IMG/VR virus record: IMGVR_UViG_3300045988_119787
Location: 10,557-74,556 of that record
Direction: 5' to 3' (one strand)
From: a virus
Length of the DNA: 64,000 bases
Shown here: positions 1-64,000 of the stretch, piece after piece
Numbering within the stretch: the first letter of the stretch is position 1
Layout: every line of letters begins with the position of its first letter
The notes under the pieces: generated by a model
What the model was told of the DNA's origin: nothing
Database searches by the model: none
Seen by the model: the letters and a program-made list of their open reading frames with translations, nothing else
Position numbers and translations under genes: made by a program

Positions 1-2
1 CA

Positions 3-3000
3 TCCACCGGTGATGATACTTCATTGTCGGCATTGGGTCAGGCGGCATTGGGAGGATTCGAGCATGGTGCTACCACTGGTGCGATGTTCGGAGTATCGGG
101 TGCTATCATGGCTCCTTGGGTGTCAAAGTTCGGTATCACTGGCTTGGAGAAGAGCACAGGCGAGAAATGGCTGCATGGCACACAGAAACTTGGTGCTACC
201 GCCGCAGGTCTCGGCGTTGAGGCTGGGACCATGATGGTTGCCGACAATATCACTGGCGATAAGGACATTTCCTTTGGCACATGGCTTGAAGACGTGGTGA
301 TGGTGGGCGCATTCAAGGCAGGAGAGCCTAAGAATTACGCTCATATCGGAAATGCGTTGTATAATCTTACTCATAATAGCGGTGGTAATTTCGTGATTGG
401 AAAGAATACCAACGGCTCCCCTATCGCCGTGGATATTCGTCTGACTCCTGACGAGAAGAATGAATTGATTTCTTCTGCATCGGGCAAGAATCTGATGGAT
501 GCTTTCGTGAAGGTGGACCGTGCATCGAAGACAGCTCCAAGAGATTCGAAATACAAAACGGCATACACGGATTTTATGAACGACCCAGACGTTTCTCAGA
601 GCACCAAAGAGAAGGTGAATGCGGCCATGGGACTGTTTAACACGACAAGAGGTAAAAGCTACCGCAGCGTAAATGACGTGAAGAACAAACAGATTCTTGA
701 ATACACCAAGAACGGAACGCTGCTTACACGTACCTCTTATAAGAATGCCGATGAACGCCGTGCTATCCTTTACAAGCAGAAGCTTTATCGTGACAATGAC
801 GATATGATGTCGCTGATTGGCTATTCCAAGATGAAGGATATGCAGCTGACTGATGAGGACGGAAATGTTACCAGTCTGGCACTTGGCTTCCTCCGTAATA
901 ACGGCTATGACACAAGCAAGGATGTTACAGACCCGATAAACGCCCAGCTGATTAATGACTTGCGCAACCCGAAGAGTGCGCTCTATCTTGACTGGGAGAA
1001 GTATGTGGACGTTTACGGTTCGTATGGCGATCTTAAAGTAGAATCCGCAGACGTTGTTGGTGGTTTTATGGACACCTTGAAGAAGATGATCAACGACAAG
1101 GGAAACATGACGGTTGATATTGACAACATCATGCGCAAAGACCCGATGAAGCGCACCGACCAGGAGAACAAAATCTTCTATTATGTGAAGAAAGCACTCG
1201 AAGATGAGCTTTTCCCTAGCTGGAGGCCACACGCAGACCAGTCTGCCAGCCAAGGTAAGACGGTTGCCGAGGAGCATAGTCTGGGAACGGACGACCCGGA
1301 TAGCGGCGTGGTAGTTGATGAGTTGCGCAACCTTCGCAATGCCGAGCAAGCCCTTGATGCAGCGATGGATAGCAACGATGTGTTCAAGCAAACCTTTGAG
1401 AAATTGCACCAGCAGGGCTTGACACCGGCACAGATTTACGATGCACTCATTCAGAATGGATTGACCCAAGAAGAGTTAACCCCACTTGCCCAATATATCA
1501 ATGCGAACGCTAGAGTGCAGGGTATGCAGCAGGCTACTGCTGATGTCATAGAGGAAAACGTGAAGAGCTTTATTTCTGATTGGAGCTATCACGGAACATT
1601 GAACGGTCAGGCGATGAATGGCGAGCAAGCTTTGTACGTGCAAGACAGCAACGGAAGAACACTTCTTGTTGGTTCAGGTGATGTTGCCTTCGACCAGACT
1701 ACAGGTAGAGCCAAGGAAGGTAGCGGTGATATGCTTGTCTGCTTCGACCCTAACACCAGGGAAATGGTCTATGTGAAGGCAGATGAGGTTACTCTGTTTC
1801 AGAATCAGCCTATCGACCAGTTCGCTGCAGAATATCGTCAGAGATTGCAGATGAAGAACTCTGAGCCTTATAATCAGGCGGCACAGGAACAGGCGATGCA
1901 GGATGCTGCAAAGCCTCAGCAGGAGCAGGAGGCACCACAAGATAATACCACAAAATCGGAAGATAATACCACAAAAGAGGGTGATTTAACAAAAGATGAT
2001 ACCACTTTAACAAAAGTTAATACCACATCGGGCAAAGATAATACCACAAATGAGAACTTAGCACCACAAGAGCAGCCTCAACCTAGCAGAAAGTTTGCCG
2101 ATGGTTCAGATGTTCCTATGGCTACGGACAGCAAGGGAAGACCTACACCTGACTATGAGAAAATGACTCCTGAACAGAGTGCAGAGATTCTTACTGAGGA
2201 CTTCGGGGATAATGCCGAGAAGGTGGTGGACGGACAGATTCAGAAAGCAGAGAAGGCTTTGAAGGATGCCGAGAAGATGAAGGTGGACTATACCGCCGAA
2301 CCTAACGACATCATGGAGCAGGAGACTTTGAAGAACCAGACTATTGAAGCTGCCAAGAAGCAGTTGGATCACGCTCAGAATATCAAGAAGGCTATGACTG
2401 CCAAGAAGGTTGCAGAGACTGTTGGTAAGACAGAACAGACTGAGGGCGCACATGAAGCTGGTAGCGTGGCTGCACAGAAGTTTGTAAATGCACCTAGGCT
2501 TATAGGCAATAAGCGCACAAGAATGCTGCCTGACGGAGAGACCAAGATTAAGGGACACTATGAGATTGTTCCGGCTGAAAGTCTTACTCCTTCTCACGAT
2601 GTGAACAATGGTTACAAGAAATCTGAGGGATTCCCTACCGATGCTGAGGGCAGAACTGTGAATGATCGTGACTATGAACACGACAAGGCTGCTCAGCAGA
2701 ATACGGACCAGATTGCCAGGAAGTATAACGGTATGGCTATCGAGCAGGTGCCAGTGGTATCTGACGAGGGTATCGTATATGATGGCAACGGTAGAACGAT
2801 GGCAGGACAGAAGGCGGCAAAGGAAGGCACAGACGCTGAATACATCAACGACCTCTTGGAGAATGCCGAAAACTTCGGCTTCACAAGAGAACAGATTGAA
2901 CAAAGCGGTATCGAGCATCCACGTCTGGTAATGGTTACGGATGAGAGATTGCCATACGATGCGGCTACCTTCGCCAAGTTCAACCGAAACGAGAAGAAGA

Positions 3001-6000
3001 CACAGAGCAATACCGAACAGGCGGTAGCCAAGGCTAAGACCTTGACTTCTGACGAGGTAGGCGCGATTGTTGCCGAGATTGAGGGAAATGGTTCTCTTGA
3101 TGCATTCTTTAACAATTCCAAGGCAATAAATGACTTGGTAAAGACGTTAGTAGATAAAGGAATCATCGGACAGAACGAGGTGGCACAAATGATGGATAGC
3201 CCTGAGCGCCTTTCAGCACAAGGCAGGGAGTACGTGAAGAACCTTCTTTTGGGTTCAATCTTCAAGCCAGAGACTATCAGAATGCTGGGCATCGACTCTA
3301 CGGTGAAGAATAAGGCTATCAACGCTATCCGCTCGGTGATGGACAACATGAAGCTGGGCGAGTTCTCTCTTCGTGATGAGATTGATCAGGCTATCCAATT
3401 GCTCTATGAGGCAAGACGGGGTGGCAACAAGGTTGATACGCTGCTGAGGACACCATCCATGTTCGGTGAGGATGCAGCTAAGCGTTACTCTTCTATCTCT
3501 CAGATGATGGCTTTGGCCCTAGAAGGTAAGGTATCTGATTTCAGAGATTTGCTTGACGAGTACAACCGTATTGCTGCAGCAAGAAATACTGGCGAGGGCG
3601 ATGTATTCGGCGAAGCACCTACCAAACCAGAGTTGATAAAAGAATTTATGGACTTTAAAAAATGGCAAGATTATGGAACAGGACATTCAGAAAATGAAAG
3701 AGGCAATGATGTTTCAGGCATTGAAGAACCTCAACAAGAAGCATCAGGAGGAAATGAACCAGCAGAAGCAGAGCGACCAAGAGTAGAAGAACCAGAAGTA
3801 GGTTCTCTCCCACTCCTTCCAAAGGAAGAGAACCCAGACCCTCAGTTTAACCCGATTGAGGCAGCTGCAGCAGAGTTCAAGAAGGAGCATCCTTTAACCG
3901 AGGAAGAGATTATGAAGGCAGACGTGGACGATTTATCCAAGGATATGGCGCTTGACTATCAGAACGGAGAAGTGACAGACGATTTGCACCGTGCTATCTA
4001 CGAAAGCATCTATGCTAAACGCAAGGGATTGAAGGCTGAACCAAAGGTTGAGACTCCTAAATCTGAACCATCAGCTGACCCAATGGAAGCTTTCAAGAAT
4101 GCTGCAGAAGGGTTCGAGAAGGAGAAGAAGGGTAAAGCAGAACAGCCAAAGAAGCCTCAGCAGACTGCTGACGATGCAGCAGTAGCGGCTTCTAACAAGA
4201 AGGTTAATGACCTTTGGGATATGCTCAAGAATGCCGGCAAGGATGAAATGTCTGCTTCGTTTGTTGGTCTTAACTCTAGACAGCTGGAAGTATTGCCTAA
4301 GCTGGTGAGCGCCATGGCAGAGAATGCTTATCTGAGAATCAAGAGAGGTATGCACAATCTTGAAGACGTGGTGAAGGAAATGCGCAAGGAGTTTGCTCCT
4401 GCTTCCAAGATTTTCAAGAAGGAAGACGTGGATGCTATCTATGAGCAGATGATGAATATCCGCTATCGTGATGGTGAACAGCGCATGAGCTTGAAGGAGT
4501 GGGCTGACTACTACGAGAAGACTTCACCTAAGCATCAGGAAAATCTGGTGGGTGACTCCAAGAGTGCCGAGGAAAGAAAGATGGCTGAGAAGAAGTTTAT
4601 TGATGTCGTGAATCTACAGTTGGGCTTCAAACATAAGTTTAACGGTATTGTTGAGCTGAGAAAGATAGCTGAGAGACTCGGCTTGAAGGATATTAAGGAC
4701 ACAGACCTTCAGGAGCTTGCTGAAACTGCCATTGTTAAGCGTGCAAGAGGTATCGCTTCTTCTGAATCAACCAATAATGCCGAGAAGTTCAAACGCATCA
4801 AGACACTCTATGAGAATCAGCCGAGCCTCAACCAGCGTGATTCTGAGCGAGTGATGAAGCAGCAGTACTCTACCCCTGCCCCTTATGCTTTCCTTGCGGA
4901 TATGTATGTGAAGGGTAACGGTAAGGTGATTGAGAGTGCTCTGGAGCCAAGTGCCGGCAACGGTATGCTTACCATCGGTCTGCCAAAGGATAAAGTGCAT
5001 GTGAACGATATTGACGATACGAGATTGCTGAATCTTAACAGACAGGGCTTCGGAAAGGTGACCAGTCAGGACGGAACTCAGCCATTCAACGTAAAGCCTG
5101 TTGATATTGTGATTACCAACCCACCATTCGGTAGTGCTACCCCTAAGGAGTATGACGGCTATAAGATTTCTTCCTTGGAAGGACAGATGGCTATCAATGC
5201 CCTGGAGAGCATGAAGGACGATGGTCGTGCTGCCATTATTATCGGCGGCAAGACGGAATACGCCAAGAACGGAAGTCTGAATCCGAAAGATAAGGCTTTC
5301 CTTGGTTATCTCTATAGCCACTATAATGTGGAGGACGTGATTAATGTGGATGGCGGTCTCTATGCAAAGCAGGGAACCAGCTACCCTACACGTATTATAT
5401 TAATAAACGGAAGACGCTTGGACGAGAATGCCTTTCCACCAGTAAAGGATAAGGCTAGAGCGGAAGCCGTGAAAGATTATGACGAACTTTATAAACGAAT
5501 TGAAGATGATATACTACGAGGTGAACGGATGGATTCTTCCATCGGAGGAGAAACAAGAAGTGCTCAACCAGAACTTGATAAACAAGGCGCTGCTGGTACT
5601 CCTAAAGAGAGAGTACGAGCAGGAGAACGAGGAGGAAGCAAACCAGATGGTGAGCGAGAGTCTGACCTATTTGACTCCACTTCCGTATCAGGAACCCATG
5701 ATGACTTGGAGAATCAACGAGGAACCGAGCCAAGAGAAGATGGAGGACTTTCTGGTGGAGATACTGGAACAGACAGAACAGGGACAGAGCCTTCTCAGAG
5801 CGAAGGAGCAACCGCTGGAACCAATGAACAGCGAGGAGCTGGATCAGGAGGAGCTGGACGGAATGACGCTCAGCCAAGTACTGATGAACCTGCCAGCGCC
5901 GGGAGCGGAAGCGGACCACGGGGACAATTACAGCGAGTGGACAAATCCGTACGTGGACTAAGCACAGAGAAAGTTACCTATACCCCAAAGAGTGGAAACC

Positions 6001-9000
6001 CTTTCACTCTGAAAGCCGTGATGCCTGCCGATCAGCAGGAAGCGGTAAACAAGAACCTTGAAAAGCTGGGCGATGCCGACCAGTTCCTGGTTGATGAACT
6101 TGGCTATAATGACAAGGACGATTTGTATTCTCATCTTGCAGCAGAGCAAGTTGACTCTGTAGCTCTTGCCTTGCAGCAGGCAAAGAAGGGCAACGCCTTT
6201 ATTATCGGAGATATGACTGGTATCGGTAAGGGAAGACAGGCTGCTTCACTTATCAGATATGCCAAGAAGCAGGGGCAGGTTCCTGTATATTTCACTAAGA
6301 CCGCTGGCTTGCTGAGCGATGTTTACCGTGACTTAGTGGATATTGGAAGCCCAGAGCTGAGACCATTTGTATTCGGTAGTGCCAAGGAAGCTGCCATTAC
6401 CGACTCAGACGGAAACGTAGTATTCTCCTTGCCATCTAAGAGTGAGGTGAAGCGAGTGCTTGACTACATCGAAAAGAACGGCAAGCTGCCAGAGGAATAC
6501 GACTACGTATTGACTACCTACAGTCAGGTAAGCAATGGTGTATATGAGTTTGATGAGGACGGCAACCGCAAGGAGAGAAAGCTTGCAAAGGGTAAATCAT
6601 TCGGTGCTGCTGCTCTGAGCGGACAGAAAAGACGTGATGCTATTGAAAAACTGATGGGTAACGCCTATCTTATCCTTGACGAAAGCCACACGGCTGGTGG
6701 AAATAGCGGTCAGGGTAACTATTTCCAACACATTATTCAGAAGGCAAAGAACGTTACCTTCTTCTCTGCTACCTTTGCCAAGCGACCAGACAATATGCCT
6801 ATCTACGCTTTGCGTACTGCCATGAACGAGGGCGGTATGAAATCATCCGATTTGATTGATGCGGTGAAGCGTGGTGGTGCAACCTTGCAGGAGATTATGA
6901 GCCAGACCTTGACACAATGCGGTCAGATGATTCGCCGTGAGCGAGATATGACTGGCGTAACCATCGACTGGAAGGCTATTGATGATCCTGAGCGAGTTAA
7001 GGAGCAACGAGAACAGTATGATAGTATCATCGGATTGTTTAATGATATTATCAATTTCCAGAAGAAATATGTTTCAAGTTACGTTGATGAACGTAATATT
7101 GAATTGGCAGACATCCAATCTACGATGGATATCAAGAAGGGCACAGAATCTTTAGGTATCAAGAATCAGCCTTTTGCCAGCAAGGCATTCAATACCGTTC
7201 AGCAGGTACTTCTCTCCTTGAAAGCGAAGTCTGCTGCAGAACGTGCAATCGACTATTTGAAGCAGGGGATGAAGCCTGTGATTGCATTGAACAACACCAA
7301 TGAATCGCAGACAGGAAACCTTGCACTTGGTGAGGAAATGGACGCACCAGACTTGGGCACATCTTTGAAGAAGGGTCTGGAGGGTACACTTCGCTACACT
7401 CAGAAGGATGCCAAGGACAATAGCGAAAGCGGTTATTTCAAGCTTGAAGACTTGGGCGAAGAGGCTGTTAAGGCTTATCACGAACTGGAAAAGAAGATTG
7501 AGCAGACAAGTACCGGTCTTTCACTCTCCCCTATAGATGTTATCAAGAACGAGCTGCAGAAGGCAGGTTATAAGGTTGGCGAGCTGACAGGAAGACAGAC
7601 CGAGTTTGTTTATAACGACAACGGAACAGTTACCAAGGTAAAGCGTGCTGATACCGACAAGAAGAAACTCGCACGCGACTTTAACGATGGTAAGATTGAT
7701 GCGCTTATCCTCAACAAGAGTGCTGCAACCGGTATTTCCCTTCATGCTTCGAGCAAGTATAAGGACCAGAAGAAGCGTGTGATGATCGTGGCGCAGCAGC
7801 AGCTTGACGTGAATGACGAGGTTCAGATGCGTGGACGTATCGACCGAACCGGTCAGGTGGCTAGAGGTGCATACGAGTATGTGGTTTCCCTTATCCCTGC
7901 CGAGCAGCGACTGCTGATGATGTTTAAGGCTAAGTTGAAGTCACTTGATGCCAACACGACTTCTTCTCAGAAGAGTAAGTTCAACGAAATGGAAGTTGCC
8001 GATATTACCAATAAATATGGTGACAAGGTGGTTAAGGAATACATGGCAGAGCATCTTGACCTTTATGCACGCATGGCTGATCCATTCGGATGGGAAAAGA
8101 CTTACGGTGATGATTTGAGTAGAATCAACCCACAAAACCTTGTTGTCAGTGGTGGAGGTGTCGGTGATGGTGAAGCTGGTGCCGATGCAAGCAAGTTGCT
8201 TGGACGTATGGCTTTGCTGAGAGTAAACGAGCAGGAGAAGATGTTGCAGGAGATTGGCGAGCTTTACGCCAACGAGATTCAGCGACTCAACGAAATGGGC
8301 GAGAACGATTTGGAGATTACCGAGCTGCCACTGAAGGCTAAGACTATCCACAAGGAAGTATGGAAGCAGGGCGCTGAGCCGGGCGGCGATAACGCCTTTG
8401 CCGACAACACCTATATAGAAAAGGTGAACATGGCTATCTTGAAGAAACCGATGAAGGCTTCTGAGGTGAAAGCTTCGCAGGAAGGCTTGACTGGCGGCAA
8501 GACTTGGGATGAATACAAAACCGAAAAGAAGACTGCCGTGAAGGAATACTTCGGCCAGAAGATTGCGAACGAGACTCAGAGGTATGAGGAGCGTGCGGTG
8601 AAGGCTGCAACCAAGGCAAAAGAGAAGTATATCAAGGATGGAAAGAAGGGTCAGGAGAAATCGGGCATGACCGATGAGCAGATAGAAAAGAATGCTGAAT
8701 ATCAGTACGAGACTATCTACAAGCAGGAGAAGGATAAGCTGGATGATGTAGTGAAGAACTTGAAGGAGAAGGCAGAAATGTTTGACCGTGTTCTTGACAC
8801 CTTCGACACCAACCAGACTTTCGTTCTGCCTACGGACATGAACAATCCTAACGAGTTGAGCGGATTCGGCAACAGCTACGGTAGACTGATTGACATCAAG
8901 ATTACTGATAACTTCTCGCCTAACGCCTCTTCTGTTTCCTTTGCAACCTTGGATGGCAGAAGAAAGATTACCTTCCCTATCGCTGGCAAGGTTGGTGCAG

Positions 9001-12000
9001 GTGAAAACAAGGCAGACATTATCGGCGCCATCGACAACATGACTAAGCAGGCAATCGGTATGGGAGACAGCCATCTCAGAGTATTGAACCAAAACTTTGA
9101 TAACTGGGATAGACTGACTAGCAATGAGAGCCGCAAGAATGGCTATATCGTGACCGGTAATCTGATGCAGGCTTTGGTTGACAGTAAAGATCAGGGCTTG
9201 GGCGGTCAGTTGGTGAAATATACTACTGATACTGGCGAGGTGAAGACTGGTATCTTGATGCCAGACAGATTCGACCCTAAGGGCTTGACAACGGATGCGC
9301 CTATCAACAGCGTGACAGAGAAGTTTGAGCTTTCATCATGGCATGGTGGTATTGACGAGGTTACTTCATCGGATGGTGAAGTAAAGGTGAAGCGCATAGA
9401 CAACAATCGTGGCTACTTCTACGAGCTTCGTGTACCGAAGAGCAAGGCGAAGGGCGGCAAGTACTTCATGGATGAAGATTTGCTGAAACTGGTTAATGGC
9501 AATAACTTCGAGACCAGAGGCAACAATATGCTTGCTGAGTTTAAGCCAGAGCAGTTGAAGCCAGTACTGGACCGCCTGTCTAAAATGGGCGTGAAGGTGC
9601 AGGAGGAGCGCAAAACTTCTGAGGATGAAGGCACCCACTTCCGTGAGGACCGAGGCTTGCAGTATTCTAAAACAGATACAAAAGATGTTAAGAAAGGTAG
9701 AATCATTCCCGAAGATGTAGATAAAAATGTATCTTCGCAGATTGAAAAGAAGTTTGATTCTACCATTAAGGACATCGAAGAGCATACAGAAGACAGAGAT
9801 AAATCTTTGTTTGCTGATAATCTTGAATCTGCTCTGGATGAGTTTTCTGATCTTGGTAGAAGCGTTATTGAATATTACAAGAATGATTATGAACGAAAAG
9901 TTGAAAAGTTATCAGGACAGCATACCGGAGGACATCTTGGTGGTAAGAATGACGGTAAGGGAAATAAAGGCTCTTATCTACTGCAATATTATAAGACCGT
10001 TCTCGCCGTCGCTGACAGAGAACTTGCCTATAGAGACGCTAGAGCAAAGAATCTCAGAGAGACTTGGGGATTGCAGCCAGGAGGAGCGTTCACACTTGGA
10101 GCCGTTGAACGAATTTTTAAAGAAACAAATAGAGATAAAGGAAAGGCTGAACTCTTCCAAAGAGTTCTCGATATAAACAAGCGTCTTGGTGTAAACATCA
10201 AGGTAAGTGCCGAGAGTCCGAAGAAGAGATCTGGAGAAGCAGACACCAATAGAAACATTGATTTGTATATTGATGGTCTGACAAAAACAATGGCTCCAGA
10301 CTACGCTGCCCCTACTATTATGCTGCATGAAATGATTCATGAGGTAACAATGGGTGCTATCAATCTCGTTAAGAAAGGTAAGGCTGAGGGCATACTGACC
10401 CCTAAGCAGATAGAGGGCGTAAAGACTATCCTCAAAATCTATGACAAGGTAAAGGACGATAAGGAACGCTTCAAAGAAGAGCCTTACGGTCTGACTGATG
10501 CTTACGAGTTGACTGCTCAGATGGCAGATTCTAGACAGAGAAAGGCGATGGACTTGTCTATCTGGGATAGAGTTATGAATGCAGCACACGAATTTGCAAG
10601 AAGGGGCGATCGCTCTATCTTGCAGAGAGTGAAGGATGCCATCAAGAAACTGTTTGAGGTTTCTGACAAGGATAAGATGGATAAGGCTATCAACGACATC
10701 ATGGATGATTTCAATGAAACCATTGATGATATTTCCATGAATGAGATTGAACAGGATGGATTCGCCTACAAGGTTACAGACAAGGATGAGCTGGACCGCC
10801 TCAACAAGGAAAAGACTTTCAGAATGTATAGCGGAATGCAGGAGGTGGACGGAAAGTTGTACTCCCCTATGGCTGCGATCATTGACGGAAAGCGTACCGA
10901 TGCTACCGAGATTGGCGCTTGGATGGGCGCAGACGAGCGACCTGACCTTGTGAAGAACGGAAAGTTTACACTTGTGAAGACTGATAAGAATAAGGGTGTT
11001 GGCGAGGGTGATGTGCCTGCTGCCTACAATCCTTATATGCACACCTCCACTTCTATGATGAACGACCAGTTTACCGGTGCTTACGCTAGAGGCAACATCA
11101 AGGTTGTGGAATGGGAGATTCCTGAAAGCGAGAAGACCAGTGGCTATCGTGCTGAGGGTGCAAAGGATGCTGTGGGTCTTGTACCTTGGCATTCGGGTTC
11201 GGTTAATAGTTTGCTGCCGAAGGACAGACAGAGACAGGTGATGTTGTCACGCTGGAGAAAGGCGGTGAGAGTGGTTCCTGATTCAGAGGTGGCTGAGAGT
11301 ATCGCAGAACAGTTGAAGGGTACAGGCTTGGCTATCCCTTGGAATGTGGTTACTCCTAATCAGGTTAGGGAGTTGGCTAAGCTGGGCGTACCTATCACTA
11401 CCGTTGAATCGGGAAGACAGGCTCCTGAAACCAAGGAGAAGTTCTTGCAGCAGATGGCTGAACTGGAACAGGAGTTCCCTCAAGCTAAGTTCGTTAACGT
11501 GAAAATGTCAAAGGATGCCTTCAAGGTATGGGGCAAGGACGGAGGCACCAAGTTCCGCACGGACCATGGAGAAAGTAGCTACCCTACTTCATCGGTTGAG
11601 AGCCATGTGGAGAAGGTGGCTCAGAAGACTGGCGCAAAGGTGAACATGGTTTCATCAGTTGATGAAATCACCAACAAGGCTGCTAAGGCTGCTATTGAGG
11701 AAGGTAGAAAGATTACTGGCTGGTATGACGAGAAGACTGGCGAGGTACATCTTTATATGCCTAATATCCATGACAGATATACTGCCGAGAAGACTATCTG
11801 GCATGAGGTGGTTGGTCACAAGGGAATGAGAGAGTTGTTTGGTGAAGACCGATTCAACCAGTTCCTTCGTGATGTTTGGTACGACTTGGATAAGCCTGAG
11901 AATGCCGAATTGAAGAAGCTGGTGGATGAGGAGAGAAGATACAATCCTCTGAATATCTATGATGCCATAGAGGAAGGTATCGCCCGACTCGCCGAGGATG

Positions 12001-15000
12001 GCAAGGGTGAACCGGGCTTCTGGAATGGTATCAAAAACAAGGTATCTGATTTCCTTCATGAAATCGGTTATCGTATTGCTCCTAATACTAAAGATGTGAA
12101 GTATCTGCTCTGGTTGAGCAAGAACTTGCAGAAAAATCCGAATGACCCTTATTGGAAGCTGAGAGCCGAGGCGGTGAAATTCCGTCTCGACCATGATCGT
12201 GTGCCTGCTGTCGTGGCGCATGATGGTATGTTCTACGGAAATGACGGTAAGGTCCGCAGTATGGAGAGCATGACCAAGAGCGAATGGAACGAGGCTACAG
12301 ACGGACAGATTCACTTCCGTACTACCCCATCTGCCGGCACAGCACTTGACAGATACCACCGTTCGCTGGATGAGCACGGCTATATGTTCACCGAGAGCTA
12401 TATGGATAATATGCTTTCGTTGAAGAAGTTGATGAATGCGATTGTGCCAGATAAGAAGATTGAGGATATTGCTTCTTCGGAGAATCCTTATATACTGCAG
12501 AACACCATGCAGGGTGCGATGAGTGATGCGGCTCAGATGTTTGAGCGCAACGTAATGAAGCCGCTTGACAAGGCGATGGCTGGTGTGCTGGATGCCTTTG
12601 ATGGCAAGAAGGATGATGAGAAGATTAGAAACTTCAATCTCTACATGATTACCAAGCATGGTTTGGAGCGAAACAGAGTGTTCTTTGTTCGTGACTTCCT
12701 TAGACAGATGAGAATGTACGAGAAGAAGAAGCAGGATGCAGACATCTTGGAGAACCGCTGGAGTAACGAGAAGGAACGTCTGGATAACGAACTGAATGCT
12801 GGTAACATCGACCTGAAGGAGTACTACAGACAGATAGACGAGTTTATCAACAACGAAATCGACCCAGACTATAAGGCTGGCGAACACGACTATTCGGGTA
12901 TTCACGCTATACAAGAGGTAGCAAAGTCTTCTGACCCATACGATGATGCAGAGGCTATCGCTAGCGTGATGGATTCGGAAGCTAAGATGGAGAGCATCAA
13001 GAAGGGAGCTGTGAAGGACTATTGGGATAAGGTGAAGGCTGCAACCCAGTATTCGATTGACAGCGACTACAAGAATGGTATCATCAGCAAGGAGTTGCAC
13101 GGTCATGTATCTAATATGTTCAACTGGTATGTGCCTTTGAGAAAGTATGATGAGGCTACTGCAGAAGATACTTATGGCTACATTACTGAGCAGGGAGACC
13201 CGAAGAGTTACATCGGAAGCACCATCATGAGAGCAAGAGGACACAAATATCTGAGTGAGACAAATGTGCTGGCGCAGATTGGTGCGATGGGTAACAGAGC
13301 TATCAAGAACGGCGGTATGAATGCTATCCGTCAGGCTTTCGCAAGATTCGCGCGAAATAATTCGGGCAATAATCTGATTACAGAAACGAGTGTATGGTAT
13401 GAGAAGGACCCAATGACCGGTATTGTTTATGAGCGCTATCCTGATATTCCTGAGGACGCTACACCAGACGAAATCAACCAGATAGTTGCAGACTTCAATA
13501 CAGACATGAAGGCAAAGGCTGCACAGGGCTTGGCATCGAAGGTTTACCGCAGGGGCAGTATCGGCTATAAGTTCCAAAGAGCTGAGAATAAATCACAGCA
13601 TATCGTAGACGTGAAGATTGCCGGCAAGACTCATTCTTTTGTTATCAACGGAAATCCCAGAGCAGCGCAGGCATTGAATGGGTTGCTGGAGAACTCTAGC
13701 GCCAAGGGATTCATGAAACCTTTGAGCACTATTTCTAGAATGATGGCACAGCTCTGTACTTCATACAACCCTGAGTTCGTGATGAGAAACGCCTTCCGTG
13801 ATGCTGAGTTTGCTTCGAGCAACGTTACATCGAAGGAAGGTGCAAGATACGGGGCACTCTGGGCTAAGTACTACGCACAGCTGGGTCTGTATAAGGGCGC
13901 ATCGAATATCAGCTTGAAGGATTTCAGCGGTTCTACGGGTTTGGGATTGTTCGCAAAGTATCGTAACGGCACACTTGATATTTCTGACAAGGTTCAGAGA
14001 TACTTCAAGGAGTTCATGGAGAACGGCGGTGAGACTGGTTGGGTTCAGATCAAGAACATGAAGGATTGGACCAAGGAATACAAGAAAGACGTGAAGGACG
14101 AAAGAAGCAAGCTGAACAAGGGCGGTGAACTGGTACGTGATTTCTTCTTCGGTAACTTGGAGAACGTGAATGAGGTGGCAGAGAATATCGCCCGATTCAC
14201 TACTTACTGTACGAGTCGTGATTATGGACGTTCCGTTATCCGCTCTGTCTATGATGCCAAGGAAGTATCTACCAACTTCAACCGTCATGGTAGCGGTGAT
14301 GCCGTCAAGAGTTTCAAGAACGGTGAAATGACTGGAACCAAGGCTGCAAGAAGATGGGCATACGGATTTACTTCCGGCTATCTCAGACACTGCTCTATGT
14401 TCTTCAACGCTGGTATTCAGAGTACGAACCTTCTTGCGAAGAACTTGAAGAATCATCCTGTAGGAACTTCCATCAACATGCTTGCCATTCCTTTTGCACT
14501 CGGTGCGCTGGCTGCACTTGGAAACAATGTGCTGATTGCGAGTGAGGACGAAAAGGACAGAAAGGGAGTGAAGGACCCATACGGTGAACTGCCTGACTAC
14601 GTGAGAAGGAACAATCTCTGTATCTACAAGGGAGGCGGTCAGTTTATCACGATTCCGCTTGCCATCGAGTTAAGAGCTTTCTATGGCTTGGGTGACTTGG
14701 CTGCAGGCTTGACCTTCTCGCCAAACGTGAGCGGACAGAAGAATCCTTACTTAGATGCCGTGGGCTGTATGTCGCAGCTGGTTCCTGTGATGGACTATCT
14801 CGGTAACTCTTCGGCAGGCAAAGAACCGATTAACGAGACCATCAAGGCTATCTCTCCTTCTGCCCTATCTCCATTCGTTGAATGGGAGTTAAATACCGAC
14901 TGGAAGGGTGCGCCTATTGAGAGACGTGGCGACTGGAACGAAAATTCCCCTGCTTGGCAGAGAGCCTACAAGGGTATTCCTGACGGTTATATGGCTGTAA

Positions 15001-15551
15001 ACAAATGGGTGAATGCCCAGACAAACGATGTAGCCAAGGGTAACGAGGATATGCTGGGTAATAGTTTCCTGGATATGGTAACGAACCCTAGTATGCTGAA
15101 TCATTACATCGGCGGTCTTGGCGGTGGTGCTGCTACCTTTACTGAGCGTGCTATTGGTGTTGTGAAGCATGGAAATGATACGGAAACCAAGGATATTCCT
15201 TTCCTTCGCTCCCTACTCTATACGCCTAGCGAGCAAAGCAGCTTGCAGAGAACCAAGAGCAAGTGGTATAACTACAAGGACGAAATGGAAAAGACCATGG
15301 CAAATGTGGACCGTCTGAAATCCAAGAACGTTCCGATTGATAAGAGAATCACGAATATTGGGGAATATTATCACTTCCAAAACTCCAAGGAAGCTGCCAA
15401 GGTGAGAGTAATCGAGCTGGCAGAGAAACAGATGAAGCGCTGGAAGAAGATGAGGGATAAGGCTAGCGATACAGAAAGCATCAACTTCGCTAATCAGAAT
15501 ATTGATAGGATCATGATGGATGCGGTGGACGAACTGGATAGACTGGAATAA
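3..15551 (+). CDS. Giant multidomain 'polyvalent' protein (>=5175 aa; reading frame open to the window edge, so 5'-partial): ParB-like, N6-adenine MTase, Sno/SNF2-like helicase, two zincin modules, C-terminal TM segment
   Basis: Uninterrupted ORF in frame 3 ending TAA 15549-15551. No stop lies between position 3 and the TTG at 24 used by the ORF track. Catalytic motifs are listed as sub-features. Architecture matches polyvalent and DarB-like proteins of phages and conjugative elements. Confidence 0.85.
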   Translation, partial: STGDDTSLSALGQAALGGFEHGATTGAMFGVSGAIMAPWVSKFGITGLEKSTGEKWLHGTQKLGATAAGLGVEAGTMMVADNITGDKDISFGTWLEDVVMVGAFKAGEPKNYAHIGNALYNLTHNSGGNFVIGKNTNGSPIAVDIRLTPDEKNELISSASGKNLMDAFVKVDRASKTAPRDSKYKTAYTDFMNDPDVSQSTKEKVNAAMGLFNTTRGKSYRSVNDVKNKQILEYTKNGTLLTRTSYKNADERRAILYKQKLYRDNDDMMSLIGYSKMKDMQLTDEDGNVTSLALGFLRNNGYDTSKDVTDPINAQLINDLRNPKSALYLDWEKYVDVYGSYGDLKVESADVVGGFMDTLKKMINDKGNMTVDIDNIMRKDPMKRTDQENKIFYYVKKALEDELFPSWRPHADQSASQGKTVAEEHSLGTDDPDSGVVVDELRNLRNAEQALDAAMDSNDVFKQTFEKLHQQGLTPAQIYDALIQNGLTQEELTPLAQYINANARVQGMQQATADVIEENVKSFISDWSYHGTLNGQAMNGEQALYVQDSNGRTLLVGSGDVAFDQTTGRAKEGSGDMLVCFDPNTREMVYVKADEVTLFQNQPIDQFAAEYRQRLQMKNSEPYNQAAQEQAMQDAAKPQQEQEAPQDNTTKSEDNTTKEGDLTKDDTTLTKVNTTSGKDNTTNENLAPQEQPQPSRKFADGSDVPMATDSKGRPTPDYEKMTPEQSAEILTEDFGDNAEKVVDGQIQKAEKALKDAEKMKVDYTAEPNDIMEQETLKNQTIEAAKKQLDHAQNIKKAMTAKKVAETVGKTEQTEGAHEAGSVAAQKFVNAPRLIGNKRTRMLPDGETKIKGHYEIVPAESLTPSHDVNNGYKKSEGFPTDAEGRTVNDRDYEHDKAAQQNTDQIARKYNGMAIEQVPVVSDEGIVYDGNGRTMAGQKAAKEGTDAEYINDLLENAENFGFTREQIEQSGIEHPRLVMVTDERLPYDAATFAKFNRNEKKTQSNTEQAVAKAKTLTSDEVGAIVAEIEGNGSLDAFFNNSKAINDLVKTLVDKGIIGQNEVAQMMDSPERLSAQGREYVKNLLLGSIFKPETIRMLGIDSTVKNKAINAIRSVMDNMKLGEFSLRDEIDQAIQLLYEARRGGNKVDTLLRTPSMFGEDAAKRYSSISQMMALALEGKVSDFRDLLDEYNRIAAARNTGEGDVFGEAPTKPELIKEFMDFKKWQDYGTGHSENERGNDVSGIEEPQQEASGGNEPAEAERPRVEEPEVGSLPLLPKEENPDPQFNPIEAAAAEFKKEHPLTEEEIMKADVDDLSKDMALDYQNGEVTDDLHRAIYESIYAKRKGLKAEPKVETPKSEPSADPMEAFKNAAEGFEKEKKGKAEQPKKPQQTADDAAVAASNKKVNDLWDMLKNAGKDEMSASFVGLNSRQLEVLPKLVSAMAENAYLRIKRGMHNLEDVVKEMRKEFAPASKIFKKEDVDAIYEQMMNIRYRDGEQRMSLKEWADYYEKTSPKHQENLVGDSKSAEERKMAEKKFIDVVNLQLGFKHKFNGIVELRKIAERLGLKDIKDTDLQELAETAIVKRARGIASSESTNNAEKFKRIKTLYENQPSLNQRDSERVMKQQYSTPAPYAFLADMYVKGNGKVIESALEPSAGNGMLTIGLPKDKVHVNDIDDTRLLNLNRQGFGKVTSQDGTQPFNVKPVDIVITNPPFGSATPKEYDGYKISSLEGQMAINALESMKDDGRAAIIIGGKTEYAKNGSLNPKDKAFLGYLYSHYNVEDVINVDGGLYAKQGTSYPTRIILINGRRLDENAFPPVKDKARAEAVKDYDELYKRIEDDILRGERMDSSIGGETRSAQPELDKQGAAGTPKERVRAGERGGSKPDGERESDLFDSTSVSGTHDDLENQRGTEPREDGGLSGGDTGTDRTGTEPSQSEGATAGTNEQRGAGSGGAGRNDAQPSTDEPASAGSGSGPRGQLQRVDKSVRGLSTEKVTYTPKSGNPFTLKAVMPADQQEAVNKNLEKLGDADQFLVDELGYNDKDDLYSHLAAEQVDSVALALQQAKKGNAFIIGDMTGIGKGRQAASLIRYAKKQGQVPVYFTKTAGLLSDVYRDLVDIGSPELRPFVFGSAKEAAITDSDGNVVFSLPSKSEVKRVLDYIEKNGKLPEEYDYVLTTYSQVSNGVYEFDEDGNRKERKLAKGKSFGAAALSGQKRRDAIEKLMGNAYLILDESHTAGGNSGQGNYFQHIIQKAKNVTFFSATFAKRPDNMPIYALRTAMNEGGMKSSDLIDAVKRGGATLQEIMSQTLTQCGQMIRRERDMTGVTIDWKAIDDPERVKEQREQYDSIIGLFNDIINFQKKYVSSYVDERNIELADIQSTMDIKKGTESLGIKNQPFASKAFNTVQQVLLSLKAKSAAERAIDYLKQGMKPVIALNNTNESQTGNLALGEEMDAPDLGTSLKKGLEGTLRYTQKDAKDNSESGYFKLEDLGEEAVKAYHELEKKIEQTSTGLSLSPIDVIKNELQKAGYKVGELTGRQTEFVYNDNGTVTKVKRADTDKKKLARDFNDGKIDALILNKSAATGISLHASSKYKDQKKRVMIVAQQQLDVNDEVQMRGRIDRTGQVARGAYEYVVSLIPAEQRLLMMFKAKLKSLDANTTSSQKSKFNEMEVADITNKYGDKVVKEYMAEHLDLYARMADPFGWEKTYGDDLSRINPQNLVVSGGGVGDGEAGADASKLLGRMALLRVNEQEKMLQEIGELYANEIQRLNEMGENDLEITELPLKAKTIHKEVWKQGAEPGGDNAFADNTYIEKVNMAILKKPMKASEVKASQEGLTGGKTWDEYKTEKKTAVKEYFGQKIANETQRYEERAVKAATKAKEKYIKDGKKGQEKSGMTDEQIEKNAEYQYETIYKQEKDKLDDVVKNLKEKAEMFDRVLDTFDTNQTFVLPTDMNNPNELSGFGNSYGRLIDIKITDNFSPNASSVSFATLDGRRKITFPIAGKVGAGENKADIIGAIDNMTKQAIGMGDSHLRVLNQNFDNWDRLTSNESRKNGYIVTGNLMQALVDSKDQGLGGQLVKYTTDTGEVKTGILMPDRFDPKGLTTDAPINSVTEKFELSSWHGGIDEVTSSDGEVKVKRIDNNRGYFYELRVPKSKAKGGKYFMDEDLLKLVNGNNFETRGNNMLAEFKPEQLKPVLDRLSKMGVKVQEERKTSEDEGTHFREDRGLQYSKTDTKDVKKGRIIPEDVDKNVSSQIEKKFDSTIKDIEEHTEDRDKSLFADNLESALDEFSDLGRSVIEYYKNDYERKVEKLSGQHTGGHLGGKNDGKGNKGSYLLQYYKTVLAVADRELAYRDARAKNLRETWGLQPGGAFTLGAVERIFKETNRDKGKAELFQRVLDINKRLGVNIKVSAESPKKRSGEADTNRNIDLYIDGLTKTMAPDYAAPTIMLHEMIHEVTMGAINLVKKGKAEGILTPKQIEGVKTILKIYDKVKDDKERFKEEPYGLTDAYELTAQMADSRQRKAMDLSIWDRVMNAAHEFARRGDRSILQRVKDAIKKLFEVSDKDKMDKAINDIMDDFNETIDDISMNEIEQDGFAYKVTDKDELDRLNKEKTFRMYSGMQEVDGKLYSPMAAIIDGKRTDATEIGAWMGADERPDLVKNGKFTLVKTDKNKGVGEGDVPAAYNPYMHTSTSMMNDQFTGAYARGNIKVVEWEIPESEKTSGYRAEGAKDAVGLVPWHSGSVNSLLPKDRQRQVMLSRWRKAVRVVPDSEVAESIAEQLKGTGLAIPWNVVTPNQVRELAKLGVPITTVESGRQAPETKEKFLQQMAELEQEFPQAKFVNVKMSKDAFKVWGKDGGTKFRTDHGESSYPTSSVESHVEKVAQKTGAKVNMVSSVDEITNKAAKAAIEEGRKITGWYDEKTGEVHLYMPNIHDRYTAEKTIWHEVVGHKGMRELFGEDRFNQFLRDVWYDLDKPENAELKKLVDEERRYNPLNIYDAIEEGIARLAEDGKGEPGFWNGIKNKVSDFLHEIGYRIAPNTKDVKYLLWLSKNLQKNPNDPYWKLRAEAVKFRLDHDRVPAVVAHDGMFYGNDGKVRSMESMTKSEWNEATDGQIHFRTTPSAGTALDRYHRSLDEHGYMFTESYMDNMLSLKKLMNAIVPDKKIEDIASSENPYILQNTMQGAMSDAAQMFERNVMKPLDKAMAGVLDAFDGKKDDEKIRNFNLYMITKHGLERNRVFFVRDFLRQMRMYEKKKQDADILENRWSNEKERLDNELNAGNIDLKEYYRQIDEFINNEIDPDYKAGEHDYSGIHAIQEVAKSSDPYDDAEAIASVMDSEAKMESIKKGAVKDYWDKVKAATQYSIDSDYKNGIISKELHGHVSNMFNWYVPLRKYDEATAEDTYGYITEQGDPKSYIGSTIMRARGHKYLSETNVLAQIGAMGNRAIKNGGMNAIRQAFARFARNNSGNNLITETSVWYEKDPMTGIVYERYPDIPEDATPDEINQIVADFNTDMKAKAAQGLASKVYRRGSIGYKFQRAENKSQHIVDVKIAGKTHSFVINGNPRAAQALNGLLENSSAKGFMKPLSTISRMMAQLCTSYNPEFVMRNAFRDAEFASSNVTSKEGARYGALWAKYYAQLGLYKGASNISLKDFSGSTGLGLFAKYRNGTLDISDKVQRYFKEFMENGGETGWVQIKNMKDWTKEYKKDVKDERSKLNKGGELVRDFFFGNLENVNEVAENIARFTTYCTSRDYGRSVIRSVYDAKEVSTNFNRHGSGDAVKSFKNGEMTGTKAARRWAYGFTSGYLRHCSMFFNAGIQSTNLLAKNLKNHPVGTSINMLAIPFALGALAALGNNVLIASEDEKDRKGVKDPYGELPDYVRRNNLCIYKGGGQFITIPLAIELRAFYGLGDLAAGLTFSPNVSGQKNPYLDAVGCMSQLVPVMDYLGNSSAGKEPINETIKAISPSALSPFVEWELNTDWKGAPIERRGDWNENSPAWQRAYKGIPDGYMAVNKWVNAQTNDVAKGNEDMLGNSFLDMVTNPSMLNHYIGGLGGGAATFTERAIGVVKHGNDTETKDIPFLRSLLYTPSEQSSLQRTKSKWYNYKDEMEKTMANVDRLKSKNVPIDKRITNIGEYYHFQNSKEAAKVRVIELAEKQMKRWKKMRDKASDTESINFANQNIDRIMMDAVDELDRLE
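1941..2050 (+). repeat. Degenerate tandem repeat (GATAATACCACAAAA-like, about 5 copies) encoding DNTTK-type low-complexity linker
   Basis: gataataccacaaaa occurs at 1941-1955 and 1962-1976, with diverged copies to ~2050. Protein reads DNTTKSEDNTTKEGDLTKDDTTLTKVNTTSGKDNTTNE. Confidence 0.7.
2550..3000 (+). other. ParB/Srx-like N-terminal domain within giant ORF
   Basis: HYEIVPAESLTPSHDVN...VVSDEGIVYDGNGRTMAGQKAAKEG. The DGxxRxxA-type arginine motif is typical of ParB-like nuclease/NTPase domains. Confidence 0.6.
4860..5412 (+). other. N6-adenine DNA methyltransferase domain (gamma-type motif order) within giant ORF
   Basis: Motif I LEPSAGNGMLTIG (~4944). Motif IV NPPF at 5118-5129 (VITNPPFG). 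Confidence 0.8.
5520..5940 (+). other. Disordered Gly/Ser/Glu/Arg/Thr-rich linker between MTase and helicase
   Basis: GERMDSSIGGETRSAQ...GTDRTGTEPSQSEGATAGTNEQRGAGSGGAGRNDAQPSTDEPASAGSGSGPRG; no hydrophobic core. Confidence 0.6.
6150..7900 (+). other. Strawberry-notch/SNF2-like superfamily-2 helicase core within giant ORF
   Basis: P-loop GDMTGIGKGRQAA (GIGKGR 6219-6236). DExH box LILDESHTAGG (DESH 6678-6689). Motif V-like KSAATGISLHAS. Motif VI QMRGRIDRTGQ (~7824). Confidence 0.8.
10326..10340 (+). other. Zincin motif HEMIH (first metallopeptidase-like module of giant ORF)
   Basis: PTIMLHEMIHEVTMG; codons cat gaa atg att cat. Confidence 0.55.
11802..11819 (+). other. Zincin motif HEVVGH (second metallopeptidase-like module, polyvalent-protein type)
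   Basis: ITGWYDEKTGEVHLYMPNIHDRYTAEKTIWHEVVGHKGMRELFG. Confidence 0.6.
14470..14540 (+). other. Predicted transmembrane segment near C-terminus of giant ORF
   Basis: SINMLAIPFALGALAALGNNVLIA hydrophobic stretch flanked by charged residues. Confidence 0.45.
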
Positions 15552-15554
15552 TAT

Positions 15555-15590
15555 AAAAAAGGGAGTGGGCTTAGTGCTCACTCCTTCTTT
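15555..15590. terminator. Bidirectional intrinsic terminator between convergent giant ORF and the 15621-18629 operon
   Basis: aaaaaa-GGAGTGGGC-ttagt-GCTCACTCC-ttcttt. 9-bp stem (one G-U) with A-run upstream and T-rich run downstream. Confidence 0.7.
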
Positions 15591-15620
15591 GACTCAGCAT
15601 AGAATGCTGAGGAACGGGGG

Positions 15621-16007
15621 CTAGAGGGGGCTTTTCTTGCTTGTGGCGGCTTGACAGAGGGAGCCTAGGAGGTAGCAGGGTTCTTCGGTGTTCATATTTA
15701 TTAGGAACTGCTCGGATATGTGCTGAACTACATGGAGCATTTCGTGGGTGAGGCTGTTTGTATATTCCCCTTTTGAGGTGGTCCGGCCTATTACTACTAT
15801 CGTTTTTCTGGTTTCTATGTTGGAATAGGTTATCCCTTTGTTTGCTTCGCCTTCGAGCACGAGATTACAGGCATCTTCGAGAGGAATGCCTGTGCATCCC
15901 AAATCCCGAAGATGCCTTCTTACCTTCATGGCATCCTTTGAGTGAACATCATACATCACATGTACCATCCAGTCATACCTTTCCAAGTAAATCTCCTGCT
16001 CTGTCAT
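15621..16007 (-). CDS. Small HExxH (zincin-motif) protein, last gene of orphan operon
   Basis: 128-aa ORF with ATG start. Motif SLTHEMLHVVQH. Confidence 0.6.
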   Translation of the reverse strand: MTEQEIYLERYDWMVHVMYDVHSKDAMKVRRHLRDLGCTGIPLEDACNLVLEGEANKGITYSNIETRKTIVVIGRTTSKGEYTNSLTHEMLHVVQHISEQFLINMNTEEPCYLLGSLCQAATSKKSPL

Positions 16008-16010
16008 ATT

Positions 16011-16424
16011 TTACAAAATGTCTTCCCAAGGAATGCCAATACCATTGAACGATGTATCTGCATAGAAGCGGTTGAAGATGAAACCGTCCTGCTGATCCTC
16101 ATCATCTACGTAGTCTTTGATGAACTGGGCCATTTGCTTTTCCTCCGTGATAGACGAACCGTAAAAATCAGCCAGGCACATGTGTGCGATGTAAACCGCA
16201 TCGTAGCCCACATTATTCTCCAGCACGATATTGTTCTTCTTCAAGATGTCCTCAATATCATCCTTGCTCATCATGCGGATAGGCTTACCGTTCTTCCGCA
16301 TCTGCTTAACTGCCCACTCACACATCTTCTTATTGAAGTGCCAGCCGTTGTATCTCAGGTAAGCCTTCATTTCCTCTGGCTGGTAATCGTAGGCGTTCAA
16401 AGATTGTCTGTATTTTCTTTCCAT
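16011..16424 (-). CDS. Hypothetical protein
   Basis: ORF 16011-16475 begins with TTG. First ATG (MERKYRQ...) is at 16424. Tightly packed with neighbours. Confidence 0.55.
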   Translation of the reverse strand: MERKYRQSLNAYDYQPEEMKAYLRYNGWHFNKKMCEWAVKQMRKNGKPIRMMSKDDIEDILKKNNIVLENNVGYDAVYIAHMCLADFYGSSITEEKQMAQFIKDYVDDEDQQDGFIFNRFYADTSFNGIGIPWEDIL

Positions 16425-16480
16425 AATCTCAATCAATTTAAGAAAGGGGTATGCCCACTTTTGAGCACACCCCAAACTAG

Positions 16481-16756
16481 TTAGTAATCTTCTCCGTAAT
16501 CACTTCTGTAATCACGTCCACGGTCTTCACGTTGGCGCATGTCGTCGTACTCTTCATGCTCTCGCATACCGCTTCTACCTCCACGACCTCTATAATCGGG
16601 CATGCGGTTGCGCTCGCCGTATCGGTCACGTCTACCTTCACGCTTCATTTCATTAAGGCAGCTCATAGCCTTGCCAAAGTAGCGCAATCCCTTCTCCACG
16701 TTCTCATACAAGCCATCAAACTTGTCTTCTGTAATCTCAACCATTATCATAATCAT
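16481..16756 (-). CDS. Hypothetical protein with Arg/Asp/Glu/Tyr/Gly-rich disordered C-terminal tail
   Basis: Start trimmed to ATG run at 16744-16756 to avoid overlap with the upstream gene. Tail reads RRDRYGERNRMPDYRGRGGRSGMREHEEYDDMRQREDRGRDYRSDYGEDY. Confidence 0.5.
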   Translation of the reverse strand: MIMIMVEITEDKFDGLYENVEKGLRYFGKAMSCLNEMKREGRRDRYGERNRMPDYRGRGGRSGMREHEEYDDMRQREDRGRDYRSDYGEDY

Positions 16757-16788
16757 AAGATTTTTTAAGTGAATAGATAGGTAGGAGA

Positions 16789-17289
16789 TTACTTGCTCAT
16801 GGTCTGCTGGAGCCATCCCATCATCTTGTCAATCTTGCCCTCAATGCCTGAAACCTTGCCTTCCAGTTTATTGATTTTCTCGGTCTGTTCCTTCTCCTTG
16901 GCTATCTGGGGGTTGAGCTGCAGTAGCATTCCCTCACAAGATTTAACGACTCTCTCATGGTAATCTACGCTCTCCAGTATCGCCTTGGATTGTCTCAGCA
17001 TCGCATCGACCTCGGCACTCATGGCTTCCTTGTTGTCGCTCACCACAAGGTTCTTGTCGTTGGCTATCTGTCCGTTAGCAGGTAACTGTTTGAAATCCAC
17101 TTCCTCATCATTGATCTTCACCTTCACATCAACCACAGTTTCCATAGGCTGAGGCGTGAAGCCATTATTGAAAGAAGGATATCTCGTCTGAGGGTTGCTC
17201 ACCGAAACAACCTGACCGATCTTCAAGTTCGGGTTCTCGCCCTTGTCGAGCACATAGAATAAAGAATTTGTTCTTAAACCTTGAAACAT
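16789..17289 (-). CDS. Hypothetical protein (beta-rich N-terminus, coiled-coil C-terminus)
   Basis: 166-aa ORF. AGGAG 8 nt upstream of the ATG. Confidence 0.6.
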   Translation of the reverse strand: MFQGLRTNSLFYVLDKGENPNLKIGQVVSVSNPQTRYPSFNNGFTPQPMETVVDVKVKINDEEVDFKQLPANGQIANDKNLVVSDNKEAMSAEVDAMLRQSKAILESVDYHERVVKSCEGMLLQLNPQIAKEKEQTEKINKLEGKVSGIEGKIDKMMGWLQQTMSK

Positions 17290-17318
17290 AATGTAATCTC
17301 CTATTATCTATTCTGTTG

Positions 17319-17663
17319 TTAAACAATACCCGTCATAAGTTGAAGGGTGTTAGTGTCTCTCTCAAACCAGAGCTGAACAACTCCAGTTCCCGGCACGTCT
17401 GCAACCGTCAAAGCATCACCATTGAATTTGGTTACGGCTTGGGTTACTCCGTTGGTCTCGAAAAGGATAGGCAGCGTACCGGTCGTTCCAGTCGGAATAG
17501 CCTGACGCAGATTTACGAAAATCGTTCCTCTGTAGCTGGCATTCACGAAGGCGTGGTTTTTAAAGGTGAACACCACATTGGCAGTATTCACCGCCACGCC
17601 TGTAGAAGCGATAGCCGCCGAACCGTTACGATTCACCCATGTATAAGGTCTTAACCATAACAT
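17319..17663 (-). CDS. Small beta-rich hypothetical protein, probably highly expressed
   Basis: 114-aa ORF. GGAGG 5 nt upstream of the ATG (plus-strand cctcc 17669-17673). Confidence 0.6.
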   Translation of the reverse strand: MLWLRPYTWVNRNGSAAIASTGVAVNTANVVFTFKNHAFVNASYRGTIFVNLRQAIPTGTTGTLPILFETNGVTQAVTKFNGDALTVADVPGTGVVQLWFERDTNTLQLMTGIV

Positions 17664-17678
17664 AGCAGCCTCCTTTCT

Positions 17679-18629
17679 TTAACCCCAGAATCCTGCATTG
17701 TTAGCAGCATTCAAACCATACAATCCTGCCTGATAAGCCACGCAGTTAGGAACCGCAGTAAATGGGCTATAAGGAGTAGTTACTGTCTCCGGCAGCTTAC
17801 ATTTGATGCCAGCTACCTCGTTCTGCAATCCTGCCAATACAGCATTAATAGGTGCTACCGCCTGACCAACAATCTGTGAAGTCATAGCAGAAGACTTGAA
17901 GGTGCTGTTCTCCTCACGCAGAGAATCAATCTTGTTCTGCATCTCACGCATCTCAGCCTGCTTCTGACCGTCAACGATGGTCTGAGTGCTTTCCTTGATA
18001 GCGTTATGCAAATCGCAAGTCTGGCGCTGGGTTTCGTAAGCTACGTTAGAGAAGCCACGCTCCTGACCTACAGCCACGTTGTTGATGGCATTCTGTAAGG
18101 TACCAGTCTGCTGGCAGATAGCCAAGCGGTTCTCGCAGCAGCAGTTTGCAATCTGCTGAGCAATCTGCATGTTACCCTGCTGTAAAGCATTGATGGTCTG
18201 CATACCACTCATACCTACCTGATTACCTACACTCTGGACCTGAGAAGTCAAGGCAGAAATGGCATTCTGAATCTGACCTTCGGTACAGTTAAGCTGAGTT
18301 GCGAGATTACTGAGAGCGTTACGATTACCGCCGATGGCATCCATCAAGAGGCTACGACCGTAGTCATTGTTAATCTCGTTAGCGATACCGCCACGACCGT
18401 TACCGCCGAAGCCACCCCAGCCATTGCCGCCCCAACCCATAAGGAAGAAGAGGAAGATAACCCACATGAACCAACCACCTTCACCGCACATTCCATTGTT
18501 ACCCTTCATGGCGAGAAGCACATTTGGATCTACACCCTGCTTCTGGAGCAGAGGAGCAAGAAGTCCAAGCATTCCGTTTGAACCTCCGTTTTGGTTTTCA
18601 CCAAAGATGTATGTCTTAGATTCTGACAT
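17679..18629 (-). CDS. Gly/Trp-rich single-pass membrane protein with Gln/Asn-rich coiled-coil region
   Basis: 316-aa ORF. TM WFMWVIFLFFLMGW followed by GGNGWGGFGGNGRGG. Gln/Asn-rich helical heptad-like segment. First gene after promoter box 18672-18679. Confidence 0.6.
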   Translation of the reverse strand: MSESKTYIFGENQNGGSNGMLGLLAPLLQKQGVDPNVLLAMKGNNGMCGEGGWFMWVIFLFFLMGWGGNGWGGFGGNGRGGIANEINNDYGRSLLMDAIGGNRNALSNLATQLNCTEGQIQNAISALTSQVQSVGNQVGMSGMQTINALQQGNMQIAQQIANCCCENRLAICQQTGTLQNAINNVAVGQERGFSNVAYETQRQTCDLHNAIKESTQTIVDGQKQAEMREMQNKIDSLREENSTFKSSAMTSQIVGQAVAPINAVLAGLQNEVAGIKCKLPETVTTPYSPFTAVPNCVAYQAGLYGLNAANNAGFWG

Positions 18630-18671
18630 AATAAAATAGATTATTCGTTTCGTCCACTATTGAACTTGGTG

Positions 18672-18679
18672 CAAAGTTA
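18672..18679 (-). promoter_or_regulatory. Bacteroidota-type -7 box (TAACTTTG on minus strand)
   Basis: Plus-strand CAAAGTTA matches reverse complement of TAnnTTTG, 43-50 nt upstream of ATG 18629. Confidence 0.5.
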
Positions 18680-18846
18680 CGAAGGCCCAAGCGCTCTGCC
18701 TAACTATGCTCAAAATAAAGTTTTTAAGGGTTAGATGGTTGTTTTTCAGACGTTTATGATGAGTAAGATAATACTCACTTATTTAGATTCAACCTAAACT
18801 ACGAAGAAAGTAAGCTTTAGACTGTACAACCTATTGGATTTTTTCG

Positions 18847-18854
18847 TACTTTTG
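18847..18854 (+). promoter_or_regulatory. Bacteroidota-type -7 box TACTTTTG
   Basis: Matches TAnnTTTG, 30 nt upstream of ATG 18884. Confidence 0.5.
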
Positions 18855-18883
18855 TAGGAAAATAACGTTTTAGTATATTATCA

Positions 18884-19423
18884 ATGAAGAAATTATTGTT
18901 TTTGTTTTATTTAGTATGTTTCCCTATTGCTATACTTGCACAAGATTCAGTGTTAGGTATAAATTTCGGGAACAGTTATAGTTCCGTCAAGTCTTCCCTT
19001 GAAAATAGATATGGCACTTTGAGCGTGATGGAAGATAAAGGAACGCTAAGAGTCTTCGATATTTCTGTTGGTGACTACACGTTTAATATGGGAGAATTTG
19101 ATTTTCAGTATAGCGGAAGTGATTCATACTTTTATTATGCGGAATTTCAAAAAAACTTTTCTGTAAATGCTTCTCAACAGGCTAAAGACTTTAGAGAAAA
19201 CTTGCGGTTTACATTGAGCCGGAAATATACAGCAGGCTATATATGGACAAACGAACAAGGTTACAAATGCTATAATTTTGCAGAACCGGGAACAGATCCA
19301 AAAGAAAATCCTGCATGTACTTTAATAGTGCAAAAATCTAAAAGTAAGGGTGGATCAACTTATATATATGTTACTCTCTATTATGGTCCACATTATTATA
19401 TAAATGAGGCTAGCGATTTTTAA
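18884..19423 (+). CDS. Secreted hypothetical protein (signal peptide)
   Basis: MKKLLFLFYLVCFPIAILAQD signal-like N-terminus. 179 aa. Confidence 0.6.
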   Translation: MKKLLFLFYLVCFPIAILAQDSVLGINFGNSYSSVKSSLENRYGTLSVMEDKGTLRVFDISVGDYTFNMGEFDFQYSGSDSYFYYAEFQKNFSVNASQQAKDFRENLRFTLSRKYTAGYIWTNEQGYKCYNFAEPGTDPKENPACTLIVQKSKSKGGSTYIYVTLYYGPHYYINEASDF

Positions 19424-19425
19424 TC

Positions 19426-19644
19426 ATGAAAACATTTATACTTTTTGCGATACTGTTCTGTTCTTCCGTAGGAAGTCAAGGCGTTTATGTTTGTACTGGT
19501 CCAACAGCTTATGCTTATCACAAAACCAAAGCCTGCAGAGGTCTTAGACGATGCTCGGGAGAAATTAAGAAAATTAGTTTAGAACAAGCTAAAAAGGAAA
19601 ACCGAAAAGCTTGCAAATTATGTTATAAAAAGAAACAAATATGA
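19426..19644 (+). CDS. Small exported Cys-rich protein (C-x..YH..C..C-x..C-x2-C zinc-ribbon-like motif)
   Basis: MKTFILFAILFCSSVGS signal, then CTGPTAYAYHKTKACRGLRRC...CKLC. Confidence 0.5.
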   Translation: MKTFILFAILFCSSVGSQGVYVCTGPTAYAYHKTKACRGLRRCSGEIKKISLEQAKKENRKACKLCYKKKQI

Positions 19645-19919
19645 GATACTTACCATTAATATTTTGTATATTTCTCCTATCTTGTGGACCATCAAAGAAA
19701 GATATGCAAGAGGAGATAGAATCTAAAAACGATACAATTATGATTCTAAGGAGAGAAATCAACAAGCAGTCTGAGTATATAGATGAATTGCAAGAAAAGT
19801 TAGACAATGCAAGATCTTATGCGGAAGACGTTCAGGCCGCACTAGATGATGGAAGTTTTAGTGATGCTTACGATGCTGCATCAGATGCAGAATCGGAAGC
19901 TGATTATAATGATTATTAA
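19641..19919 (+). CDS. Small lipoprotein with coiled-coil and acidic tail
   Basis: Lipobox LLSC at residues 12-15. ATGA overlap with the upstream gene. Confidence 0.55.
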   Translation: MRYLPLIFCIFLLSCGPSKKDMQEEIESKNDTIMILRREINKQSEYIDELQEKLDNARSYAEDVQAALDDGSFSDAYDAASDAESEADYNDY

Positions 19920-19928
19920 TAGATAGTT

Positions 19929-20111
19929 ATGAAAACAGAAGAATGGGTTATTCTCATAGTATTTGTGTTGGTCGCCATTGAAAGATGCGGTGGTATGAAT
20001 AAAGATGGTTCCGATAGAGGCGATACTTGGTATGAAGATATAAGCCTGGGAGTGCCAAACAACACTCCCATTCTTCTTTATCTATATTCTGTTTACTATC
20101 CTATCCGTTAG
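19929..20111 (+). CDS. Small membrane protein
   Basis: 60 aa, TM WVILIVFVLVAI. Its end overlaps the convergent gene's stop. Confidence 0.4.
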   Translation: MKTEEWVILIVFVLVAIERCGGMNKDGSDRGDTWYEDISLGVPNNTPILLYLYSVYYPIR

Positions 20112-20974
20112 TCACCAGTTTGCTCCACACCTCCAATATTTATTGAAGAATAATTGCATTCTGATTTCAACTTCTTGATTGCAGCCTTTGCTGCTTCACT
20201 AGGAGTATAGGCAGATGATGTCCAAATCACAATATTCTTGTTTGAATCCTTGTTGCCTGTAAGATTTGACATATCTACCAACATGTTATTAACACTATCA
20301 TTGTTATCAATAAAAACTCCTGCGCCTATATCTAACATATTTCCTGACACTTTGGAATTTGGGGCCCATGATGTAATAGTTCCACTAATTGCTTTCAAAC
20401 TATTAGGAAGTGATGAAGGATTGTCTATTACCGTTCCTAGATATTTCTCCAGCTTAACCGTTTTCATCAAGATTTCATCTGGAAAAATAATCCAAGTAGT
20501 ATCTACAACATCTTCCGGATGAGCAAGTTTATCAATAGTAAATATTTCTTTACTTGCATTTCTAATCCTATATAAGTGAATATATTCGAAATCACTCGGA
20601 CTTTTGTATGGAGTAATGAAAACACCATCATAGTTTGGAAAATAGTATTTTCCCTTAATGGTGATAGTTGTTACTCCAGTATTAGGGAACTTGACAGCGT
20701 AATCTGAAATAGTCTCATCTTGAATATCTGCAAATCTAAGTGTAGTGTACTTTTTACCATTCGTTTCAAAATTACGCTGAAAGTAAGCCCCATTATCCAA
20801 GGTTGCCTCGAAATCTCCTCCTATGCTTTTTACAAAAGCTATCATTCTCATAGAAATATAGGAATACAAAGTTTCCTTGGATTCTTTTGACACAATGAAT
20901 TTAAATTCATTCAGTTTCGGAAGATTATCATTATCTACCGAACCATAAAGTTTTGATATTAAACACTTTACCAT
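20108..20974 (-). CDS. Hypothetical tail-associated protein
   Basis: 288-aa ORF immediately downstream of the tail-fibre gene on the same strand. Confidence 0.5.
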   Translation of the reverse strand: MVKCLISKLYGSVDNDNLPKLNEFKFIVSKESKETLYSYISMRMIAFVKSIGGDFEATLDNGAYFQRNFETNGKKYTTLRFADIQDETISDYAVKFPNTGVTTITIKGKYYFPNYDGVFITPYKSPSDFEYIHLYRIRNASKEIFTIDKLAHPEDVVDTTWIIFPDEILMKTVKLEKYLGTVIDNPSSLPNSLKAISGTITSWAPNSKVSGNMLDIGAGVFIDNNDSVNNMLVDMSNLTGNKDSNKNIVIWTSSAYTPSEAAKAAIKKLKSECNYSSINIGGVEQTGD

Positions 20975-20992
20975 ATTATTTATTTTTTTTAA

Positions 20993-23900
20993 TTATGATA
21001 ATGAATTAATTAAATTATCAACCAAAGGAAGTCGCTCCTCTAACCATTTCTTTACACGATATATGCTATCATAATGTCCAAGATAGAATGGTCTTTCTGA
21101 ATAGTATTTTGTTACAGGAGACACGTTGGTGCAATCCTTAATAACCTTAAATGCAAGATGCTCGAATACTACATAACTACCAGCAGTATAAGTTGTATCT
21201 TTATTCCATACCTTCTGACCAGAAGCTGTGATTCCTGCATCAGTATATGTACATGGGGTATAGTATTCTGTGTTTATGTTACTATCCCTATGACAAGGAG
21301 ATTGCTTCCATCTATCATACTCCTGCTTAAAATCATCTGTTCCAATTCTAGAACACCAATCAGTAAGAAGGTTAATGATGTTGTCAGCAGTAAGTATAGC
21401 CTTTCTGAGTTCAGAATATCTTTTCTTCAACTCTGTTGCAAAATACTTATATACCCAATATGTTCCACCATATCCCTTTTTGTTTCCCATCAAGCTGATT
21501 GGCTCCATAAAATTATCTTTTGGTGAGAAGCTGAAAGTGCCATCAAAGAAATCTCCAAACACACCATCTAGGTCATAAGGATATACACCAAATCTTACTC
21601 CATTCCAAGAACCAATTTGCCAATTCTTACCAAATCCATCATAGTTAGCTATAACGTTTGAGAAACAAAGATAATCAATAATGCCATCTACATCATATCT
21701 GTTATCAATTTCATTCTTTATATCATCTTTGGTCTTGCTGCCAGCTTCTATTTGTGCTTCTACTTCAGTAAGTTCTGTATCATATTTACTTAGGGCAATG
21801 ATATACTTTTTTACTTGAAATGATAGTTCCATATTCTTATTGGAAGCATCATAACTTTCAGATGTATCATCTATAAGCTCCTGCACTTTGTTTTTGTCTG
21901 CATCATATTTACTACCATCCATACAGATAAGAGACTTAGGGTTTCTTATCTCAAATCCCTGCTCACTCATCGGATTCCATGCAGTACTTGGCAATGTACC
22001 ATTTGCAGAAAATAGGTTTTGTCTAATAAAACCATCCAAGTGTATATTCTCAGCTTTATTCTTTGACATTTTCATATTGTCACGATGTTTCTTTAATTGC
22101 CAAGAAAAAACACCTAAGAACTCTCCTTCGAAATAGACTATGCAAGGAAATCCATCAGGAAAAGTTCTTGCTTCATCACCAAAGTCATAAGCAATTTCTG
22201 CATTTTGATTTATGCCATAAGATGCAGATGTGGAATCTTTATAGTATCTCTTATAAGCCCTGTCATTATGCAATCCACGACTTTTTGATATTTCATCAAA
22301 CAATTTATAGCAAACAACTCCTGCACCTCTAAAGGCATCAGTATAATATGCCTTAAAATGAAAACTGTCTTGTGATACCCAATTACCGATTTTTACTTTG
22401 CAGGTATCATCACCAATCCATTCATCATTGCATATAACTACTGCAAAATTCTTCTTTGCCAAATAGAGTGAACTACTTCCTTGCGCATTGAGAATTACAC
22501 GTTTCTTAAAGTATATGCCTTCTAATGTCCATACTTCTATCCATGCATGTAGATTCTGGGTTTTAGATGTTGGCATGTTTGATACTCCTGAAATGTTAAC
22601 TATAGCCTTTCTTGGTTGATTTGGGATTCTTATATGATCATCATTGCTCATGTCACAAGCATTGATGTTATATCCTTTACTTTTCAAATATTTAATGAAA
22701 TCATTTCCGTCTTCAACATGGAGGCTGGCAACACGCATTTTTTTCTCAACCTTTGTACCATCTTTTTCACGGAAACCAAGAATTTTATCATCAGAATCAG
22801 TTATCAATTCCATGCGTTCCTCTTGGTCTTCAAAGGATTTTTTTGAATTTGCTACATCTTCATTGATAAGTGTTTTACCTACCTCCTTATTAACCTTTGT
22901 ATCAAACGTTTCTGATTTCAAGTCATACACATAATGGCTTCCATCATTGTATGTAGCAGAAAGAATCCTTCCGTCTGCATCTTTCTCTACTGCAAGGTAC
23001 TCAGGATTCTCCTGCAAAGAGAAAATATCAAGAAGTTCTTGTAGATTGGTATCTATTGTACCTACCTTCTCCTGCAATGATGCAAGGTCTGATTGAAGCT
23101 GAGAGATAACTTTCTTCAAGGCATTGACTGCATGAATCTCACCAATGACCTCTCCGTCTCTTCTAAGACCAAGTAATACTTTATCGTCAGTAGTAACCCA
23201 AGCAGCAAAGTATTCTTCGCTCTGAATGACGTGATACATTTCATTAAGAGGATAATATGGCTTGCCAGTTGCTCTGTAGAAGCCAAACAGTACCTTATCA
23301 TCTGAATCCACTATAGCTTTGAGAAATTCTTCATTCTCAATTATTCTAAAGCACTCTTTTACTTCATCTTCAATGAGTGATTTGCCTTCTTCCTTGTCAA
23401 CCTTTGTATCTTGAAGATTCTTGATGTCCTCTCCAAACTTAGTATTGAGACTATTGAGGTTTGCAAGAATGCTTGTAAGGGTCTGCGTATTCTCAATCTC
23501 AGCAAAGAACTTCTTCAACTCATTCATGGTATCAATGACATTTGTTGTGTCCTCATCACCCATGATGGTTGCTACTCTCTCTGCAAGAAGAGTTACTTGT
23601 GACTGCAATCTGTCCTCTACAGCACTTGTCTTACCAAATACTGGAGTGGCATCCCATTGGATACCAAAGAGAAGCTTGTCCTCTGCGTCCACCTTGGCAA
23701 AGATGAACTCTTCATTCTGAATGTAGCGGAAAGGAGTTTCTACTACAGTTCCTTCCTCATCCTTGATAGCTACTTTATCTACTACTTCCTGCATTGTGCC
23801 AAGAGTCTGCTCTGTCTGCTCTCTAGAATCATCAGCCTTCTGGGCTGCTTCATTGGCTTTTAATGTAGCTTCTTCTGCCTTGGTTGTGGCAGCTTTAGCT

Positions 23901-24265
23901 TGCTCTGTAGCCTGAGCAGATGCTGTTGTTGCATTGGTTGCTAACTGGGTAGCATTGTCAGCCGCTTCCTTTGCTGCTGTGGCTGCTGCTGTAGCTTGCT
24001 TTGCATTTTCTGTAGCTTGATCAGCTTTGGCGGTAGCTTCTTTTGCCTTCTCGGTTGCCTCATTTGATGCAGTTACAGAATTATTTATCTCTTGCCGGAT
24101 AGACGGGGCAAGCTTTTGGGCTGTAACCGCACCGTCAGCCAACTTCTCGGAAGTAATATTGCCGTCACGAATCTTGTCTTTTGTAACAGATTGGTCATTA
24201 TAATCATCTGTTTTCATCATTGGCACCATACCACCTATTTTTGTATCTTGTCTAAATGTAGGCAT
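20993..24265 (-). CDS. Tail fibre protein: N-terminal fibre motif, Ala/Thr/Lys coiled coil, five internal repeats, CotH-like C-terminal domain
   Basis: ITSEKLADGAVTAQKLAPS fibre-type motif. ATEKAKEATAKADQATENAKQATAAATAAKEAADNATQ... coiled coil. C-terminus NYDGFGKNWQIGSWNGVRFGVYPYDLDGVFG resembles the CotH core. Confidence 0.7.
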   Translation of the reverse strand: MPTFRQDTKIGGMVPMMKTDDYNDQSVTKDKIRDGNITSEKLADGAVTAQKLAPSIRQEINNSVTASNEATEKAKEATAKADQATENAKQATAAATAAKEAADNATQLATNATTASAQATEQAKAATTKAEEATLKANEAAQKADDSREQTEQTLGTMQEVVDKVAIKDEEGTVVETPFRYIQNEEFIFAKVDAEDKLLFGIQWDATPVFGKTSAVEDRLQSQVTLLAERVATIMGDEDTTNVIDTMNELKKFFAEIENTQTLTSILANLNSLNTKFGEDIKNLQDTKVDKEEGKSLIEDEVKECFRIIENEEFLKAIVDSDDKVLFGFYRATGKPYYPLNEMYHVIQSEEYFAAWVTTDDKVLLGLRRDGEVIGEIHAVNALKKVISQLQSDLASLQEKVGTIDTNLQELLDIFSLQENPEYLAVEKDADGRILSATYNDGSHYVYDLKSETFDTKVNKEVGKTLINEDVANSKKSFEDQEERMELITDSDDKILGFREKDGTKVEKKMRVASLHVEDGNDFIKYLKSKGYNINACDMSNDDHIRIPNQPRKAIVNISGVSNMPTSKTQNLHAWIEVWTLEGIYFKKRVILNAQGSSSLYLAKKNFAVVICNDEWIGDDTCKVKIGNWVSQDSFHFKAYYTDAFRGAGVVCYKLFDEISKSRGLHNDRAYKRYYKDSTSASYGINQNAEIAYDFGDEARTFPDGFPCIVYFEGEFLGVFSWQLKKHRDNMKMSKNKAENIHLDGFIRQNLFSANGTLPSTAWNPMSEQGFEIRNPKSLICMDGSKYDADKNKVQELIDDTSESYDASNKNMELSFQVKKYIIALSKYDTELTEVEAQIEAGSKTKDDIKNEIDNRYDVDGIIDYLCFSNVIANYDGFGKNWQIGSWNGVRFGVYPYDLDGVFGDFFDGTFSFSPKDNFMEPISLMGNKKGYGGTYWVYKYFATELKKRYSELRKAILTADNIINLLTDWCSRIGTDDFKQEYDRWKQSPCHRDSNINTEYYTPCTYTDAGITASGQKVWNKDTTYTAGSYVVFEHLAFKVIKDCTNVSPVTKYYSERPFYLGHYDSIYRVKKWLEERLPLVDNLINSLS
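22741..23720 (-). repeat. Five copies of a ~28-aa motif EE[FY]xxAxxDxDDK[VIL]L.G....G inside the fibre gene
   Basis: NEEFIFAKVDAEDKLLFGIQWD; NEEFLKAIVDSDDKVLFGFYRATG; SEEYFAAWVTTDDKVLLGLRRDG; NPEYLAVEKDADGRILSATYNDG; ERMELITDSDDKILGFREKDG. Confidence 0.7.
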
Positions 24266-24554
24266 ATTTTATTTCTTTTGGTTCTGATGAAGTGAATATC
24301 TGAATTTTAACATTCTCCGGGATAATTCTCATCCTGAGATAGAACTTATCCATGTTTTTGTGCGCTCGGATGGGTGCTCTTGGCTTTTTGCCATCGCCAA
24401 TATCCTGACGAATGATAAGCTTGCCAGGGCTTTTGAGCTTAATCATCAAATAGATGTCTCGCTGCAAGGGAATATCCTTTGTTATCCACGCACGTTCCTC
24501 TTCGCTATATGTTGAAACTACGTATTCCATTGCTTTGTAAGATATTTCGTCCAA
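24252..24554 (-). CDS. Hypothetical protein
   Basis: 100-aa ORF that overlaps the fibre start by 14 nt. Alternative ATG at 24530. Confidence 0.45.
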   Translation of the reverse strand: MDEISYKAMEYVVSTYSEEERAWITKDIPLQRDIYLMIKLKSPGKLIIRQDIGDGKKPRAPIRAHKNMDKFYLRMRIIPENVKIQIFTSSEPKEIKYAYI

Positions 24555-24895
24555 CTGTAATGAGGTCTGTTATAAGGATAGACGGGGTATTGCTGATACG
24601 CACGTGCTTCCTGCTCGAAAGAGATTGCCCGATACGCCTTGTGAGGGTTGCGGATAACCAAGAGACGAATGAGCCATTCCAATACATACCAGAGATAGAA
24701 GAAGACATATAACATTTCCTGCATCTGCTTGGTATGGATTTGTTCATGAACTACCGTTTGCTGCGAGAGGGTTTTGTTTCCTCTGACAAACAACACTCCA
24801 AAGAGGTTTATTGCAATGAATCCCTTTGGAGGGATAAGGTTATTTCTAATTATCTTCATATCCTTATTATTTAATAATCCAGAAAGTTTGTCCAT
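24518..24895 (-). CDS. Small hydrophobic HExxH protein embedded in fibre module
   Basis: VVHEQIHTKQMQE motif flanked by hydrophobic segments (FIAINLFGVLFV, MLYVFFYLWYVLEWLIRLLVI). Confidence 0.5.
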   Translation of the reverse strand: MDKLSGLLNNKDMKIIRNNLIPPKGFIAINLFGVLFVRGNKTLSQQTVVHEQIHTKQMQEMLYVFFYLWYVLEWLIRLLVIRNPHKAYRAISFEQEARAYQQYPVYPYNRPHYSWTKYLTKQWNT

Positions 24896-26651
24896 TGTTA
24901 TAGAATCCTACTATGTCGTATGCACCATAGTCCAATTCCTTCTTTCCCGATTTCGGAAGTTCCGTCTTTTCGGAAGCCAACTGCAGAAACACATTTGTGC
25001 TTATGCATTGCAAGATAGGGGCAGGGCTGCTTCTGGTAATCAACGGTGCGTACAGTTTGAGATTCACGTAACCGTCTTCTGCCGTCAATGCCGGCATCGA
25101 GTAGGTTCCGCCACCCAACAACAAGGATCCACTGAGAATGTTGTCGTGGGAAGAAGAGATTTTGAGGCGAACAGTCTTGGCACGAATATCGCCAGCTACT
25201 TTCAGATTGCCCGAACTGTCCAATTTCAAGTTCTCGGAATCAATCTCAATCTGTCCGGAAGCGAATTTCATCGTCTTACCTTTCAGATTAATCTGGTCTG
25301 CTGAGACTACGGCACTGGAAATGCCATCCTGAACCATGGTACGTATCGTTGCCTCGGAAACAACCTTCCCATCAACATACTCTCTTGATGCAAGCGTTGC
25401 CTTATCTGCAGTAGTCATAAGACCCGACTTATTCTTTAGCGAACCGTCCTCGTTAAATCTGCTGTTTGCAATCTCAATACTATTAGCGTTCTGTGAAATT
25501 TTAGAACTCAGCTTTTCGAAGTTTCCATCAGCATCTTTCTTGTTTGCCTCAATGGTAGAAGAAAGAGAGCTGGAAGTGGCTTCAAGCTTGTTGGTTATAT
25601 TCTCAATAGAACCGTCTGCGTCCTGTTTGTTTGAGGATATTGTTGCCGACAAGCCTCTTGCTGTCTGCTGAAACTCGGAATAGTACTTTTCAAGCTTCAC
25701 GCCCTGCTCGTCAAGTGAATTGCTCAATTCCGTGAACGTCTGCTTGAACATCTTCTGATTGCTCACCAAGGTAGTATAGAAAGTCCGCGTATTCACGAAT
25801 ACACGAACAATCGTAGAGTATACCAAATCACTTCCACCGATTTTGCAATCTACAGCAACCTGTGCCTGCGTGACAGGAACCTTGATGGAATTGCCATCCA
25901 AATCTGTAGTATGGACCGTTTGAAGGTCGCTTCCCCTGAGATAGAATGATTTTCCATCAGATTCAGCTGACAAACCGTTGGTAAAATTGGTAGTGCTTAG
26001 ACCGACAATCGTAACATCATCAATCTCCTGACCGCCAAGATAGGCTTTCATTCGAATCAACTTATCTTGACTGGAAGAAATATTTCCCTTAGAATCGGTA
26101 TTGAATGTAACAGAAGCCGGATCGGCTGAGATTCCGTAACCACTCATACCATCATCACCGTTTGAGCCAGAAGGAATACCGAAGTCAAGAACTGCAGCAT
26201 TTGATGTTCCAGAATTGCGAACATAGGCAGCGGCTCCTGAATGCAGCGTTTTCACGTCACCAATCTCAATGGTAGCAGCCCTACCGATGGTGGAAGAATC
26301 ACGGTCGGTATTGAGAGTTACCACTTCAAGGGCAACATTAGGGTTGTCTGTACCCTGCTCTTCCTCGCTATGAGGGACCAGCTCGAAAGCTTCGGTCTTG
26401 TCAATTGTGCTCAGATTGCCGTTAGTTGTATCACGGCACACCAAGGTATAGACTCCACAATACTTCTGCTGAGAACCAGAAAACTCGAAAGAAATAATAT
26501 TCCCCTTGATGGTGAAATCTGGGATGGTTATCACCTTATTATATACGACAAGCTGCACTTGCAAGGTCTTTGCTTCAAGTGATTCCTGCTTGCCGTTGGT
26601 AGTGATTCCCCAACTAACATGAATGTCATTATGTAATCGAATCTTCTTCAT
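24867..26651 (-). CDS. Tail fibre / structural protein
   Basis: 594-aa ORF with a beta-rich N-terminus and a Ser/Thr/Asn/Gly-rich fibre-like composition, in the structural arm. Confidence 0.5.
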   Translation of the reverse strand: MKKIRLHNDIHVSWGITTNGKQESLEAKTLQVQLVVYNKVITIPDFTIKGNIISFEFSGSQQKYCGVYTLVCRDTTNGNLSTIDKTEAFELVPHSEEEQGTDNPNVALEVVTLNTDRDSSTIGRAATIEIGDVKTLHSGAAAYVRNSGTSNAAVLDFGIPSGSNGDDGMSGYGISADPASVTFNTDSKGNISSSQDKLIRMKAYLGGQEIDDVTIVGLSTTNFTNGLSAESDGKSFYLRGSDLQTVHTTDLDGNSIKVPVTQAQVAVDCKIGGSDLVYSTIVRVFVNTRTFYTTLVSNQKMFKQTFTELSNSLDEQGVKLEKYYSEFQQTARGLSATISSNKQDADGSIENITNKLEATSSSLSSTIEANKKDADGNFEKLSSKISQNANSIEIANSRFNEDGSLKNKSGLMTTADKATLASREYVDGKVVSEATIRTMVQDGISSAVVSADQINLKGKTMKFASGQIEIDSENLKLDSSGNLKVAGDIRAKTVRLKISSSHDNILSGSLLLGGGTYSMPALTAEDGYVNLKLYAPLITRSSPAPILQCISTNVFLQLASEKTELPKSGKKELDYGAYDIVGFYNNGQTFWIIK

Positions 26652-26656
26652 ATATT

Positions 26657-27313
26657 CTAGCTTTTAGAAGTTTGTGCTCCCAGCTGCTGCAAGGCGATGG
26701 TGTACATCTGGGTAGCTTTTGTATCATCGTAAGCAGAGAGCAACAGATAGGCGATATAGTAGATGAAAGCATTCTTTAGCATATCCGGAACGGCAATATC
26801 GGAAGAAGACTCAGTATTGATGTTCTTTGGAACGCCAACAAAAGAAACGGTTGCCTCTTCTGCCATTGGCTGTAGGAGAATCCGAATAGGATTTTCCCGA
26901 AGGATGGTAGCCTGGGGGCGGTCTTTGGTCCCCTTGGCGGTATCATCAAACATCATGAGTGCTTCATCGGAAGTATCTTCTACCGGCACTACAGCCTTGA
27001 ACCAGTCCTTGCCACGAATGCGAGAGACATTGATAATCTCTGTATTGGCATCCATTGAGACTACTCCAATGCCCAGTTGCTCATTGTAGGTAGAAACCTG
27101 CAAGGTAGAAGTAGTAGCGCCAATCTTCTTGGAATCAGCCAAGACAGCGGAAGAGGATGCCGTGATGGTAAGCCAATGCAAAGCATCATTAATCTTCGAC
27201 TTGATGATGTTATCCATATACAAATCGTCCTTCTCATCGGTGATTTCCGATGTGTTGTTGGATTCCTCGTCTATGCACCAACGTACTGCCTTTATGATTT
27301 CCTCTACACTCAT
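26657..27313 (-). CDS. Hypothetical structural protein
   Basis: 218-aa ORF between the putative capsid and the fibre genes. Confidence 0.5.
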   Translation of the reverse strand: MSVEEIIKAVRWCIDEESNNTSEITDEKDDLYMDNIIKSKINDALHWLTITASSSAVLADSKKIGATTSTLQVSTYNEQLGIGVVSMDANTEIINVSRIRGKDWFKAVVPVEDTSDEALMMFDDTAKGTKDRPQATILRENPIRILLQPMAEEATVSFVGVPKNINTESSSDIAVPDMLKNAFIYYIAYLLLSAYDDTKATQMYTIALQQLGAQTSKS

Positions 27314-27333
27314 TACACCTTATTATATATATG

Positions 27334-27813
27334 TTACTCGTTTTCGTTAAAGTCTGGGAAAACAAGACCAGCCTTAGAAGCATGCTTCATGGCAGTAGTA
27401 AGGGTCTTGCATTCCTTGTCAAAACGATTATTTACGTAATTGATAACCTCGTCTGCTGTGCGAATGTCTCTTACCTCTTCTTTCATTGGAGGCTGAGTTG
27501 TCTTCTTGACAGGCTCATTTGCGACTCCCGGCTCAACATTCGGCTCTAATGCCGCTTTCTTCTCCTCTTCAAGTTTAGCCTTTTCGCCAGGGAACTCTTC
27601 TTCCTCATGGTCGAGAACAATGGTGTTGCTGGCAAAAAGCAAGCTAGACTCAAGTAAATCCTGTGCGTAACGATTACGAAGCGTAATTGATGGATATTTG
27701 TTAGTTACCACATTGCCATTCGTAAAATTGTATCGCATTTGATTACCGTGCTTACCAAGAAGCAGATAGCTAATATTGTTGTTGTTTACTCTTGCTTTAT
27801 ATGTCTTAATCAT
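27334..27813 (-). CDS. Hypothetical structural protein
   Basis: 159-aa ORF downstream of the putative capsid gene. Confidence 0.5.
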   Translation of the reverse strand: MIKTYKARVNNNNISYLLLGKHGNQMRYNFTNGNVVTNKYPSITLRNRYAQDLLESSLLFASNTIVLDHEEEEFPGEKAKLEEEKKAALEPNVEPGVANEPVKKTTQPPMKEEVRDIRTADEVINYVNNRFDKECKTLTTAMKHASKAGLVFPDFNENE

Positions 27814-27820
27814 ATTTTCT

Positions 27821-27860
27821 AATTTTAAAACGGAGGCAGGGCATTTGAACCTCTGCCCCC
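27821..27860 (-). terminator. Hairpin plus T-rich run after putative capsid gene (attenuator/terminator)
   Basis: Minus strand GGGGGCAGAGG-TTCAAATG-CCCTGCCTCC followed by GTTTTAAAA. Confidence 0.45.
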
Positions 27861-27892
27861 GTGGATATATATTTGGATGATAGAGACTCCTG

Positions 27893-29587
27893 TTACTGAG
27901 CTACATCCTGACCTGTATAGACAGTCCAAGCGCTGCCGGTATAATAGTATACAGTACCAGCCTCGTACGTAACATCATCAGTAGGAGAATTAGTACCCTT
28001 CTTTACGTAGTCCTTTGTAAGAGCAACCTTCATGCCCTTTGCAGGAGTATCAGGAAGTTTATTCATTGAAATGATAGCATTGAGCGATTCAGTTGCAATC
28101 TTTGCGATTCTATCCTTTGGACCAACCAAGATAGAGTTGAAGCCACGAAGTGCAACAGAATCTGCCTCCTGATGAATCCAACGCTTAGCGTCACGAACTT
28201 CGCCACCACCCGTAGACATATCGTTGGTCTGTTCCTTCTTGCCAATCTTCACGTAACGTCGAGAAGCCTTAGGGTCAAAGATTACCATAAAGTCGGACAT
28301 ACCCACAAGGTCGAGATTCTGACACCAGACGAAATCAAGCGAGCCGAATGTATCCTTGAAACGTTTGAAGTTAAGATCAAACTCGTTATGATTGATGAAG
28401 TCATTCTGGTGGCTACCCTCCAGCTTGATATTCTCCAAACGCTCAATAGCATTCTTTCCGCAGAATGCGAAGCAGCGGTTGTTCTCTGAGAACTCAGTAA
28501 ACTGGAGCTTAGAAATTGCGATAAGGTCAGCCAATGTATAGGTATCGTCAATACCGTAGGTATTTGTCAACTGGTTAATGATACCCTCAGAGGTATAAAC
28601 GTCCTCTATCTGACCATCACCCGTTTCTACCTTGAAACGAGACTTACAGCCTAAGAGGTAAGTACGCTCTGCACGCAGATTATACTTGATGATTGCGTCT
28701 GTTTTAAGGTCGGCAACAGTAATAGGCTGCTCCTTCTTAACCTTCTCGTAATCATCGGTGAAGACAATGTTCAAAAGCTTCTTCTGAACATATACTTCCT
28801 TCTCACGTGGCTGATAGTTCTCTGGGGTAATTGTAAGCTGAGACTCGGATGCAGCAGAAGATGCAGCAAGGAATGTGGCGCCAACAGGAATCTCAGGACA
28901 GGTCATGTTGTCAAGATTCAAGCGTGTATCGCCGGCATTCTTTGGCTTACCATTAACCGCCTGAAGAGTAGCCTTCTTGCCGTTAGCTTCGATAACAAAG
29001 AGCATCAGATAACCCTCTCGCTTCTCCTGAGAGCCTTCTGCGTAACCAGCTACTTCCGGAACGATAACGGTAGTGCCCTTGTAGAATGGACGAATAGAGC
29101 CAGAGAAATTGGTTGAGTTAATCTCAATGGTGTCTCCAGTTTCGATTTTTACGGTAACCTGACCATCAAGAGTATCACCACCAACACGCATGTGCGAGAT
29201 TGACCAGTTACTGATTGTGACGGTCTTAGCCATACGGCGAACGATTGAAAGGATCGGTGTCTTATAAGGGTAGAACTGAACAATCTCCTTATCCCATTCC
29301 TTATCAAGCAAACCGCCCTCTTTAAGCTGAGTAGAAGAAGCCTGAGAGCCTGTAAGGTCTTGACCATCTTTATTGCCGCCTGGACTAAGGCGATCAGACT
29401 TGCCTGCCTCTACTGGTTCGGTAGCCTTAACGGTTGCATCGCTTGCAAGATTAGGACCTTCGTCACCAATCTGAGGTTCAACGAGATCTGCCATAGCCAT
29501 TGCGCCACCGCCTGTAACTACTGCAAGAATCATCAGAATCATCTTACAGATGAACTGAGTAGAAAAATAATTAATTACTTTCTTCAT
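27893..29587 (-). CDS. Putative major capsid protein
   Basis: 564-aa ORF directly after a scaffold-like gene and followed by a hairpin. Called by position and size only, no diagnostic motif. The hydrophobic N-terminus MILMILAVVTGGGAMAMA is atypical. Confidence 0.4.
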   Translation of the reverse strand: MKKVINYFSTQFICKMILMILAVVTGGGAMAMADLVEPQIGDEGPNLASDATVKATEPVEAGKSDRLSPGGNKDGQDLTGSQASSTQLKEGGLLDKEWDKEIVQFYPYKTPILSIVRRMAKTVTISNWSISHMRVGGDTLDGQVTVKIETGDTIEINSTNFSGSIRPFYKGTTVIVPEVAGYAEGSQEKREGYLMLFVIEANGKKATLQAVNGKPKNAGDTRLNLDNMTCPEIPVGATFLAASSAASESQLTITPENYQPREKEVYVQKKLLNIVFTDDYEKVKKEQPITVADLKTDAIIKYNLRAERTYLLGCKSRFKVETGDGQIEDVYTSEGIINQLTNTYGIDDTYTLADLIAISKLQFTEFSENNRCFAFCGKNAIERLENIKLEGSHQNDFINHNEFDLNFKRFKDTFGSLDFVWCQNLDLVGMSDFMVIFDPKASRRYVKIGKKEQTNDMSTGGGEVRDAKRWIHQEADSVALRGFNSILVGPKDRIAKIATESLNAIISMNKLPDTPAKGMKVALTKDYVKKGTNSPTDDVTYEAGTVYYYTGSAWTVYTGQDVAQ

Positions 29588-29607
29588 TTTATACTTATAT
29601 TTATGGA

Positions 29608-30393
29608 TTAATTACTTCTAATATCATCAAAGAAACTTTCACGTTTCTGTTTTCTGGCAGGCTTGTTTCCTGCACCCGAACTAGACAGCGAAGGAGGAAT
29701 GCCCTCTGCTGCAGAAGAGCGGACCTTATTCTGAATCTTCTCATTTCGGGCTTGCATGGCAGCCTCTTCACGTGCGGAAGAAATATCAGAATCGTAGTTG
29801 TAGGCATTCTTGAAGAGATTCCATGTCTCGGAAGAGATATTGCCCTCTTCTGCATCCTGAATGACGCCCCAAACCTTACCGTAAAGGTCGTTTGCCTCAT
29901 CATCGGAAAGACCTAACTTTAGCAAAGCCTCATAAGACTTTCTCATATTTTCATCCAACTGCTGGCTGTGCTTCTCCTGCTCGGCTACCTTCTCTTGGAA
30001 CTTGACAATCTGATCGGCAACCTTCTTGGAAAGCTCTTCATCTTCAAGAGCAGCCTTGATGTCAATACCCTGCGAAGCCATCCACTCCAATGGGTGCATG
30101 CCCTTGCGTGTAGCATCAAGAACCATGGCGCCAAGCCACTTGTTGTTGTCAAGCATCTTACTCAATGCCTGACCGTTCTTTTCATACTCGCCGAGTCTGT
30201 CAGCATCATCATTCATGGCAGCATAACGGGCTTCCTTGTCTTCGAAGTCGATGTCAGAATGGCGCTGCGAGAAACGCTTGGAGAAGGCTGTACGATTAGG
30301 TCGCTCGTCAACAGGTGGAGTCTCCTGCTCTGCTGGAGCTTCCTGCTGCGTAGCATCCTCTGCGTTCATTTTTTCTAATTCTTCTTTTGTCAT
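29608..30393 (-). CDS. Putative scaffolding protein
   Basis: Acidic, helix-rich 261-aa protein from ATG 30393 (the track's 30423 start is TTG), upstream of the putative capsid gene. Confidence 0.4.
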   Translation of the reverse strand: MTKEELEKMNAEDATQQEAPAEQETPPVDERPNRTAFSKRFSQRHSDIDFEDKEARYAAMNDDADRLGEYEKNGQALSKMLDNNKWLGAMVLDATRKGMHPLEWMASQGIDIKAALEDEELSKKVADQIVKFQEKVAEQEKHSQQLDENMRKSYEALLKLGLSDDEANDLYGKVWGVIQDAEEGNISSETWNLFKNAYNYDSDISSAREEAAMQARNEKIQNKVRSSAAEGIPPSLSSSGAGNKPARKQKRESFFDDIRSN

Positions 30394-30449
30394 AGTTATA
30401 ACTGTTTGAAAACTTTTCGGCAAAAATGCAAAGAAAACAAAGAAGTTTT

Positions 30450-30492
30450 GCGGTGTTCCAAATCAGTATATATCAGCCGATTGGAACACCGC
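30450..30492. promoter_or_regulatory. Perfect 12-bp inverted repeat GCGGTGTTCCAA-N19-TTGGAACACCGC in divergent late control region
   Basis: Read directly: arms at 30450-30461 and 30481-30492. Lies between the scaffold start (30393) and the portal start (30551). Confidence 0.6.
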
Positions 30493-30513
30493 AAAGAAAG
30501 CTTTGATTTTACC

Positions 30514-30521
30514 TATTTTTG
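30514..30521 (+). promoter_or_regulatory. Bacteroidota-type -7 box TATTTTTG
   Basis: Matches TAnnTTTG, 30 nt upstream of portal ATG 30551. Confidence 0.5.
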
Positions 30522-30550
30522 CGCCTATAATTAACAATGTGTAAATAAAT

Positions 30551-32569
30551 ATGGCAAAGGCAAAGTTATTAACACTTAGTAGAGTGATGCCTCGGCATAA
30601 CAAATATGATTCGGTCAAGGCTCGAAAGCGGAGACAGGAGCACGGCAAGGACTGGGAGCTTCTTACCCGATGTAAGAACGACTGGAATAACCTGAGTGGC
30701 GTAAGGGAGACGAGAGCAAGAACCATGAGATACTGTAACGGTGAACAATGGAGCGACACCATCAGAGTTTATCATCGTGGCTATTGGGAAGAAATGTCTG
30801 AGAAAACCTATATGCAGAAGCGAAATCAGACACCAATGAGCAACAACATCATGATAAGTATCTTGGAATCTATTGCCGGTCTCTACGCCAAGCAGGGCAC
30901 GGAACCCGTCTGCTTTGCAAGAGATAATGACTCCCGACAACTGAGCGACATGATGAGTGCTACGATGCAATGCAACTGGCAGACCACCGGCATGCAGGAT
31001 TTACTGAATCACCTTATCAAGGATTATCTGCAGGGCGGTCAGATGTTCGTGAGGGAAAGCTGGGAAGACCGAGAACTTGAAATGCCCGATGCTTGGACGG
31101 ACGCAATGGAACCGGACCACATGTTCTTTGAGTGCGGAAGCGACCCAAGACACAATGACGTTTGTCTGATAGGTTGTCTGCATGACGTAAGCAAGGAAGA
31201 CCTGTATCAGAAGTTTGCCAGAAGGGAATACGGACTGACGGTTGATGATCTGAATAGGATTTTTGACATTCATGATGTAGACGATAGCAGTTATGGCTAC
31301 GAGTTCAACGAGGAAAAGGCTTTGGACAATCTCAGCTTCGATTACACCAACAAGGGCAGACACTACGTAAGAGTGATTGAGGTATGGAGTACGGAAACCA
31401 AGCCTAGACTGCAATGCTTCGACCCTATTGCCAAGAACATGAACAACGCTTGGTTCCGTGTGGATTTGGAAGACACGGCTATGATAAACAAGCTGATTCA
31501 GGAAAACGAGAAGCGCAAGAAGCAGTATGATGAATACGGTGTGCCGGAAGAAGACCGTGCCTACATCACATCGGAAGATCTTTCTGATAAATACTGGTAC
31601 TATACCTTCATGGCTCCTGACGGTACGGTCCTCTGTCGTGGCGAATCTCCTTACGATTTCAAGAGTCACCCATACACCATGAAGCTTTATCCGTTCATCA
31701 ACGGAGAGATTCATCCTTTCATGACCAACGTGATAGACCAGCAGCGCTACATCAACCGCCTGATCGTGATGAACGACATGAGTATCAGAAGCAGCTTCAA
31801 GGGATTCAAGATGATTCCTACAACCGTACTGGGTGGAAGAACACCAGAGCAGTTCATGGAAGAGGCAATAGAATACGATGGATGGATATTCTACACACCA
31901 AAGAGAACGATGCCGAACGTGAAGCCAGAGATTATCACTTCGAATGCGGTAAACATCGGAACAAACGAACTCTTGCAGATAGAGCTGAACCTTATCAGAG
32001 AGGTGACCAACGTGAGCGGTGCCTTGCAGGGCAAGACTCCTTCGGCTGGTACATCGGCTGCAAGATATGCACAGGAGAGTCAGAACGCAACCACTTCGCT
32101 CTACACCATCCTATCCGATATGGAGATTTTTACGGAGAAGCTGGCAATGAAAAAGTGCTCAGTTATCCAACAGTTCTACGAGGACGGAAGAAAGATTTTC
32201 AACAAGGACGGTCTGAACACCTACAGCTATGACAGGCTATCAGCAAGAGACATTCATTTCAAGATAAGCATCAAGAATGCAGCTGCATCTGCTGCCTTCA
32301 ACACTTTGCAGAATGACGACTTGAAGGAGTTGCTGCAGATGGGTGCAATCAACCTGATTCAGTACTTGCAGAATGTAAACAAGCCTTATGCAGACAAGTT
32401 GCTTGCCAGCGTGCAGGAACAGCAGGCGCAGCTGGAACAGATGTATCAGCAACAACAGGCGATGGCTCAACAGCAAGGAGGCGGTCAGGTAGTAAATGGC
32501 GTGGTACAGGGTGCAGACCAGAACGCAGTGGCACAAGCTATGAATTTGTATAACAATCAAGCAGCATAA
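30551..32569 (+). CDS. Portal protein
   Basis: 672 aa. RYCNGEQW motif typical of portal N-termini. Gln-rich C-terminal tail. Sits in the packaging/head module. Confidence 0.6.
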   Translation: MAKAKLLTLSRVMPRHNKYDSVKARKRRQEHGKDWELLTRCKNDWNNLSGVRETRARTMRYCNGEQWSDTIRVYHRGYWEEMSEKTYMQKRNQTPMSNNIMISILESIAGLYAKQGTEPVCFARDNDSRQLSDMMSATMQCNWQTTGMQDLLNHLIKDYLQGGQMFVRESWEDRELEMPDAWTDAMEPDHMFFECGSDPRHNDVCLIGCLHDVSKEDLYQKFARREYGLTVDDLNRIFDIHDVDDSSYGYEFNEEKALDNLSFDYTNKGRHYVRVIEVWSTETKPRLQCFDPIAKNMNNAWFRVDLEDTAMINKLIQENEKRKKQYDEYGVPEEDRAYITSEDLSDKYWYYTFMAPDGTVLCRGESPYDFKSHPYTMKLYPFINGEIHPFMTNVIDQQRYINRLIVMNDMSIRSSFKGFKMIPTTVLGGRTPEQFMEEAIEYDGWIFYTPKRTMPNVKPEIITSNAVNIGTNELLQIELNLIREVTNVSGALQGKTPSAGTSAARYAQESQNATTSLYTILSDMEIFTEKLAMKKCSVIQQFYEDGRKIFNKDGLNTYSYDRLSARDIHFKISIKNAAASAAFNTLQNDDLKELLQMGAINLIQYLQNVNKPYADKLLASVQEQQAQLEQMYQQQQAMAQQQGGGQVVNGVVQGADQNAVAQAMNLYNNQAA

Positions 32570-32572
32570 GAT

Positions 32573-33064
32573 ATGGAATTACAGATAACGATAGACTGGA
32601 GTCATGTCAAGAATGCAGTAAAGAAGCATCTTGCCATCATGGGCAAAAGGCAGAAGAACCCGGAAGGGAACACTGCCTTTGCTGGAATCACCCTATCAAG
32701 TGCGGAAGAGGACGTGATGAAGCAATACATCAATGCTGCCGTGGAAACCTTTGTGGGAGAAATGGCGCAGCTGGTAACCTATTATGATAGTGGCGATTTT
32801 CTGATATTTAAGATAAACAATTCACGCTGGGCAGGGACAGAGACGAGCGTAACGGTTCCATTCGAAGGGAATCTGATAGGCTATGTTGTGGCTTACGTGG
32901 CAAACGCCGTACTGGGAATGAATTATCCGGAGCTGGCAAAGAAGTATGAGAGCGACATGAGCAATCACCTGAATGCCGCCATCAAGCTGGTTTTTCACAA
33001 GACCCCACCGGCAAGCAGCAACACAAGTTTGACAGACATGACTGGCGAAATAATAATTGACTAA
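32573..33064 (+). CDS. Hypothetical head-associated protein
   Basis: 163-aa ORF 3 nt after the portal stop. Confidence 0.5.
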   Translation: MELQITIDWSHVKNAVKKHLAIMGKRQKNPEGNTAFAGITLSSAEEDVMKQYINAAVETFVGEMAQLVTYYDSGDFLIFKINNSRWAGTETSVTVPFEGNLIGYVVAYVANAVLGMNYPELAKKYESDMSNHLNAAIKLVFHKTPPASSNTSLTDMTGEIIID

Positions 33065-33076
33065 AAAGGATAAGTT

Positions 33077-33868
33077 ATGATCATAAAATTTCAAATTATC
33101 AAATCGGTAGTGATGGAGGCAGTAAAGTCGACAACCTACCTGAAAGCAAAGATAGATACTGCGGCAGACGAAAAAGCAGCGAAAGTAAGCTTTAACGAGG
33201 CTGCCGGCGACGATGAGGTTCACGAAAGAACGCTGACCCACGACTTTGATACAGCATTGGAAGTATTGAAGACCATCTTCGTAGACTATCTTGTACCAAC
33301 GCCTCAAACTATTGGCGACAACGCCATCTACTACGGAAGCAGAACGGATGATATAGTGGAGTTCACCCTATCAGTATCAAGACGTTATAACGGAACGCTG
33401 ACCGACGCGCTGGCAAGGCTGTCAGCAAGATACGTGGAGGACTACATGATATACCAGTGGTGGCTGAAAACAACAAACCTGAAACAAGCGGAGCCATACC
33501 AAGCTACACTTGCATCAGATGAGATAGCCATCAGAAAGTGCTTCGTGATGAGTGGTCCGCTGGTCCCAAAGGTTCCTTATTCTTCCACATTGACCGCCAA
33601 GGTTGACGGAAGCGACACGGACGGTGGCGTTACAATAGCAGTAGAGAACGATGAAGTGACCCTATCCTACTCTATTGACGATGGGGCTATTGACGATATT
33701 GAGGCAAGAAGCAGCGACCCTTGTATCTTGGAAGTTCACAGAATGCAGGAGCCTCATACCTTTTGGCTGAAACCGCTGAACACTGGAGTGGCTTACGTGA
33801 CATTATTCTCACGTCACAGCGACAATCTGAAAAAGGAAATAGAAGTAACCATAGCAAAGGAGGTATAA
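33077..33868 (+). CDS. Hypothetical protein with C-terminal Ig-like (Big_2-like) domain
   Basis: C-terminus SSDPCILEVHRMQEPHTFWLKPLNTGVAYVTLFS...EIEVTI resembles bacterial Ig-like domains. Confidence 0.5.
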   Translation: MIIKFQIIKSVVMEAVKSTTYLKAKIDTAADEKAAKVSFNEAAGDDEVHERTLTHDFDTALEVLKTIFVDYLVPTPQTIGDNAIYYGSRTDDIVEFTLSVSRRYNGTLTDALARLSARYVEDYMIYQWWLKTTNLKQAEPYQATLASDEIAIRKCFVMSGPLVPKVPYSSTLTAKVDGSDTDGGVTIAVENDEVTLSYSIDDGAIDDIEARSSDPCILEVHRMQEPHTFWLKPLNTGVAYVTLFSRHSDNLKKEIEVTIAKEV

Positions 33869-33869
33869 G

Positions 33870-34478
33870 ATGGAGTTCAATTCATTACACCCTACGCATT
33901 TCCTCAGAGAGAAAGGATGGAAGCCTGAGCCAAATCCTTTCCTTCCGAAACCTCCACGTCCTGCCCATGTGTATTTCGACAAGCACATCTTTATCTATTC
34001 CAACCAACTTTGGTATGATATAGATGCAACAACCCACATGATGGGCAGAGTAAGACAGGAGAGCGACCCAAATATAGCGAATACCGTTCCGACAAGTGAG
34101 AACACGCAGGAAAGACCACTTTTCTATAGATGGTTCGACAAATACCTGAAAAAGGCAGAAGGTCTGCTTTCTGCCTACATCATGAAACCGCAGGGCGTGG
34201 TAAGAGACAATGCCTTGAAGGAATGGGATGAGAAGGAAATGTGGCTGAGGATGCCAGATTACTGGGACGATGCAAGACTAGACGAACTGGTGCAGGCAAT
34301 ACATCATTATATATCAACAGGCGCTCTGTATGAATACTTCCTGCTGACATTGACAAGCAAAGACCCGCTGACCGTTGACAAGGCTACACAGCTGGAAGAC
34401 GATGAGCTGGAGATTCTAGACGCAGCCAATGCCAGCAAGCCGGGTGGAATGATTCATACATTGAAGCCATTTGGATAA
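33870..34478 (+). CDS. Hypothetical protein preceded by perfect SD AAGGAGGT
   Basis: 202-aa ORF. AAGGAGGT at 33857-33864, 5 nt before the ATG. Confidence 0.55.
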   Translation: MEFNSLHPTHFLREKGWKPEPNPFLPKPPRPAHVYFDKHIFIYSNQLWYDIDATTHMMGRVRQESDPNIANTVPTSENTQERPLFYRWFDKYLKKAEGLLSAYIMKPQGVVRDNALKEWDEKEMWLRMPDYWDDARLDELVQAIHHYISTGALYEYFLLTLTSKDPLTVDKATQLEDDELEILDAANASKPGGMIHTLKPFG

Positions 34479-34495
34479 AAAGGAAAGGAAGGCTT

Positions 34496-34894
34496 ATGGA
34501 AGATTTGGAATATGACGAGTTTAAATCGGTAAGGGAATTTCAGAAGGAGAAGAAGGAAAAAGCCAAGACCATTCTTCCGGCAAGGAAGAGTGCGCAGAAA
34601 GAATATATCAGAGATTTCCTTGCAAGGAATCAGGAAAAGTTTGAAGAGTGCATGGATCAGCTGGCAGAATATGACCCTAAGACATACGTCACCATCTACA
34701 AGGACCTGACCAAACACATGATACCTAAGCAGAGTGAGGTAAGCGTGACGCATGGACTGGACGAAGACTTCAAGCAGCTGGCAGCACTGGCACAGACCAA
34801 GACAGACAACAATGCCTTGGACGTTACGCAAGTTCCGCAGATAATGGATGCGGATTTTGAAGAAATAAAGGAGTTGGGCGATGGCATTAGTTAG
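34496..34894 (+). CDS. Possible small terminase subunit
   Basis: 132-aa charged protein that overlaps the large terminase start. Called by position only. Confidence 0.3.
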   Translation: MEDLEYDEFKSVREFQKEKKEKAKTILPARKSAQKEYIRDFLARNQEKFEECMDQLAEYDPKTYVTIYKDLTKHMIPKQSEVSVTHGLDEDFKQLAALAQTKTDNNALDVTQVPQIMDADFEEIKELGDGIS

Positions 34895-37013
34895 AGAAGT
34901 AGATATTGATGAACTCGTTGCCGAGAACAAAAGACGGTATGATGAGATTTATGGCACCTACGACCCTTGGACGGGCGAAGGGTGTTATGATTTTGAACAT
35001 CGCGAACTGCTGGAACTTCCGGACTTCATGATTTCGAAGATGTGGGTCCCCAAAGAATGTATGCGTACCTTATTATATAGGGGACTGAAACAGCTGGGCA
35101 GCATGAAGGAATACATCATCAGAGTATGGGGCAAGCAGTATGAAGAGAAGAGTTATTACACCAGACAGCTTAAAATGTTGCTCACCTTCGAAATCATGAA
35201 AGTCAGATTCAGAGAAGACCCTGAATTTGCCCTTTATTCTACCGACAAGATTGAGGATAAGGTAAGCGGTGACATGATACCTTTTAAGCTGAACTATCCT
35301 CAGCGAAAACTCTTGAAGATTTTTGAGGACTTGAGAACCGGTGGCAGGGCTATCCGTGTAGTTATCCTAAAAGCTCGACAATGGGGTGGTTCTACCCTCA
35401 CCCAGCTTTACATCAAATGGTTGCAGGATTTCAGAAAGGACGGTTGGAATGCTATCGTACTTGCCCAGCAGAAGAACACAGCAAAGAAAATCAAGGCAAT
35501 GTATCGAAAGGCTTTGGAGAACCAACCGGGATGGACGATTGGCAGACCGGGAGCGAAGCTTCAATTCTCTCCTTACGAGAACTCGCCAGACGATTTCCAA
35601 GTTACAGACGGAATGAGGGCAATCCGAAGAAGTACACTGACTGTGGCTTCTTTCGAGAACTTCGATTCCGTGCGAGGTAGCAACTTCCACTGCGCTCACT
35701 ATTCCGAGGTTGCTTACTGGAAGAAGACTCCCGAGCATGATCCTGAGGGTGTGATTTCGTCAATATCGGGTGGTATCAGAAACCAAGAGGATAACCTAGA
35801 GGTATTCGAGAGTACCGGCAAGGGTAATTCGGGATTCTTCTATGACAAGTGCCAGTTGGCGATGGACCCAAAGAACAATGATGCCTATTCGTTCCTGTTC
35901 ATTCCTTGCTTCTTTATCGAGCATGATATGGAAGAGGTGAAGGATGAGCGTGCCTTTGCAAGATGGCTGCTGGAGAACAGAGACAAGAGTACCAACCCGA
36001 AGGGCTACCGAGAAACAGGAAAGTTCTTCTGGCGAATGTGGGAGAAGGGTGCTTGCTTCCAAGCCATTGAGTGGTACAGAAACTTCCGCAACAAGTTTAC
36101 CACCCATTCATTCTGTGCTACAGAGGCGCCAGTGGACGAAGAGGACGCTTTCAGAAACTCAGGTAACTTGGTATTCAATCCGTACAGTATTGATGATTTG
36201 CAGAAGAAGTACAAGCGTGAACCGCTCTATACGGCAGACATCATTGTTGACGGAAACAAGAATGACTCAACCATTGAGAAGTCGAAGGTGAGCATCAGAA
36301 CAGATGGTGACGGAGACTTGAAAATTTGGGCTGTTCCTAACGTCCTGCAGGTGGAGAACAGATACTTGGTGAGCGTGGATATTGGCGGTAAGAGTACCAC
36401 TTCTGACTATACCGTCATGACGGTGATAGACCGATTCGGAATGATTCCGACCGTCAAGGGCAAACCGAAGGTAGTAGCTAGATACAGAGGTCATGTAAGA
36501 CACGACAAGCTGGCGTGGATGGCTGCTGCCCTAGCCCATTACTATGATGATGCCCTGCTGGTGATTGAGAGTAATACGGCTGACCGAGAGAAGAACAACA
36601 ATACGGAAGGTGACCACTTCGGAAGCATCCTGAACGAGATTGCCGACTACTACGATAATCTTTATCAGCGAACCACAAGTCCGGAAGACGTGACCGATGA
36701 TGTGCTTGCTAAGTACGGTTTCCAAACCAACAAACTGACAAAGGGATGGATAATTGACAACTTGGAGCAGTTTGTGGATGATATGCTCTGGGATGAGCCA
36801 GACAAGGAAATGTATCATGAGCTGAGAATCTATGAGCGACATGATGATGGAAGTCTCGGCAACATCGTGGGCAACGGTAATCATGATGATGTTCTGATGA
36901 GTACGGCAATCGGTCTTTGGGTGAGTGCCAACGACATGGAGAAGCCTCAATGGAAGAAGAAAGAAAAAACAAGAAGCGGTGGTGACGGTGTGTATACTGC
37001 TGCAAAAATATAA
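34881..37013 (+). CDS. terL: Terminase large subunit
   Basis: VVILKARQWGGSTLTQ Walker-A-like terminase motif. 710 aa. Nuclease-like C-terminus. AAGGAG 7 nt upstream. Confidence 0.75.
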   Translation: MALVREVDIDELVAENKRRYDEIYGTYDPWTGEGCYDFEHRELLELPDFMISKMWVPKECMRTLLYRGLKQLGSMKEYIIRVWGKQYEEKSYYTRQLKMLLTFEIMKVRFREDPEFALYSTDKIEDKVSGDMIPFKLNYPQRKLLKIFEDLRTGGRAIRVVILKARQWGGSTLTQLYIKWLQDFRKDGWNAIVLAQQKNTAKKIKAMYRKALENQPGWTIGRPGAKLQFSPYENSPDDFQVTDGMRAIRRSTLTVASFENFDSVRGSNFHCAHYSEVAYWKKTPEHDPEGVISSISGGIRNQEDNLEVFESTGKGNSGFFYDKCQLAMDPKNNDAYSFLFIPCFFIEHDMEEVKDERAFARWLLENRDKSTNPKGYRETGKFFWRMWEKGACFQAIEWYRNFRNKFTTHSFCATEAPVDEEDAFRNSGNLVFNPYSIDDLQKKYKREPLYTADIIVDGNKNDSTIEKSKVSIRTDGDGDLKIWAVPNVLQVENRYLVSVDIGGKSTTSDYTVMTVIDRFGMIPTVKGKPKVVARYRGHVRHDKLAWMAAALAHYYDDALLVIESNTADREKNNNTEGDHFGSILNEIADYYDNLYQRTTSPEDVTDDVLAKYGFQTNKLTKGWIIDNLEQFVDDMLWDEPDKEMYHELRIYERHDDGSLGNIVGNGNHDDVLMSTAIGLWVSANDMEKPQWKKKEKTRSGGDGVYTAAKI

Positions 37014-37024
37014 ACAAAAGAGCT

Positions 37025-39688
37025 ATGGAGAGAAACTTGGAAAGAAAGACTTTGAGTTTTGGTAAGGGAATGACGAATGTGCCGAGTGACTTGCTTTCAG
37101 ACGATTCAGAATTACTGGAGTCTGACGGCTTTATCTTTCGTGATGGGGAAATGAAACCTATTCAGAATCCTGTCAAGATTGGTGAGATTGCGGGGCAGAA
37201 GATCATGTACGTTCACAAGATGGCAGACTATGAGAACATCATTGCTTACGATGAAGACCGGACTATCTACTGGTATATTAGAGGAAGCAACGGAATCGAA
37301 ATGCCGCCTAGTGGAGTTCCTGCAAGTTTTGAAGTTGGAAAGGTAAAGGACATCAAGAGTGTGGGCAATACGCTGGTTGTTGCTACAAAGGGTGGCTTGC
37401 ATTACCTTAAATATAAAGGGAACAGGTATAAGAACCTAGGAACGGAGTTGCCTAAGCCAGAAGTGCATTTCTATATGTTTTATGCAGGAAACGTAAAAGC
37501 TGATTCAAGCATTAAATATGAAGGGTTCGTAAATCGTAAAAAACTAACCATCCAATATGATGCCAATGGTAACGTGTGCAAAATCCAAAAGCTCCGCTAC
37601 ATAAACAATAGAGGTGATACAGGCTTGAACAATATTAATGTTACAACAAATCCCCCAATGAGCAAGGAAGAGTTTTGGGCGTATGGAGTGACCAACGATG
37701 AAGATAACAACAAGAACTTGTTTCAGTCAGCTGTAGTTGGTCATGTGTCTTCCATTATCAACAAAGCAGCAGAAGATAATATTTTCCTGTTTCCGTTTTT
37801 CGTAAGGTCTGCGCTTAAATTATTTGATGGAACGTACGCACGCATTTCAAATCCGGTTGTCTGCTATCCATGCGTCACAGCAAACTGCAATTCCTATGTT
37901 TACGAAAAGGAAGCGAGTATCAATCTGTACGGCTATACTCTTTCCTATTCCATTTCTATACCAAATAGTGATGATTGGAAGGATATCGTTAAGAATATCA
38001 GCCTGTTTGCTACCAAAGGCGTGCAACCATTCAAGCTGGATAAAGACTGGAAGTTTGCCTATCCCGACGAAGTGTACGGAAAAGCATTTAATGACTTCCT
38101 AAGTGGCGATGTTTATAAGAAATCTATATTTTCAAGAAATGGTGGTTCTACAGACGAGCCATGTATGAGAATCATGCCTGAATATAAAACGGAAGACGAT
38201 ATTAGGGAAGAACTACTTGACAGAAGCGTGTTTTATAAGATAGAACAGATAGGAATCAACTCTTCTAAGTTGAACGGCACAACACAGAAGGCAGAAATAA
38301 AGGACGGTGTTTTGTCCAATCTTGAGACACAGGAACAGCTGCAGAAAGATGATTACTACGGCTGGGCACACTACGTTTTTGACAAGATGTTTGCATACAA
38401 CGGGAGACTGAACTCTTTTGGCGCAAAGAGAAAGCCTTTCGATGGGTTTAATCATTTCACGGCTCTAGATGGTGAACCACGAAACGAATACAAATACTAC
38501 GTGAAGATTGAAGCAAACTCCATGTCAACATGGGTAGAATCAGAGGCGGGCATCGGAAGGACATGTGCGCTGACCGGTTGGTTCTATTATCCTGACCCTA
38601 ATGCGTCAGAGGTAATCATATATGATCCACAGCATCAGAGAGGAATCCGATTTGAGCTGCAACAGCATCCTCGTCTGAACGGTGCTTACCATTTCGGAAA
38701 ACTGGAAAATGATGTAAGTTGGGATACAAGCATAAGCATTCCTTCAACTGACAACGGTGCTCAGGAAGATTTGAACTCTCAGATATTTACGTCTGTCGTG
38801 AACAACCCGTTTGTGTTTGAAGCATCTGGAGACAATACAGTAGGCACCGGCAGAATATTGGGCATTGCAGCCAACACCGAGGCGGTAAGCCAAGGACAGT
38901 TCGGTCAATATCCATTGATTGTATTTACGGACGAAGGAATCTACGGCATGTCGGTAAATTCAGAAGGTTTGTATAGCGCCAGCCATCCAATTTCAAGAGA
39001 AGTATGTAATGAAGATTCACCATTTGTGCCTACAGACAGACTGGTATACTTTACGTCAAAGAGAGGATTGATGGCTTCTAGCGGTGGTCAGGTAGCGTGC
39101 ATGAGCGAACAGCTCAGAGGGCGCACACCAAGAAACTTCATATCCGTGGGTGATGGAAAGTTCCTGGAGTTTTTGGCGAATTGTCTTATCGCCTACGATT
39201 ATCGGGATTCCCTGTTGAGAATATTCAGCCAAGACAAGGACTACCAATATATATATAATATGGTAGACAAGACTTTCTCTATAGCGAACAGCGGAATAAT
39301 GGCAAAGGCTGTAGTGAATGATTATCCTGACAACCTGATTCAAGACATCGACGGAAATGTATATTCGCTCATGGCTAAGCCGGACATCAACGATGATACG
39401 GACAACTACAGAGGCTCCTTCACTACCCGACCATTGAAGCTGGGCGGTAGCATGAACTTGAAATCGCTCAGAGCAGTGAAGCATCTGTTTGATTCCGATA
39501 ACGGAAAGATTGCCATGGAGATTTACGGAAGCAACGACTGCAAGCACTGGTGCAAATTGATTTCGCTCGGTGGCAAGCCTTGGAAATACTTCACGTTCAA
39601 ATATGCGTTGACGAACTTCAAGGCAACAGATTCCTTTGCAGGAAGCATTGTTGAGGTACAGAACAGAAGAGAAGACAAAATAAGATAA
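37025..39688 (+). CDS. Large hypothetical structural protein
   Basis: 887-aa ORF, last gene of the rightward late operon, followed by a terminator. Confidence 0.5.
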   Translation: MERNLERKTLSFGKGMTNVPSDLLSDDSELLESDGFIFRDGEMKPIQNPVKIGEIAGQKIMYVHKMADYENIIAYDEDRTIYWYIRGSNGIEMPPSGVPASFEVGKVKDIKSVGNTLVVATKGGLHYLKYKGNRYKNLGTELPKPEVHFYMFYAGNVKADSSIKYEGFVNRKKLTIQYDANGNVCKIQKLRYINNRGDTGLNNINVTTNPPMSKEEFWAYGVTNDEDNNKNLFQSAVVGHVSSIINKAAEDNIFLFPFFVRSALKLFDGTYARISNPVVCYPCVTANCNSYVYEKEASINLYGYTLSYSISIPNSDDWKDIVKNISLFATKGVQPFKLDKDWKFAYPDEVYGKAFNDFLSGDVYKKSIFSRNGGSTDEPCMRIMPEYKTEDDIREELLDRSVFYKIEQIGINSSKLNGTTQKAEIKDGVLSNLETQEQLQKDDYYGWAHYVFDKMFAYNGRLNSFGAKRKPFDGFNHFTALDGEPRNEYKYYVKIEANSMSTWVESEAGIGRTCALTGWFYYPDPNASEVIIYDPQHQRGIRFELQQHPRLNGAYHFGKLENDVSWDTSISIPSTDNGAQEDLNSQIFTSVVNNPFVFEASGDNTVGTGRILGIAANTEAVSQGQFGQYPLIVFTDEGIYGMSVNSEGLYSASHPISREVCNEDSPFVPTDRLVYFTSKRGLMASSGGQVACMSEQLRGRTPRNFISVGDGKFLEFLANCLIAYDYRDSLLRIFSQDKDYQYIYNMVDKTFSIANSGIMAKAVVNDYPDNLIQDIDGNVYSLMAKPDINDDTDNYRGSFTTRPLKLGGSMNLKSLRAVKHLFDSDNGKIAMEIYGSNDCKHWCKLISLGGKPWKYFTFKYALTNFKATDSFAGSIVEVQNRREDKIR

Positions 39689-39720
39689 AATTCTTTTTCC
39701 ATAAGTTGATAACATAAAAG

Positions 39721-39751
39721 AAGGCGGCTACTCGTGATGAGCAGTCGCCTT
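39721..39751. terminator. Bidirectional intrinsic terminator
   Basis: AAGGCGGCTACTC-gtgat-GAGCAGTCGCCTT imperfect 13-bp stem. A/T-rich runs on both sides. Confidence 0.65.
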
Positions 39752-39770
39752 CGCAGTTAATAACTAAAAA

Positions 39771-40256
39771 TCAACTGAACCTATGAAACATTTTACGAAG
39801 AAATCCTATAGAATATCCTAACCAGAAGCAATATAGATGTAGAGTTCCATTGACATCATTCAACAGCATGGTAAAGAGAATGAACGGCATTGCCTTCTTG
39901 GTAGCCTCTTTCCACCTGCCGGTCTTTCCCCACATGATGCCGAGTGCGGAAAAGAGAAATCCCGACAACCCCATTGTCGGCTCTGTAACGAACATGGGCA
40001 GGAAGCTGGCTGCTACTGCTGTCACGAACGAAAGGGTTACATCTATCTTATTCTTTATACTCCAAAGCACCATCAGATTGATGAGCAGATGGAATAAGTT
40101 GACATGAAAGAAGCTGTAGACGAAATGATTTTCAATCGGGCAACCCTGATAGAAGCCTACGTGCTGCGTGCATAGAACCAGGCAGACAAGACTAAGAATC
40201 AGCTTGATCAGAAAGTTTCTTCTTGCGAAGGTCCATTTCCCTATAACTCTTTCCAT
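39771..40256 (-). CDS. Compact rhomboid-like intramembrane serine protease
   Basis: 161 aa, multi-TM. HxxxN (FHLLINLMVLW), GxSG (MGLSGFLFSALG) and a C-terminal His (GTLHLYCFWLGY) in the order of rhomboid TM2/TM4/TM6. Confidence 0.6.
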   Translation of the reverse strand: MERVIGKWTFARRNFLIKLILSLVCLVLCTQHVGFYQGCPIENHFVYSFFHVNLFHLLINLMVLWSIKNKIDVTLSFVTAVAASFLPMFVTEPTMGLSGFLFSALGIMWGKTGRWKEATKKAMPFILFTMLLNDVNGTLHLYCFWLGYSIGFLRKMFHRFS

Positions 40257-40647
40257 ATCTTTTGCAATAATTGAAGATGAACATCATGTTCTTTGGCTTG
40301 ATGAAGAATTCCGGTGCAGGCTCACTCACCAAGAACTGACAGATGAACCAGAGCGATTTCCCAAGGAACTCTTTTTTCTGTGACATTTCCATCAGCTTAT
40401 CATACAAGGAGTAATACATTCTCCTCTTGTTGGGCTTCATGTTGTCAACGGTTGAGAAATCGCCAACAACCATTTTTTCGAGCTTTCTGTACGCCTGCTT
40501 GGGAGATACATAATATCTCGGAGCTGGCGACTTCACCACCTTCTCGTATGCTTCCTGCTGCGAATGGCAGGTAGGGGCTATAGCACGATACGCCTTCATC
40601 AGGTCGTCCCTCTGTCTTTCAATCAGTTCGAAATTTGTCTTCGTCAT
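40192..40647 (-). CDS. Hypothetical protein, first gene of rhomboid cassette
   Basis: Start trimmed to ATG 40647 (MTKTNFE...) because a -7 box lies at 40670-40677, inside the longer ORF. Overlaps the rhomboid start by 65 nt. Confidence 0.5.
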   Translation of the reverse strand: MTKTNFELIERQRDDLMKAYRAIAPTCHSQQEAYEKVVKSPAPRYYVSPKQAYRKLEKMVVGDFSTVDNMKPNKRRMYYSLYDKLMEMSQKKEFLGKSLWFICQFLVSEPAPEFFIKPKNMMFIFNYCKRYGKSYREMDLRKKKLSDQADS

Positions 40648-40669
40648 AAACACGCTAGTTAAGATGGTG

Positions 40670-40677
40670 CAAATATA
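40670..40677 (-). promoter_or_regulatory. Bacteroidota-type -7 box (TATATTTG on minus strand)
   Basis: Plus-strand CAAATATA, 23-30 nt upstream of ATG 40647. Confidence 0.5.
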
Positions 40678-40769
40678 CAATTTATTTAGATTCTAACCAA
40701 ATAAGCGTATAAAGATTTAAATAAGTTTAATATTAGACCGATTTTCATGGCATTACGAAAGAAAAAGCT

Positions 40770-40777
40770 TAATTTTG
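40770..40777 (+). promoter_or_regulatory. Bacteroidota-type -7 box TAATTTTG
   Basis: Matches TAnnTTTG, about 70 nt upstream of ATG 40848. Back-to-back with the 40670 box. Confidence 0.5.
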
Positions 40778-40847
40778 CAACAAAATGAGATGCAAATCTC
40801 AGAAAAAGTTAGCAAAAAGTAAAATTAAACCATAAAATCATAACAAA

Positions 40848-41021
40848 ATGAGAACAAAACAGGAAACACCTCTCTCGGAAGAGGAGAAAGCCTTAGTTAT
40901 GGAAGGCTTATTGAGTAGGAAGATTTGGAGGTTCTATGAACTTCTAGCAAAGTGGGCACCCATACTGTTGATGCTTGGCCATTGGTATGGAGTATGGGAC
41001 TATGGGCGTTATCCCTAGACC
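40848..41021 (+). CDS. Small hypothetical protein (57 aa, below ORF-track cutoff)
   Basis: Hand translation gives MRTKQETPLSEEEKALVMEGLLSRKIWRFYELLAKWAPILLMLGHWYGVWDYGRYP*. First ORF after the promoter. Confidence 0.35.
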
Positions 41022-41334
41022 TACCATCACAGATACCGACTGCAACGGTAACTGCATCATCTGGATTTACGTGCTGTCGTATATCTATATGCCTTTATCC
41101 ATGATTCCCGTGAGTTTCTTTTTCAGATACTGCTGGATTTTCCGCATCCCATTCTTCTATTTCATTGGCATCAATGCCATCAGACTGTATTACCATCACT
41201 GGCTCATCACTCCAGAGCAACTGGAAATGCACCATGTGTTCATTATATTCACTTTAATGCTATACGCTTATGGATTTATCAAAATCGCTCTATCACGTAG
41301 CAAAATCTGCATTCCACATGCTACAAAACGATGA
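40987..41334 (+). CDS. Multi-TM hypothetical membrane protein
   Basis: The frame opens after TGA 40969-40971. Candidate starts are TTG 40975 and ATG 40987. Sequence is very hydrophobic. Confidence 0.4.
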   Translation: MEYGTMGVIPRPTITDTDCNGNCIIWIYVLSYIYMPLSMIPVSFFFRYCWIFRIPFFYFIGINAIRLYYHHWLITPEQLEMHHVFIIFTLMLYAYGFIKIALSRSKICIPHATKR

Positions 41335-41731
41335 ATGCGGATTCACAGAGGAAGAAGAGCAAATCGTTCAACGTAATCTCCTATACTGGATGGAGAGAAG
41401 ACATCACTTCGATGAGCACTCAGGAAGAGCCTGCATTGCGAACATCTACTACTTTGACAGTGATGTACACAAGGAGTATGCGCCTTACTTTGACTTTGAG
41501 GAGCTGAAGAAGGAGTATGATCGTTTGGCTTGGGACATTCCCGACTACAACTTCTGGGATTTTGCAGTGACGATGAATAAGATGTACGCTGACCACATTG
41601 ACGTGGTAGGTAGATGGTCCAAAAGCAAGGAAACAACAAGGAAAAGAATTTCTGAACTGTCTGTCAGTTTCCTTTGCGACGAGTCAACAAACCACCCTAC
41701 TGATAAAATCTGGTGGTACATGAATAGCTAG
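41270..41731 (+). CDS. Hypothetical protein
   Basis: 153-aa ORF. The alternative ATG at 41318 would reduce the overlap with the previous ORF. Confidence 0.5.
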   Translation: MDLSKSLYHVAKSAFHMLQNDECGFTEEEEQIVQRNLLYWMERRHHFDEHSGRACIANIYYFDSDVHKEYAPYFDFEELKKEYDRLAWDIPDYNFWDFAVTMNKMYADHIDVVGRWSKSKETTRKRISELSVSFLCDESTNHPTDKIWWYMNS

Positions 41732-41800
41732 TTTGGAATACCGCAAAACGTATTGGGAAGACCAGTAACTTTGTAGCCATTAATCAAAAATAAATGATAT

Positions 41801-42250
41801 ATGGCTGAAATAATTCATACATTCTTGCAAGAGCACCTGTATAGGTCGGCATTGATCATTGCCATCTGTATGGGTGCTCTTATCATTTCTATGGGCGTGG
41901 ACCTGTTCTTCGGCATCAAGAAAGCGAAAGAGAACGGACTGGCTACGACAAGTACAGGATTCAAGAAGACTTGCGACAAGGCAAGGAAGTATTTTTCGCC
42001 CTTCATGGTGACGGTCTGCATAGACCTGATTGCCTGTACGGTTCTCCCCTTCCCGATTTTCTCCATGATTTGGGTTGGCTATTGCGTGTTCTGTGAATTT
42101 GTAAGTGTAAGAGAAAAGAGCTGGCAGAAGGCTGAGATACGGAAACAAGAGAAGACGGTAAGCATTCTTCTGGAGAACAAAGAGGACCTTGCTAGGGCTT
42201 TTGCCGAGATTATGAAGGAACTGGAAAAGGAGAAGGAGGCAAAAGGATGA
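41801..42250 (+). CDS. Holin (LL-H/holin_4-like)
   Basis: TM segments plus VDLFFGIKKAKENGLATTSTGFKKT motif. Lies immediately upstream of the endolysin and overlaps it. Confidence 0.6.
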   Translation: MAEIIHTFLQEHLYRSALIIAICMGALIISMGVDLFFGIKKAKENGLATTSTGFKKTCDKARKYFSPFMVTVCIDLIACTVLPFPIFSMIWVGYCVFCEFVSVREKSWQKAEIRKQEKTVSILLENKEDLARAFAEIMKELEKEKEAKG

Positions 42251-42792
42251 AGATAACTAGAAAACAAATGGTGAATGCTGTAGGAAATGTTGATAAAATT
42301 GACATTCTCCTACATTATATCAACATCTATCTTGATGTCTTTGACATCAATACTCCTCTGAGAGCAGCACACTTTATGGCACAATGCTGTCACGAAACTG
42401 GCGGTCTGAAATTCCTGAAAGAGAAGGGCAATTCCAAGTATTTCAAGAAATATGAGCAGGGAAGACTCGGAAAGATTCTTGGCAATACTCAGACTGGAGA
42501 CGGTGAGAAGTACAAGGGTCGTGGCTTGCTGCACCTTACTGGCAGAGCCAACTACAAGGCTTATCAGAAGTCTGGATATTGCAAGGGCGACATCATGGAG
42601 AATCCGGAATTGCTGGAGCAACCGATTGGTGCTATCAAGAGTGGTATGTGGTGGTGGATGAAGCATAAACTGAATGCTCTTGCCGACAAGGATGCTTTCG
42701 AGGCGATTACGAGAAGAGTGAACGGTGGAACAAACGGACTGGAAGACCGAGGAAGATGGCTAAGAATTTGGAAAAAGGAGTTATGCGCATGA
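42247..42792 (+). CDS. Endolysin, GH19/chitinase-like (COG3179-type)
   Basis: AHFMAQCCHETGGLKFLKE...GNTQTGDGEKYKGRGLLHLTGRANY signature. Confidence 0.8.
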   Translation: MKITRKQMVNAVGNVDKIDILLHYINIYLDVFDINTPLRAAHFMAQCCHETGGLKFLKEKGNSKYFKKYEQGRLGKILGNTQTGDGEKYKGRGLLHLTGRANYKAYQKSGYCKGDIMENPELLEQPIGAIKSGMWWWMKHKLNALADKDAFEAITRRVNGGTNGLEDRGRWLRIWKKELCA

Positions 42793-43229
42793 AATGGTAT
42801 GATATTAGGTTTTGGAAATGGGCGTGTGTAGCCTTGGCTATTGGTGTTATCCTGCTAGCCTTTACTGGCTGCAAGACTAAGGAATACATCAAGATTCCAG
42901 AATATCACACGGAATACATCGTGAGAACCGACACAGTTGCCAAGACGGATAGTATATACATGAAGGATTCTGTACATGTCTTTCAGAAGGGTGATACGGT
43001 GGTGATTAGCAAGGTTGCTTATCGGGACCGCTACCATAATATATATAAGGTGAAGCTTGACACTATCTTTAGGCATGATTCTATTGAGGTTCCTGTGCCA
43101 TGTGAGCGGACGCTTACCAAGAGCGAGCAGAGACTCATGACGCTAGGAAGGTGCTATATAGCCTTTCTCTTCTTAGTGGTTGTTGTCGGAATTGGGTTTG
43201 CCTTCTGGTATCATAATAAAAAATGCTAG
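42756..43229 (+). CDS. Unimolecular spanin candidate (N-terminal lipobox plus C-terminal TM)
   Basis: LLAFTGC lipobox. C-terminal TM CYIAFLFLVVVVGIGFAFWY. Overlaps the endolysin stop (alternative ATG 42783 in ATGCGCATGA). Confidence 0.5.
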   Translation: MAKNLEKGVMRMKWYDIRFWKWACVALAIGVILLAFTGCKTKEYIKIPEYHTEYIVRTDTVAKTDSIYMKDSVHVFQKGDTVVISKVAYRDRYHNIYKVKLDTIFRHDSIEVPVPCERTLTKSEQRLMTLGRCYIAFLFLVVVVGIGFAFWYHNKKC

Positions 43230-43232
43230 CGT

Positions 43233-43544
43233 ATGGCTGAGATTAGTGAAGAACTCAAGATGATAGACTCGCTCCTGATGGAATTTCACGAGCGCATTCA
43301 AAGTGGAAGATGCTTGACCAACAAGCTCCAAAATAACATGATGTTGAAGTTCTTGCACGAAATCGCCAACAAGGATGAGCCGATCAGTAAAGCTGAGGCT
43401 TGCAGTTATGTCCGTGTTTCCAGGGCTACCTTTGACCGGTTGGTCAAGGAAGGAAGACTTCCAAAAGGACAGAAGCGCAAAGGATGGACCGAACTGATTT
43501 GGTACGAAAAGGATTTGGATAAATACATAGATAAGTTGATTTAA
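43233..43544 (+). CDS. HTH DNA-binding protein (excisionase/MerR-like HTH_17)
   Basis: ISKAEACSYVRVSRATFDRLVKEGRLPKGQKRKGW motif. Confidence 0.5.
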   Translation: MAEISEELKMIDSLLMEFHERIQSGRCLTNKLQNNMMLKFLHEIANKDEPISKAEACSYVRVSRATFDRLVKEGRLPKGQKRKGWTELIWYEKDLDKYIDKLI

Positions 43545-43601
43545 TTTTACTTTTTTAGTTTTTCATAGGGTTTAAATTTATTATGTTAATTGTCTTTGAC
43601 G

Positions 43602-43640
43602 AAAAAAATCCCCACTCGGCTGTGATAGCTGGGTGGGGAT
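43602..43640 (-). terminator. Intrinsic terminator ending the long leftward early operon
   Basis: Minus strand ATCCCCAC..CAGCT-atcac-AGCCG..GTGGGGAT followed by TTTTTTT. Confidence 0.7.
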
Positions 43641-43646
43641 TGTGGG

Positions 43647-43988
43647 TTAATCGCCAAGAATATCCTTGATTTTCTTTTCGATGAACTCATCAGAAGTACT
43701 CTCCTTTATTATGGCATCAATGTCTGGTAACTCTGCATCAACTTTGTCTTCTTTCATTTTTGAGGTAAGCATGCCAATTACCAGTTTCGTCCAAGGGCTA
43801 TTAACCATATTTGCCAATGAATCCTTTTGAAGCTCATAGGCTTTCTTTAACTCTCCGTTATCACGGAAATATCTGAGCACTTCCGTCAATGCAGTAACAA
43901 AGTTCTTGTCAGACATCGGGTTGCTCTTTGCCTCTTCCAGTTTAAGCATTAGGAAGAGTAATGATGAATGTAAATCTGTTTTGTTCAT
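43647..43988 (-). CDS. Hypothetical protein
   Basis: 113-aa ORF, last gene of the early operon. Confidence 0.55.
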   Translation of the reverse strand: MNKTDLHSSLLFLMLKLEEAKSNPMSDKNFVTALTEVLRYFRDNGELKKAYELQKDSLANMVNSPWTKLVIGMLTSKMKEDKVDAELPDIDAIIKESTSDEFIEKKIKDILGD

Positions 43989-43990
43989 AA

Positions 43991-44224
43991 CTACTTCTTT
44001 TTACGACAAGGACAACTCTCTGCGTGAACAACGCAAACACCATGTTTCGTGTCCACAATCAGATAATCATGTCCTTCCTCTGTGAATACTGACATACCAA
44101 TCTTCTTTGCAGGTGCATTGCTATTAGCCAACGAGCGAATGCCCTCAAATATCAATGCTCCTACAAGCAAACACAAGACGAACCAAACGGCTGACTTGAT
44201 TAAGTTTAAAATCTTATTCTTCAT
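43991..44224 (-). CDS. Small membrane protein
   Basis: 77 aa, TM AVWFVLCLLVGALIF. Confidence 0.5.
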   Translation of the reverse strand: MKNKILNLIKSAVWFVLCLLVGALIFEGIRSLANSNAPAKKIGMSVFTEEGHDYLIVDTKHGVCVVHAESCPCRKKK

Positions 44225-44236
44225 AAGCTATTTCTT

Positions 44237-44611
44237 TTAATCGAATTTATTACCAATTCTTTCTATCCTACAAACTTCTATAACATCGTGAAGCTTATAA
44301 GAATGTTTATTATAGCAGACCACCATAAAAGAGTATTTACCTTCCGACCAAATCACTTCGGCAGTATAGCTAAACCCTACGAAATGTATTAGGTCGTGCT
44401 CAAAGATTTCTTTTCCTTTGCAGTCTTTCAGTCCTGTGAACTGGCAGATTGTATCTGTATCAACTTCATAAGTGATATTTCTGTTCAACATACTTTCTTC
44501 TTGACGATTTTCGATGATGTAGGTATTACCACATTCGGCATAGAAGTAACCTTCAACCCACTTGCCATTATCAAGACGTTTAGCCTTGAACTTGATATTT
44601 TCTATTTTCAT
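44237..44611 (-). CDS. YopX-family protein
   Basis: KFKAKRLDNGKWVEGYF...ICQFTGLKDCKGKEIFEHDLI matches the YopX pattern. Confidence 0.6.
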   Translation of the reverse strand: MKIENIKFKAKRLDNGKWVEGYFYAECGNTYIIENRQEESMLNRNITYEVDTDTICQFTGLKDCKGKEIFEHDLIHFVGFSYTAEVIWSEGKYSFMVVCYNKHSYKLHDVIEVCRIERIGNKFD

Positions 44612-44614
44612 AAG

Positions 44615-44893
44615 CTATCTTAAAATCTTAATTTTGATACCTAAGTACTTTTCCATTTCTTTCAACCCATTTTCGTTTACACTATAATAATATATATCAC
44701 GAGGAGATCCACTACCATAAGGCTGAATACTTCTTTTAGCATATCCTTTTGACCATAAGGAATCCCATAATGTATCTGGCTCATCATAATACATCACTCC
44801 ATTGCGATAGGCTTCATAAACACCCTTTTTAGGGTCCTTCCAATCTAAGCCAATGCAATGTTTCATCTTGTATAATTCGTCTGATGTAAGCAT
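44615..44893 (-). CDS. Hypothetical protein
   Basis: 92-aa ORF, tightly packed in the operon. Confidence 0.5.
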   Translation of the reverse strand: MLTSDELYKMKHCIGLDWKDPKKGVYEAYRNGVMYYDEPDTLWDSLWSKGYAKRSIQPYGSGSPRDIYYYSVNENGLKEMEKYLGIKIKILR

Positions 44894-44898
44894 GGCTA

Positions 44899-45081
44899 TT
44901 ATTCTTTAAAATACGACTTTATTTTATTCCAAACTTCCTTTGGTGAATAATGGCACATGACGTATATTGCAACAATCCCAAAGGCTATTAAGAAAGCTGT
45001 CTCTATATCAAATCCTTCTCCTATCTGGCGTATTATATGATATGAGCCATCACTTCCATAAGATATATAACTGTCATTCAT
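44899..45081 (-). CDS. Small membrane protein
   Basis: 60 aa, TM AFLIAFGIVAIYVM. Confidence 0.4.
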   Translation of the reverse strand: MNDSYISYGSDGSYHIIRQIGEGFDIETAFLIAFGIVAIYVMCHYSPKEVWNKIKSYFKE

Positions 45082-45083
45082 AA

Positions 45084-45497
45084 CTATTCATCAATTTTTA
45101 CACCGAACGGAGTTCCGTCGGCAAATAACAAATTCTTAAAGCTACTTTCAAATGTCTCATCTTCATATCCACGGAAGTGACAGCCATTAGTAACTAAGCA
45201 TGTAAATGCACGATGTGTTTGATAATTAGCAAAGTACTTATCTTTAACAACACCAAACGGCTGATGCTTCATCATTTCCTCCCAGCACTCTTCTGCTTGG
45301 CAAAAAGGGCGGTACTTTTGTTCTGGCTTAATGCGATACTCTGTATTATTCCAAAACACAATCTCTTTCATTTCCGTCCAATCATTCGGAACATCTGTAC
45401 CTTCTATGAAACTTGGTTTTGTCCTACACTCAATTACCTTTCCTTCTGCAAAAGCTTTCATGATAGGATAAAATTCTTTAGCTTGATTTCTGTCCAT
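45084..45497 (-). CDS. Hypothetical protein
   Basis: 137-aa ORF. Confidence 0.5.
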   Translation of the reverse strand: MDRNQAKEFYPIMKAFAEGKVIECRTKPSFIEGTDVPNDWTEMKEIVFWNNTEYRIKPEQKYRPFCQAEECWEEMMKHQPFGVVKDKYFANYQTHRAFTCLVTNGCHFRGYEDETFESSFKNLLFADGTPFGVKIDE

Positions 45498-45510
45498 ATT
45501 ACTTTACTTA

Positions 45511-45618
45511 TTAATTATCATCATTATTTGCAGGGCAATTGGAATACTCTGGGCAATAGTCACAAGACTGCCCATCTTTAAGTCTCCAACACGTATAGCC
45601 TTCGTAAGGTTCTGTCAT
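45511..45618 (-). CDS. Small Cys-rich hypothetical protein (35 aa)
   Basis: Trimmed to ATG 45618 (MTEPYEGYTCWRLKDGQSCDYCPEYSNCP), adjacent to the upstream stop at 45620. Confidence 0.3.
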   Translation of the reverse strand: MTEPYEGYTCWRLKDGQSCDYCPEYSNCPANNDDN

Positions 45619-45619
45619 A

Positions 45620-45964
45620 TCAATCCTCCAATTTCTTAATAGGTTTCCAATGAGTGATACGAGCCATTCTCCCTTCCCATAAGATGATGAAGTCATTACC
45701 ATCTTTTGGGACGGTAGTGCTTTCCACTCTTCTGTTTTTAAAAACATTATCAGGTGACATCTTACTTGTTACAAAGACTTCTTCTCCATAAGGTGGCAAC
45801 CCATCCTCAACAGATACCCAGTCAGACTTGGAGATTTCCTTCAAGACTACCTGCAATGTGTTTATGATGTAACTTTTTACATTTCCTTGTATGTAGTCAT
45901 CATCTGTAACTTTTGTAAAACGGATAGTTTTCTCTATCAGCTTTTCAACTTTCTTCTTATCCAT
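45620..45964 (-). CDS. DUF551-like protein
   Basis: DWVSVEDGLPPYGEEVFV...ITHWKPI resembles the DUF551 pattern. Confidence 0.45.
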   Translation of the reverse strand: MDKKKVEKLIEKTIRFTKVTDDDYIQGNVKSYIINTLQVVLKEISKSDWVSVEDGLPPYGEEVFVTSKMSPDNVFKNRRVESTTVPKDGNDFIILWEGRMARITHWKPIKKLED

Positions 45965-45966
45965 AG

Positions 45967-46272
45967 TTATAAATTAAAATATTCACGTATCTGCTCACCT
46001 GTCATGCGATATACCTCAGATATTCGGCAGTCTCTAATTGGGCTATCCCATGCACTGATATATTCATCATTACAACTACCATCAGCAACACGCTCTACGG
46101 CTTCTTCTAATCCTGTTGCAAAGCAAACGCTTAAAAGTTCCTTTTCCTCGTCACTAAGCCCTTTTCCTTCCAAAGCAATATTTAGAGCGATTTGCAACTC
46201 GTCATGAGCCTTATCTGAATAGCCTATAGCCTTATCAATATGACTATTGATTGATTTCTCTTTCTTATCCAT
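45967..46272 (-). CDS. Hypothetical protein
   Basis: 101-aa ORF. Confidence 0.5.
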   Translation of the reverse strand: MDKKEKSINSHIDKAIGYSDKAHDELQIALNIALEGKGLSDEEKELLSVCFATGLEEAVERVADGSCNDEYISAWDSPIRDCRISEVYRMTGEQIREYFNL

Positions 46273-46296
46273 AGTTCTATATTGTTTCTTGTTTAA

Positions 46297-46425
46297 TCAC
46301 TTCGTCAAGCCTTGCCCCATCTTCTGAATGATGTTGTCAATAGTTTTGCCTTGATAGTCGGCAGCTATCTCTTGGAGGATGCGAGTTGGCTTGTTAGTCT
46401 GAATCTGTTTGATACTGTTATACAT
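46297..46425 (-). CDS. Small hypothetical protein (42 aa, below cutoff)
   Basis: Hand translation gives MYNSIKQIQTNKPTRILQEIAADYQGKTIDNIIQKMGQGLTK*. ATGTATAA overlap with the upstream stop. Confidence 0.3.
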   Translation of the reverse strand: MYNSIKQIQTNKPTRILQEIAADYQGKTIDNIIQKMGQGLTK

Positions 46426-46870
46426 TAATTCTTTCTCTCATTTTCAGTGCTTCCTCAAAAGGTATATAACGACCATTCTTTGCAAGTATAAACACTTTAC
46501 TCATATCCATTTCTGTAAAATTGCAAGAAGTAGTATCATATCTATTACAAATACAATGTTGCTCTTTATCATATTCTTTTGGTGGCATCCATAGCGTATG
46601 GCACAGTTTACTCATCTCTGAGTCTTCCCCACCACCACATAAGACGCAACCACCCTTGCCTAGAAAGCACACCTGTTTAGTGTCTTCTTCTTTTTTATTG
46701 AAAGAAACTATAAGTTTTGTTGAACTATACAAGTCCGTAGTCTCATGAGGATAGAACGAGCATTTTTTACCTTCTTTGTCTATGCCTTTAACGAGATAGT
46801 AGCCATTATCAATCTCGTCCATATAAGCATCATATAAAATTTCTCCTGTCTTTTTTACTTTTGCGTACAT
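46418..46870 (-). CDS. Cys-rich hypothetical protein
   Basis: 150-aa ORF with CVLCGGG and CICN clusters. Confidence 0.5.
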   Translation of the reverse strand: MYAKVKKTGEILYDAYMDEIDNGYYLVKGIDKEGKKCSFYPHETTDLYSSTKLIVSFNKKEEDTKQVCFLGKGGCVLCGGGEDSEMSKLCHTLWMPPKEYDKEQHCICNRYDTTSCNFTEMDMSKVFILAKNGRYIPFEEALKMRERINV

Positions 46871-46916
46871 ATTCTTCTTAATTATCCCTCTCCCTTTTAC
46901 AGAAGAGGGCGGTTAG

Positions 46917-47093
46917 TTACTTTTTATGATGGTCAACACCAGTTGTTTGCCATCTAATATAATTTATAAATTTCGGTGTTAGGCTATCATCCTGCGACCA
47001 AAATAAAACTATGAATATCCATATAAATGGTAATAAGAGTACCGTTATTAACATGAATAATAATGGGTATCTTTTACCTTTGCATTCAAACAT
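46917..47093 (-). CDS. Small membrane protein (58 aa, below cutoff)
   Basis: Hand translation gives MFECKGKRYPLLFMLITVLLLPFIWIFIVLFWSQDD.... Confidence 0.35.
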   Translation of the reverse strand: MFECKGKRYPLLFMLITVLLLPFIWIFIVLFWSQDDSLTPKFINYIRWQTTGVDHHKK

Positions 47094-47104
47094 AATCTAT
47101 CTAT

Positions 47105-47119
47105 TTATGCCCGAAGGCG
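47105..47119 (-). repeat. Intercistronic cUUCGg hairpin element, copy 1 (identical 15-mer at 51989-52003)
   Basis: Plus strand ttatgcccgaaggcg. Minus strand CGCCTTCGGGCATAA (GCC-UUCG-GGC). Confidence 0.5.
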
Positions 47120-47120
47120 G

Positions 47121-47267
47121 TTAATCACCTAATCTTCTATCTATTGCTTTTATCACTTCTTGTATGGAAGCTGCCTCATCGTTGGTTTTTGTATATCGTC
47201 TTTTAAATATCATCAACATATTTTTAAGGCGAATAAAATCCGTTCTCAACAACTTATCATTTCCCAT
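47121..47267 (-). CDS. Small hypothetical protein (48 aa, below cutoff)
   Basis: Hand translation gives MGNDKLLRTDFIRLKNMLMIFKRRYTKTNDEAASIQEVIKAIDRRLGD*. Confidence 0.3.
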   Translation of the reverse strand: MGNDKLLRTDFIRLKNMLMIFKRRYTKTNDEAASIQEVIKAIDRRLGD

Positions 47268-47269
47268 AC

Positions 47270-47524
47270 CTACACCTCCATTTCTGAGTTAAGTCCTAGA
47301 CCGAAGAGAAGGTGCTGGAGTTCGTGGATATAATGTATCTCCATTATAAAGATTCTGTTAATAGCAACGTATATATTTTCGCTAAGCTCTATTGTTAAGG
47401 GAATATCGTTAACGTTCTTCTCAAAGAATTTCTCATATAATTTCTTCCACCCATTCTTCTCTAGAATCTCTGGAGTAAGAGGAATTTGGTACAATATCCT
47501 TGACACAAGCGTAGCAATTTCCAT
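47270..47524 (-). CDS. Hypothetical protein
   Basis: 84-aa ORF. Confidence 0.45.
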   Translation of the reverse strand: MEIATLVSRILYQIPLTPEILEKNGWKKLYEKFFEKNVNDIPLTIELSENIYVAINRIFIMEIHYIHELQHLLFGLGLNSEMEV

Positions 47525-47729
47525 AATAAAGATAACCTCTATCTCCTAATTCTGCACCTTCGATGTTCTCTAAGCAGACAACACCTTTCAGAACCGTTCC
47601 ATCGTCCAACTCCAAAGTCTTTGATGTGTCTGATGATGTTACTCGGTAAACGACATTTTGTGCTGTACCACAAGGTATTTCGTTTGTCATTACCAAATCA
47701 CCTGGAATATATTCTAATTTATTGTCCAT
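47433..47729 (-). CDS. Hypothetical protein
   Basis: 98-aa ORF. Its 3' end overlaps the next gene by 92 nt. Confidence 0.45.
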   Translation of the reverse strand: MDNKLEYIPGDLVMTNEIPCGTAQNVVYRVTSSDTSKTLELDDGTVLKGVVCLENIEGAELGDRGYLYYGNCYACVKDIVPNSSYSRDSREEWVEEII

Positions 47730-47742
47730 ACTCTTTACTTCA

Positions 47743-47895
47743 TTAAACTAAGTTCTTTCTAGCCCAAGCTTCTGCCTTTGGCTTAGTCTTGAACTGTTTG
47801 TTTTTTACTTCATGCCAAACTCCATAAGGAGCGGTCTTATACTCAATGAGAAACAAACCTTTCTCAATCTTTACGATTCTATATTCAAAACACAT
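47743..47895 (-). CDS. Small hypothetical protein (50 aa, below cutoff)
   Basis: Hand translation gives MCFEYRIVKIEKGLFLIEYKTAPYGVWHEVKNKQFKTKPKAEAWARKNLV*. Confidence 0.3.
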   Translation of the reverse strand: MCFEYRIVKIEKGLFLIEYKTAPYGVWHEVKNKQFKTKPKAEAWARKNLV

Positions 47896-47897
47896 AA

Positions 47898-48059
47898 TCA
47901 AAACGCAATTCTATAGTCTTTACCTTTCAAAGTAGGTCTCTTTTTGAGGATGAACTTTGTTAAATCTTCAAAATCTATCGGGAAGAGTGCGCAATATTTA
48001 TACTTTAATGTGCAGATGAATCTTCCGTTGAGCATAACATCAAATACAAATGTCTTCAT
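47898..48059 (-). CDS. Small hypothetical protein (53 aa, below cutoff)
   Basis: Hand translation gives MKTFVFDVMLNGRFICTLKYKYCALFPIDFEDLTKFILKKRPTLKGKDYRIAF*. Confidence 0.3.
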   Translation of the reverse strand: MKTFVFDVMLNGRFICTLKYKYCALFPIDFEDLTKFILKKRPTLKGKDYRIAF

Positions 48060-48073
48060 TGCTTACATCCTCA

Positions 48074-48511
48074 TTAATTCTTAAAGATTTCATCAAGAAT
48101 ACTTCTGAAATTTGGATTATCAATTACAGCTTGTGCATCTTCTTCGTTTCGAAAATAGACGCAGCCATAATCTGCTTCTAATCTAGAATCCACTAACAAA
48201 CGTCCGGGTCTGTAAGGCTTTACGATAAAGTATTTCTTTTCTCCTACATTACCCCAGTCTGGCTTCCAATCACCGTTATAATAACTAGCGATGTTCATGA
48301 GCTTGTTTATTGCATCTAGCTTATTCTGACTCTTTATGAAAAGAGTCACTTCAGAACAACAATCTTTCGCTAATAGGGTAGACCACACATCGTTATAATT
48401 GATTAATTTCTTTTTGAACATTATAACGCCAGCCTTCAAGTCGCTTTTCTCAACATCTATCTCCATTCCTATAGGAATATTAATAGTTATCTTTTTGCCT
48501 ATGATTTCCAT
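48074..48511 (-). CDS. Hypothetical protein
   Basis: 145-aa ORF. Confidence 0.5.
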   Translation of the reverse strand: MEIIGKKITINIPIGMEIDVEKSDLKAGVIMFKKKLINYNDVWSTLLAKDCCSEVTLFIKSQNKLDAINKLMNIASYYNGDWKPDWGNVGEKKYFIVKPYRPGRLLVDSRLEADYGCVYFRNEEDAQAVIDNPNFRSILDEIFKN

Positions 48512-48513
48512 AA

Positions 48514-48897
48514 TTATCCCTCCTCGTTAATTCCATACTCCTGCTTGAGTTTCTTAACTTCGCTAATAAACATGCCGACATTATCGCACTCTATAACTTT
48601 CATGTGATGCTTACGGGCATCCTCGATAAGATGAGTGCATTCTTCCGTGAAACCGCAGATACGGTCACCTTCGGTGGTGAAGAGATAACGGTTTGTGTTG
48701 AAGTAGGCGCACTGGCATAGATTAAAACCTTGCTCTTCCAATGCCTTTCTTGCGGTAAAGTCATTGAAGCGAAGGACGATCAGCTTACCTTGGCTTGAAT
48801 AATATTTATTATACTTGATACGGTCGTATACTACGACTGCTATTGCTGCCAGCCACAAGACTGCCAGCGTGATAACTGTGATGTTATTTGCATTCAT
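48514..48897 (-). CDS. Membrane-anchored hypothetical protein
   Basis: Trimmed to ATG 48897 (MNANNITVITLAVLWLAAIAVVVY) to avoid overlap with the upstream gene. Confidence 0.5.
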   Translation of the reverse strand: MNANNITVITLAVLWLAAIAVVVYDRIKYNKYYSSQGKLIVLRFNDFTARKALEEQGFNLCQCAYFNTNRYLFTTEGDRICGFTEECTHLIEDARKHHMKVIECDNVGMFISEVKKLKQEYGINEEG

Positions 48898-48925
48898 GAT
48901 TTCTTCGTTTTTCTGTTTAACTATT

Positions 48926-49642
48926 CTATTGTTGTTTACGTAGGTCCTTGCGATAGAACTTCTTTTCTGCCACCTTTCTCTCTTCTTCATCCTTGTAGAG
49001 CACCTGATTAACATCATGCTTGCTCATATCTACGGTGTGAATGCGATGAGTGGATTGGTCAAGGTTGTTCTTCTCGCAATAAATCTTCCAAGCTTCCATG
49101 CCATGCGGCTTCTTGGAGTCTTCGGCTGCCTTTCTTGCCTCTTCCTGCTTCTTGCGCTCGTCCTCTATCCTGCCACGCTCTGCCAGCAGGTCTTTTTGGT
49201 AGGAATCGAGCGCAATGATTATCTCCTGTGGATTGATGGTAGTGTTGTTTTCTCCGTGCTTGTGCTGATAGATCTTGCCATAATCACCCTGCATGAAGGA
49301 GATAAATGCGTAGTCGAGTTCGGCGGTGGTCCAATAGAAGTATTTGGCGCAGATTCTTGTAGCAAGCATCTGTATTTGGAACTCAGTAACGATGTCGAAG
49401 ACTCCAAGAAAGGTGAAGAGTTCTATCAGTCTGCCCTTGACCCATCCGACCAGAGAGCGTAGCCCACCCTGCTTCTGAATGTCGAGCAAGGTGGTTTTAC
49501 TCTTTGTGATAGCATCTGTGTAGGAGACTGGGCGAACGTAACCCGGCTTATCCTTGATAATCGGAACCAAGGATTCTTGCTGCCTTGGCTGTGAGGTTGA
49601 TAGCTCGTTGTTGTTCATGATTCTGTACTGGATAAATTTCAT
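48926..49642 (-). CDS. Hypothetical replication-region protein
   Basis: ORF 48926-49705 trimmed to internal ATG 49642. Still overlaps the upstream gene. Confidence 0.45.
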   Translation of the reverse strand: MKFIQYRIMNNNELSTSQPRQQESLVPIIKDKPGYVRPVSYTDAITKSKTTLLDIQKQGGLRSLVGWVKGRLIELFTFLGVFDIVTEFQIQMLATRICAKYFYWTTAELDYAFISFMQGDYGKIYQHKHGENNTTINPQEIIIALDSYQKDLLAERGRIEDERKKQEEARKAAEDSKKPHGMEAWKIYCEKNNLDQSTHRIHTVDMSKHDVNQVLYKDEEERKVAEKKFYRKDLRKQQ

Positions 49643-50063
49643 CTTCCCATCTTGCTCCGTTGAGATAAGTAAGTGGGTGCATTCTGTATTGTTTTCTGGT
49701 TCCATCTGATGTGAAACCTGGAATAACCGTGTTTGCTACATAAGCAGGAACGGCTCTCATGCAGGCTACCTTCTCTTTCTGCTTTAGCTTATTCCACTTC
49801 TCTTCGGCTTTTTTGCGCCCCTTCTTGTAGGCATAGGCGTCCCAAAAGTCTTGGAAGGTTGGAACGATGATGCCATCTTCTATAGGAACCGTTATCTGCA
49901 AGTCCACGGTCTCCACCTCGTTCTCTTTCGGGAACATCGGCTTCTCCTTGTAATACTTGCCGGTTGCCATGAATCTTGCGCCATTCACGAATGCTTCACG
50001 CAAGGCTTCGTTGTCGGGGGCATATCTGTTTGCCTCGGCATGGATTTCCTTTAATGTTTTCAT
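49548..50063 (-). CDS. Possible replisome-organizer/DnaD-related protein
   Basis: C-terminus FQDFWDAYAYKKGRKKAEEKWNKL...HPLTYLNGARWEDE resembles phage replication-organizer N-domains. Confidence 0.35.
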   Translation of the reverse strand: MKTLKEIHAEANRYAPDNEALREAFVNGARFMATGKYYKEKPMFPKENEVETVDLQITVPIEDGIIVPTFQDFWDAYAYKKGRKKAEEKWNKLKQKEKVACMRAVPAYVANTVIPGFTSDGTRKQYRMHPLTYLNGARWEDEIYPVQNHEQQRAINLTAKAARILGSDYQG

Positions 50064-50083
50064 AAGCTTTCAAGTTTAAATTT

Positions 50084-50512
50084 TTATACCCAACCATCTG
50101 CACTTTCCAGTTCCTTCTTGCAGTAAGCCAAGCCAACCTTGTCGTCAATTTCCGGAATAGGTGTTCCGTTCATGCCAGCAAAGTCGAGAAAGTTGCGGAT
50201 AACGCTGCTTGCTTCTGCTGTAGTAAGGGAAGAAAGCGGCTTAAAGACATCGTTGCCCTGCTTGTCTTTCTCTCCGGTATAGAAAGGTACCGGCGCTATG
50301 TGAAGCTGAATCTTATGCAAAGTATCATAGAAGGTTTCCCCATTCTTCCATGCCCAATAGCTGATCATGAAGTGGATATATCGGGCTTGCTTGTCAGATT
50401 GCTGAGGATGGAACTTCTTTACTTCGATAACCTGCTTGTTGTCCTTGTATCTTTCAATGTCTTTGAAGAAACGCAGATAGTCGTTTGGATTGTTGAGATT
50501 GTATACACTCAT
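50084..50512 (-). CDS. Hypothetical protein (weak NinB/Orf-like resemblance)
   Basis: 142 aa. QQSDKQARYIHFMISYWA is loosely like the NinB RSxxQN segment. Confidence 0.3.
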   Translation of the reverse strand: MSVYNLNNPNDYLRFFKDIERYKDNKQVIEVKKFHPQQSDKQARYIHFMISYWAWKNGETFYDTLHKIQLHIAPVPFYTGEKDKQGNDVFKPLSSLTTAEASSVIRNFLDFAGMNGTPIPEIDDKVGLAYCKKELESADGWV

Positions 50513-50526
50513 ATTTATTCTTATAA

Positions 50527-51243
50527 TTACGTTAGATTTACTACAAGTCCTGCCTTGGCGTAATAGGTTGGAACGCCTAGAACTTGCTGGAACTTACTTA
50601 CTGCTGCATTCGGGATGAGGTGTCGGGCAGAACCGTGGATGAGGATGATTTTGCGGGCACAGTGCTCTACGTCACAGTCATGCAGCCAAGAAATGGCGTG
50701 CTCCATACTCATGTGGGATAACCGAATGCGGTCCGCTTGTCTTTTAGGAGTTAAGCCATCTGCTGTAGCCTTGTCTAGCATACTGTCCGAATAGTTGCAC
50801 TCTGCAAGATAGGTTTTGCAACCTCTGATAACAAAATTCAGATTGTAGCAATCCGTAGCAAAGAAGATGGTGCCATAGGATGATTCATGAATCAGATACC
50901 CGAAGTTTTTTGCGTCATGCTCTACTGGGAATGGGGTTACACCAAACTTTCCAAAACGGAAAGTGATGTTCTCATACATCGTATCAACACCCGGATATTT
51001 CTCTGCCACTTCATCGTTTGAAGAAACATTGATTCCTGCCCTCAGATATTCGGGAATGTGCTTGGCATGATCGCCATGAACGTGGCTTATAATGCACCCT
51101 ACCACCTTGCTCGTCTTGTACCCGATAGCCTTTTTCACCTCTTTCAAGGGTACGCCTGCTTCAATCAGCAGGATTTCTCCCGAATCTGATTGAAGGGCAT
51201 ACGAATTGCCTTGCGATGAAGAACCGATAATGATTAGCTTCAT
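50527..51243 (-). CDS. Metallo-beta-lactamase-fold hydrolase
   Basis: Start at ATG 51243 (MKLIIIGSSSQGNSY). HxHxDH motif IISHVHGDHAKH. Confidence 0.7.
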   Translation of the reverse strand: MKLIIIGSSSQGNSYALQSDSGEILLIEAGVPLKEVKKAIGYKTSKVVGCIISHVHGDHAKHIPEYLRAGINVSSNDEVAEKYPGVDTMYENITFRFGKFGVTPFPVEHDAKNFGYLIHESSYGTIFFATDCYNLNFVIRGCKTYLAECNYSDSMLDKATADGLTPKRQADRIRLSHMSMEHAISWLHDCDVEHCARKIILIHGSARHLIPNAAVSKFQQVLGVPTYYAKAGLVVNLT

Positions 51244-51244
51244 A

Positions 51245-51484
51245 CTACAACAAGTTAAGGCTAATAGCAGTACGTCTCTTAAAATCAAGATTCATATCTG
51301 CCATACGATACTCCAGAGCTTCAAGGTAGGTGGTCATGCCTACCGACTGCTTCACCATTAGCTTATACTGGTACTCGCCAACTTTCTGCAAGAAACCTTC
51401 CTTTTTCAAGGCAGCGTTCAACTTGCTTAAACGCTCTACTAGCTCATCGTGCTCTTCGCACATTCTTTTCTGAAAATCTTCCAT
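51245..51484 (-). CDS. Hypothetical protein
   Basis: Trimmed to ATG 51484 (MEDFQKRMCEEHDELVERLSKL...), just after the upstream stop at 51489. Confidence 0.45.
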   Translation of the reverse strand: MEDFQKRMCEEHDELVERLSKLNAALKKEGFLQKVGEYQYKLMVKQSVGMTTYLEALEYRMADMNLDFKRRTAISLNLL

Positions 51485-51488
51485 ATTA

Positions 51489-51974
51489 TTAATCTTTTTT
51501 CGGTTTAATACCCCAAGCAATACATCCAAATCTAACGTCTGTGTCAATATTTGAACCATTAAATACAATCGCGTCTCCTCCAATAGATGTTAGGGTAATA
51601 CCGATTGGTAATGAAGGATAGAGATATAGCGGAATCAAACGAAGTCCAAGAGTATTTTTCTCGTTGGCAACCTTTTTATCAAATTCATCCTTTGTAAGAT
51701 GCCCCTTGTCTAATGCAGATTGTAAGCAAGAAATTTCTTCCTCAATATCTTCCTCAGATTGCCAACGTCCAAAGTGCAAAGCTTTACATTGACTTTCCGT
51801 AAGAGTATTCCAATCAATGTCTTTCTTAAACTGTTCTTGAACTTTTTGCCAAGCATCATTGAGACTTTTGTTTTTATAATCTTCATCCCAATGATATACC
51901 TGAATGCATGCAATTTGATTTGCAAGCCATTTCAAAGTATTGTTAACCTTTTCTTCTAATGAAATTTGTTTCAT
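51489..51974 (-). CDS. Hypothetical protein
   Basis: 161-aa ORF. Confidence 0.5.
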   Translation of the reverse strand: MKQISLEEKVNNTLKWLANQIACIQVYHWDEDYKNKSLNDAWQKVQEQFKKDIDWNTLTESQCKALHFGRWQSEEDIEEEISCLQSALDKGHLTKDEFDKKVANEKNTLGLRLIPLYLYPSLPIGITLTSIGGDAIVFNGSNIDTDVRFGCIAWGIKPKKD

Positions 51975-51988
51975 ATTATTAAATAATA

Positions 51989-52003
51989 TTATGCCCGAAG
52001 GCG
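51989..52003 (-). repeat. Intercistronic cUUCGg hairpin element, copy 2
   Basis: Plus strand ttatgcccgaaggcg, identical to 47105-47119. Lies between the RecT stop and the next ATG. Confidence 0.5.
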
Positions 52004-52009
52004 TTCTTA

Positions 52010-52939
52010 CTAGATCAATTTACGATGTGATGATGCTGGTGCGGCTGCTGAAGAAGCAGCGATGACAGGCTGAGCGTTGCTTTCACCTGCCGGCTGATCA
52101 ATCTCACCAGTCTCAGCATCAACCACGATTACCTTCTTATCCTCAGCAAATTCCTCGTCTCGCTGCTGCTCAGCAGATGGAGCTTCGTCAATGTTGAGAA
52201 TATCATTGTTCTCAATGGAAAGCTCACCCCACTTGGAGAGGAGTCTTCTCAGCACGGTCTTCAATGCCATACTCTCGAAGTTGGAATACCAGCCCACTCC
52301 ATCGCTTACTCCCGATGCAGCCTGCTTTAATGCCAAATTCTTCAAGGTTTCCGATGTAACACTGTCCTTAAACTTGACGGTAGGGCTATACTGCTTGGCG
52401 TAAAGGCAAACTTCATCGAGCGACATGTAGAGAAGCTTGGAAAATCCGTTCTTCATCTTCATGTATGCAAAGTATCCGATTGGCACATTTGATGTGCGAA
52501 TACCCGACAAGTCGAGATTACCGGTCACCTTGTCATAGCCTTTCAGCTCGCCCTCATACACCACATCAGAGTTGATGGTCTCGTATTTACCAGTTCGCAT
52601 TGCCAACTGGAGATAGCCCTTTGTACCCACCACGAGCGTAGGAGTCAATACTCCATGATTCTTGAAAGGCAGGATATAACACTGACCCAACTGCTTGTTG
52701 AGCGGAAGATGCAGGGATGCTGCTTTCAGAGCTTCTGCCATCAAAGCATTCGGGTTGCACTGGAGAAGGCTTTCGTCCGATGTGGCAAGCTCCATCAAGC
52801 TTGTTGTGAAAGTTCCCTTATTCTCCTTCAATGTGTTCTGCAACAAGGTCTGGTAATAGCTGTTGTTCATTACCGCCTGAAAGTTCTTTACTGCCAGCGC
52901 CTTCTGTGAAGGCTGCTTTGCTACTGCTGTTTCTGCCAT
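52010..52939 (-). CDS. recT: RecT-family single-strand annealing protein
   Basis: LLQCNPNALMAEALKAASLHLPLNKQLGQCYILPF...VVGTKGYLQLAMRTGKY matches the RecT core. Confidence 0.75.
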   Translation of the reverse strand: MAETAVAKQPSQKALAVKNFQAVMNNSYYQTLLQNTLKENKGTFTTSLMELATSDESLLQCNPNALMAEALKAASLHLPLNKQLGQCYILPFKNHGVLTPTLVVGTKGYLQLAMRTGKYETINSDVVYEGELKGYDKVTGNLDLSGIRTSNVPIGYFAYMKMKNGFSKLLYMSLDEVCLYAKQYSPTVKFKDSVTSETLKNLALKQAASGVSDGVGWYSNFESMALKTVLRRLLSKWGELSIENNDILNIDEAPSAEQQRDEEFAEDKKVIVVDAETGEIDQPAGESNAQPVIAASSAAAPASSHRKLI

Positions 52940-52994
52940 GATTGTAAATTTATTTTTTTATTTACTAAAGTATTACACATTATTTACTAAAGTA

Positions 52995-55022
52995 TTATTC
53001 CATAACCGCAAGGGATGGATATTCAAACTTCAACTCGTCGTCTGTTGTCACGTTCAACCGAATCTGCTGACCGCCATGATACAGTGGTCTGTTCACGCTC
53101 TCGCATTCATCGAGCAGCATTGGAACTGAGATTTCATTGTATCTTGCGAAGGTGTAGGCGATGTCGATTCCAGCATTCACCTTTGCAGCGGTGTTGAGTC
53201 GGCTGTAAGGTACACCAACATGGTAGCACTCGCAGAACGGCTTCTTCTCTCCATCAAGCGTAGTCTTGAACAAACTCCACTTCACATAAGCGAAATGTCC
53301 GTTTACCCGGTCTTCGAGCAACTGACAAGATTTCTGATTGTATTCGTTTGCGATGTCAAGTTCCTCATCGAGTGCGTCAAGCTGAGTCTGATAGGTCTCC
53401 TTATCCTTGTTTATATCCTCAATGCGGGTGCTGATACGGTCAAACGTTTCCTTTGTCGCAAGGAGTTCCAACACCTCATTGTATCTGATTCCGATAGGCT
53501 CACGCTCCTTTTCGAGTTCGGCTAGCATCTTGGCGGTTTCTTCCGAACTGGTCTCGGATGGCTTGTCGAGTTCTGCCTGCAAGTCTGCAAGTTCCTTCAC
53601 GACCTGCTGATATTCTTCCTTCTTGGCAAGAATCTGCTCGTAGGTATCCGGAACCTCAGCATCAACCTCCAGCTTGTGATATTCAGCTTCTTTGAGAACC
53701 TTGTGAGCTTCCACTAACTGGTTGGTAGTTATCTTGCGCTCCTCGTCGGTCTTCTCCAGCAGATTCTTCAACTCCGTATAGGTGTGCTGAAGCTTGGTGA
53801 AGTCTTCATCAAGAGCCTTCAAATCGTCAGCCTTTCTGTCATTGAAGCGCTTCTCTGATTCATTCTTGATTCTCTCAACGTCTTCTGCAGGGAGAGCCTG
53901 ACCGCAATGCGGACAAATTCCGTCTTCTGCGTTCCAAACCCATGAGCGTTTTGTGGCATCATCTATCTTGTCGTTGATTTCATCTGCCTTCTTCTCGCAT
54001 TCTTCCTTCTGCTGCTTGGCGTGTATATCGGTCTCGGTGTAACCGCTCATCTTCTGTTTCAGATCGTCCACTGTGCTCTGAGCCTTCTTGACGGCAACGT
54101 CCGATGTGATCACGTCACTCTGATGCTTGGTAGCCTGCTCGGTGGCGAGATTCATGGCTCCCTGCTCCATATTGTGCTTGCGCTTCTCGGCAAATTCTAT
54201 TTTCTTACGGATTCCATCAAGTCTTACCTTGTCAGCACCGCCAGTGCGAATGTCCTGAATCTTGTTGGCAAGGTCCACCAGCTTTACGTTGAGCTGGGTC
54301 TTCTCGTCAGTCAATGCTTCCCAGTCCTGCGCTTCGGGCAGTGACTTATTCAGCTCTTCCAAGCGGATAGGCACGGCATCCAACTGCTCCTGCACCTCCT
54401 TGCGCTTGTACTTGATGTGGTGGACCAGCTTGTCAATATCCTGCTTCTTCAAGGCTTCAACAACAAAATCATATTTGCTGTTGCCTTCCGTAATATCCTC
54501 GGTGGTAATATCGCCTACAAGTGCCTGCAACTTATTGCGCTGCTCCTGCCATGTGCGGTAAACGAAATCCTTTGTTGACGAGCAGAGACGGAAAACGTCT
54601 TCCGGACAGATAGCATCCACCGCTTTCTTATACTCGCCAGCAGTAACAACTTCATCATTCACATAATACTTGAAGGTGTTTCTGCACTCGTCGCCCTTCC
54701 ATGAATCCGTGAGTGTACGCTTCAAGATGATTACTTGATTTGAAGCTCCTTCGCTTTCAGTGCAGTGGACTCTAACAGTAAGCTCCACCTCATGAGGAAT
54801 CTCCTTGATGATGTTGTGGTCCTTGTCGAATGTCTTGATGTCGAGCGAATTGCCGCTGATGTCCTTGCCGAAGAGCGCATACATGATAGCGTTGACTATC
54901 GTACTCTTTCCTAATCCGTTTTTGCCCGATATGACGGTGATGTCTTCACAGAACTCATATTCCGCATTGCGGATTCCGCAAAAGTTGAGAAGTCTAAGCT
55001 TCTTGAACTGGATTTTCTTCAT
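52995..55022 (-). CDS. SMC/Rad50/SbcC-like ABC ATPase with CxxC hook
   Basis: Walker A GKNGLGKST. Long coiled coil with central CPHCGQ. Walker B/D-loop PMLLDECESV. Confidence 0.7.
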   Translation of the reverse strand: MKKIQFKKLRLLNFCGIRNAEYEFCEDITVISGKNGLGKSTIVNAIMYALFGKDISGNSLDIKTFDKDHNIIKEIPHEVELTVRVHCTESEGASNQVIILKRTLTDSWKGDECRNTFKYYVNDEVVTAGEYKKAVDAICPEDVFRLCSSTKDFVYRTWQEQRNKLQALVGDITTEDITEGNSKYDFVVEALKKQDIDKLVHHIKYKRKEVQEQLDAVPIRLEELNKSLPEAQDWEALTDEKTQLNVKLVDLANKIQDIRTGGADKVRLDGIRKKIEFAEKRKHNMEQGAMNLATEQATKHQSDVITSDVAVKKAQSTVDDLKQKMSGYTETDIHAKQQKEECEKKADEINDKIDDATKRSWVWNAEDGICPHCGQALPAEDVERIKNESEKRFNDRKADDLKALDEDFTKLQHTYTELKNLLEKTDEERKITTNQLVEAHKVLKEAEYHKLEVDAEVPDTYEQILAKKEEYQQVVKELADLQAELDKPSETSSEETAKMLAELEKEREPIGIRYNEVLELLATKETFDRISTRIEDINKDKETYQTQLDALDEELDIANEYNQKSCQLLEDRVNGHFAYVKWSLFKTTLDGEKKPFCECYHVGVPYSRLNTAAKVNAGIDIAYTFARYNEISVPMLLDECESVNRPLYHGGQQIRLNVTTDDELKFEYPSLAVME

Positions 55023-55308
55023 CTTTATTTTCTTTTATATTTTCTTTTTCTCTTAACTCCTTATCGTACTGTTCGAATGCCATTGCTGTAGCGTAAGTGA
55101 ATTGGTCGCTGTTGCGCATGGCGTTCAAGATAAGGTTTTTCAGGTCTTCGGGTGACGCATGAAGGAAGGAGTAAGCCTTCGGAACGTTTCTGTCACCCAT
55201 CAAGACAATGCACCGGAAGTGCTTGGAGTTGTCTCCTGCCTTATCAACTTCATCAAGTTCCTTCTTGATTCGGTTGAAGTGATTCTGTCTGATGTTCTTG
55301 TTGCTCAT
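54994..55308 (-). CDS. Hypothetical protein
   Basis: 104-aa ORF. Confidence 0.45.
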   Translation of the reverse strand: MSNKNIRQNHFNRIKKELDEVDKAGDNSKHFRCIVLMGDRNVPKAYSFLHASPEDLKNLILNAMRNSDQFTYATAMAFEQYDKELREKENIKENKDEENPVQEA

Positions 55309-55504
55309 TGTCGTTTATGTTTATTAAAATATCATTTAGCGTTCTGTTGTACTTTATCTTTCCTGCCTTGAACAGACGGGAAATAATAGAAGACACGTCC
55401 TGCTGTATTGCCAGCTTCAACCTTGTATAAAGCACTCCGCTGGGCTTGTGGTGTTCATCGGGCATCATTTCTCTGATTTTACCGATGATATACTGCTCGT
55501 CCAT
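55253..55504 (-). CDS. Hypothetical protein
   Basis: 83-aa ORF. Confidence 0.45.
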   Translation of the reverse strand: MDEQYIIGKIREMMPDEHHKPSGVLYTRLKLAIQQDVSSIISRLFKAGKIKYNRTLNDILININDNEQQEHQTESLQPNQEGT

Positions 55505-55507
55505 AAG

Positions 55508-56020
55508 CTAATCGGTAGAGCCTAGACCGCTGCGAGTTCCGTTGACTGGTCCTGCTTCCAGGTTAGTGTCGGGGGCATAAGTAAAAGCGCCTTGGCAGAT
55601 GCGTGAGCCAGAAGCAATATAGAACTTGAAGCCAAGCAGTCGCATGATGCGGTGCTTCAATTTCCATCTGCCCGACTTGACAATAGCATGGGCTTCTTCG
55701 CCATAGCCGCAATCCACCAACCCGACTACCTCGTCAAGGTTTTCTCTTACCTTGCCTAAGTAATCATGCCCTAGCCATTTCGGGAAATATACTTCCAGTA
55801 GCATTCCCTTGCCCGACTGTCCGCTTCTTGGTTGAATCAGCATCTTCATGTTGGAAGGAAGCTGTATTCTGAAACCAAGCGGAACAAAGAAACGGCTGTG
55901 AGGATAGACCTCAACACTCTGTCGAACAAAGAAATCATAAGCTGCAACTGTAGGATGCGCTTTTGTCGGGAAGCAGTAAAGTTCTGCATCCACATTAATT
56001 CTTGTGCCTAATTTACTCAT
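55508..56020 (-). CDS. dut: Trimeric-type dUTPase with an insertion between motifs II and III
   Basis: Motif I AAYDFF, II QPRSGQS, III GLVDCGYGEE, IV RICQGAF, V TRSGLGSTD. Insertion is roughly GKGMLLEVYFPKWLGHDYLGKVRENLDEV. Confidence 0.6.
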   Translation of the reverse strand: MSKLGTRINVDAELYCFPTKAHPTVAAYDFFVRQSVEVYPHSRFFVPLGFRIQLPSNMKMLIQPRSGQSGKGMLLEVYFPKWLGHDYLGKVRENLDEVVGLVDCGYGEEAHAIVKSGRWKLKHRIMRLLGFKFYIASGSRICQGAFTYAPDTNLEAGPVNGTRSGLGSTD

Positions 56021-56040
56021 AATATATTATGTTTATTGAT

Positions 56041-56799
56041 TTATCTCTCGATTAGTGGCAATACGTTATGCTTCTTCAACTCCTCATACAGAAAGAGTCT
56101 TCCTTTCTGAGTCCACTTAGTGTGCATAACAGAGCCGGAAGAACCATCTTTGTGTTCAATGGGGATGGTATCTGACTGAACATAGCCATTGGGAAGGTAT
56201 TTTGCATAAAGAATCCACTGACCGCCAACCTTATGCTGAATGCCAAAGTTTCTGAGAAGAATATTGAATGCCTTTGCAGATTGTCCGTAGTCTTGCGCTA
56301 TCTGAGTAGTAGTTACGGTCTCCTTACTGGCAAGAATCTTATCAACATAGGTGACCTTTGGCTGCATGGTAGCGATTGTACCACTCAGTTCAACAATCTC
56401 CTTTGAACTGGCTTCAAGCATTTTCTCTTGCGCTTCAAGTTTCTCTGCTTGGTCTGCTGCCAGTCTCAATGCTTCAGCGAATGTTGTAGGTACCTTGATG
56501 AGGGATACTTCTTTGGTTTCCAGCTCTTCCCAGCGGAGAATCAGCTTTGCCCTTGCCTCATCGTTAAACTTGGTAGCGATGTACAAACATTCAGTCTTAT
56601 TCAGAACGTAGCAAGGTCTGCCTTGGTTGTTGGCATCCGTGTAAGTGCCGAGCGGAAATTTCCGTTGGGCTATTTTCTGCCAAGCTGGTTCCATTTTTCT
56701 GATAGCTTCAAGTACATCAGAGTGTCGCTTGCCGGTAACCTCAGCTATCTCTAGTGAGGTCATCGTTTCATTCTTAAAGATTTCACTTCCATTCGTCAT
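56041..56799 (-). CDS. Rha-family regulator / KilAC-domain antirepressor
   Basis: MTSLEIAEVTGKRHSDVLEAIRKME (Rha N-domain). C-terminus TTTQIAQDYGQSAKAFNILLRNFGIQHKVGGQW (KilAC-like). Confidence 0.7.
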   Translation of the reverse strand: MTNGSEIFKNETMTSLEIAEVTGKRHSDVLEAIRKMEPAWQKIAQRKFPLGTYTDANNQGRPCYVLNKTECLYIATKFNDEARAKLILRWEELETKEVSLIKVPTTFAEALRLAADQAEKLEAQEKMLEASSKEIVELSGTIATMQPKVTYVDKILASKETVTTTQIAQDYGQSAKAFNILLRNFGIQHKVGGQWILYAKYLPNGYVQSDTIPIEHKDGSSGSVMHTKWTQKGRLFLYEELKKHNVLPLIER

Positions 56800-57295
56800 A
56801 GTTCTTTTCTATTTTAAGTTTTTCTACTTCCTTCGTGTAGTAGTCTATGAGAGTCTGAAGTTCGAAGATTGAGTATTGTTTGGTGGAGTGCTTAGTGTTC
56901 TCCAGCCATTCCACGTTGTCTTCTCCCAGTTTCTTAACCAAGGCTTTGCGGTAGTCCAGCAGATTTCCATTCAGCATACGGTTACAGTAACGGCATTGTC
57001 CGAACACATTAGATTCGCAATACCGTAGTGACATCGAAGCTCTGCCGATGAAATGACCGGCATCCATCTGGCTGAACGGCTTGTATTTTCCACAAGATAT
57101 ACATCTGAATGCCCCTTGATTGTTTACATCACGGAGTCTTATGTATAACTGAAAGATTCTATCGAGCTTCTTCACCAAGGCTTGTTTGGATGGAATGCCC
57201 TTCGCCTTCTTCCTTTCTTGTTTCTTCTTGGCTTTATCCCAAGGAGTTTTCTTTATTGGAGTCCTTTTTAGGGGAGTTTTTCTTTTCAGAACCAT
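56783..57295 (-). CDS. ninG: NinG/Rap-like recombination endonuclease
   Basis: FRCISCGKYKPFSQMDAGHFIGRASMSLRYCESNVFGQCRYCN Cys/His pattern. Confidence 0.6.
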   Translation of the reverse strand: MVLKRKTPLKRTPIKKTPWDKAKKKQERKKAKGIPSKQALVKKLDRIFQLYIRLRDVNNQGAFRCISCGKYKPFSQMDAGHFIGRASMSLRYCESNVFGQCRYCNRMLNGNLLDYRKALVKKLGEDNVEWLENTKHSTKQYSIFELQTLIDYYTKEVEKLKIEKNYDEWK

Positions 57296-57305
57296 ACCTT
57301 ATTAT

Positions 57306-57497
57306 TTATAATGTATCATACTCGCCTTCCTCTCTTCCCATATCTGCTGAGAGATTCTTGATTCGAGAGTTAAGCATATTGATTTTTCGTAGACACAGCT
57401 CGAAGTGCCTTAGTGGGCACCACGGATTGTGCTCCAGTTCTTTATATATTTCGTTCACCCGATCTTGATAGGACTGGGTTGAGAATAATTTCAGCAT
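57306..57497 (-). CDS. Small hypothetical protein, first ORF after noncoding island
   Basis: 63-aa ORF. Confidence 0.4.
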   Translation of the reverse strand: MLKLFSTQSYQDRVNEIYKELEHNPWCPLRHFELCLRKINMLNSRIKNLSADMGREEGEYDTL

Positions 57498-57525
57498 ACG
57501 CTATTGTTTTTGAAGTTAAGATAAA

Positions 57526-57551
57526 CCTGCCTATCCTCACGGACCAGCAGG
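57526..57551 (-). promoter_or_regulatory. Conserved-loop hairpin, copy 3 (CCTGC-UGGUCCGUGAGGAUAG-GCAGG on minus strand)
   Basis: Read directly. Loop differs from copy 1 at two transitions. The stem sequence is different but still complementary. Confidence 0.55.
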
Positions 57552-57640
57552 AGAGTAAAACTTTCAATTTATGTACAATAATAGTTGCCGCTGCAACAAT
57601 TTTCAGATTTCATGGAAAAAACCAACTAAACAAATAGAGT

Positions 57641-57748
57641 TGCAGAAGTGGGACTCGAACCCACGACTAGTTGCACGGTTTGATAAGAATATGCTAAGGA
57701 TTTATACATCTGTTACGTGCTTGCTCTAACCAACTGAGCTATTCTGCA
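57641..57748 (-). tRNA. tRNA-like gene with a 58-nt expanded arm replacing the anticodon arm and variable loop (108 nt, no encoded CCA)
   Basis: Minus strand TGCAGAA-TA-GCTC-AGTTGGTTA-GAGC-[58 nt]-GTGGG-TTCGAGT-CCCAC-TTCTGCA. Perfect 7-bp acceptor stem with canonical D and T arms. No 5-bp/7-nt anticodon stem-loop fits anywhere in the 58 nt. Confidence 0.6.
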
Positions 57749-58127
57749 AAGTTGCGGCATCATGCGCTACCATGAATTTAAGAGCCATGCTCACCGCTAG
57801 AAATGCAACAAAATTTGTTTCAACTATCAATTATGGCTAATCAACATCACACACGTGCGTTGCATTTCCTATATAAGAACTTAAATATATTCGCCTTTTT
57901 CCAATATGTCAAAGAACAAATGCCCACAAACTGGCAATGGGATTGTTTGAGAATCTGTTACATATTTAAAATGAAGGTGTTGGTAGAATGCTCGACCACA
58001 ACATTTCCTTATGGTTCGTGGCGCCTGAAAAGTATCAACGCAAACAACTATATTTCGCCACTGGTCTTTACCGCTCTTTTGTCACCGTTTCATTCGGATT
58101 TAATATAATAACAATATTTCAAAACTA

Positions 58128-58203
58128 TGGAGGCGCCAAGCGGAATCGAACCGCCGACCTCTGCAAACCTCCTTGCAGCGCTCTACCACTGAGCTAAGGC
58201 GCC
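58128..58203 (-). tRNA. tRNA-like gene with encoded CCA whose 'anticodon' hairpin displays the SD sequence (CUGCAA-GGAGGU-UUGCAG)
   Basis: Minus strand GGCGCCT-TA-GCTC-AGTGGTA-GAGC-G-CTGCAAGGAGGTTTGCAG-AGGTC-GGCGG-TTCGATT-CCGCT-TGGCGCC-T-CCA. The loop is 6 nt (6-bp stem) or 8 nt (5-bp stem), never 7, and has no U33. Confidence 0.65.
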
Positions 58204-58207
58204 AAGA

Positions 58208-58235
58208 TCACTCCTATTCTCACGAACCAGAGTGA
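58208..58235 (-). promoter_or_regulatory. Conserved-loop hairpin, copy 1 (UCACUC-UGGUUCGUGAGAAUAG-GAGUGA), 4 nt upstream of tRNA-like 2
   Basis: Read directly from the sequence. Confidence 0.55.
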
Positions 58236-58297
58236 AGTGTAATAACTAAAATACATTTTTTAAGAATGAAATAAAATTGTATATTATGCTTTGAACC

Positions 58298-58334
58298 CAC
58301 TCTTTCAAAACCTCCACCCTGCTCACGCAGAGTG
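58298..58334 (-). promoter_or_regulatory. Diverged hairpin copy 2 (CACUC-27-nt loop containing CGUGAG and GGUGGAGGUU-GAGUG)
   Basis: Shares GTTATT..TTCACTCTG..CGTGAG with copy 1 on the minus strand. Confidence 0.4.
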
Positions 58335-58382
58335 AAGGAAAATAACGCTTAGAATTTTTATCTAAAAGCCTAACGGCTGTCA

Positions 58383-58595
58383 TCATTGCTCTTCTACCAG
58401 TTCGGGGTACTTCTTTACGAGGATTCCCCCATATCGGTTGGTTGCAACATCACGTATATTAACAGCCAACTCACTGTTCGTTTTGAATGCTATTGCAGCA
58501 TAAACTGCCGCATCGCAGCAGCCTACCGTCTTTGCTATTTTAGCTATTTTTGATTTTCTTATCAAAATTTTCGGCTTAAAAACTATTTTATCCAT
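58383..58595 (-). CDS. Cro-like small HTH protein
   Basis: 70 aa. SKIAKIAKTVGCCDAAVYAAIAF is HTH-like. Divergent from the CI-like gene. Confidence 0.5.
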   Translation of the reverse strand: MDKIVFKPKILIRKSKIAKIAKTVGCCDAAVYAAIAFKTNSELAVNIRDVATNRYGGILVKKYPELVEEQ

Positions 58596-58605
58596 ACTTT
58601 TTTAT

Positions 58606-58613
58606 TATCTTTG
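58606..58613 (+). promoter_or_regulatory. -7 box TATCTTTG (rightward), left arm of 11-bp inverted repeat TATCTTTGCAC
   Basis: Matches TAnnTTTG. 11 nt from the Cro-like ATG and about 150 nt upstream of the CI-like ATG. Confidence 0.5.
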
Positions 58614-58670
58614 CACACGTAAACTATTCGATGATAAGGAAACGAAGATTCGTTGTCCAAATCACGAGTG

Positions 58671-58678
58671 CAAAGATA
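58671..58678 (-). promoter_or_regulatory. -7 box TATCTTTG (leftward), right arm of inverted repeat
   Basis: Plus-strand CAAAGATA. The arm GTGCAAAGATA spans 58668-58678. Confidence 0.5.
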
Positions 58679-58762
58679 CATAATTATAGACACACAACCA
58701 AGAATATAGGCAATATTTTATATTATATTTATCTATTTACACATTTATAAACATTAAGAGAT

Positions 58763-59134
58763 ATGGAAGGATTAAGGGATAGAATCAATGAAATAAAAGA
58801 CTATTACAGACTGTCTAACAGAGGGTTTGCAGAAGCTGTAGGTGGCAAACCAGCTGCTACAAACAACTATCTGAACGGTACAAAGGAACCTTCTCTAGAG
58901 TTTGTAGACAGAATATTGTCTACCTATGTAGACATTTCTGCAGAATGGCTTCTTCGAGGTGAAGGTTCGATGTTTAAGGAAGACAAACCAACCGATGAAG
59001 CACTCTTGAAAGAGTTGTCAGAAGCCAAGGTCAAGCTGCTGGTACAAGAGGGCATCACCAAAGAGTTGCGTGATATGCTCCTGGAGAAGAACAACGGCAA
59101 GATTGCAGATGAGCGCAAGAGTCTTGTAGAATAA
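58763..59134 (+). CDS. XRE/CI-like HTH transcriptional regulator
   Basis: RLSNRGFAEAVGGKPAATNNYLNGTKEPSLEFVDRILSTYVDISAEWLLRGEG is a typical Bacteroidales XRE-type repressor. Coiled-coil C-terminus. Confidence 0.65.
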   Translation: MEGLRDRINEIKDYYRLSNRGFAEAVGGKPAATNNYLNGTKEPSLEFVDRILSTYVDISAEWLLRGEGSMFKEDKPTDEALLKELSEAKVKLLVQEGITKELRDMLLEKNNGKIADERKSLVE

Positions 59135-59149
59135 TACCTATATATACGA

Positions 59150-59178
59150 AAAAAGCAGAGCCTAGTGCCCTGCTTTTT
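59150..59178. terminator. Bidirectional intrinsic terminator
   Basis: aaaaa-GCAGAGC-ctagt-GCCCTGC-ttttt between convergent genes. Confidence 0.6.
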
Positions 59179-59181
59179 CTG

Positions 59182-59520
59182 TTACCATGTTATCATTCGG
59201 TCGTATTGCCTATGCCACATATAGGCAAGTTGTCTCTTATATTCTTTTATAAGTTTAAAACATGCCTTTACTTTCCATTTGGTACGCCTACCTAATATTA
59301 CATACTTAACATTCTCGGTATAGATGTATGCATGATCAACGGCTGTTTTCTTCTCTTCAGTCTTTTGGTATACACGTCTTTCTATACCAAACTTCGCAGC
59401 CTTCTTTAGCTTGCGAGGAATGCGAGCCTTAAAACCTCTAAAGAATCTTCTTCTCATGCTTACCTCGCTTTCTCTTTGATTTTGTCCGGATATGTATATC
59501 GAGAAGAAACATGCTACCAT
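59182..59520 (-). CDS. Basic hypothetical protein
   Basis: 112-aa ORF. An alternative ATG at 59457 gives MRRRFFRGFKARIPRKLKK.... Confidence 0.45.
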   Translation of the reverse strand: MVACFFSIYISGQNQRESEVSMRRRFFRGFKARIPRKLKKAAKFGIERRVYQKTEEKKTAVDHAYIYTENVKYVILGRRTKWKVKACFKLIKEYKRQLAYMWHRQYDRMITW

Positions 59521-59659
59521 CGCAACTAACCAAAGTGTAAACGTGAAATTCGCGGGACTTATATCGTGTTTTGAGCCTTTTACGCCACCTCACATCATAC
59601 CATCCTCTCAAAAGGAACGACTTCTTTATCTTCTTGATTTATTTAATACTAGTCATACG

Positions 59660-59956
59660 CTACTCCTTTCTTACGTATTCAATATCCTTGTATGATAACC
59701 GCTCCTTGCACCATGTAACCTCGTCCAACTCGTCGAAGTCGGAACCATCGGGTACGTCTTCTCCTATGATGAGGAAGATACGATCAGGAACGTTGGTCAT
59801 TTCGTTCTCACCCTCAAACTCTCGGATGGTGGTATCTAGGAGGTCGTAGAGGTCTTCTGCTTCGCCCTCGAAAAGAATCTTCTTTATATCACCCTTCCGG
59901 TTTTTGAGTTTCTTTCTAGCATCCTTCAATGCTTCGTAAGTCTCTTGTGTAATCAT
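59660..59956 (-). CDS. Acidic hypothetical protein
   Basis: Trimmed to ATG 59956, adjacent to the upstream stop at 59958. Confidence 0.5.
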   Translation of the reverse strand: MITQETYEALKDARKKLKNRKGDIKKILFEGEAEDLYDLLDTTIREFEGENEMTNVPDRIFLIIGEDVPDGSDFDELDEVTWCKERLSYKDIEYVRKE

Positions 59957-59957
59957 A

Positions 59958-60386
59958 TCACTTAAATTTAATAATAAAAAACTCAGTATCAAGCCATTTG
60001 TCGGGGCATAAGCCTTTCTTTGGCTTGCCGATGCTGATACTCTCAATCTCCTTCACAACCTTTGGGCTATCGTCATAGTAGCCATTTTTGAAGAGTACGT
60101 AGGTAAAGGGTACGAACTTCATAGTACCATCATCCAACCATTTCTTGATAGTGTCGGTATCTATAAGTATTTCCTCGCTCTTTCCTATGTGGAGTTTTTT
60201 GTACTTATCGAAATCTTTGCACTCCTCATCCTTGATAAGGAGGAGACGACTCATCCAAAAACCTTTAATCACCCGATACTCCTCTGTTTTCTCGCCTGAT
60301 AGGATCATATCAAACCATTCCTTGCTGACGGTGAGGGTAAGAACTTTCTTCAAATACTTATCCATTACCTTTGTCAGTCTGTCCAT
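59958..60386 (-). CDS. ASCH-domain-like protein
   Basis: LTVSKEWFDMILSGEKTEEYRVIK pattern. Confidence 0.45.
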   Translation of the reverse strand: MDRLTKVMDKYLKKVLTLTVSKEWFDMILSGEKTEEYRVIKGFWMSRLLLIKDEECKDFDKYKKLHIGKSEEILIDTDTIKKWLDDGTMKFVPFTYVLFKNGYYDDSPKVVKEIESISIGKPKKGLCPDKWLDTEFFIIKFK

Positions 60387-61054
60387 ACGCTAGTGCCACT
60401 TGTTGAATACCTAATAATGTCATTCGCTAGCTTTATGGCTAGCTTTGGCTTGAAGAAGCGAATCTTAGTCAACTCATCACGTAAGTCAGTAGCCATAGAA
60501 GCAATATTCGGAAGCTTGTTGAAAACACGGTTTTTCTCGGTTTCAAAGTCACCGGTCATACGGGCGTACTTCTCTTCCAAGTCCCTTGCCTTTTTCTTGT
60601 ACTCCTCTTCGAGGTCACCTTTTCTTACGATTTGCTCGTTTATAAGCTTCCTCTCCTTTTTCTTGTACTCGTTGTCAAGCTTATTCTTCTTGTCGGCATA
60701 GGATTGTTTTTCCATGTTTCTGTCGTGGATGCTACGATTAACCTCATCTTGCATAGCCTGTTCGACTTTCAAGCGAACGTCCCCGAAGTTAACGAAAGAT
60801 TCAGAAGATTCGATGGTACGTCTAACATTTCTAGGTTTACATATTTCTCCTAATCCTCCAATTCCACGAACTTGTCGATATGGGCTTTGTTCAATTTCAT
60901 AATATTCTACAACTGTCTCCTTGCGAAGAATAACCTTTGAGCCACCTTTCAAGGACTCATTCATTTTTTTGAGTTCCTTTACCTGCTCTTCCAACTCTGA
61001 GTTGCGCTTGCGTATTTCATCGTACTCAGATAAATCTACGTTTACTATTGCCAT
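60374..61054 (-). CDS. Coiled-coil hypothetical protein
   Basis: 226-aa Lys/Glu-rich ORF. Confidence 0.5.
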   Translation of the reverse strand: MAIVNVDLSEYDEIRKRNSELEEQVKELKKMNESLKGGSKVILRKETVVEYYEIEQSPYRQVRGIGGLGEICKPRNVRRTIESSESFVNFGDVRLKVEQAMQDEVNRSIHDRNMEKQSYADKKNKLDNEYKKKERKLINEQIVRKGDLEEEYKKKARDLEEKYARMTGDFETEKNRVFNKLPNIASMATDLRDELTKIRFFKPKLAIKLANDIIRYSTSGTSVWTD

Positions 61055-61057
61055 ATA

Positions 61058-61180
61058 CTACTTCTTTTCAAATTTCTTTTTCCACTCTTCGAAAGGCAAG
61101 ATTTCCTTGCTCTTTCCAAACACTCTCATGTGTCGCTTGTAGCTGTTGTATGCTCCAAGCTCTTCATTTACTTCTGTCAT
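61058..61180 (-). CDS. Small hypothetical protein (40 aa, below cutoff)
   Basis: ATGA overlap with the upstream stop. MTEVNEELGAYNSYKRHMRVFGKSKEILPFEEWKKKFEKK*. Confidence 0.3.
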   Translation of the reverse strand: MTEVNEELGAYNSYKRHMRVFGKSKEILPFEEWKKKFEKK

Positions 61181-61464
61181 ACGTCTTCCTCCTCAATCTT
61201 TTTTACGCCCAAGTTTCTTCTTCCTAACTCCATAATGAGCGAATCGGTATCAGCATAGTTTATATGCTCGTTCACAAACTTCTCTACATTGCTGAACGAT
61301 TTTTCATCAGGACCCTCACGGAATGTGTACTTGCGCAATTCAACTTCTATTTGACGAATATTCTGACGAAATAAGTCATACGTAATACAACCTATCTTTC
61401 CTTCTGCACGCAAAACTTGAGCAATAAGGATTGCCTTTTCTATCAGTTGAAATACTTTTTCCAT
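61177..61464 (-). CDS. Hypothetical protein
   Basis: 95-aa ORF. Confidence 0.5.
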   Translation of the reverse strand: MEKVFQLIEKAILIAQVLRAEGKIGCITYDLFRQNIRQIEVELRKYTFREGPDEKSFSNVEKFVNEHINYADTDSLIMELGRRNLGVKKIEEEDV

Positions 61465-61476
61465 AAGCTATAAATT

Positions 61477-61689
61477 TTAACGGATAACTCTTTTTCTGAA
61501 CTCAGCAAGCGTAGTTGGATATTTCGCTTTTGTCTTGTGATAATGCCTATAGCGGTGTATCTTCAAAAAAGAATTTACGAAGTGCTTACATTTCTTGAAG
61601 GTGTAACAACAAGTACAATCCTTACATCTACCTGTCGAATGCGTCCAGCAGTATGCAAAAATAAGACGCTCTAAAATAAAACTTCCCAT
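61477..61689 (-). CDS. Small Cys-rich basic protein
   Basis: Trimmed to ATG 61689 because a hairpin occupies 61708-61725. CWTHSTGRCKDCTCCYTFKKCKH. Confidence 0.4.
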   Translation of the reverse strand: MGSFILERLIFAYCWTHSTGRCKDCTCCYTFKKCKHFVNSFLKIHRYRHYHKTKAKYPTTLAEFRKRVIR

Positions 61690-61707
61690 AAGCCTATATT
61701 TAAAAGC

Positions 61708-61725
61708 CCCCCTCCGAAGAGAGGG
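61708..61725 (-). repeat. Intercistronic cUUCGg hairpin (CCCUCUC-UUCG-GAGGGGG)
   Basis: 7-bp stem with one G-U, followed by CTTTTAAA. Lies between the HNH stop and the next ATG. Confidence 0.5.
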
Positions 61726-61732
61726 CAATTAG

Positions 61733-62257
61733 TTATAATTGTATTTTTTGATTAAGCAAATTGCTCTTCGGAAACATCTTTGCTCTTTCTCTGTCGGCTA
61801 CAGAAATCGCTTCTTCCAAAGTATCGTATGACTTAAAAGAAACACCATTTATTCTAACTCTATATCGTTTACCTTCAATGGTCACATTTCTGTGCTTCGT
61901 TGTAGAAGCTAGAGCGGTAGAAATATTCTGAGCATTTTCTTTTCGAGTAACCTCTCTAAGATTACACTTTCTATTATTGAGAGTATTATGGTCTATGTGA
62001 TCTACAACATTGCTTGGATTTGTCTTTTTAAAAACAACATTATGCAACCACACTTGTTTGCGCTCCAACAATTTTTGCACTTTGGTCCTCACACCATCAA
62101 TATGTCCACTACGATTGACCGCAAGATTCCAAGTTCCCTTTATAGAGGAAACAATATCTAAATCTTGCTTATCAATATAGCAAAATATCTCGTCACCTTT
62201 GTATCGAATAACCAAGGCTATAGTTTCTCCATCTATTTCTATCGCTCTATTCTTCAT
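61733..62257 (-). CDS. HNH endonuclease with AP2-like DNA-binding domain
   Basis: VDHIDHNTLNNRKCNLREVTRKENAQN (HNH_3). KRYRVRINGVSFKSYDTLEEAI (AP2-like). Confidence 0.75.
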   Translation of the reverse strand: MKNRAIEIDGETIALVIRYKGDEIFCYIDKQDLDIVSSIKGTWNLAVNRSGHIDGVRTKVQKLLERKQVWLHNVVFKKTNPSNVVDHIDHNTLNNRKCNLREVTRKENAQNISTALASTTKHRNVTIEGKRYRVRINGVSFKSYDTLEEAISVADRERAKMFPKSNLLNQKIQL

Positions 62258-62258
62258 T

Positions 62259-63065
62259 CTACTTTAGCTTGCTAATATCCAAAAATGTACTACTATTACC
62301 ACTAGTTATAACTTGTGGAATTTCACCATTCCACTTCTCAATCCACATCTTCTGCAAGATAGCAGGAGTAAGAGAAGCGGTCTTCAATTCATTCGCTTCA
62401 CGCTCAGCCTTTGCCTGCACAAGCATCTTCTCTGCTTCTGCTTTCTTCACGGCTACCTCGTTGAGAGCACGCTGCGCTTCCTGAATGGCTTTATTCTTCT
62501 GATTGACAGCTTCGACTATCGAACTTGGATATTTCAAACCAGAAGTAAGCTGCTCTAGATGGAAATGTTCATTGGCGAGAGCCTTGCTGAGCTGAGCTTC
62601 GATGGCTTTCTCCACCAAATCACGATTGCTGACGATTTGGTCGGTTGTGTATTTGTTCAGCTGAATGCGGAAAGCATCCTTCACATAGTTGAACAGAGTA
62701 CCATTCACAATATCGTCCAGCCCCTTGCGGTACTTCTTGAATACTCTTGGAGCATTGCCGTCAACCATCTTCAGTGATACGGTAGGATCCACGGTGAACT
62801 CCGAGCCATCCTTGGCATTGATGGTGAATGCAGGATAGTCGATTGTCTGAACATAGGTAGGGTACTCGTACACCTCCTCAGTGAAAGGATTGTACCACAC
62901 ACGACCAGTGACAAGACTCACATCATCCACACCCTTCTCAGAACCATAGAGGTTGACCAAGATACCCTCAGAGCCAGCATCTACACGCTCGCTACAAGAG
63001 GTAGTTGAAAACAATGCTGAACCGAGCAGCATAAACAAACACAACTGATTAATCTTTCTTTTCAT
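62259..63065 (-). CDS. SPFH/Band-7 (HflC/prohibitin-like) lipoprotein
   Basis: Signal peptide with Cys24 (LFSTTSC). SPFH-like core followed by an Ala/Glu/Lys-rich helix AIQEAQRALNEVAVKKAEAEKMLVQAKAEREANE. Confidence 0.55.
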   Translation of the reverse strand: MKRKINQLCLFMLLGSALFSTTSCSERVDAGSEGILVNLYGSEKGVDDVSLVTGRVWYNPFTEEVYEYPTYVQTIDYPAFTINAKDGSEFTVDPTVSLKMVDGNAPRVFKKYRKGLDDIVNGTLFNYVKDAFRIQLNKYTTDQIVSNRDLVEKAIEAQLSKALANEHFHLEQLTSGLKYPSSIVEAVNQKNKAIQEAQRALNEVAVKKAEAEKMLVQAKAEREANELKTASLTPAILQKMWIEKWNGEIPQVITSGNSSTFLDISKLK

Positions 63066-63258
63066 TGTCTTTCTTATTTTTAAACGTTAAACAATTTGTT
63101 GCTATTGAGAACAATATCCAAAGAACAAAACCTAGCACTCCCACAAGGTTTAAGATGGTGTCTGCCTTGCTTACTGCCCTAAGGGTTAGGTTAAGAATCA
63201 TAAGCGTTGAGAGTAGCCACGCTACAAACAACATCACTTTCCATTTAATTTTCTTCAT
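63049..63258 (-). CDS. Small two-TM membrane protein upstream of SPFH gene
   Basis: 69 aa. VMLFVAWLLSTLMILNL and LVGVLGFVLWILFSIA. Confidence 0.45.
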   Translation of the reverse strand: MKKIKWKVMLFVAWLLSTLMILNLTLRAVSKADTILNLVGVLGFVLWILFSIATNCLTFKNKKDNEKKD

Positions 63259-63597
63259 AAGCTATCTTTTTTAGTTCGACTTTCATTTAAGGGTACACCC
63301 CAACCTTTTCCGCACACCACTATGGAGCGAGGACTGACCGACTTGAAATTTGGTTTTATATAATTATATATTTACCTACTCAAAGAGTACCAAATATCAA
63401 AATCTTACCTAGATATAGAAAAACCATTCCGCAAGCCTTCTTCGTCCCAGTGGAAACCTTTCGGTTCGTGCGTTGCCTGTTGAGGTTGGTCGCTCAGAGC
63501 AGGACTAGAGGGATATATCTTCCTAAGTTAGGGCCGTTTTATATATCGGCAGGTAAACCGAAGAGGACGGTACTGATGAAACCTCGTATGTTTTGCC

Positions 63598-63725
63598 AAA
63601 AAACTCGGGGAAAATAAAAATCCCCAAGTCGTGTGACGCCGACCTAGGGATTTCGTGATTGTATATATTGAACCTATTGAAGCAGGTTTATATATCGAAG
63701 TTCTCAACATCAATCGTCACATTGA
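63598..63725 (-). ncRNA. Candidate ~130-nt small RNA with own -7 box and intrinsic terminator
   Basis: -7 box TACTTTTG (63732-63739). Closing helix UGUGACG/CGUCACA (63715-63721 with 63632-63638). Internal AU-rich hairpin 63661-63696. Terminator CUUGGGGA-U5AU3-UCCCCGAG + U6 (63598-63628). Confidence 0.45.
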
Positions 63726-63731
63726 CGGATG

Positions 63732-63739
63732 CAAAAGTA
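63732..63739 (-). promoter_or_regulatory. -7 box (TACTTTTG on minus strand) for candidate sRNA
   Basis: Plus-strand CAAAAGTA. Confidence 0.45.
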
Positions 63740-63884
63740 CACAATCATAGACAATTATCCAAGCATTTATACACTCTTTAACCAACATAATCTAAAGAAA
63801 GCTTGTAACTGTCTGATACTAAATTACTTATAACGCTTTTCTTATTTTAAAACCGTATAAACATCAAAGAAAATTACCAAAAAA

Positions 63885-63916
63885 TTTGTGTTATAAAAAA
63901 GTTATCATTATCTTTG
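63885..63916 (+). promoter_or_regulatory. Rightward promoter: -33 TTTG (63885-63888) and -7 TATCTTTG (63909-63916)
   Basis: 20-nt spacing fits the Bacteroides consensus. Third copy of TATCTTTGCA. The target gene lies beyond the window. Confidence 0.55.
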
Positions 63917-64000
63917 CATTAGTAAAATAAGTGACTGATAATTAGACTGTAAGATAATTTTCAGTGTGACCCCAACGGAATCACTAAGTCGTTATCAAAT

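Follow-up and report, generated by a model that had tools for sequence, protein, structure and literature searches.

A giant phage-type polyvalent protein and its conserved modules in a lineage that includes human-gut Bacteroides phages

Polyvalent proteins carry many unrelated catalytic domains on a single polypeptide, often exceed 2,000 aa, and are encoded near virion genes (Iyer et al. 2017, PMC5512222). Features described for this class include a methyltransferase (MTase)-SNF2 dyad, DdrB-ParB domains and multiple metallopeptidases (MPTases), with LPD38 and DdrB-ParB restricted to phage-type, late-gene-linked polyvalent proteins (PMC5512222). In phage P1, the ~250-kDa DarB is packaged in the head via an N-terminal signal and is believed to enter the cell, and its gene adjoins the portal gene (PMC9024508). 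Physical presence in virions has been reported for JC1 gp69 (4,515 aa, 22% of the genome), which yielded 51 unique peptides by mass spectrometry of CsCl-purified particles and is tabulated as ~79% identical to Bcep22 gp75 (PMC9144972).

Here we analyzed a 64,000-nt window of viral DNA (IMG/VR record IMGVR_UViG_3300045988_119787, positions 10,557 to 74,556) that opens within one very large open reading frame, hereafter the giant ORF. By its sequence, the giant ORF is a phage-type polyvalent protein, one of a class already described as counter-defence proteins carried in virions: it combines the hub domains of the class (MTase-SWI2/SNF2 dyad, DdrB-ParB, and zincin) with the phage-only markers LPD38 and ddrB-ParB in a late or virion-gene setting, with portal, terminase-like and tail-fibre-like genes within the window. 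A preliminary description of this DNA had placed the protein in the phage polyvalent, or 'DarB-like', class, and the presence of ParB, MTase, strawberry-notch (Sbno) ATPase, zincin, and LPD38 in at least 5,182 contiguous codons bears this out. What is new here are three modules (B, C, and D) with confident predicted models and no solved structural neighbour, of which B and C also lack a Pfam family and B is very widespread. The value of the locus lies not in its size but in its offering an intact, unambiguous case in which the boundaries of the modules have been mapped.

The open reading frame and its phage lineage

The giant ORF (positions 3-15551, + strand) translates in frame as 5,182 codons followed by a stop, with no internal stops. 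Its frame is unclosed at base 3, the 5' end being cut off by the window edge, and the ORF listing (24..15551, 5,175 aa) counts from the first TTG. With ~4-5% stops expected per random codon, an open frame of this length is not a chance occurrence. Judged from full-length relatives, ~475-530 N-terminal residues are missing, and the true protein is estimated at about 5,700 aa (roughly 630 kDa). The single uninterrupted frame, open at the 5' edge, had been recognized in the preliminary description, and the motifs quoted there (DGNGRTMAG, EPSAGNG, NPPF, GIGKGR, DESH, QMRGRIDRTGQ, HEMIH, and HEVVGH) all lie where it had located them.

Comparison with related sequences indicates that the giant ORF is a genuine single phage gene and not an assembly artefact. 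The opposite reading, in which a gene chimera or a run of genes with lost stops produced the frame through faulty assembly or annotation, could draw on the database, which for close relatives holds only fragments of at most 2,073 aa, on an independent assembly (L003, ~90-92% nucleotide identity) that is annotated as seven genes, and on the numerous contigs that end where module B begins. However, L003 is colinear with the giant ORF from end to end, its frame is broken only by five deletions of one base each, all in homopolymer-like runs rich in A or purines, and all of its remaining indels are multiples of three. Moreover, the full-length relatives P0185-P0191 from the representative protein library (5,334-5,932 aa) are intact with the module order unchanged, and the homologues in cultured Bacteroides phages (5,391 and 5,553 aa) are intact as well. 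We therefore regard an artefact as extremely improbable and already largely refuted. Continuity cannot be read from the contig of P0078 (98% identical), which is a scaffold with gaps. DGR-like repeats were absent from the window, and no inverted repeats were found bordering a segment that L003 carries inverted.

The size and domain combination had been called exceptional for one phage ORF, a claim that does not survive comparison: similar giants were published in 2011 and 2022, and others are in GenBank. Among 146 newly returned representatives of module B, 24 are at least 5,000 aa long (the largest 7,283 aa), and metagenomic relatives of the giant ORF extend to 5,932 and 7,283 aa. Within its Bacteroides-phage lineage, such a length is ordinary.

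Genomically, the window encodes a P22-like portal (PF16510, 1.4e-24) together with terminase-like, tail-fibre-like, and RecT genes, and the giant gene is separated from the portal gene by ~15 kb that include a block of opposite strand. Relatives of this portal (36% identity) were found among 50,697 phage records only in the Bacteroides phages BS-TP4, BKO1-TP3, and BF1-TP2, each of which has a giant homologue as well. In BS-TP4 and BKO1-TP3, the two examined, that homologue directly adjoins the portal gene. Megablast of the neighbourhood against phages returned no match. The giant-ORF lineage includes common human-gut Bacteroides phages; BS-TP4 is present in 31% of 930 viromes (PMC12694917). 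DarB and polyvalent proteins go unmentioned in the main text of that paper.

Modules along the chain

The N-terminal conserved region (aa 1-650; 3..1952, + strand, as are all features below) is 43-76% identical to P0182 and P0184-P0187, and its counterpart in full-length relatives spans positions ~477-1,170. The opening ~90 aa are rich in Ala and Gly and weakly hydrophobic, with a hydropathy peak of 1.21 at aa 27-45, and the region had no match in Pfam, NCBIfam, or PDB sequences. A MuF or portal-association domain, suggested earlier as something to look for upstream, was not found: the N-terminal extension recovered from L003 contained no Pfam domain. A polar linker of low hydropathy (aa 601-710; 1803..2132) precedes the ddrB-like ParB domain with its DGNGR motif (aa 847-974; 2541..2924), which matches Pfam PF18763 at 4.3e-10 (40.2 bits, cut-off 27.6), in agreement with the ParB-like domain proposed from DGNGRTMAG. 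For the chain as a whole, phmmer searches of both ORF halves against PDB sequences gave no match, and an NCBIfam search gave nothing meaningful.

The central core begins with a gamma-class N6-adenine DNA methyltransferase (aa ~1540-1830; 4620..5492), recognized by motifs and profile. Motifs X (QQYSTP), I (LEPSAGNG), and IV (NPPF; nt 5118-5129, aa 1706-1709) follow one another in the order expected for the gamma class and are invariant across alignment A5, which takes in the Eco57I-type MTase of Bcep22 gp75. The MTase profile matched HsdM (EcoR124II at 4.7e-6 and EcoKI at 1.4e-4), with single-sequence Pfam matches weak only (MTS 0.014), and the earlier assignment to the gamma type stands. Next comes a polar, probably disordered linker (aa 1841-2000; 5523..6002), which had also been noted before; in L004, a relative, this linker holds an in-frame TAG as well as the start of a gene. 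The ATPase beyond it (6132..8321) is of the strawberry-notch SF2/SNF2 type, as previously suspected, and has both lobes with Walker A, DExH, and motif VI: the N lobe (aa 2044-2340, with GIGKGR and DESH) matches Pfam AAA_34 at 1.5e-14, and the C lobe (aa 2523-2773, with QMRGRIDRTGQ) matches Helicase_C_4 at 3.2e-25.

Ecologically, this core is much commoner on plasmids than in phages. It was found in 547 plasmid records, in 140 of which at least 80% of its length (aa 1546-2800) is aligned; the nearest relatives of the helicase are plasmid-borne, and the top plasmid identity to the core, 39.6%, is to a Persicobacter (Bacteroidota) plasmid. Against the 50,697 phage records, tblastn with the core returned only BS-TP4 and Acinetobacter phage MD-2021a. 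The region after the helicase (aa 2780-3176; 8340..9530) has no Pfam family match; its conservation extends to BS-TP4 gp3 (as far as aa 3202) and to P0185, P0191, and P0281.

Two zincin motifs had been reported in the chain, and they fare differently. Module A (aa 3176-3590; 9528..10772) is a zincin-like metallopeptidase by its HEMIH motif (nt 10326-10340, aa 3442), by alignment A3, and by Pfam searches on its family. In alignment A3, H273, E274, H277, and D255 are invariant and E333 nearly so (at least 90% conserved), and 0.07 occurrences of HExxH would be expected by chance in the giant ORF. Pfam SprT-like matched 6 of 10 members (best 6e-4) and Peptidase_M90 matched 4 of 10, with the copy in the window itself scoring YgjP-like at 0.076 and M90 at 0.15; the Pfam MPTase-PolyVal model did not match module A. 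Its identification as a SprT-like zincin is supported by these sequence comparisons. Module C (aa 3865-4036; 11595..12110) carries HE-x-(V/I)-(G/A)-H, in the window HEVVGH (nt 11802-11819, aa 3934), and its pattern is HExxxH, not HExxH. The motif is invariant among homologues of 28-37% identity, a conserved EE lies ~57 aa downstream, and the predicted topology (a helix, three strands, a motif-bearing helix, then further helices) is compatible with a zincin. No match to module C was found in Pfam, in PDB sequences (with a profile of B and C together), or among PDB folds (Foldseek), leaving a divergent metallopeptidase as a possible identity suggested by the predicted model. A relationship between modules A and C was also considered and set aside, hhalign having matched only a trivial overlap of the query segments.

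Between these two lies module B (aa 3587-3852; 10761..11558), a predicted beta-rich domain defined by conserved motifs (YRxM, DGKLYPPM, YNPYxH(T/S)S, NDQF, VExExPxSExTSGY, AKDxVG, LSRW, and PDSEVA) and by an AlphaFold2 (AF2) model mostly above pLDDT 85. It occurs in ~800 representative protein clusters at 50% identity (738 at E ≤1e-10), almost always within phage proteins of 2,500-7,300 aa, and its matches in the viral library are to other polyvalent proteins only. None of 32 members matched Pfam, the model had no Foldseek match among PDB folds at E ≤1e-3, the B+C profile had none among PDB sequences, and neither B nor C matched any Pfam LPD or MPTase-PolyVal model. An ART-like pattern (Arg / Ser-Thr-Ser / Glu-x-Glu) is visible in the alignments of module B. 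Its assignment as an R-S-E ADP-ribosyltransferase was rejected, as the confident model shows no ART fold at E ≤1e-3 and there is no Pfam ART match.

The chain ends in module D (aa 4096-5182; 12288..15548), an alpha-helical region of ~1,000 aa with an AF2 model at pTM 0.77. The last ~1,100 aa had been described as unassigned; they are instead the conserved, LPD38-bearing C-terminal module of phage-type polyvalent proteins and not a spacer. LPD38 itself (aa 4858-5068; 14574-15206) matches Pfam at 2.1e-24, and the transmembrane segment previously placed at 14470-14540 corresponds to a strong hydrophobic helix (aa 4827-4845; 14481-14537), by hydropathy the sole strong one in the ORF. Module D is homologous to aa 3817-4510 of Bcep22 gp75 (E 2e-19) and is represented in at least 201 database clusters. 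Foldseek found no match at E ≤1e-3 in the PDB, phage ejection and cargo proteins included, and the module D profile gave chance-level matches only against PDB sequences.

Proposed packaging, ejection, and intracellular action

Functionally, we posit that the giant ORF encodes one very large late-made polypeptide that is packed in the capsid and enters the host together with the phage DNA, which we consider probable. The N-terminus outside the window, module D, or both could steer incorporation beside the portal and exit via the tail, and the buried hydrophobic helix may aid membrane passage. Once inside, the translocase would carry the methyltransferase along the incoming DNA and methylate or shield it against type I restriction, the mechanism suggested for P1 DarB. 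The ParB-like domain may work on DNA or nucleotides, one or both zincins might cleave the chain at its polar linkers and so free modules with different targets from one another, and modules B and C may be additional effectors. The exchange of modules and the split and fused variants seen in relatives fit such separable functional units. Presence in the virion is inferred across ~23% identity in one module, and any part played by module D in packaging or ejection is conjecture, given its lack of structural likeness to solved ejection and cargo proteins. A bolder proposal is that modules B, C, and D are all new domain families whose folds the PDB lacks, B being an injected effector enzyme and D a capsid-incorporation and ejection machine; we put this forward tentatively, as possible but doubtful in its entirety. 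If it were true, module D would be the hallmark of a large group of short-tailed phages delivering megadalton cargo.

The same module could instead point to a mainly structural internal-core or ejectosome protein with the enzymatic modules as accessory passengers, in which module D and the N-terminal hydrophobic region form a DNA conduit across the envelope comparable to T7 gp14/15/16 or P22 gp7/16/20. No other part of the giant ORF is nearly as conserved as module D (~75 invariant columns), which is invariably C-terminal in the proteins that carry it, also exists as a stand-alone protein of ~1,000 aa, forms one big helical body with a hydrophobic helix, and is common to podoviruses of Vibrio, E. 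coli (Stx), Ralstonia, and Burkholderia. Yet its predicted fold is unlike every solved ejection protein, its abundant invariant polar residues resemble an enzyme or a tight interface more than a channel, and only 21 of 109 full-length module-B proteins contain it, other giants doing without, and we judge a primarily structural role unlikely.

Still less probable, in our estimate, is that the protein stays unpackaged and acts inside the cell as a methyltransferase-translocase to modify phage DNA during its replication or to attack that of the host, its fusion reflecting the consolidation of a gene cluster. Several observations speak for this view: the giant gene in the window is not adjacent to the portal gene as it is in BS-TP4, the MTase-Sbno core is an ordinary gene on plasmids, where virion carriage is not required, and L004 has the helicase and downstream parts as separate genes. 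The absence of a direct sequence link to P1 DarB counts against the packaging model itself. Set against an unpackaged protein are the report of DdrB-ParB and LPD38 solely from phage-type, late-gene-linked polyvalent proteins and the physical presence in virions of JC1 gp69, an orthologue of the module-D-sharing Bcep22 gp75. In addition, a gene of 16-17 kb in a genome of ~64 kb or larger would be costly unless its product acted before phage gene expression. These phages devote a quarter of their genome to one protein, which implies strong selection for the delivery of a ready-made enzyme kit that precedes such expression.

Comparison with known systems

Kinship with P1 DarB, as claimed in the preliminary description, holds for architecture and not for sequence. 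Both proteins have an N6A-MTase fused N-terminally to an SF2 helicase, and DarB protects incoming DNA from type I restriction. However, tblastn detected no similarity between the two, the MTase-helicase core having no P1 match; DarB, at 2,255 aa, is less than half the size of the giant ORF, its helicase belongs to a different subfamily, and the ParB-like and MPTase domains of P1 sit on a separate protein, DdrB. Plasmid proteins of the strawberry notch family share the MTase-Sbno core, but there the match covers genes annotated separately as strawberry-notch and as N-6 methylase, and the context is a plasmid rather than a virion.

With the class defined by Iyer et al., the giant ORF shares the MTase-SNF2 dyad, DdrB-ParB, the zincin MPTase(s), and LPD38, although its helicase is of the strawberry-notch subtype, which that study reports in 'a few instances' only (PMC5512222). 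Closer in format are the Burkholderia-phage 'DarB-like antirestriction proteins' Bcep22 gp75 (4,602 aa, published in 2011) and JC1 gp69 (published in 2022), which are likewise giant single ORFs and take up about one fifth of a ~60-kb podovirus genome. Like the giant ORF, Bcep22 gp75 has a central MTase and SF2 helicase and the C-terminal LPD38 module, but only the C-terminal ~700-800 aa can be aligned, at 23% identity. It differs in its SLT lysozyme-like N-terminus, Eco57I-type MTase, classical SNF2/DEAD helicase, and LPD3, and a Pfam scan of it returned neither ddrB-ParB nor a strawberry-notch match.

Evolutionarily, the nearest known counterparts belong to the same phage lineage: BS-TP4 gp3 (5,391 aa, XPO95421.1) and BKO1-TP3 gp55 (5,553 aa, annotated 'DarB-like antirestriction'). 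Both lack modules A and B, BS-TP4 gp3 has an InPase domain that is missing from the giant ORF, and their genes abut the portal gene rather than lying ~15 kb away. Nevertheless, BS-TP4 gp3 follows the plan of the giant ORF, with ddrB-ParB, MTase, strawberry-notch helicase, and the LPD38 C-terminal module, at 40% identity over aa 1546-3202 and 28% over aa 3896-5138, and culturable relatives of this kind allow packaging, processing, and anti-restriction activity to be tested directly.

Integrity and extent of the giant ORF

Direct translation of window positions 3-15551 (+ strand) gives 5,182 sense codons followed by a stop, with the frame still open at the window edge (listed as 24..15551, 5,175 aa counted from the first TTG; residues here are numbered from window base 3), and so long an open frame cannot have arisen by chance. 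All motifs quoted in the preliminary description were present in this translation where it had located them. That description had also considered that the ORF might be an assembly chimera, and in L003 (Logan ERR4087274_366), an independent metagenomic contig colinear with the entire ORF at ~90-92% nucleotide identity, the corresponding region is called as seven genes. However, each of the five frame changes in L003 is one single-base deletion within an A- or purine-rich run, and its remaining indels (12, 6, and 237 nt) are all multiples of three, the pattern that sequencing errors leave in an uninterrupted coding sequence. Our representative protein library, which retains long proteins, includes relatives that are intact at 5,334-5,932 aa, with the module order of P0185 (5,932 aa) identical to that of the window ORF, and intact homologues are encoded by the cultured Bacteroides phages BS-TP4 (5,391 aa) and BKO1-TP3 (5,553 aa). 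Thus, the giant ORF is one real gene rather than a chimera.

Its true start, which the preliminary description had proposed seeking upstream, lies ~477-534 residues before the window, since window residue 1 aligns to position ~477-534 of L003 and of every full-length relative (these begin M..(D)KxxxLYxALKxDG), implying a full protein of ~5,700 aa whose N-terminus is outside the window. The 496-aa N-terminal extension recovered from L003 contained no Pfam domain, and hence no MuF or portal-association domain, for which the preliminary description had suggested a test. An N-terminal element, 'LYxALKxDG(AV)', is common to giant proteins whose middle sections differ strongly (L003 719-2206; N-termini of P0182, P0184-P0188, P0190, and P0191), and occurs twice in P0185 and L003. 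Because it is always placed from residues 1-3 onward, we regard this element as a candidate signal for capsid targeting, comparable to the N-terminal 30 residues of DarB.

Conserved domains and exchangeable modules

Pfam searches identified a ddrB-ParB domain (aa 847-974, E 4.3e-10), both lobes of a strawberry-notch (Sbno) helicase (N lobe, AAA_34, aa 2044-2340, 1.5e-14; C lobe, Helicase_C_4, aa 2523-2773, 3.2e-25), and LPD38 (aa 4858-5068, 2.1e-24). As a single sequence, the methyltransferase (MTase) gave sub-threshold Pfam matches only (MTS, 0.014). When it was aligned with its counterparts in BS-TP4 and the related metagenomic contig L004, and with the Pfam-detected Eco57I-type MTase of the Burkholderia phage protein Bcep22 gp75, motifs X (Y-S/T-T/S-P), I (LEPxxGxG), and IV (NPPF) were invariant and in gamma-class order, and the alignment profile matched HsdM subunits (EcoR124II, 4.7e-6; EcoKI, 1.4e-4). 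This agrees with the 'EcoKI/TaqI-like' MTase that polyvalent proteins carry fused to SWI2/SNF2 ATPases (Iyer et al., PMC5512222). The gene for the MTase-Sbno core occurs mainly on plasmids (547 records, the best a Bacteroidota plasmid at 39.6% identity) and is rare in cultured phages (3 records). The stretches aa 1-840, 975-1540, and 2780-3176 received no domain assignment but are conserved in relatives.

BLAST mapping of 75 database matches resolved aa 3170-5182 into four exchangeable units, modules A to D. Module A (aa 3176-3590) carries HEMIH, the first of two zincin motifs in the preliminary description, and this HExxH is invariant across ten homologues of 25-57% identity, with a Glu 60 residues downstream at least 90% conserved. 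Pfam assigned SprT-like to six of the ten (best 6e-4) and Peptidase_M90 to four, the window copy has weak YgjP-like and M90 matches over the same stretch, and the chance expectation for HExxH in the giant ORF is 0.07; from these sequence features we take module A to be a zincin-like peptidase. The second motif, HEVVGH in module C (aa 3865-4036), is present, but its pattern is HExxxH rather than HExxH. It stays invariant down to 28-37% identity, and a confident AlphaFold model places it on a helix following a helix and a three-stranded sheet, a predicted topology that resembles the metallopeptidase (MPTase) core described in PMC5512222. Module C gave no Pfam match in 32 members, no PDB-sequence match, and no Foldseek match at E≤1e-3, and hhalign showed no link between it and module A.

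Module B (aa 3587-3852) is the most promiscuous of the four, being present in 800 representative clusters, of which 738 match at E≤1e-10, with companion domains that vary among ART-PolyVal, PBECR, MuF_C, C5-MTase, RadC, and LPD3. Of the top 150 representatives, 146 were newly returned; their median length is 3,387 aa, 24 of them reach 5,000 aa or more, and one has 7,283 aa. Its predicted structure is confident, with no Pfam family and no PDB neighbour, and matches in a viral structure library were to other phage polyvalent proteins only. A conserved R...(S/T)S...ExE pattern raised the possibility of an ADP-ribosyltransferase, for which we found no support. Seven independent database fragments (P0005, P0006, P0007, P0012, P0019, P0021, and P0024; those checked lie on short contigs) all begin at ORF aa 3608 (window ~10824), the start of module B, suggesting that metagenome assemblies break there because the module is shared between different phages at the DNA level.

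Module D (aa 4096-5182) contains LPD38 as well as the only strongly hydrophobic helix of the giant ORF (aa 4827-4845). It was found in at least 201 database clusters and has ~75 invariant columns among sequences of ~30% identity. Its position is always C-terminal. Structurally, it is predicted to form one large helical body (pTM 0.77), for which no solved neighbour was found.

Phage context and gene neighbourhood

The window is phage DNA, encoding a P22-like portal (PF16510, 1.4e-24), a terminase-like ORF, RecT, an SbcC-like ATPase, and tail-fibre-like ORFs, and none of 50,697 phage records is closely related to it at the DNA level. At the protein level, the portal has relatives (32-36% identity) only in the Bacteroides phages BS-TP4, BKO1-TP3, and BF1-TP2, all three of which also carry a giant homologue; this lies directly upstream of the portal gene in BS-TP4 and BKO1-TP3, whereas the two genes are ~15 kb apart in the window. 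Neither DarB nor polyvalent proteins are mentioned in the main text of the BS-TP4/BKO1-TP3 paper (PMC12694917). Database fragments are of human-gut and Bacteroidales/Prevotella origin.

Directly downstream of the giant ORF, a ~3.2-kb block of small genes (window 15693-18865) is inverted in the 90%-identical L003 (18497-21664) and oriented as in the window in L006, another related contig. No flanking inverted repeats were found, so a rearrangement seems a better reading than a demonstrable invertase switch. One tail-fibre-like ORF (window 20993-24265, - strand, 1,090 aa) bears a CotH kinase-type domain (aa 784-990, PF08757, 8.8e-15), and the GC content of the surrounding 18-24-kb region (34-39%) is markedly below that of the remaining window. 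This ORF also contains the window's one long direct repeat (22853-22903 and 23360-23410; 51 nt, 76% identity, 507 nt apart); the window has no DGR-like template/variable repeat pair, and a DGR is reported for BS-TP4 (PMC12694917). Two tRNA-like genes on the - strand pass the Rfam tRNA threshold. The one at 58131-58203 (52.4 bits) has an anticodon stem (ctgca/tgcag) around an 8-nt rather than 7-nt loop (aggaggtt), and is labelled 'tRNA-???' with a 4-base anticodon, gagg, by ARAGORN. The other (57640-57748, 47.6 bits), without an ARAGORN call, is 109 nt long, ~36 nt above a standard tRNA, with an intron-like insertion or very long extra arm.

Protein class, proposed mechanism and known systems

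The giant ORF product is a phage-type polyvalent protein sensu Iyer et al. 2017 (PMC5512222), a class for which that paper describes an MTase-SNF2 dyad, DdrB-ParB, and between one and five zincin MPTases in each protein, and in which LPD38 and DdrB-ParB are confined to phage members whose genes lie amid late genes. The preliminary description was right about the class and most domains. The protein's size is not exceptional, as had been claimed, given relatives of 5,391, 5,553, 5,932, and up to 7,283 aa; the combination is so only narrowly, P0185 alone matching the full architecture among the module-B representatives scanned, and shuffling is usual in the class. A 53-75%-identical relative on L004 (ENA ERZ13616064 NODE_4887, 377-10219) has module B between ParB and MTase, an in-frame TAG (6209-6211) in the linker preceding the helicase, where a new gene also begins, and, at the position matching ORF aa 3007/3013, a further gene boundary or change of frame. 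This arrangement supports separable modules, and indicates that fused and split versions of one gene set coexist.

Functionally, we posit that the protein would be synthesized late, incorporated into the capsid via its conserved N-terminus and/or module D, and ejected together with the DNA. The translocase could then drive methylation or shielding of incoming DNA, the ParB-type domain may act on DNA or nucleotides, and the zincin might cut the polar linkers (aa 601-710 and 1841-2000), freeing modules with separate targets. The remaining interest lies in the predicted, well-folding modules that have no solved structural neighbour, especially the widespread B and the invariant-rich D, and culturable relatives make direct tests possible.

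Among known systems, P1 DarB shields incoming DNA from type I restriction (PMC5512222, PMC9024508), with an N-terminal 30-residue signal that directs head packaging and a gene that adjoins the portal gene (PMC9024508); kinship of the giant ORF to DarB is architectural only. Bcep22 gp75 (4,602 aa) is linked to it through module D (E 2e-19), and is ~79% identical to gp69 of Burkholderia phage JC1 (4,515 aa, 22% of the JC1 genome), which had the second-highest score of all proteins when purified JC1 virions were analysed by mass spectrometry (PMC9144972). The giant ORF combines a polyvalent architecture and phage context with homology to a protein that has a close virion-verified orthologue.

Follow-up and report, generated by a model that had tools for sequence, protein, structure and literature searches.

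What would a bacteriophage do with a rhomboid protease, and which membrane protein would such an enzyme cut? Rhomboids are among the most widespread membrane proteases. To our knowledge, very few bacterial rhomboids have a known substrate, and we know of none with a described viral role. The question is raised by a two-gene cassette on one strand of a viral DNA segment of 64,000 nucleotides (hereafter the window), which encodes a 151-aa protein and a 161-aa rhomboid-like protein (Table 1). A preliminary description of this DNA had reported both open reading frames (ORFs), which exist as described, and had left their overlap unmentioned. It had also named no described role for phage-encoded rhomboids. 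This stands within the literature searched, on rhomboids of phages and on rhomboids in connection with holin, terminase or capsid, which yielded bare annotations only; however, the genes themselves had already been annotated, in phages BF1-TP2, BS-TP4, DLP5 and DLP3.

Table 1. Features of the cassette and of the genes discussed with it; positions are those of the window.
Feature	Position	Strand	Basis or remark
Major capsid protein, SU10/HK97-type, 564 aa	27893-29587	-	BLASTP E 1e-53 to L098 protein, itself matching Pfam SU10_MCP
Signal-peptide-like capsid leader, residues 1-33, MKKVINYFSTQFICKMILMILAVVTGGGAMAMA (next residue D)	29489-29587	-	Translation; candidate substrate
Large terminase subunit (TerL)	34881-37013	+	PHROG terminase matches
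Cassette terminator, hairpin and minus-strand T-tract	39714-39752	.	Hairpin 39720-39752, TTTTAT 39714-39719; between convergent genes
161-aa ORF, predicted six-TM rhomboid intramembrane serine protease	39771-40256	-	
Catalytic-motif codons	H56 40089-40091; N60 40077-40079; S98 39963-39965; H140 39837-39839	-	HLLIN (H56 to N60) 40077-40091
Overlap of partner and rhomboid ORFs	40192-40256	-	65 nt; rhomboid in +1 frame
151-aa partner ORF, phrog_27246 family, internal duplication with PAPxF[YF] motifs	40192-40647	-	phrog_27246 E 2e-15; length counted from ATG
TATATTTG, -7 element (TAnnTTTG) of putative promoter	40670-40677	-	23 nt upstream of 151-aa ATG
TTTG, -33-like element of Bacteroides-type promoter	40698-40701	-	Read from sequence; 20 nt upstream of TATATTTG
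Composite promoter match, TTTG-N20-TATATTTG	40670-40701		
Holin-like protein, 149 aa	41801-42250		
GH19 endolysin	42247-42792		
Lipobox and C-terminal-TM, spanin-like protein	42756-43229		

We find that the 161-aa protein is a genuine, minimal member of the rhomboid family. It matches Pfam PF01694 over residues 45-141 with 25.6 bits (E = 1.6e-5), above the gathering cut-off of 22.6, and a profile of the phage rhomboid family retrieves GlpG from PDB sequences at E = 1e-3. Its AF2 model (pLDDT 77.7, pTM 0.73) has six long helices. When this model was compared with the PDB using Foldseek, ranks 1-31 were all GlpG (prob 1.0, TM 0.56-0.65), followed by iRhom1. The preliminary description had read a rhomboid signature in the order HxxxN, GxSG and distal His, and the sequence contains it as HLLIN, GLSG (with S98) and H140; the Pfam match and the conservation of these residues both bear the reading out. 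Across 132 distinct phage homologues (median identity 32%, minimum 17%), H51, H56, N60, G96, S98, H140 and G147 are invariant. The HxxxN pair of TM2 (oxyanion stabilisation) is present in 132 of 132 sequences, and H140 and G147 of TM6 in 131, the sole exception being a gap. The GxSx motif at the start of TM4 reads G96-L-S98-G99, the last position being G in 112/132 sequences and A, N, C or S in the remainder. With the catalytic residues invariant, the hallmark of pseudoproteases such as iRhom or derlin-like proteins (lost Ser and/or His) is absent. Juxtaposition of Ser98 and His140 in three dimensions is implied solely through the overall superposition of the model on GlpG. Lys and Arg residues number 14 on the N-terminus, L2, L4 and the C-terminus against none on L1, L3 and L5, and the predicted topology is GlpG-like, placing both termini in the cytoplasm and Ser98/His140 of the active site close to the periplasmic side of the membrane.

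The protein has a short L1 (HVGFYQGCPIENHFVYSFF) that lacks a Trp-Arg motif, as does the family consensus; Trp-Arg in L1 is a common feature of rhomboids that lies outside their catalytic definition. Scores were low against the GlpG equivalog (TIGR04239 / NF008155; 13 bits versus cut-offs of 250 and 335, with no N-terminal domain in cis) and against rhombosortase (TIGR03902; 12.9 bits versus 84). Among the TM proteins of the window, none was seen with the C-terminal Gly/Ser stretch, TM segment and basic tail of GlyGly-CTERM proteins. The clade of short rhomboids comprises 735 cluster representatives at 50% identity, and two scans found the family on 184 and 294 viral contigs.

The 151-aa protein upstream of the rhomboid, whose co-occurrence with it the preliminary description had singled out for a survey, forms a conserved two-gene unit with it in 83 distinct cassettes. 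The two ORFs overlap in all 83, by 14-212 nt (mostly 65, 35 or 29 nt), and their translation is probably coupled through this overlap. The rhomboid lies in the +1 frame relative to its partner in 79/83 cassettes overall and in nearly all of those from the window's lineage, whereas the isolates and one prophage have it in the other frame. We rejected a programmed frameshift fusing both ORFs, because a frame that differs among relatives and an overlap of varying length leave no conserved shift site; simple coupling is more likely. The overlap also leads gene callers to cut the rhomboid to 100 aa or to omit the partner, as often happens, and the system is therefore under-annotated in metagenomes.

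Homologues of the partner numbered 213, then 817 in a second search, and none carries a name. Its PHROGs matches are to families of unknown function only, it has no Pfam match, and its AF2 model, despite a pLDDT of 92, found no fold match in Foldseek searches of PDB and BFVD. A clue to its role comes from a natural fusion, P0352, in which partner and rhomboid form a single ORF of 292 aa. The partner profile aligns with residues 1-130 of P0352 (hhalign prob 99.2, E = 6e-20) and the rhomboid profile with residues 153-285 (E = 7e-14), and the identical protein occurs on nine contigs from several samples in the canonical gene context. Given this fusion, the 151-aa protein is most likely the cytoplasmic partner of the protease.

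The cassette had been credited with a promoter and a terminator of its own, and both are plausible. A TAnnTTTG element lies 10-105 nt (mostly 24-49 nt) 5' of the partner ATG in 82/83 distinct cassettes and is kept down to about 27% identity of the partner protein; the composite promoter is kept in most related cassettes. Within the window, the bare -7 motif is not enriched (41 found versus 46.6 expected), and composite matches number 3 versus 1.6 expected. The hairpin beyond the rhomboid folds at -25.1 kcal/mol (z = -5.57), and 0/200 shuffles were equally stable; a bulge in the stem hid it from a simple terminator scan, and direct folding found it. Recent horizontal acquisition of the cassette was considered and rejected, as its GC content (0.39-0.42, versus 0.39-0.47 in the flanks) shows no anomaly.

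Partner and rhomboid together are a conserved, core-like part of the head/packaging module in hundreds of Bacteroidales phages. Capsid and scaffold genes run one way, and partner, rhomboid and large terminase, in that order, run the other, in Bacteroides isolates, in prophages and in 78/80 IMG/VR loci centred on the capsid gene. In these 78 loci the pair lies 1.3-1.9 kb upstream of that gene; the other two contigs end there. In all lineages sampled other than that of the window, the large terminase gene directly follows the pair, or in one lineage a rhomboid that stands alone, and most of these lineages have the scaffold and capsid genes facing it. Three isolated Bacteroides phages carry the pair at 25-32% identity, as do prophages of Bacteroidaceae, Alistipes and Cryptobacteroides. 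Between the window and BF1-TP2, tblastn matched only the giant polyvalent protein, a scaffold-like protein, the portal, TerL, an 887-aa protein, a Rha-like protein and the rhomboid. The window's TerL is 35-40% identical to the TerL genes downstream of the rhomboid in isolates and prophages. An operon shared with the large terminase in most other lineages sampled would imply that the pair is expressed late. Only in the Segatella/Prevotella lineage of the window (lineage A) does the cassette adjoin lysis genes. Here it has moved, lies about 10 kb away from the capsid gene, and has a Bacteroides-type promoter and a terminator to itself; TerL is preceded by another gene, of 132 aa, with no profile similarity to the partner.

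The head module also contains the leading candidate for a substrate. Its sole TM-like segment is the leader of the major capsid protein, an SU10-type protein whose BF1-TP2 homologue matches SU10_MCP at 2.5e-33. We found such a leader in every capsid examined: 80/80 loci (L113-L192), about 50 distinct lineage-A N-termini, 12 further loci and L275. It consists of a basic N-terminus (median of 3 K/R ahead of the h-region), 12-15 hydrophobic residues, a Gly/Ser-rich stretch, the motif hydrophobic-x-x-Ala/Gly and an acidic linker. Judged by its residues, it would pass for a Sec-type signal peptide, with a basic n-region, an h-region of 10-15 residues and a small-x-small c-region. The putative cleavage motif has Ala or Gly at P1, most often A, M, C, L, T or V at P3, one of V, M, F and L at P4, and in most cases A, V or L at P2'. 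Rhomboid substrates have a small P1, a large hydrophobic P4 and a hydrophobic P2' (PMC2941825), and because the small-residue motif of the leader fits this specificity, we regard the leader as the leading substrate candidate. A scan of head-module ORFs revealed no recognisable prohead protease of the conventional kind. A conserved Met-Ala at the end of the leader could be read as an internal start that skips it; we rejected this reading, since Leu takes the place of the Met in lineage A (GGGVLALAD), the Met is also missing from two lineage-B variants, and the first ATG lies only 20 nt past the scaffold stop codon.

The main objection to the leader as a substrate is its predicted topology, which argues against that role. 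By the positive-inside rule, the leader would insert N-in/C-out like a Sec signal peptide and would thus export a protein that is needed in the cytoplasm. Rhomboids favour N-out/C-in substrates (PMC7232013), and for a type II substrate to be cut, its cleavage motif would have to bend back to reach the active site (a point discussed in PMC2941825). The small-x-small end of the leader also fits host signal peptidase I. The distance of about 10 kb between cassette and capsid gene in the window's lineage likewise speaks against this substrate. Leader and rhomboid co-occur perfectly; however, we found no related outgroup with one alone, so this may reflect shared ancestry only. By TerL, the nearest relatives in GenBank are a Manatee Spring podovirus and Vibrio phage douglas; both lack rhomboid and leader and are too distant to inform. 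Elsewhere, Stenotrophomonas phage DLP5 has a rhomboid gene and a capsid protein without a hydrophobic leader, and Porphyromonas gingivalis Nixviridae phages, whose capsids have predicted signal peptides, encode an S49 prohead protease and lack a phage rhomboid (PMC10367356). The paper describing the Bacteroides isolates contains no virion proteomics (PMC12694917).

Taken together, the best explanation overall, which we offer tentatively as possible rather than probable, is a two-part rhomboid protease that cuts the capsid leader with the assistance of its partner. The 161-aa protein would be the six-helix catalytic core, and the 151-aa protein, made from the overlapping frame and fused to the core in at least one lineage, its cytoplasmic partner. 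Such an enzyme would be expected to cut a membrane-inserted single-pass segment, and its likeliest substrate would be the signal-peptide-like leader of the phage's own major capsid protein. This leader would initially tether the capsid protein to the inner membrane, and cleavage would then free the protein for head assembly; the partner might recognise or deliver the cytoplasmic body of the substrate. The more specific claim, that rhomboid and partner are a capsid-protein leader peptidase for membrane-coupled head maturation, we consider rather doubtful.

Other targets have to be weighed against the capsid leader. It is unlikely, in our estimate, that the rhomboid acts on host envelope proteins to bring about superinfection exclusion, counter-defence or host takeover, for example by cutting an inner-membrane DNA-entry protein, a receptor-linked component, or a membrane-anchored defence effector or anti-sigma factor. 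Phages of the BF1-TP2 kind are temperate (BF1-TP2 carries an integrase and a repressor), and the window-lineage cassette is moron-like, with a host-type promoter and its own terminator. Other phage rhomboids have been described as morons (PMC5834331), and bacterial rhomboids of known role act on host membrane proteins (PMC7232013, PMC7231995). However, most other lineages sampled couple the gene translationally to the large terminase in the late module, which would be odd for a function in lysogeny or early infection, and its core-like retention across Bacteroides, Segatella, Alistipes and Cryptobacteroides hosts favours a target internal to the phage. A role in tuning lysis, through cleavage of the holin, the spanin-like protein or a 56-aa TM protein, had been implied by the preliminary description and appears improbable. 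The neighbouring lysis genes are real, the cassette is divergent from the lysis block in the window and about 80 related loci, the spanin-like protein would have the N-out/C-in topology that rhomboids prefer (PMC7232013), and the gene coupled directly 5' of the rhomboid in lineage C encodes an N-terminally anchored coiled-coil protein (DUF6549). However, only the window's lineage has the cassette next to lysis genes, and a functional tie to lysis is not supported: the endolysin region of BF1-TP2 is about 13 kb from the pair, and its neighbours in most other lineages are terminase, scaffold and capsid genes. Moreover, GH19 and Amidase_2 endolysins are swapped among close relatives while the rhomboid pair persists, and the 56-aa protein was not detectable outside lineage A.

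Two further readings would remove the partner or the protease activity from the system. The 151-aa protein might be the small terminase, with the rhomboid as an unrelated passenger between the small and large terminase genes. In most lineages, the order of a 140-150-aa protein, the rhomboid and TerL does place it in the usual small-terminase position, and no other candidate was recognised. We nevertheless judge this reading highly improbable and rejected it. The protein has no terminase match in Pfam, PHROGs, NCBIfam or a PDB sequence profile and no fold match in Foldseek searches; it is naturally fused to a membrane protease in P0352, its ORF overlaps that of the rhomboid in every cassette, and in lineage A it has stayed with the rhomboid and left TerL. 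To a non-protease role (as a membrane scaffold, membrane-thinning factor or pseudoprotease, or in quality control of the late load of membrane proteins) we give the least credence of all. Rhomboid-superfamily pseudoproteases exist (PMC3149277), and bacterial rhomboids can serve quality control (PMC7232013), but Ser, His and HxxxN are invariant in our homologues, even in those of only 17% identity, whereas pseudoproteases show the opposite.

Regardless of the substrate, our findings place a rhomboid in the head/packaging module of a large family of abundant human-gut phages as a fixed component. It comes with a private cytoplasmic partner that has no known fold, in genomes that always carry a capsid protein with a puzzling secretion-type leader. 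As three relatives have been cultured on Bacteroides hosts, the target of the phage rhomboid is directly testable. If the leader is the substrate, head assembly in tailed phages would gain a membrane-bound step, in a maturation pathway that would have no known counterpart in these phages, and a virus-encoded rhomboid would have its first assigned function. If it is not, a secretion-type leader on a capsid protein still needs to be explained.

Relatives of the pair are known from the Bacteroides phages BF1-TP2, BS-TP4 and BKO1-TP3, which are of the same type as the window (giant polyvalent protein, P22-type portal, SU10-type capsid). Their rhomboids belong to the same clade, overlap the same partner gene and are 29-32% identical to that of the window. 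BF1-TP2 gp59 and BS-TP4 gp8 are annotated in GenBank as rhomboids, and BKO1-TP3 gp50 is mislabelled as a glycoside hydrolase. In these phages TerL directly follows the pair, which faces the scaffold and capsid genes, whereas in the window it adjoins the lysis block and converges with the 887-aa gene. No rhomboid is mentioned in the paper on the three phages (PMC12694917). The 'rhomboid membrane protein' of Stenotrophomonas phages DLP5 and DLP3 is likewise a short phage rhomboid (175 aa; PMC5834331, PMC7326821). It was not detected as a relative of the window's by tblastn, and it lies among LPS-modification morons, outside the head module. DLP5 also has an XkdF-type protease.

Among cellular rhomboids, GlpG of E. 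coli and Haemophilus influenzae (PF01694, MEROPS S54) shares the six-TM fold (TM about 0.6), the predicted topology, and the placement of HxxxN on TM2, GxSG on TM4 and His on TM6. The phage rhomboid differs in being phage-encoded, only 161 aa long and about 15-18% identical to GlpG, with a short L1 without Trp-Arg, and it has a separate, unrelated 151-aa partner in place of a cytoplasmic domain in cis. Bacillus subtilis YqgP (GluP) combines a rhomboid core with an N-terminal cytosolic domain, regulatory and adaptor in nature, that selects or hands over its substrate (PMC7231995), a layout that the P0352 fusion shares; the phage partner, in contrast, is normally a separate polypeptide, and no similarity could be detected between it and the YqgP domain or any fold in PDB or BFVD. 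The S49 prohead proteases of P. gingivalis Nixviridae offer a hypothetical functional analogy, as a head-module protease is combined with a capsid whose N-terminal segment looks removable (PMC10367356), although those enzymes are soluble, packaged in the prohead and of an unrelated family, whereas the window's is an integral membrane enzyme. A rhomboid with a dedicated terminal signal is known from the rhombosortase/GlyGly-CTERM system, where the signal combines a Gly/Ser-rich motif with a hydrophobic helix and basic residues (PMC6219818, PMC3237569). All three recur in the capsid leader, but at the N-terminal end and in mirrored order, with a type II rather than a type I/III topology. Removal of a short N-terminal peptide by a rhomboid also has a precedent in AarA, which cuts such a peptide from TatA and thereby activates it (PMC2941825).

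We find that the minus-strand gene pair encodes a predicted two-part rhomboid protease, conserved in the head/packaging module throughout a large set of Bacteroidales phages from the gut. The 161-aa protein is very probably an active rhomboid, an activity predicted from its sequence and model. It matched Pfam PF01694 at 25.6 bits (gathering cut-off, 22.6), and a 34-homologue profile searched against PDB sequences matched GlpG at E 1e-3, with HxxxN and GLSG aligned. The AlphaFold2 model (pLDDT 77.7) has six long helices. Its top 31 matches in the PDB were all GlpG (probability 1.0, TM about 0.6); iRhom1 ranked next, and the remaining matches were noise. Residues H51, H56, N60, G96, S98, H140, and G147 were unchanged throughout 132 distinct phage homologues, drawn from all fetched loci and with a median identity to the window's protein of 32% (minimum, 17%). 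The preliminary description had assigned the protein to the rhomboids from its motifs; the Pfam match and GlpG-like model bear this out, and HxxxN and the catalytic Ser and His are invariant. Strict identity as GlpG or rhombosortase was rejected, with NCBIfam scores far below the cut-offs. Compared with usual rhomboids, loop 1 is short and lacks the Trp-Arg motif. Read from the sequence, 14 Lys/Arg residues fall on the two termini and on loops 2 and 4, versus 0 elsewhere, which points to a GlpG-like topology whose active site is close to the periplasmic side. With a threshold of E <= 1e-3, an exhaustive profile search recovered 735 cluster representatives; almost all have 140-200 aa, a length that marks them out as a distinct clade of short rhomboids. 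Many gene callers give a 100-aa rhomboid beginning at Met62; the 161-aa reading is right because the shorter version lacks TM1, TM2, and the invariant HxxxN. Note that automatic calls mishandle the overlap of the two genes (window 39771-40647; proteins P0017, P0024, and P0028; loci L002 and L007). Many database records hold the truncated rhomboid; others omit the 151-aa gene or call a spurious opposite-strand ORF.

The 151-aa protein is, from its gene arrangement, the putative partner of the rhomboid. The two ORFs overlap by 65 nt in the window, with the rhomboid in the +1 frame. The preliminary description had proposed surveying phages for their co-occurrence, and the ORFs overlap in 83 of 83 distinct related cassettes. 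The partner belongs to phrog_27246, a family of unknown function; its 817 homologues are all unnamed, and no Pfam domain was found in any of 38 members scanned. It holds two copies of a helix-PAPxF[YF]-helix unit, and its highly confident model (pLDDT 92.3) had no fold match in the PDB or BFVD. One lineage has a natural fusion, P0352; nine contigs from several samples encode the identical protein, in the canonical order of capsid and scaffold, then fusion and TerL. Residues 1-130 match the partner profile (hhalign probability 99.2%, E 6e-20) and residues 153-285 match the rhomboid, with HxxxN, GLSG, and His intact. The fusion would thus put the partner at the cytoplasmic N-terminus of the rhomboid core. 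We weighed the partner as a small terminase because of its gene position. Weighing against this are the overlap with the rhomboid in all 83 cassettes, the single-ORF fusion, and the window's Segatella/Prevotella lineage (lineage A), where the partner moved with the rhomboid, away from TerL.

Upstream of the cassette lies TTTG-N20-TATATTTG, which we take to be the Bacteroides primary-sigma promoter layout. The motif alone is no more frequent in the window than expected by chance. The promoter is credible because its position is conserved: TAnnTTTG lies 10-105 nt (mostly 24-49 nt) upstream of the partner ATG in 82 of the 83 cassettes, a comparison that spans partner-protein identity down to about 27%. 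The downstream hairpin has a folding energy of -25.1 kcal/mol (z = -5.6, RNA folding). A promoter and a terminator of the cassette's own, as first described, are both plausible. No compositional anomaly of the cassette was seen when looked for.

Features of the cassette, its phage, and the natural fusion (window coordinates unless a locus is named)
Feature	Position	Strand	Basis or remark
151-aa partner ORF	40192-40647, ATG at 40647	-	ORF reading
161-aa rhomboid ORF	39771-40256, ATG at 40256	-	ORF reading
TTTG promoter element	40698-40701	-	20 nt upstream of TATATTTG
TATATTTG promoter element	40670-40677	-	23 nt before partner ATG
Hairpin, 13-bp-class	39720-39752		Downstream of cassette; then TTTTAT on minus strand
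Major capsid protein, SU10/HK97-type	27893-29587	-	Homologous (E 1e-53) to protein matching Pfam SU10_MCP
Capsid leader, Sec-like	29489-29587	-	Translation of capsid gene
Large terminase (TerL)	34881-37013
5175-aa ORF, polyvalent-protein kind	24-15551	+
P0352 partner-rhomboid fusion, 292 aa	L275:1980-2858	+	Between scaffold and TerL genes

The phage encodes a P22-type portal and an SU10-type adaptor. Close relatives occur on contigs binned with Segatella copri and Candidatus Segatella violae and in a Leyella stercorea isolate; its host is therefore probably in the Prevotellaceae. An identical rhomboid occurs on a 105.6-kb gut-metagenome contig (L002) collinear with the window around the cassette. 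Collinearity extends from the portal gene to about 44.6 kb and is lost past there (window about 45000 onward), where L002 has a methyltransferase gene and two radical-SAM genes that the window lacks at the matching positions. This makes the early region mosaic. We read the 5175-aa product as probably a polyvalent protein that is co-injected with the DNA. Its counterpart in phage BKO1-TP3 is labelled DarB-like antirestriction, and a 5226-aa protein adjoining the partner gene in locus L009 has ResIII, Kinase-PolyVal, and LPD38 domains. A 1090-aa structural-region protein (20993-24265, minus strand) carries a CotH kinase domain (Pfam E 8.8e-15), unusual for a phage tail/fibre region. On the opposite strand within the structural region are four consecutive small ORFs (18884-20111, plus strand; 179, 72, 92, and 60 aa). 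All four start with a signal peptide or lipobox and resemble morons for secreted proteins or lipoproteins; one leader, ending ...ILAQ, agrees with the Bacteroidetes Q-rule.

Gene order places the pair differently across lineages. In lineage A, as read from the window plus about 80 related viral contigs, a leftward block of HTH, spanin-like, endolysin, holin-like, 153-aa, and 56-aa genes is followed by the 151-aa gene and rhomboid rightward, then by an 887-aa gene, TerL, and a 132-aa gene leftward. Elsewhere, capsid and scaffold run leftward, and partner, rhomboid, and TerL rightward, the stop codon of one gene often overlapping the start codon of the next. Three cultured temperate phages of Bacteroides (BF1-TP2, BKO1-TP3, and BS-TP4) show this order, as do prophages of Bacteroidaceae, Alistipes, and Cryptobacteroides genomes and 78 of 80 capsid-centred IMG/VR loci (lineage B). 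In L009, a third lineage, the rhomboid is directly upstream of TerL, with the partner gene convergent on TerL's other side. A DUF6549 protein with an N-terminal membrane anchor and coiled coil (L009:9147-9740, minus strand) is encoded directly upstream of that rhomboid (L009:8665-9150, minus strand) and is translationally coupled to it via an ATGA overlap; the rhomboid gene overlaps TerL. Only seven proteins were detected by tblastn as common to the window and BF1-TP2: the polyvalent protein, a scaffold-like protein, portal, TerL, the 887-aa protein, a Rha-like protein, and the rhomboid. By this comparison, the rhomboid has the behaviour of a core morphogenesis gene, and its place beside the lysis genes is a rearrangement peculiar to the window's lineage. 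The lysis-centred interpretation offered earlier drew on those neighbours; it is undercut by the pair's position by capsid, scaffold, and TerL in most other lineages and by the endolysin region of BF1-TP2, about 13 kb from the pair. Regulation of lysis by the rhomboid is very unlikely.

On the lysis side, the product of 42756-43229 (plus strand) combines a lipobox at its N-terminus (LLAFTGC) with a TM helix at its C-terminus, a unimolecular spanin architecture; prophage L109 encodes a homologue of 27% identity close to its portal gene. The window's endolysin is GH19 (42247-42792, plus strand), and relatives that are about 65% identical have an Amidase_2 enzyme in its place (L007:3952-4407); they retain the rhomboid pair and, on either side of the endolysin, the holin-like and spanin-like genes. 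Between the 56-aa and 153-aa genes is a very hydrophobic 115-aa putative ORF (40987-41334, plus strand), which gene callers ignore, calling a 46-aa ORF on the other strand.

The capsid protein begins with MKKVINYFSTQFICKMILMILAVVTGGGAMAMA, followed by DLVEPQIGDEG..., and the leader of every readable capsid homologue is built alike: after two to four basic residues come 12-15 hydrophobic ones, a Gly/Ser-rich stretch, and a hydrophobic-x-x-Ala/Gly ending. An acidic Gly/Pro-rich linker of 50-90 residues and then the HK97-type body follow. The sample comprised 12 isolate or prophage loci, 80 of 80 viral contigs of lineage B, about 50 distinct N-termini from lineage A, and the fusion-bearing contig. 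All relatives examined thus share this Sec-like signal on a capsid protein. The leader is translated; the first ATG of the gene is 20 nt past the scaffold stop codon. A conserved Met near the leader end was rejected as an internal start codon because some lineages carry Leu there. No other segment encoded in the head module is TM-like, and no Pfam or PHROGs match to a conventional prohead protease was found among the head-module ORFs scanned. The leader ends with Ala or Gly at P1, with V, M, F, or L at P4, and mostly with A, V, or L at P2'. Work on TatA defined the motif that rhomboids recognise as a small P1, a large hydrophobic P4, and a hydrophobic P2' (PMC2941825); the leader ending fits this motif, and it fits signal peptidase I too.

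Our leading hypothesis, though less probable than not, is that the leader is the rhomboid's substrate. By the positive-inside rule, it would insert N-in/C-out, exporting a protein that assembles in the cytoplasm. Rhomboids favour N-out/C-in substrates (PMC7232013), and a type II substrate could be cut only if its motif looped back to reach the active site; such looping has been proposed for the type II substrate Star (PMC2941825). Leader and rhomboid co-occur completely among the phages examined; both are missing from the closest TerL relatives outside the family. The co-occurrence may reflect no more than shared ancestry, because no related outgroup with either feature alone was found. A host protein as the target is slightly less likely than the leader. 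The cultured relatives make the capsid leader a concrete, testable candidate substrate; the paper describing them does not mention the rhomboid gene and holds no virion proteomics.

Related phage genes in GenBank already carry a rhomboid protease label, and a 'rhomboid membrane protein' is annotated in Stenotrophomonas phages DLP5 and DLP3 (PMC5834331, PMC7326821); phage rhomboids as such are therefore not new. Our literature search found no assigned function for any of them, in agreement with the preliminary description, and nothing on the partner protein, the fusion, the fixed place upstream of terminase, or the association with a leader-bearing capsid. In DLP5, the rhomboid is among morons and the capsid N-terminus is ordinary. 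Phages of P. gingivalis have capsid proteins with predicted signal peptides, whose removal is assumed to be by an S49 prohead protease (PMC10367356); unlike the window's family, they have no rhomboid. The P0352 fusion has the same layout as YqgP, an N-terminal cytoplasmic domain followed by a rhomboid core, and in YqgP the cytosolic domain serves regulation and substrate hand-over (PMC7231995).

Follow-up and report, generated by a model that had tools for sequence, protein, structure and literature searches.

A covarying GUGA-capped RNA stem-loop recurs between genes and ahead of tRNAs in gut Bacteroidales phages

Results

The window analyzed here is a stretch of 64,000 nucleotides from a viral genome (IMG/VR record IMGVR_UViG_3300045988_119787), and all positions given below refer to it. 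A gene of 70 amino acids in Cro-like position (58383..58595, minus strand), assigned by a PHROG match (phrog_16858) and by gene order, heads the leftward transcript that carries the hairpins described here and has a homologue in L028, a genome syntenic with the window. A helix-turn-helix can be read by eye in its sequence, while Pfam gave no match. On the plus strand lies the gene for a CI-like repressor (58763-59134). Between the two genes we noticed two TATCTTTG boxes, one pointing leftward (58671..58678, minus strand) and one pointing rightward (58606-58613, plus strand). Both were assigned as Bacteroidetes-type -7 promoter boxes by comparison with TAnnTTTG, which we take to be the Bacteroides -7 consensus, so that two predicted promoters face each other.

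The non-coding stretch downstream of the 70-amino-acid gene contains two tRNA genes, both on the minus strand. The first is a tRNA-like gene (58128..58203) detected by ARAGORN and by the Rfam tRNA model (52.4 bits), with an encoded CCA and an anticodon loop of 8 nt (AGGAGGUU); its relative in the genome L096 has a 7-nt loop and is called as tRNA-Leu GAG. The second (57640..57749; Rfam tRNA 47.6 bits, with a 51-nt insert state) carries an insertion of ~38 nt in the anticodon loop, is kept in L096, and has a similar insert-bearing counterpart in L028. The first protein gene past this stretch is an ORF of 63 amino acids taken from the ORF list (57306..57497, minus strand), homologues of which occupy the equivalent position in L028, L096 and L107. 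Pfam and PHROG scans of the ~45 ORFs of the window recognized no RNA-binding, RNase or antiterminator protein and no N-, Q- or NusG-like protein, although small, fast-evolving proteins may escape such scans.

Two hairpins on the minus strand flank the tRNA genes. Copy 1 (58208..58235; read from 58235 to 58208) is UCACUC-UGGUUCGUGAGAAUAG-GAGUGA, followed by a 4-nt spacer, UCUU, and then by the tRNA-like gene, which starts at 58203 (sequence 3' of the hairpin: UCUUGGCGCC). Copy 3 (57526..57551; read from 57551 to 57526) is CCUGC-UGGUCCGUGAGGAUAG-GCAGG; it lies 88 nt 3' of the insert-bearing tRNA and 28 nt 5' of the ATG (57497) of the 63-amino-acid ORF (3' sequence: UUUAUCUU). Reading the letters bears out the sequences, strand and positions that an earlier note on this DNA had reported, including the placement of copy 1 4 nt ahead of the tRNA-like gene and of copy 3 near the first early ORF. 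That note had also described the 16 nt inside the stems as a conserved loop. The minimum free energy fold instead shows a helix with a GUGA tetraloop: above the lower stem (UCACUC/GAGUGA in copy 1, CCUGC/GCAGG in copy 3) the 16 nt form U.G, a G.A mismatch, G.U, U-A, a second U-A that is C-G in copy 3, and a C-G pair closing the tetraloop. The inner helix is thus UUC/GAA in copy 1 and UCC/GGA in copy 3, and the two transitions that had been counted as separate loop changes are real but are the two sides of one base pair, a single compensatory change from U-A to C-G. The folds have energies of -13.1 kcal/mol (copy 1) and -15.6 kcal/mol (copy 3); for copy 3, none of 200 shuffled sequences was equally stable. 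A simple terminator scan flagged neither hairpin.

Covariance models of the family recovered both copies in searches of the whole window. With filters off, model R1 scored copy 1 at 39.9 bits (E 1e-9) and copy 3 at 38.8 bits (E 2e-9), model R2 gave 41.6 and 38.6 bits, and the E values for the two copies overall range from about 1e-9 to 1e-7; both are genuine and well above chance level. Each lies on the gene strand and has the other features that define the family in R1 and R2, namely five or more pairs in the lower stem, a G facing an A, the G.U, the three pairs above and a GNRA loop. Copy 1 together with the same tRNA was found identical in L096 and L107. In L028, where the corresponding non-coding stretch has seven copies within 1.3 kb, the orthologue of copy 3 precedes the homologous ORF on a different stem, CCCUUUC/GAAAGGG.

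A third copy had been proposed at 58334-58298 on the strength of a CACUC/GAGUG pairing. That pairing is not the best fold. The minimum free energy structure is a perfect 12-bp hairpin with a GUGA tetraloop, CCUUCACUCUGC-GUGA-GCAGGGUGGAGG (58311..58338, minus strand, read from 58338 to 58311; -21.1 kcal/mol, z -4.4), which lies 3' of the 70-amino-acid gene and is followed by UUUU (58310-58307) and GAAAGAG. It lacks the G.A/G.U step, scores 9.7 bits (E 4.5) with R1 and has no R2 match at E<=5. This "copy 2" looks like a terminator and falls outside the family, so the window holds two copies and not three. Its tail, UUUUGAAAGAG, is similar to the tails of two true members in L028.

Copies 1 and 3 belong to a large family found in hundreds of gut Bacteroidales phages. 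The exact core occurs at no fewer than 119 IMG/VR loci on dozens of unrelated yet complementary lower stems, with 5-10 complementary flanking pairs in 111 of 127 exact-core matches. The covariation score is 0.665, compared with 0.154 in shuffles (0 of 500 reach the observed value) and 0.13-0.15 when the partners are slid. A doubly compensated variant of the inner helix, UCU/AGA, was found at 120 or more loci, with stems in 60 of 66 unique copies, whereas the half-changed controls occur at 2 and 10 loci and have stems in none; UCC/GGA and UUU/AAA were found as further variants. The compensatory changes prove the fold. Selection on RNA structure, which the earlier note had inferred from the differing yet complementary stems, is therefore backed by IMG/VR covariation at very large scale, and the outcome it named as speaking against its view, that no additional homologues would covary, clearly did not occur.

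The helix as a whole comprises 11-14 pairs with one 1x1 G.A mismatch. Its lower stem of 5-9 pairs is free in sequence, and two of the three upper Watson-Crick pairs covary freely. The first five lower-stem pairs comprise 269 Watson-Crick pairs, 18 G.U and no A.C; the presence of G.U together with the complete absence of A.C identifies the sense strand as the folding strand. The closing pair is usually U.G, with C-G, A-U and G-C also found. The core consensus is GGUYNGUGANRAUA, in which the G.U wobble (109 of 109) and A15 are invariant. All 207 strict unique matches have a 4-nt GNRA loop, which is GUGA in 199 (96%), and a few 5-nt loops (GUGAA, GUGAG, GUGAU) appear among the covariance-model matches. 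The conserved positions are thus the non-Watson-Crick, destabilizing ones (G.A, G.U, U.G), while the Watson-Crick pairs vary, a pattern of conservation that argues for recognition and not stability.

Nearly every copy is intergenic. Flanking ORFs of at least 130 amino acids are mostly on the same strand as the hairpin (76:12 downstream, 55:11 upstream), and most copies have a co-oriented tRNA or ORF 2-80 nt downstream. In 45 of the 207 unique copies (about 22%) a tRNA begins 2-13 nt 3' of the hairpin, the commonest spacing being 2 nt. The [hairpin + tRNA] units look modular, and tRNAs without a hairpin also exist in the arrays. Many other copies lie 16-70 nt 5' of an ATG or 10-60 nt 3' of a stop codon. 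One copy, in L091, is 7 nt 5' of a type III hammerhead that passes the Rfam threshold, and hammerhead cores follow copies in L092 and L114. The number of copies per locus varies: two in one operon of the window, seven in L028, eight in the tRNA array of L021. The surrounding genes are convergent, tandem or divergent. Some copies, with a U tract, sit in 5' UTRs right behind divergent promoters.

Downstream of the stem, U is enriched at positions +1 to +5 only (49-69% against a background of 33%), and beyond this we found no conserved flank. At least 5 U in 6 nt follow the stem in 40 of 139 copies (about 30%), leaving ~70% without a good U tract; in the only five clear convergent-gene cases the tracts are strong, with a mean of 6.2 U in 8 nt. 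A UUUU[G/C]AAAGA tail occurs in ~10 of the 139 (~8%), mostly at related loci, and a unit of the rrn boxB-boxA type was rejected on this count. Upstream, motifs resembling the -7 box end 0-24 nt 5' of the hairpin in 119 cases, compared with 98 +/- 6 in composition-matched shuffles (~3 sd); this association is weak because T-rich composition explains most of it. The 370-kb contig L008 has a region of 1 kb devoid of ORFs that contains two copies, both on the other strand from the genes on either side; TAAATTTG precedes one of them and TAAACTTG the other, and U6-8 follows both.

Among the 80 genomic records listed, 27 of the 32 stem-bearing copies are in Bacteroidales assemblies, whereas the stemless matches come from unrelated phyla. 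Some host-chromosome copies are in prophages, next to a Mu-like transposase in L137 and to Ant in L181; in L166, L168 and L146 the neighbors are uninformative or metabolic. Of the cultivable carriers, Bacteroides sp. KFT8 (NZ_CP178209.1; L197) has two exact-core matches, one of which is flanked by a 6-bp stem, while B. faecis MAJ27 (L166) and B. congonensis (L193) have one stem-bearing copy apiece. No recurring protein family, recombinase or HUH-type gene was found near the copies, and a tie to a particular neighboring gene was accordingly rejected. A blastn search of the window region against 50,697 phage records gave no match, and the two commonest IMG/VR types matched one unannotated 6-kb fragment, or nothing, among cultured phages. 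Rfam 15 gave no family overlapping either window hairpin at gathering score, none at E<=10 over 57300-58700, and nothing overlapping the seven L028 hairpins at E<=1. Literature searches by sequence string and by keywords found no description of the family, which is apparently new. Together, we conclude with high confidence that the family is a cis-acting RNA stem-loop made from the gene strand, a general-purpose intergenic signal of Bacteroidales phages and prophages.

Discussion

Several known elements resemble the hairpin in part. The earlier note had compared it with lambdoid nut/boxB sites or processing signals. In lambda, N binds boxB, a hairpin of ~15 nt whose 5-bp stem is conserved in sequence and whose pentaloop is GNRA-like; boxA lies ~8 nt from it, and each early operon has a single promoter-proximal site. 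As at nut, an early transcript carries a phage RNA hairpin 3' of a Cro-like gene, with a GNRA-type loop and a presumed protein reader. The family differs in its helix of 11-14 pairs with a free lower half, its G.A/G.U module and its 4-nt loop, and in having no adjacent boxA, up to 8 copies per array, many of them by tRNAs, and no N-like protein found. The boxA-like TTGTTCTTTGACA of the window, at about 57922-57910, is separated by ~290 nt from copy 1 and by ~360 nt from copy 3. Judged by these sequences, nut/boxB appears to fit poorly, and the idea of a processing signal seems to fit the contexts better.

RNase III sites of T7 (R0.3, R1.1 and others) are helices of ~20 bp (two helical turns) or more with an asymmetric internal loop; a host enzyme reads them although they seldom occur in host genes, and the upstream RNA keeps a protective hairpin. 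Like the family, they are general-purpose intergenic hairpins of the gene strand whose interior non-Watson-Crick positions are conserved, and they occur in leaders, at the ends of operons and between cistrons. The family's 11-14 pairs fall short of ~20 bp, however, and it has a 1x1 G.A mismatch and a conserved tetraloop. In Rnt1p substrates an AGNN tetraloop is the ruler for a cut at the base of the stem. This system and IRE/IRP share with the family a conserved loop with an irregularity fixed 4-5 pairs below it and a stem that is otherwise free, but they are eukaryotic and have other loop sequences, so the likeness is one of architecture only. An intrinsic terminator is a stable hairpin with about 7-9 nt of U-rich sequence directly behind it. 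Some copies, at the ends of convergent operons or with U's after the stem-loop (~30%), look similar; the family differs in its conserved apex, its invariant destabilizing pairs, and the position of most copies directly before genes or tRNAs and not at unit ends.

Other identities were rejected. The apex recalls what we take to be features of SRP RNA domain IV (GGUCC-GNRA-GGA), the sarcin-ricin loop, the tRNA T-arm and the Ro site of Y RNA; Rfam has no match at the hairpins, and the positions that would be non-canonical in those RNAs covary here as Watson-Crick pairs. A promoter of the N4 type, a DNA hairpin used by a virion RNA polymerase, was set aside since the 5175-amino-acid ORF is a polyvalent ParB/Sno-helicase/LPD38 protein and the wobble pairs are on the sense strand. 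The lack of relationship among the lower stems led us to reject a mobile repeat or a mimic of CRISPR repeats as well.

In Bacteroides, NusA-enhanced, hairpin-stabilized pauses recruit NusG paralogues (PMC11685472). The opsX element, a multipartite DNA element of ~40 bp present once per capsule operon, forms a non-template hairpin, YGCGNAGCR, at a consensus pause in the operon leader, is preceded by a pause hairpin, and recruits the NusG paralogue UpxY (PMC11685472). Like the family, opsX/UpxY belongs to this host clade, and there and at the LoaP leader hairpin nascent leader hairpins modulate elongation (PMC11685472), but the core of the family is unrelated to that of opsX, and the family is phage-borne, intergenic and multi-copy.

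Our tentative explanation, the best that joins these observations although we hold it at somewhat less than even confidence, is that a factor recognizes the hairpin, which serves phage transcripts as a boundary or protects their ends. A trans-acting factor would read a two-point surface made up of the tetraloop and, 4-5 pairs below it, the G.A/G.U step, and the hairpin would mark and protect RNA ends within polycistronic phage transcripts. Where a tRNA follows at 2-13 nt, RNase P cleavage would give an upstream RNA that ends in the hairpin; cutting by a hammerhead, or by an RNase within the U-rich tail, would have the same outcome. At copies with a U tract, a stop there would make the hairpin the transcript 3' end, and with a promoter just upstream it would stand at or near an RNA 5' end. 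Copy 1 would then be a structured 5' leader of the tRNA-like gene, and copy 3 a boundary hairpin ahead of the first delayed-early protein gene. A binding factor, with end protection or processing as its consequence, is what we infer, end protection being read from position alone. A stable hairpin 2 nt from an RNase P site might hinder cleavage and not help it, and the family may have no single function, given that ~30% of the copies resemble ordinary terminators.

A more specific proposal, which we regard as possible but rather less probable than a boundary hairpin, is that the stem-loop is the recognition element of an RNA-handling system specific to Bacteroidales and their phages, acting through a ruler-type endonuclease or RNA-binding protein or as a decoy RNA. 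A ruler-type reader would recognize GUGA and the G.A/G.U step and set the ends of tRNA leaders and intercistronic RNAs independently of the sequence at the cut site; a decoy would be a small RNA freed from tRNA leaders that titrates a host factor.

Slightly further down in probability, and unlikely in our judgment, is a regulated attenuator or antitermination element, a broader form of the nut/boxB idea in which RNA polymerase pauses or terminates at the hairpin and a phage or host factor bound at the apex gives read-through, or is loaded from the apex onto the polymerase, thereby timing the expression of tRNAs and delayed-early genes. Both window copies are on the leftward early transcript that runs from the Cro-like gene to the NinG, Ant, RecT and replication genes, polymerase has to cross the stretch holding the seven L028 copies, and the U enrichment directly after the stem, with the U tracts of some copies behind divergent promoters, is consistent with such a role, as are the Bacteroides pauses on record that recruit NusG paralogues (PMC11685472). 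Attenuation is difficult to reconcile, however, with up to 8 serial copies within tRNA arrays, with tRNAs whose G+C-rich 5' ends follow after 2-7 nt and leave no usable U tract, or with the scarcity of the UUUU[G/C]AAAGA tail and the absence of any conserved adjoining boxA. The opsX consensus is likewise absent, and the scans of the window turned up no protein resembling N, Q or NusG.

It is improbable that the hairpin is a product in its own right, a small RNA that RNase P frees from tRNA leaders or that has a promoter and terminator of its own, and that titrates a host protein as a decoy or sponge. The layout of the L008 copies does predict RNAs of ~40 nt that are the hairpin alone, the tight spacing to tRNAs would free a hairpin whose 3' tail is too short for exonucleases, and some phages have many copies per genome; most copies, on the other hand, are inside mRNA leaders or between ORFs, from which release is not obvious, and the promoter assignments are consensus matches only.

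A little more doubtful still is that these are ordinary intrinsic terminators whose apices are alike merely through common descent or the stability of a C-GNRA-G loop. No single context is commoner than a stem-loop with U's behind it; the five convergent-gene copies with their strong U tracts are of this kind, and so is "copy 2" of the window, which likewise has a GUGA loop. Yet a terminator would not be expected to conserve its destabilizing positions while its Watson-Crick pairs vary, most copies have no good U tract, and efficient termination would silence the downstream gene wherever a copy stands 2-13 nt ahead of a tRNA or, within a short intergenic gap, 16-35 nt ahead of an ATG; recent common descent does not account for identical apices across hundreds of phages, as the lower stems are unrelated. 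Finally, a single-stranded DNA signal on the hairpin strand, for replication, recombination or a cassette boundary, is very improbable: strand-specific G.T tolerance would also suit a hairpin extruded from one DNA strand and the [hairpin + tRNA] units seem modular, but the copies are strongly co-oriented with genes, a GNRA tetraloop with a wobble-rich module is what RNA typically shows, the surroundings have no recurring recombinase or HUH-type gene, and recent cassette copying has left no trace, since all stems within one array differ.

Bacteroidales phages dominate the human gut virome. To our knowledge, RNA-level control in these phages has hardly been explored, and their hosts, as far as we know, lack Hfq and ProQ and rarely use Shine-Dalgarno sequences. 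Here one short motif with unusually clean covariation marks intergenic boundaries and tRNA leaders in hundreds of phages and prophages. It can guide the annotation of transcription units and tRNA cassettes, and its ~30 nt can serve as a bait for finding its reader; it also offers a testable way into how these phages time or process the expression of tRNAs, suppressor tRNAs included. For RNA engineering in Bacteroides it seems a compact and portable part. Should the hairpin indeed be the recognition element of an RNA-handling system restricted to the Bacteroidales and the phages that infect them, a single RNA signal would be common to hundreds of gut phages that are not otherwise related.

A hairpin with a paired 16-nt module

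Copy 1 (58235-58208, minus strand) reads UCACUC-UGGUUCGUGAGAAUAG-GAGUGA and copy 3 (57551-57526, minus strand) CCUGC-UGGUCCGUGAGGAUAG-GCAGG. As the earlier note had read, the two stems differ yet are each complementary, and a tRNA-like gene (58203-58128) begins 4 nt past the end of copy 1; the ATG of a 63-aa ORF (57497-57306) lies 28 nt past the end of copy 3. The central 16 nt, previously taken for a loop, are themselves paired. Folding demonstrated the order U.G, G opposite A, G.U, U-A, U-A and C-G, capped by a GUGA tetraloop, with free energies of -13.1 (copy 1) and -15.6 kcal/mol (copy 3). The two loop transitions described between the copies are both present, but because the "loop" is paired they fall on opposite sides of a single base pair, C-G in copy 3 where copy 1 has its second U-A.

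With filters off, the covariance model R1 scored copy 1 at 39.9 bits (E 1e-9) and copy 3 at 38.8 bits (E 2e-9), and the broader model R2 scored them at 41.6 and 38.6 bits. The CACUC/GAGUG stem proposed for a third, diverged copy is mis-paired: the best fold there is a perfect 12-bp hairpin, CCUUCACUCUGC-GUGA-GCAGGGUGGAGG (58338-58311, -21.1 kcal/mol), followed by UUUU. With R1 this hairpin reached 9.7 bits (E 4.5), and it was absent from the R2 matches at E<=5. These searches of the 64-kb window gave no further match. The third copy may be a decayed relative that has lost its former G.A/G.U step. The tail UUUUGAAAGAG of this hairpin (58307-58338, minus strand) is common to two true members of L028, a contig related to the window (10745-10776 and 9880-9911, minus strand), each of which heads a duplicated unit of ~70 nt.

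Covariation across the family

An exact IMG/VR scan for the core TGGTYCGTGAGRATAG yielded at least 119 loci. Among the exact-core matches listed, 111 of 127 are flanked by 5-10 consecutive complementary pairs, formed by dozens of unrelated stem sequences. Across 56 unique instances, pairing is 95-100% at the five lower-stem positions adjoining the core, with all four Watson-Crick types represented, and the covariation score was 0.665, compared with 0.154 +/- 0.016 in shuffles (0/500) and 0.13-0.15 when the partners were slid. The inner helix, tested across the population, provides cleaner evidence still. A variant changed on both sides, TGGTCTGTGAAGATAG (UCU/AGA), occurs at 120 loci or more, with stems in 60 of 66 unique copies, whereas the half-changed 16-mer controls number 2 and 10 loci and are flanked by two pairs at most. 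These controls set the real chance level of a 16-mer in this collection at ~2-10 matches.

Covariance-model searches added further inner helices (UCC/GGA and UUU/AAA), closing pairs (U.G, C-G, A-U and G-C) and loops (GCGA, GGGA, GAGA and a few of 5 nt). All of 109 diverse members keep the G.U wobble and have an A facing position 2; of 207 strict matches, 199 have a GUGA loop and 179 a G at position 2. The sets of 139, 207 and 109 sequences were chosen for pairing, so that percentage paired is in part by construction, and the unbiased evidence lies in the flanking stems of the exact-core matches, the wobble count and the half-changed controls. Selection on RNA structure, as the earlier note had proposed, thus holds in further homologues, and we regard the hairpin structure as well established.

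All unique exact-core matches, taken with no pairing filter, gave 269 Watson-Crick, 18 G.U and 0 A.C combinations in the first five lower-stem pairs, and on the opposite strand the U.G and G.U conserved in the core would turn into mismatches; therefore only the shown strand folds. Most flanking ORFs of 130 aa or more share the strand of the hairpin (76:12 downstream, 55:11 upstream). This co-orientation, the near-absence of copies within ORFs and the GNRA loop point to a transcript-level element, and a signal acting in single-stranded DNA is very unlikely.

Rfam 15 has no family that overlaps the hairpins of the window or L028, and no description was found in the literature by sequence string or keywords. 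In form and arrangement the family departs from nut/boxB, T7-type RNase III sites and Bacteroides opsX, and fits intrinsic terminators only partially. Its closest working likeness would be either T7 intergenic processing hairpins or the IRE, a two-point protein-binding hairpin; it belongs to none of these groups.

The carrier phages and their RNA genes

The window is a temperate-type phage using host RNA polymerase. A CI-like repressor (58763-59134, plus strand) is accompanied by a leftward series of a 70-aa Cro-like gene, NinG, Ant, dUTPase, SbcC-like, RecT and a replication initiator; portal and terminase genes are present. Between the CI-like and Cro-like genes, two Bacteroidetes-type -7 boxes (TATCTTTG) at 58606-58613 (plus) and 58671-58678 (minus) point towards each other, and the predicted transcripts would overlap by ~45 nt, a layout resembling the face-to-face switches of P2 and 186. 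A 5175-aa ORF (24-15551, plus) with ddrB-ParB (ParB-like), Strawberry-notch-type helicase (AAA_34, Helicase_C_4) and LPD38 domains is a "large polyvalent protein", a type known from phages and conjugative elements. Amid the structural genes lies a protein of 1090 aa (20993-24265, minus) that has a CotH kinase-like domain.

L096 and L107 are near-identical relatives of the window. The diverged L028 is syntenic (integrase, CI-like, Cro-like, non-coding stretch, 63-aa ORF, NinG, dUTPase) and has seven family members against two in the window. Ahead of the 63-aa ORF the hairpin is orthologous, with different lower stems (CCCUUUC/GAAAGGG in L028, CCUGC/GCAGG in the window). Among 80 records listed from species-representative genomes, Bacteroidales-labelled assemblies (Bacteroides, Prevotella, Muribaculaceae, Paludibacteraceae and other taxa) hold 27 of the 32 copies with stems of at least five pairs, whereas stemless matches spread over unrelated phyla, as chance predicts. 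Some genomic copies are clearly prophage-borne (Mu-like transposase, Ant) and a few have uninformative neighbours.

The tRNA-like gene past copy 1 (58128-58203, minus) encodes CCA. Its anticodon loop, AGGAGGUU, is 8 nt long and was read as a 4-nt anticodon, "gagg"; the L096 and L107 counterparts lack one T and were identified as tRNA-Leu(GAG). The additional base could reflect a frameshift-suppressor-like variant, a pseudogene or a sequencing error. Insertions of ~18-64 nt, much smaller than group I introns, lie in or beside the anticodon loop of several tRNA genes in the window (57640-57749, minus), L028 (~10080-10180 and 10477-10631, minus), L025, L029 and L038. The window insert is kept in L096, and its UUCUUAUCAAAC recurs in L028, in the second tRNA-like gene there. 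Between the two tRNA genes of the window, the non-coding stretch at ~57750-58128 (minus) is conserved in L028, with a covarying stem (GUGGCG...CGCCAC versus GUGGCAG...CUGCCAC) and the invariant block GCATGGCT.TTAAATTC.TGGTAGCGCA. It also contains an rrn/nut boxA-like block, TTGTTCTTTGACAT, which doubles as a near-perfect TTGACA-17-TATATT; Rfam gave a single weak sub-threshold match, DUF2693 RNA (19.8 bits). This stretch is probably another structured RNA.

Genomic contexts and candidate functions

In 45 of 207 unique hairpins a tRNA of one of many anticodons starts 2-13 nt past the stem, most commonly at 2 nt. In the tRNA array of contig L021, hairpins are found in the longer spacers, right up against the following tRNA; other tRNAs are directly consecutive. 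One hairpin lies 7 nt ahead of a type III hammerhead that reaches the Rfam threshold (L091, 857-913, minus), and hammerhead cores CUGAUGAG...CGAAAC follow hairpins in L092 (~3900-3975, minus) and L114 (~7020-7070, plus). The same phage RNA gene clusters hold a RAGATH-1 hammerhead (L020, 5649-5733, plus) and a permuted tmRNA (L114, 12111-12325, plus). In one phage group (L001, L002, L025, L043, L150, L189, L193 and relatives) a U/G-rich, C-poor block (GUUUUAUUUUGUGUUUGUGUU and variants) lies 10-40 nt upstream of the hairpin-tRNA unit, with TTTGTG in 22 and TGTGTT in 21 upstream regions and in 0 downstream.

Many copies lie 16-70 nt ahead of an ATG or 10-60 nt past a stop codon, and some fill a 70-100-nt gap within an operon; no protein family recurs among the neighbours. 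The main rival to the boundary role that we favour below is a regulated attenuator or antitermination element. The early-operon position speaks for it, as does L028, where RNA polymerase has to pass seven copies. The serial copies within tRNA arrays speak against it, and with neither an adjacent boxA nor an antiterminator recognised by PHROGs or Pfam among ~45 window ORFs we consider it unlikely.

Bacteroidetes -7-like boxes ending 0-24 nt upstream are somewhat commoner than in composition-matched shuffles (119 versus 98 +/- 6). In L008, a 370-kb phage contig, two copies (11360-11730, plus) fall within a kilobase that has no ORFs and run antisense to the genes on either side; one has the -7-like box TAAATTTG 7 nt upstream and the other TAAACTTG ~30 nt upstream. 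These two and a third at ~5954 share the stem GAGATACA/UGUAUCUC and a U-rich tail, AU6-8. The pair may be stand-alone RNA genes of ~40 nt, which suggest a hairpin released as decoy RNA, an improbable role for the family.

Around the copies, genes are arranged in tandem (27), convergently (5, with strong U tracts) or divergently (7). U makes up 49-69% of positions +1 to +5, compared with 33%, at least five U in 6 nt follow 40 of 139 copies, and the 20 nt upstream are T-rich. Plain terminators would account for the U-tract subset only and are a slightly poorer candidate than the decoy.

A loop with an irregularity at a fixed distance below is the classic two-point protein-binding design, and here the irregularity lies 4-5 pairs beneath the loop. 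The non-Watson-Crick positions are conserved while the ordinary pairs vary; this pattern argues for recognition over mere stability. We rate the family as a phage cis-acting RNA hairpin signal. Since it occurs in very different phages and beside very different neighbours, at sites expected to become RNA ends, our tentative first choice is a factor-recognised boundary or end-protecting element. Such a hairpin would sit where RNA ends arise, ahead of RNase P sites and ribozymes, at U tracts and after likely promoters, and, with such short spacers to the tRNAs, the 3' tail remaining on the upstream RNA would be too short for exonucleases.
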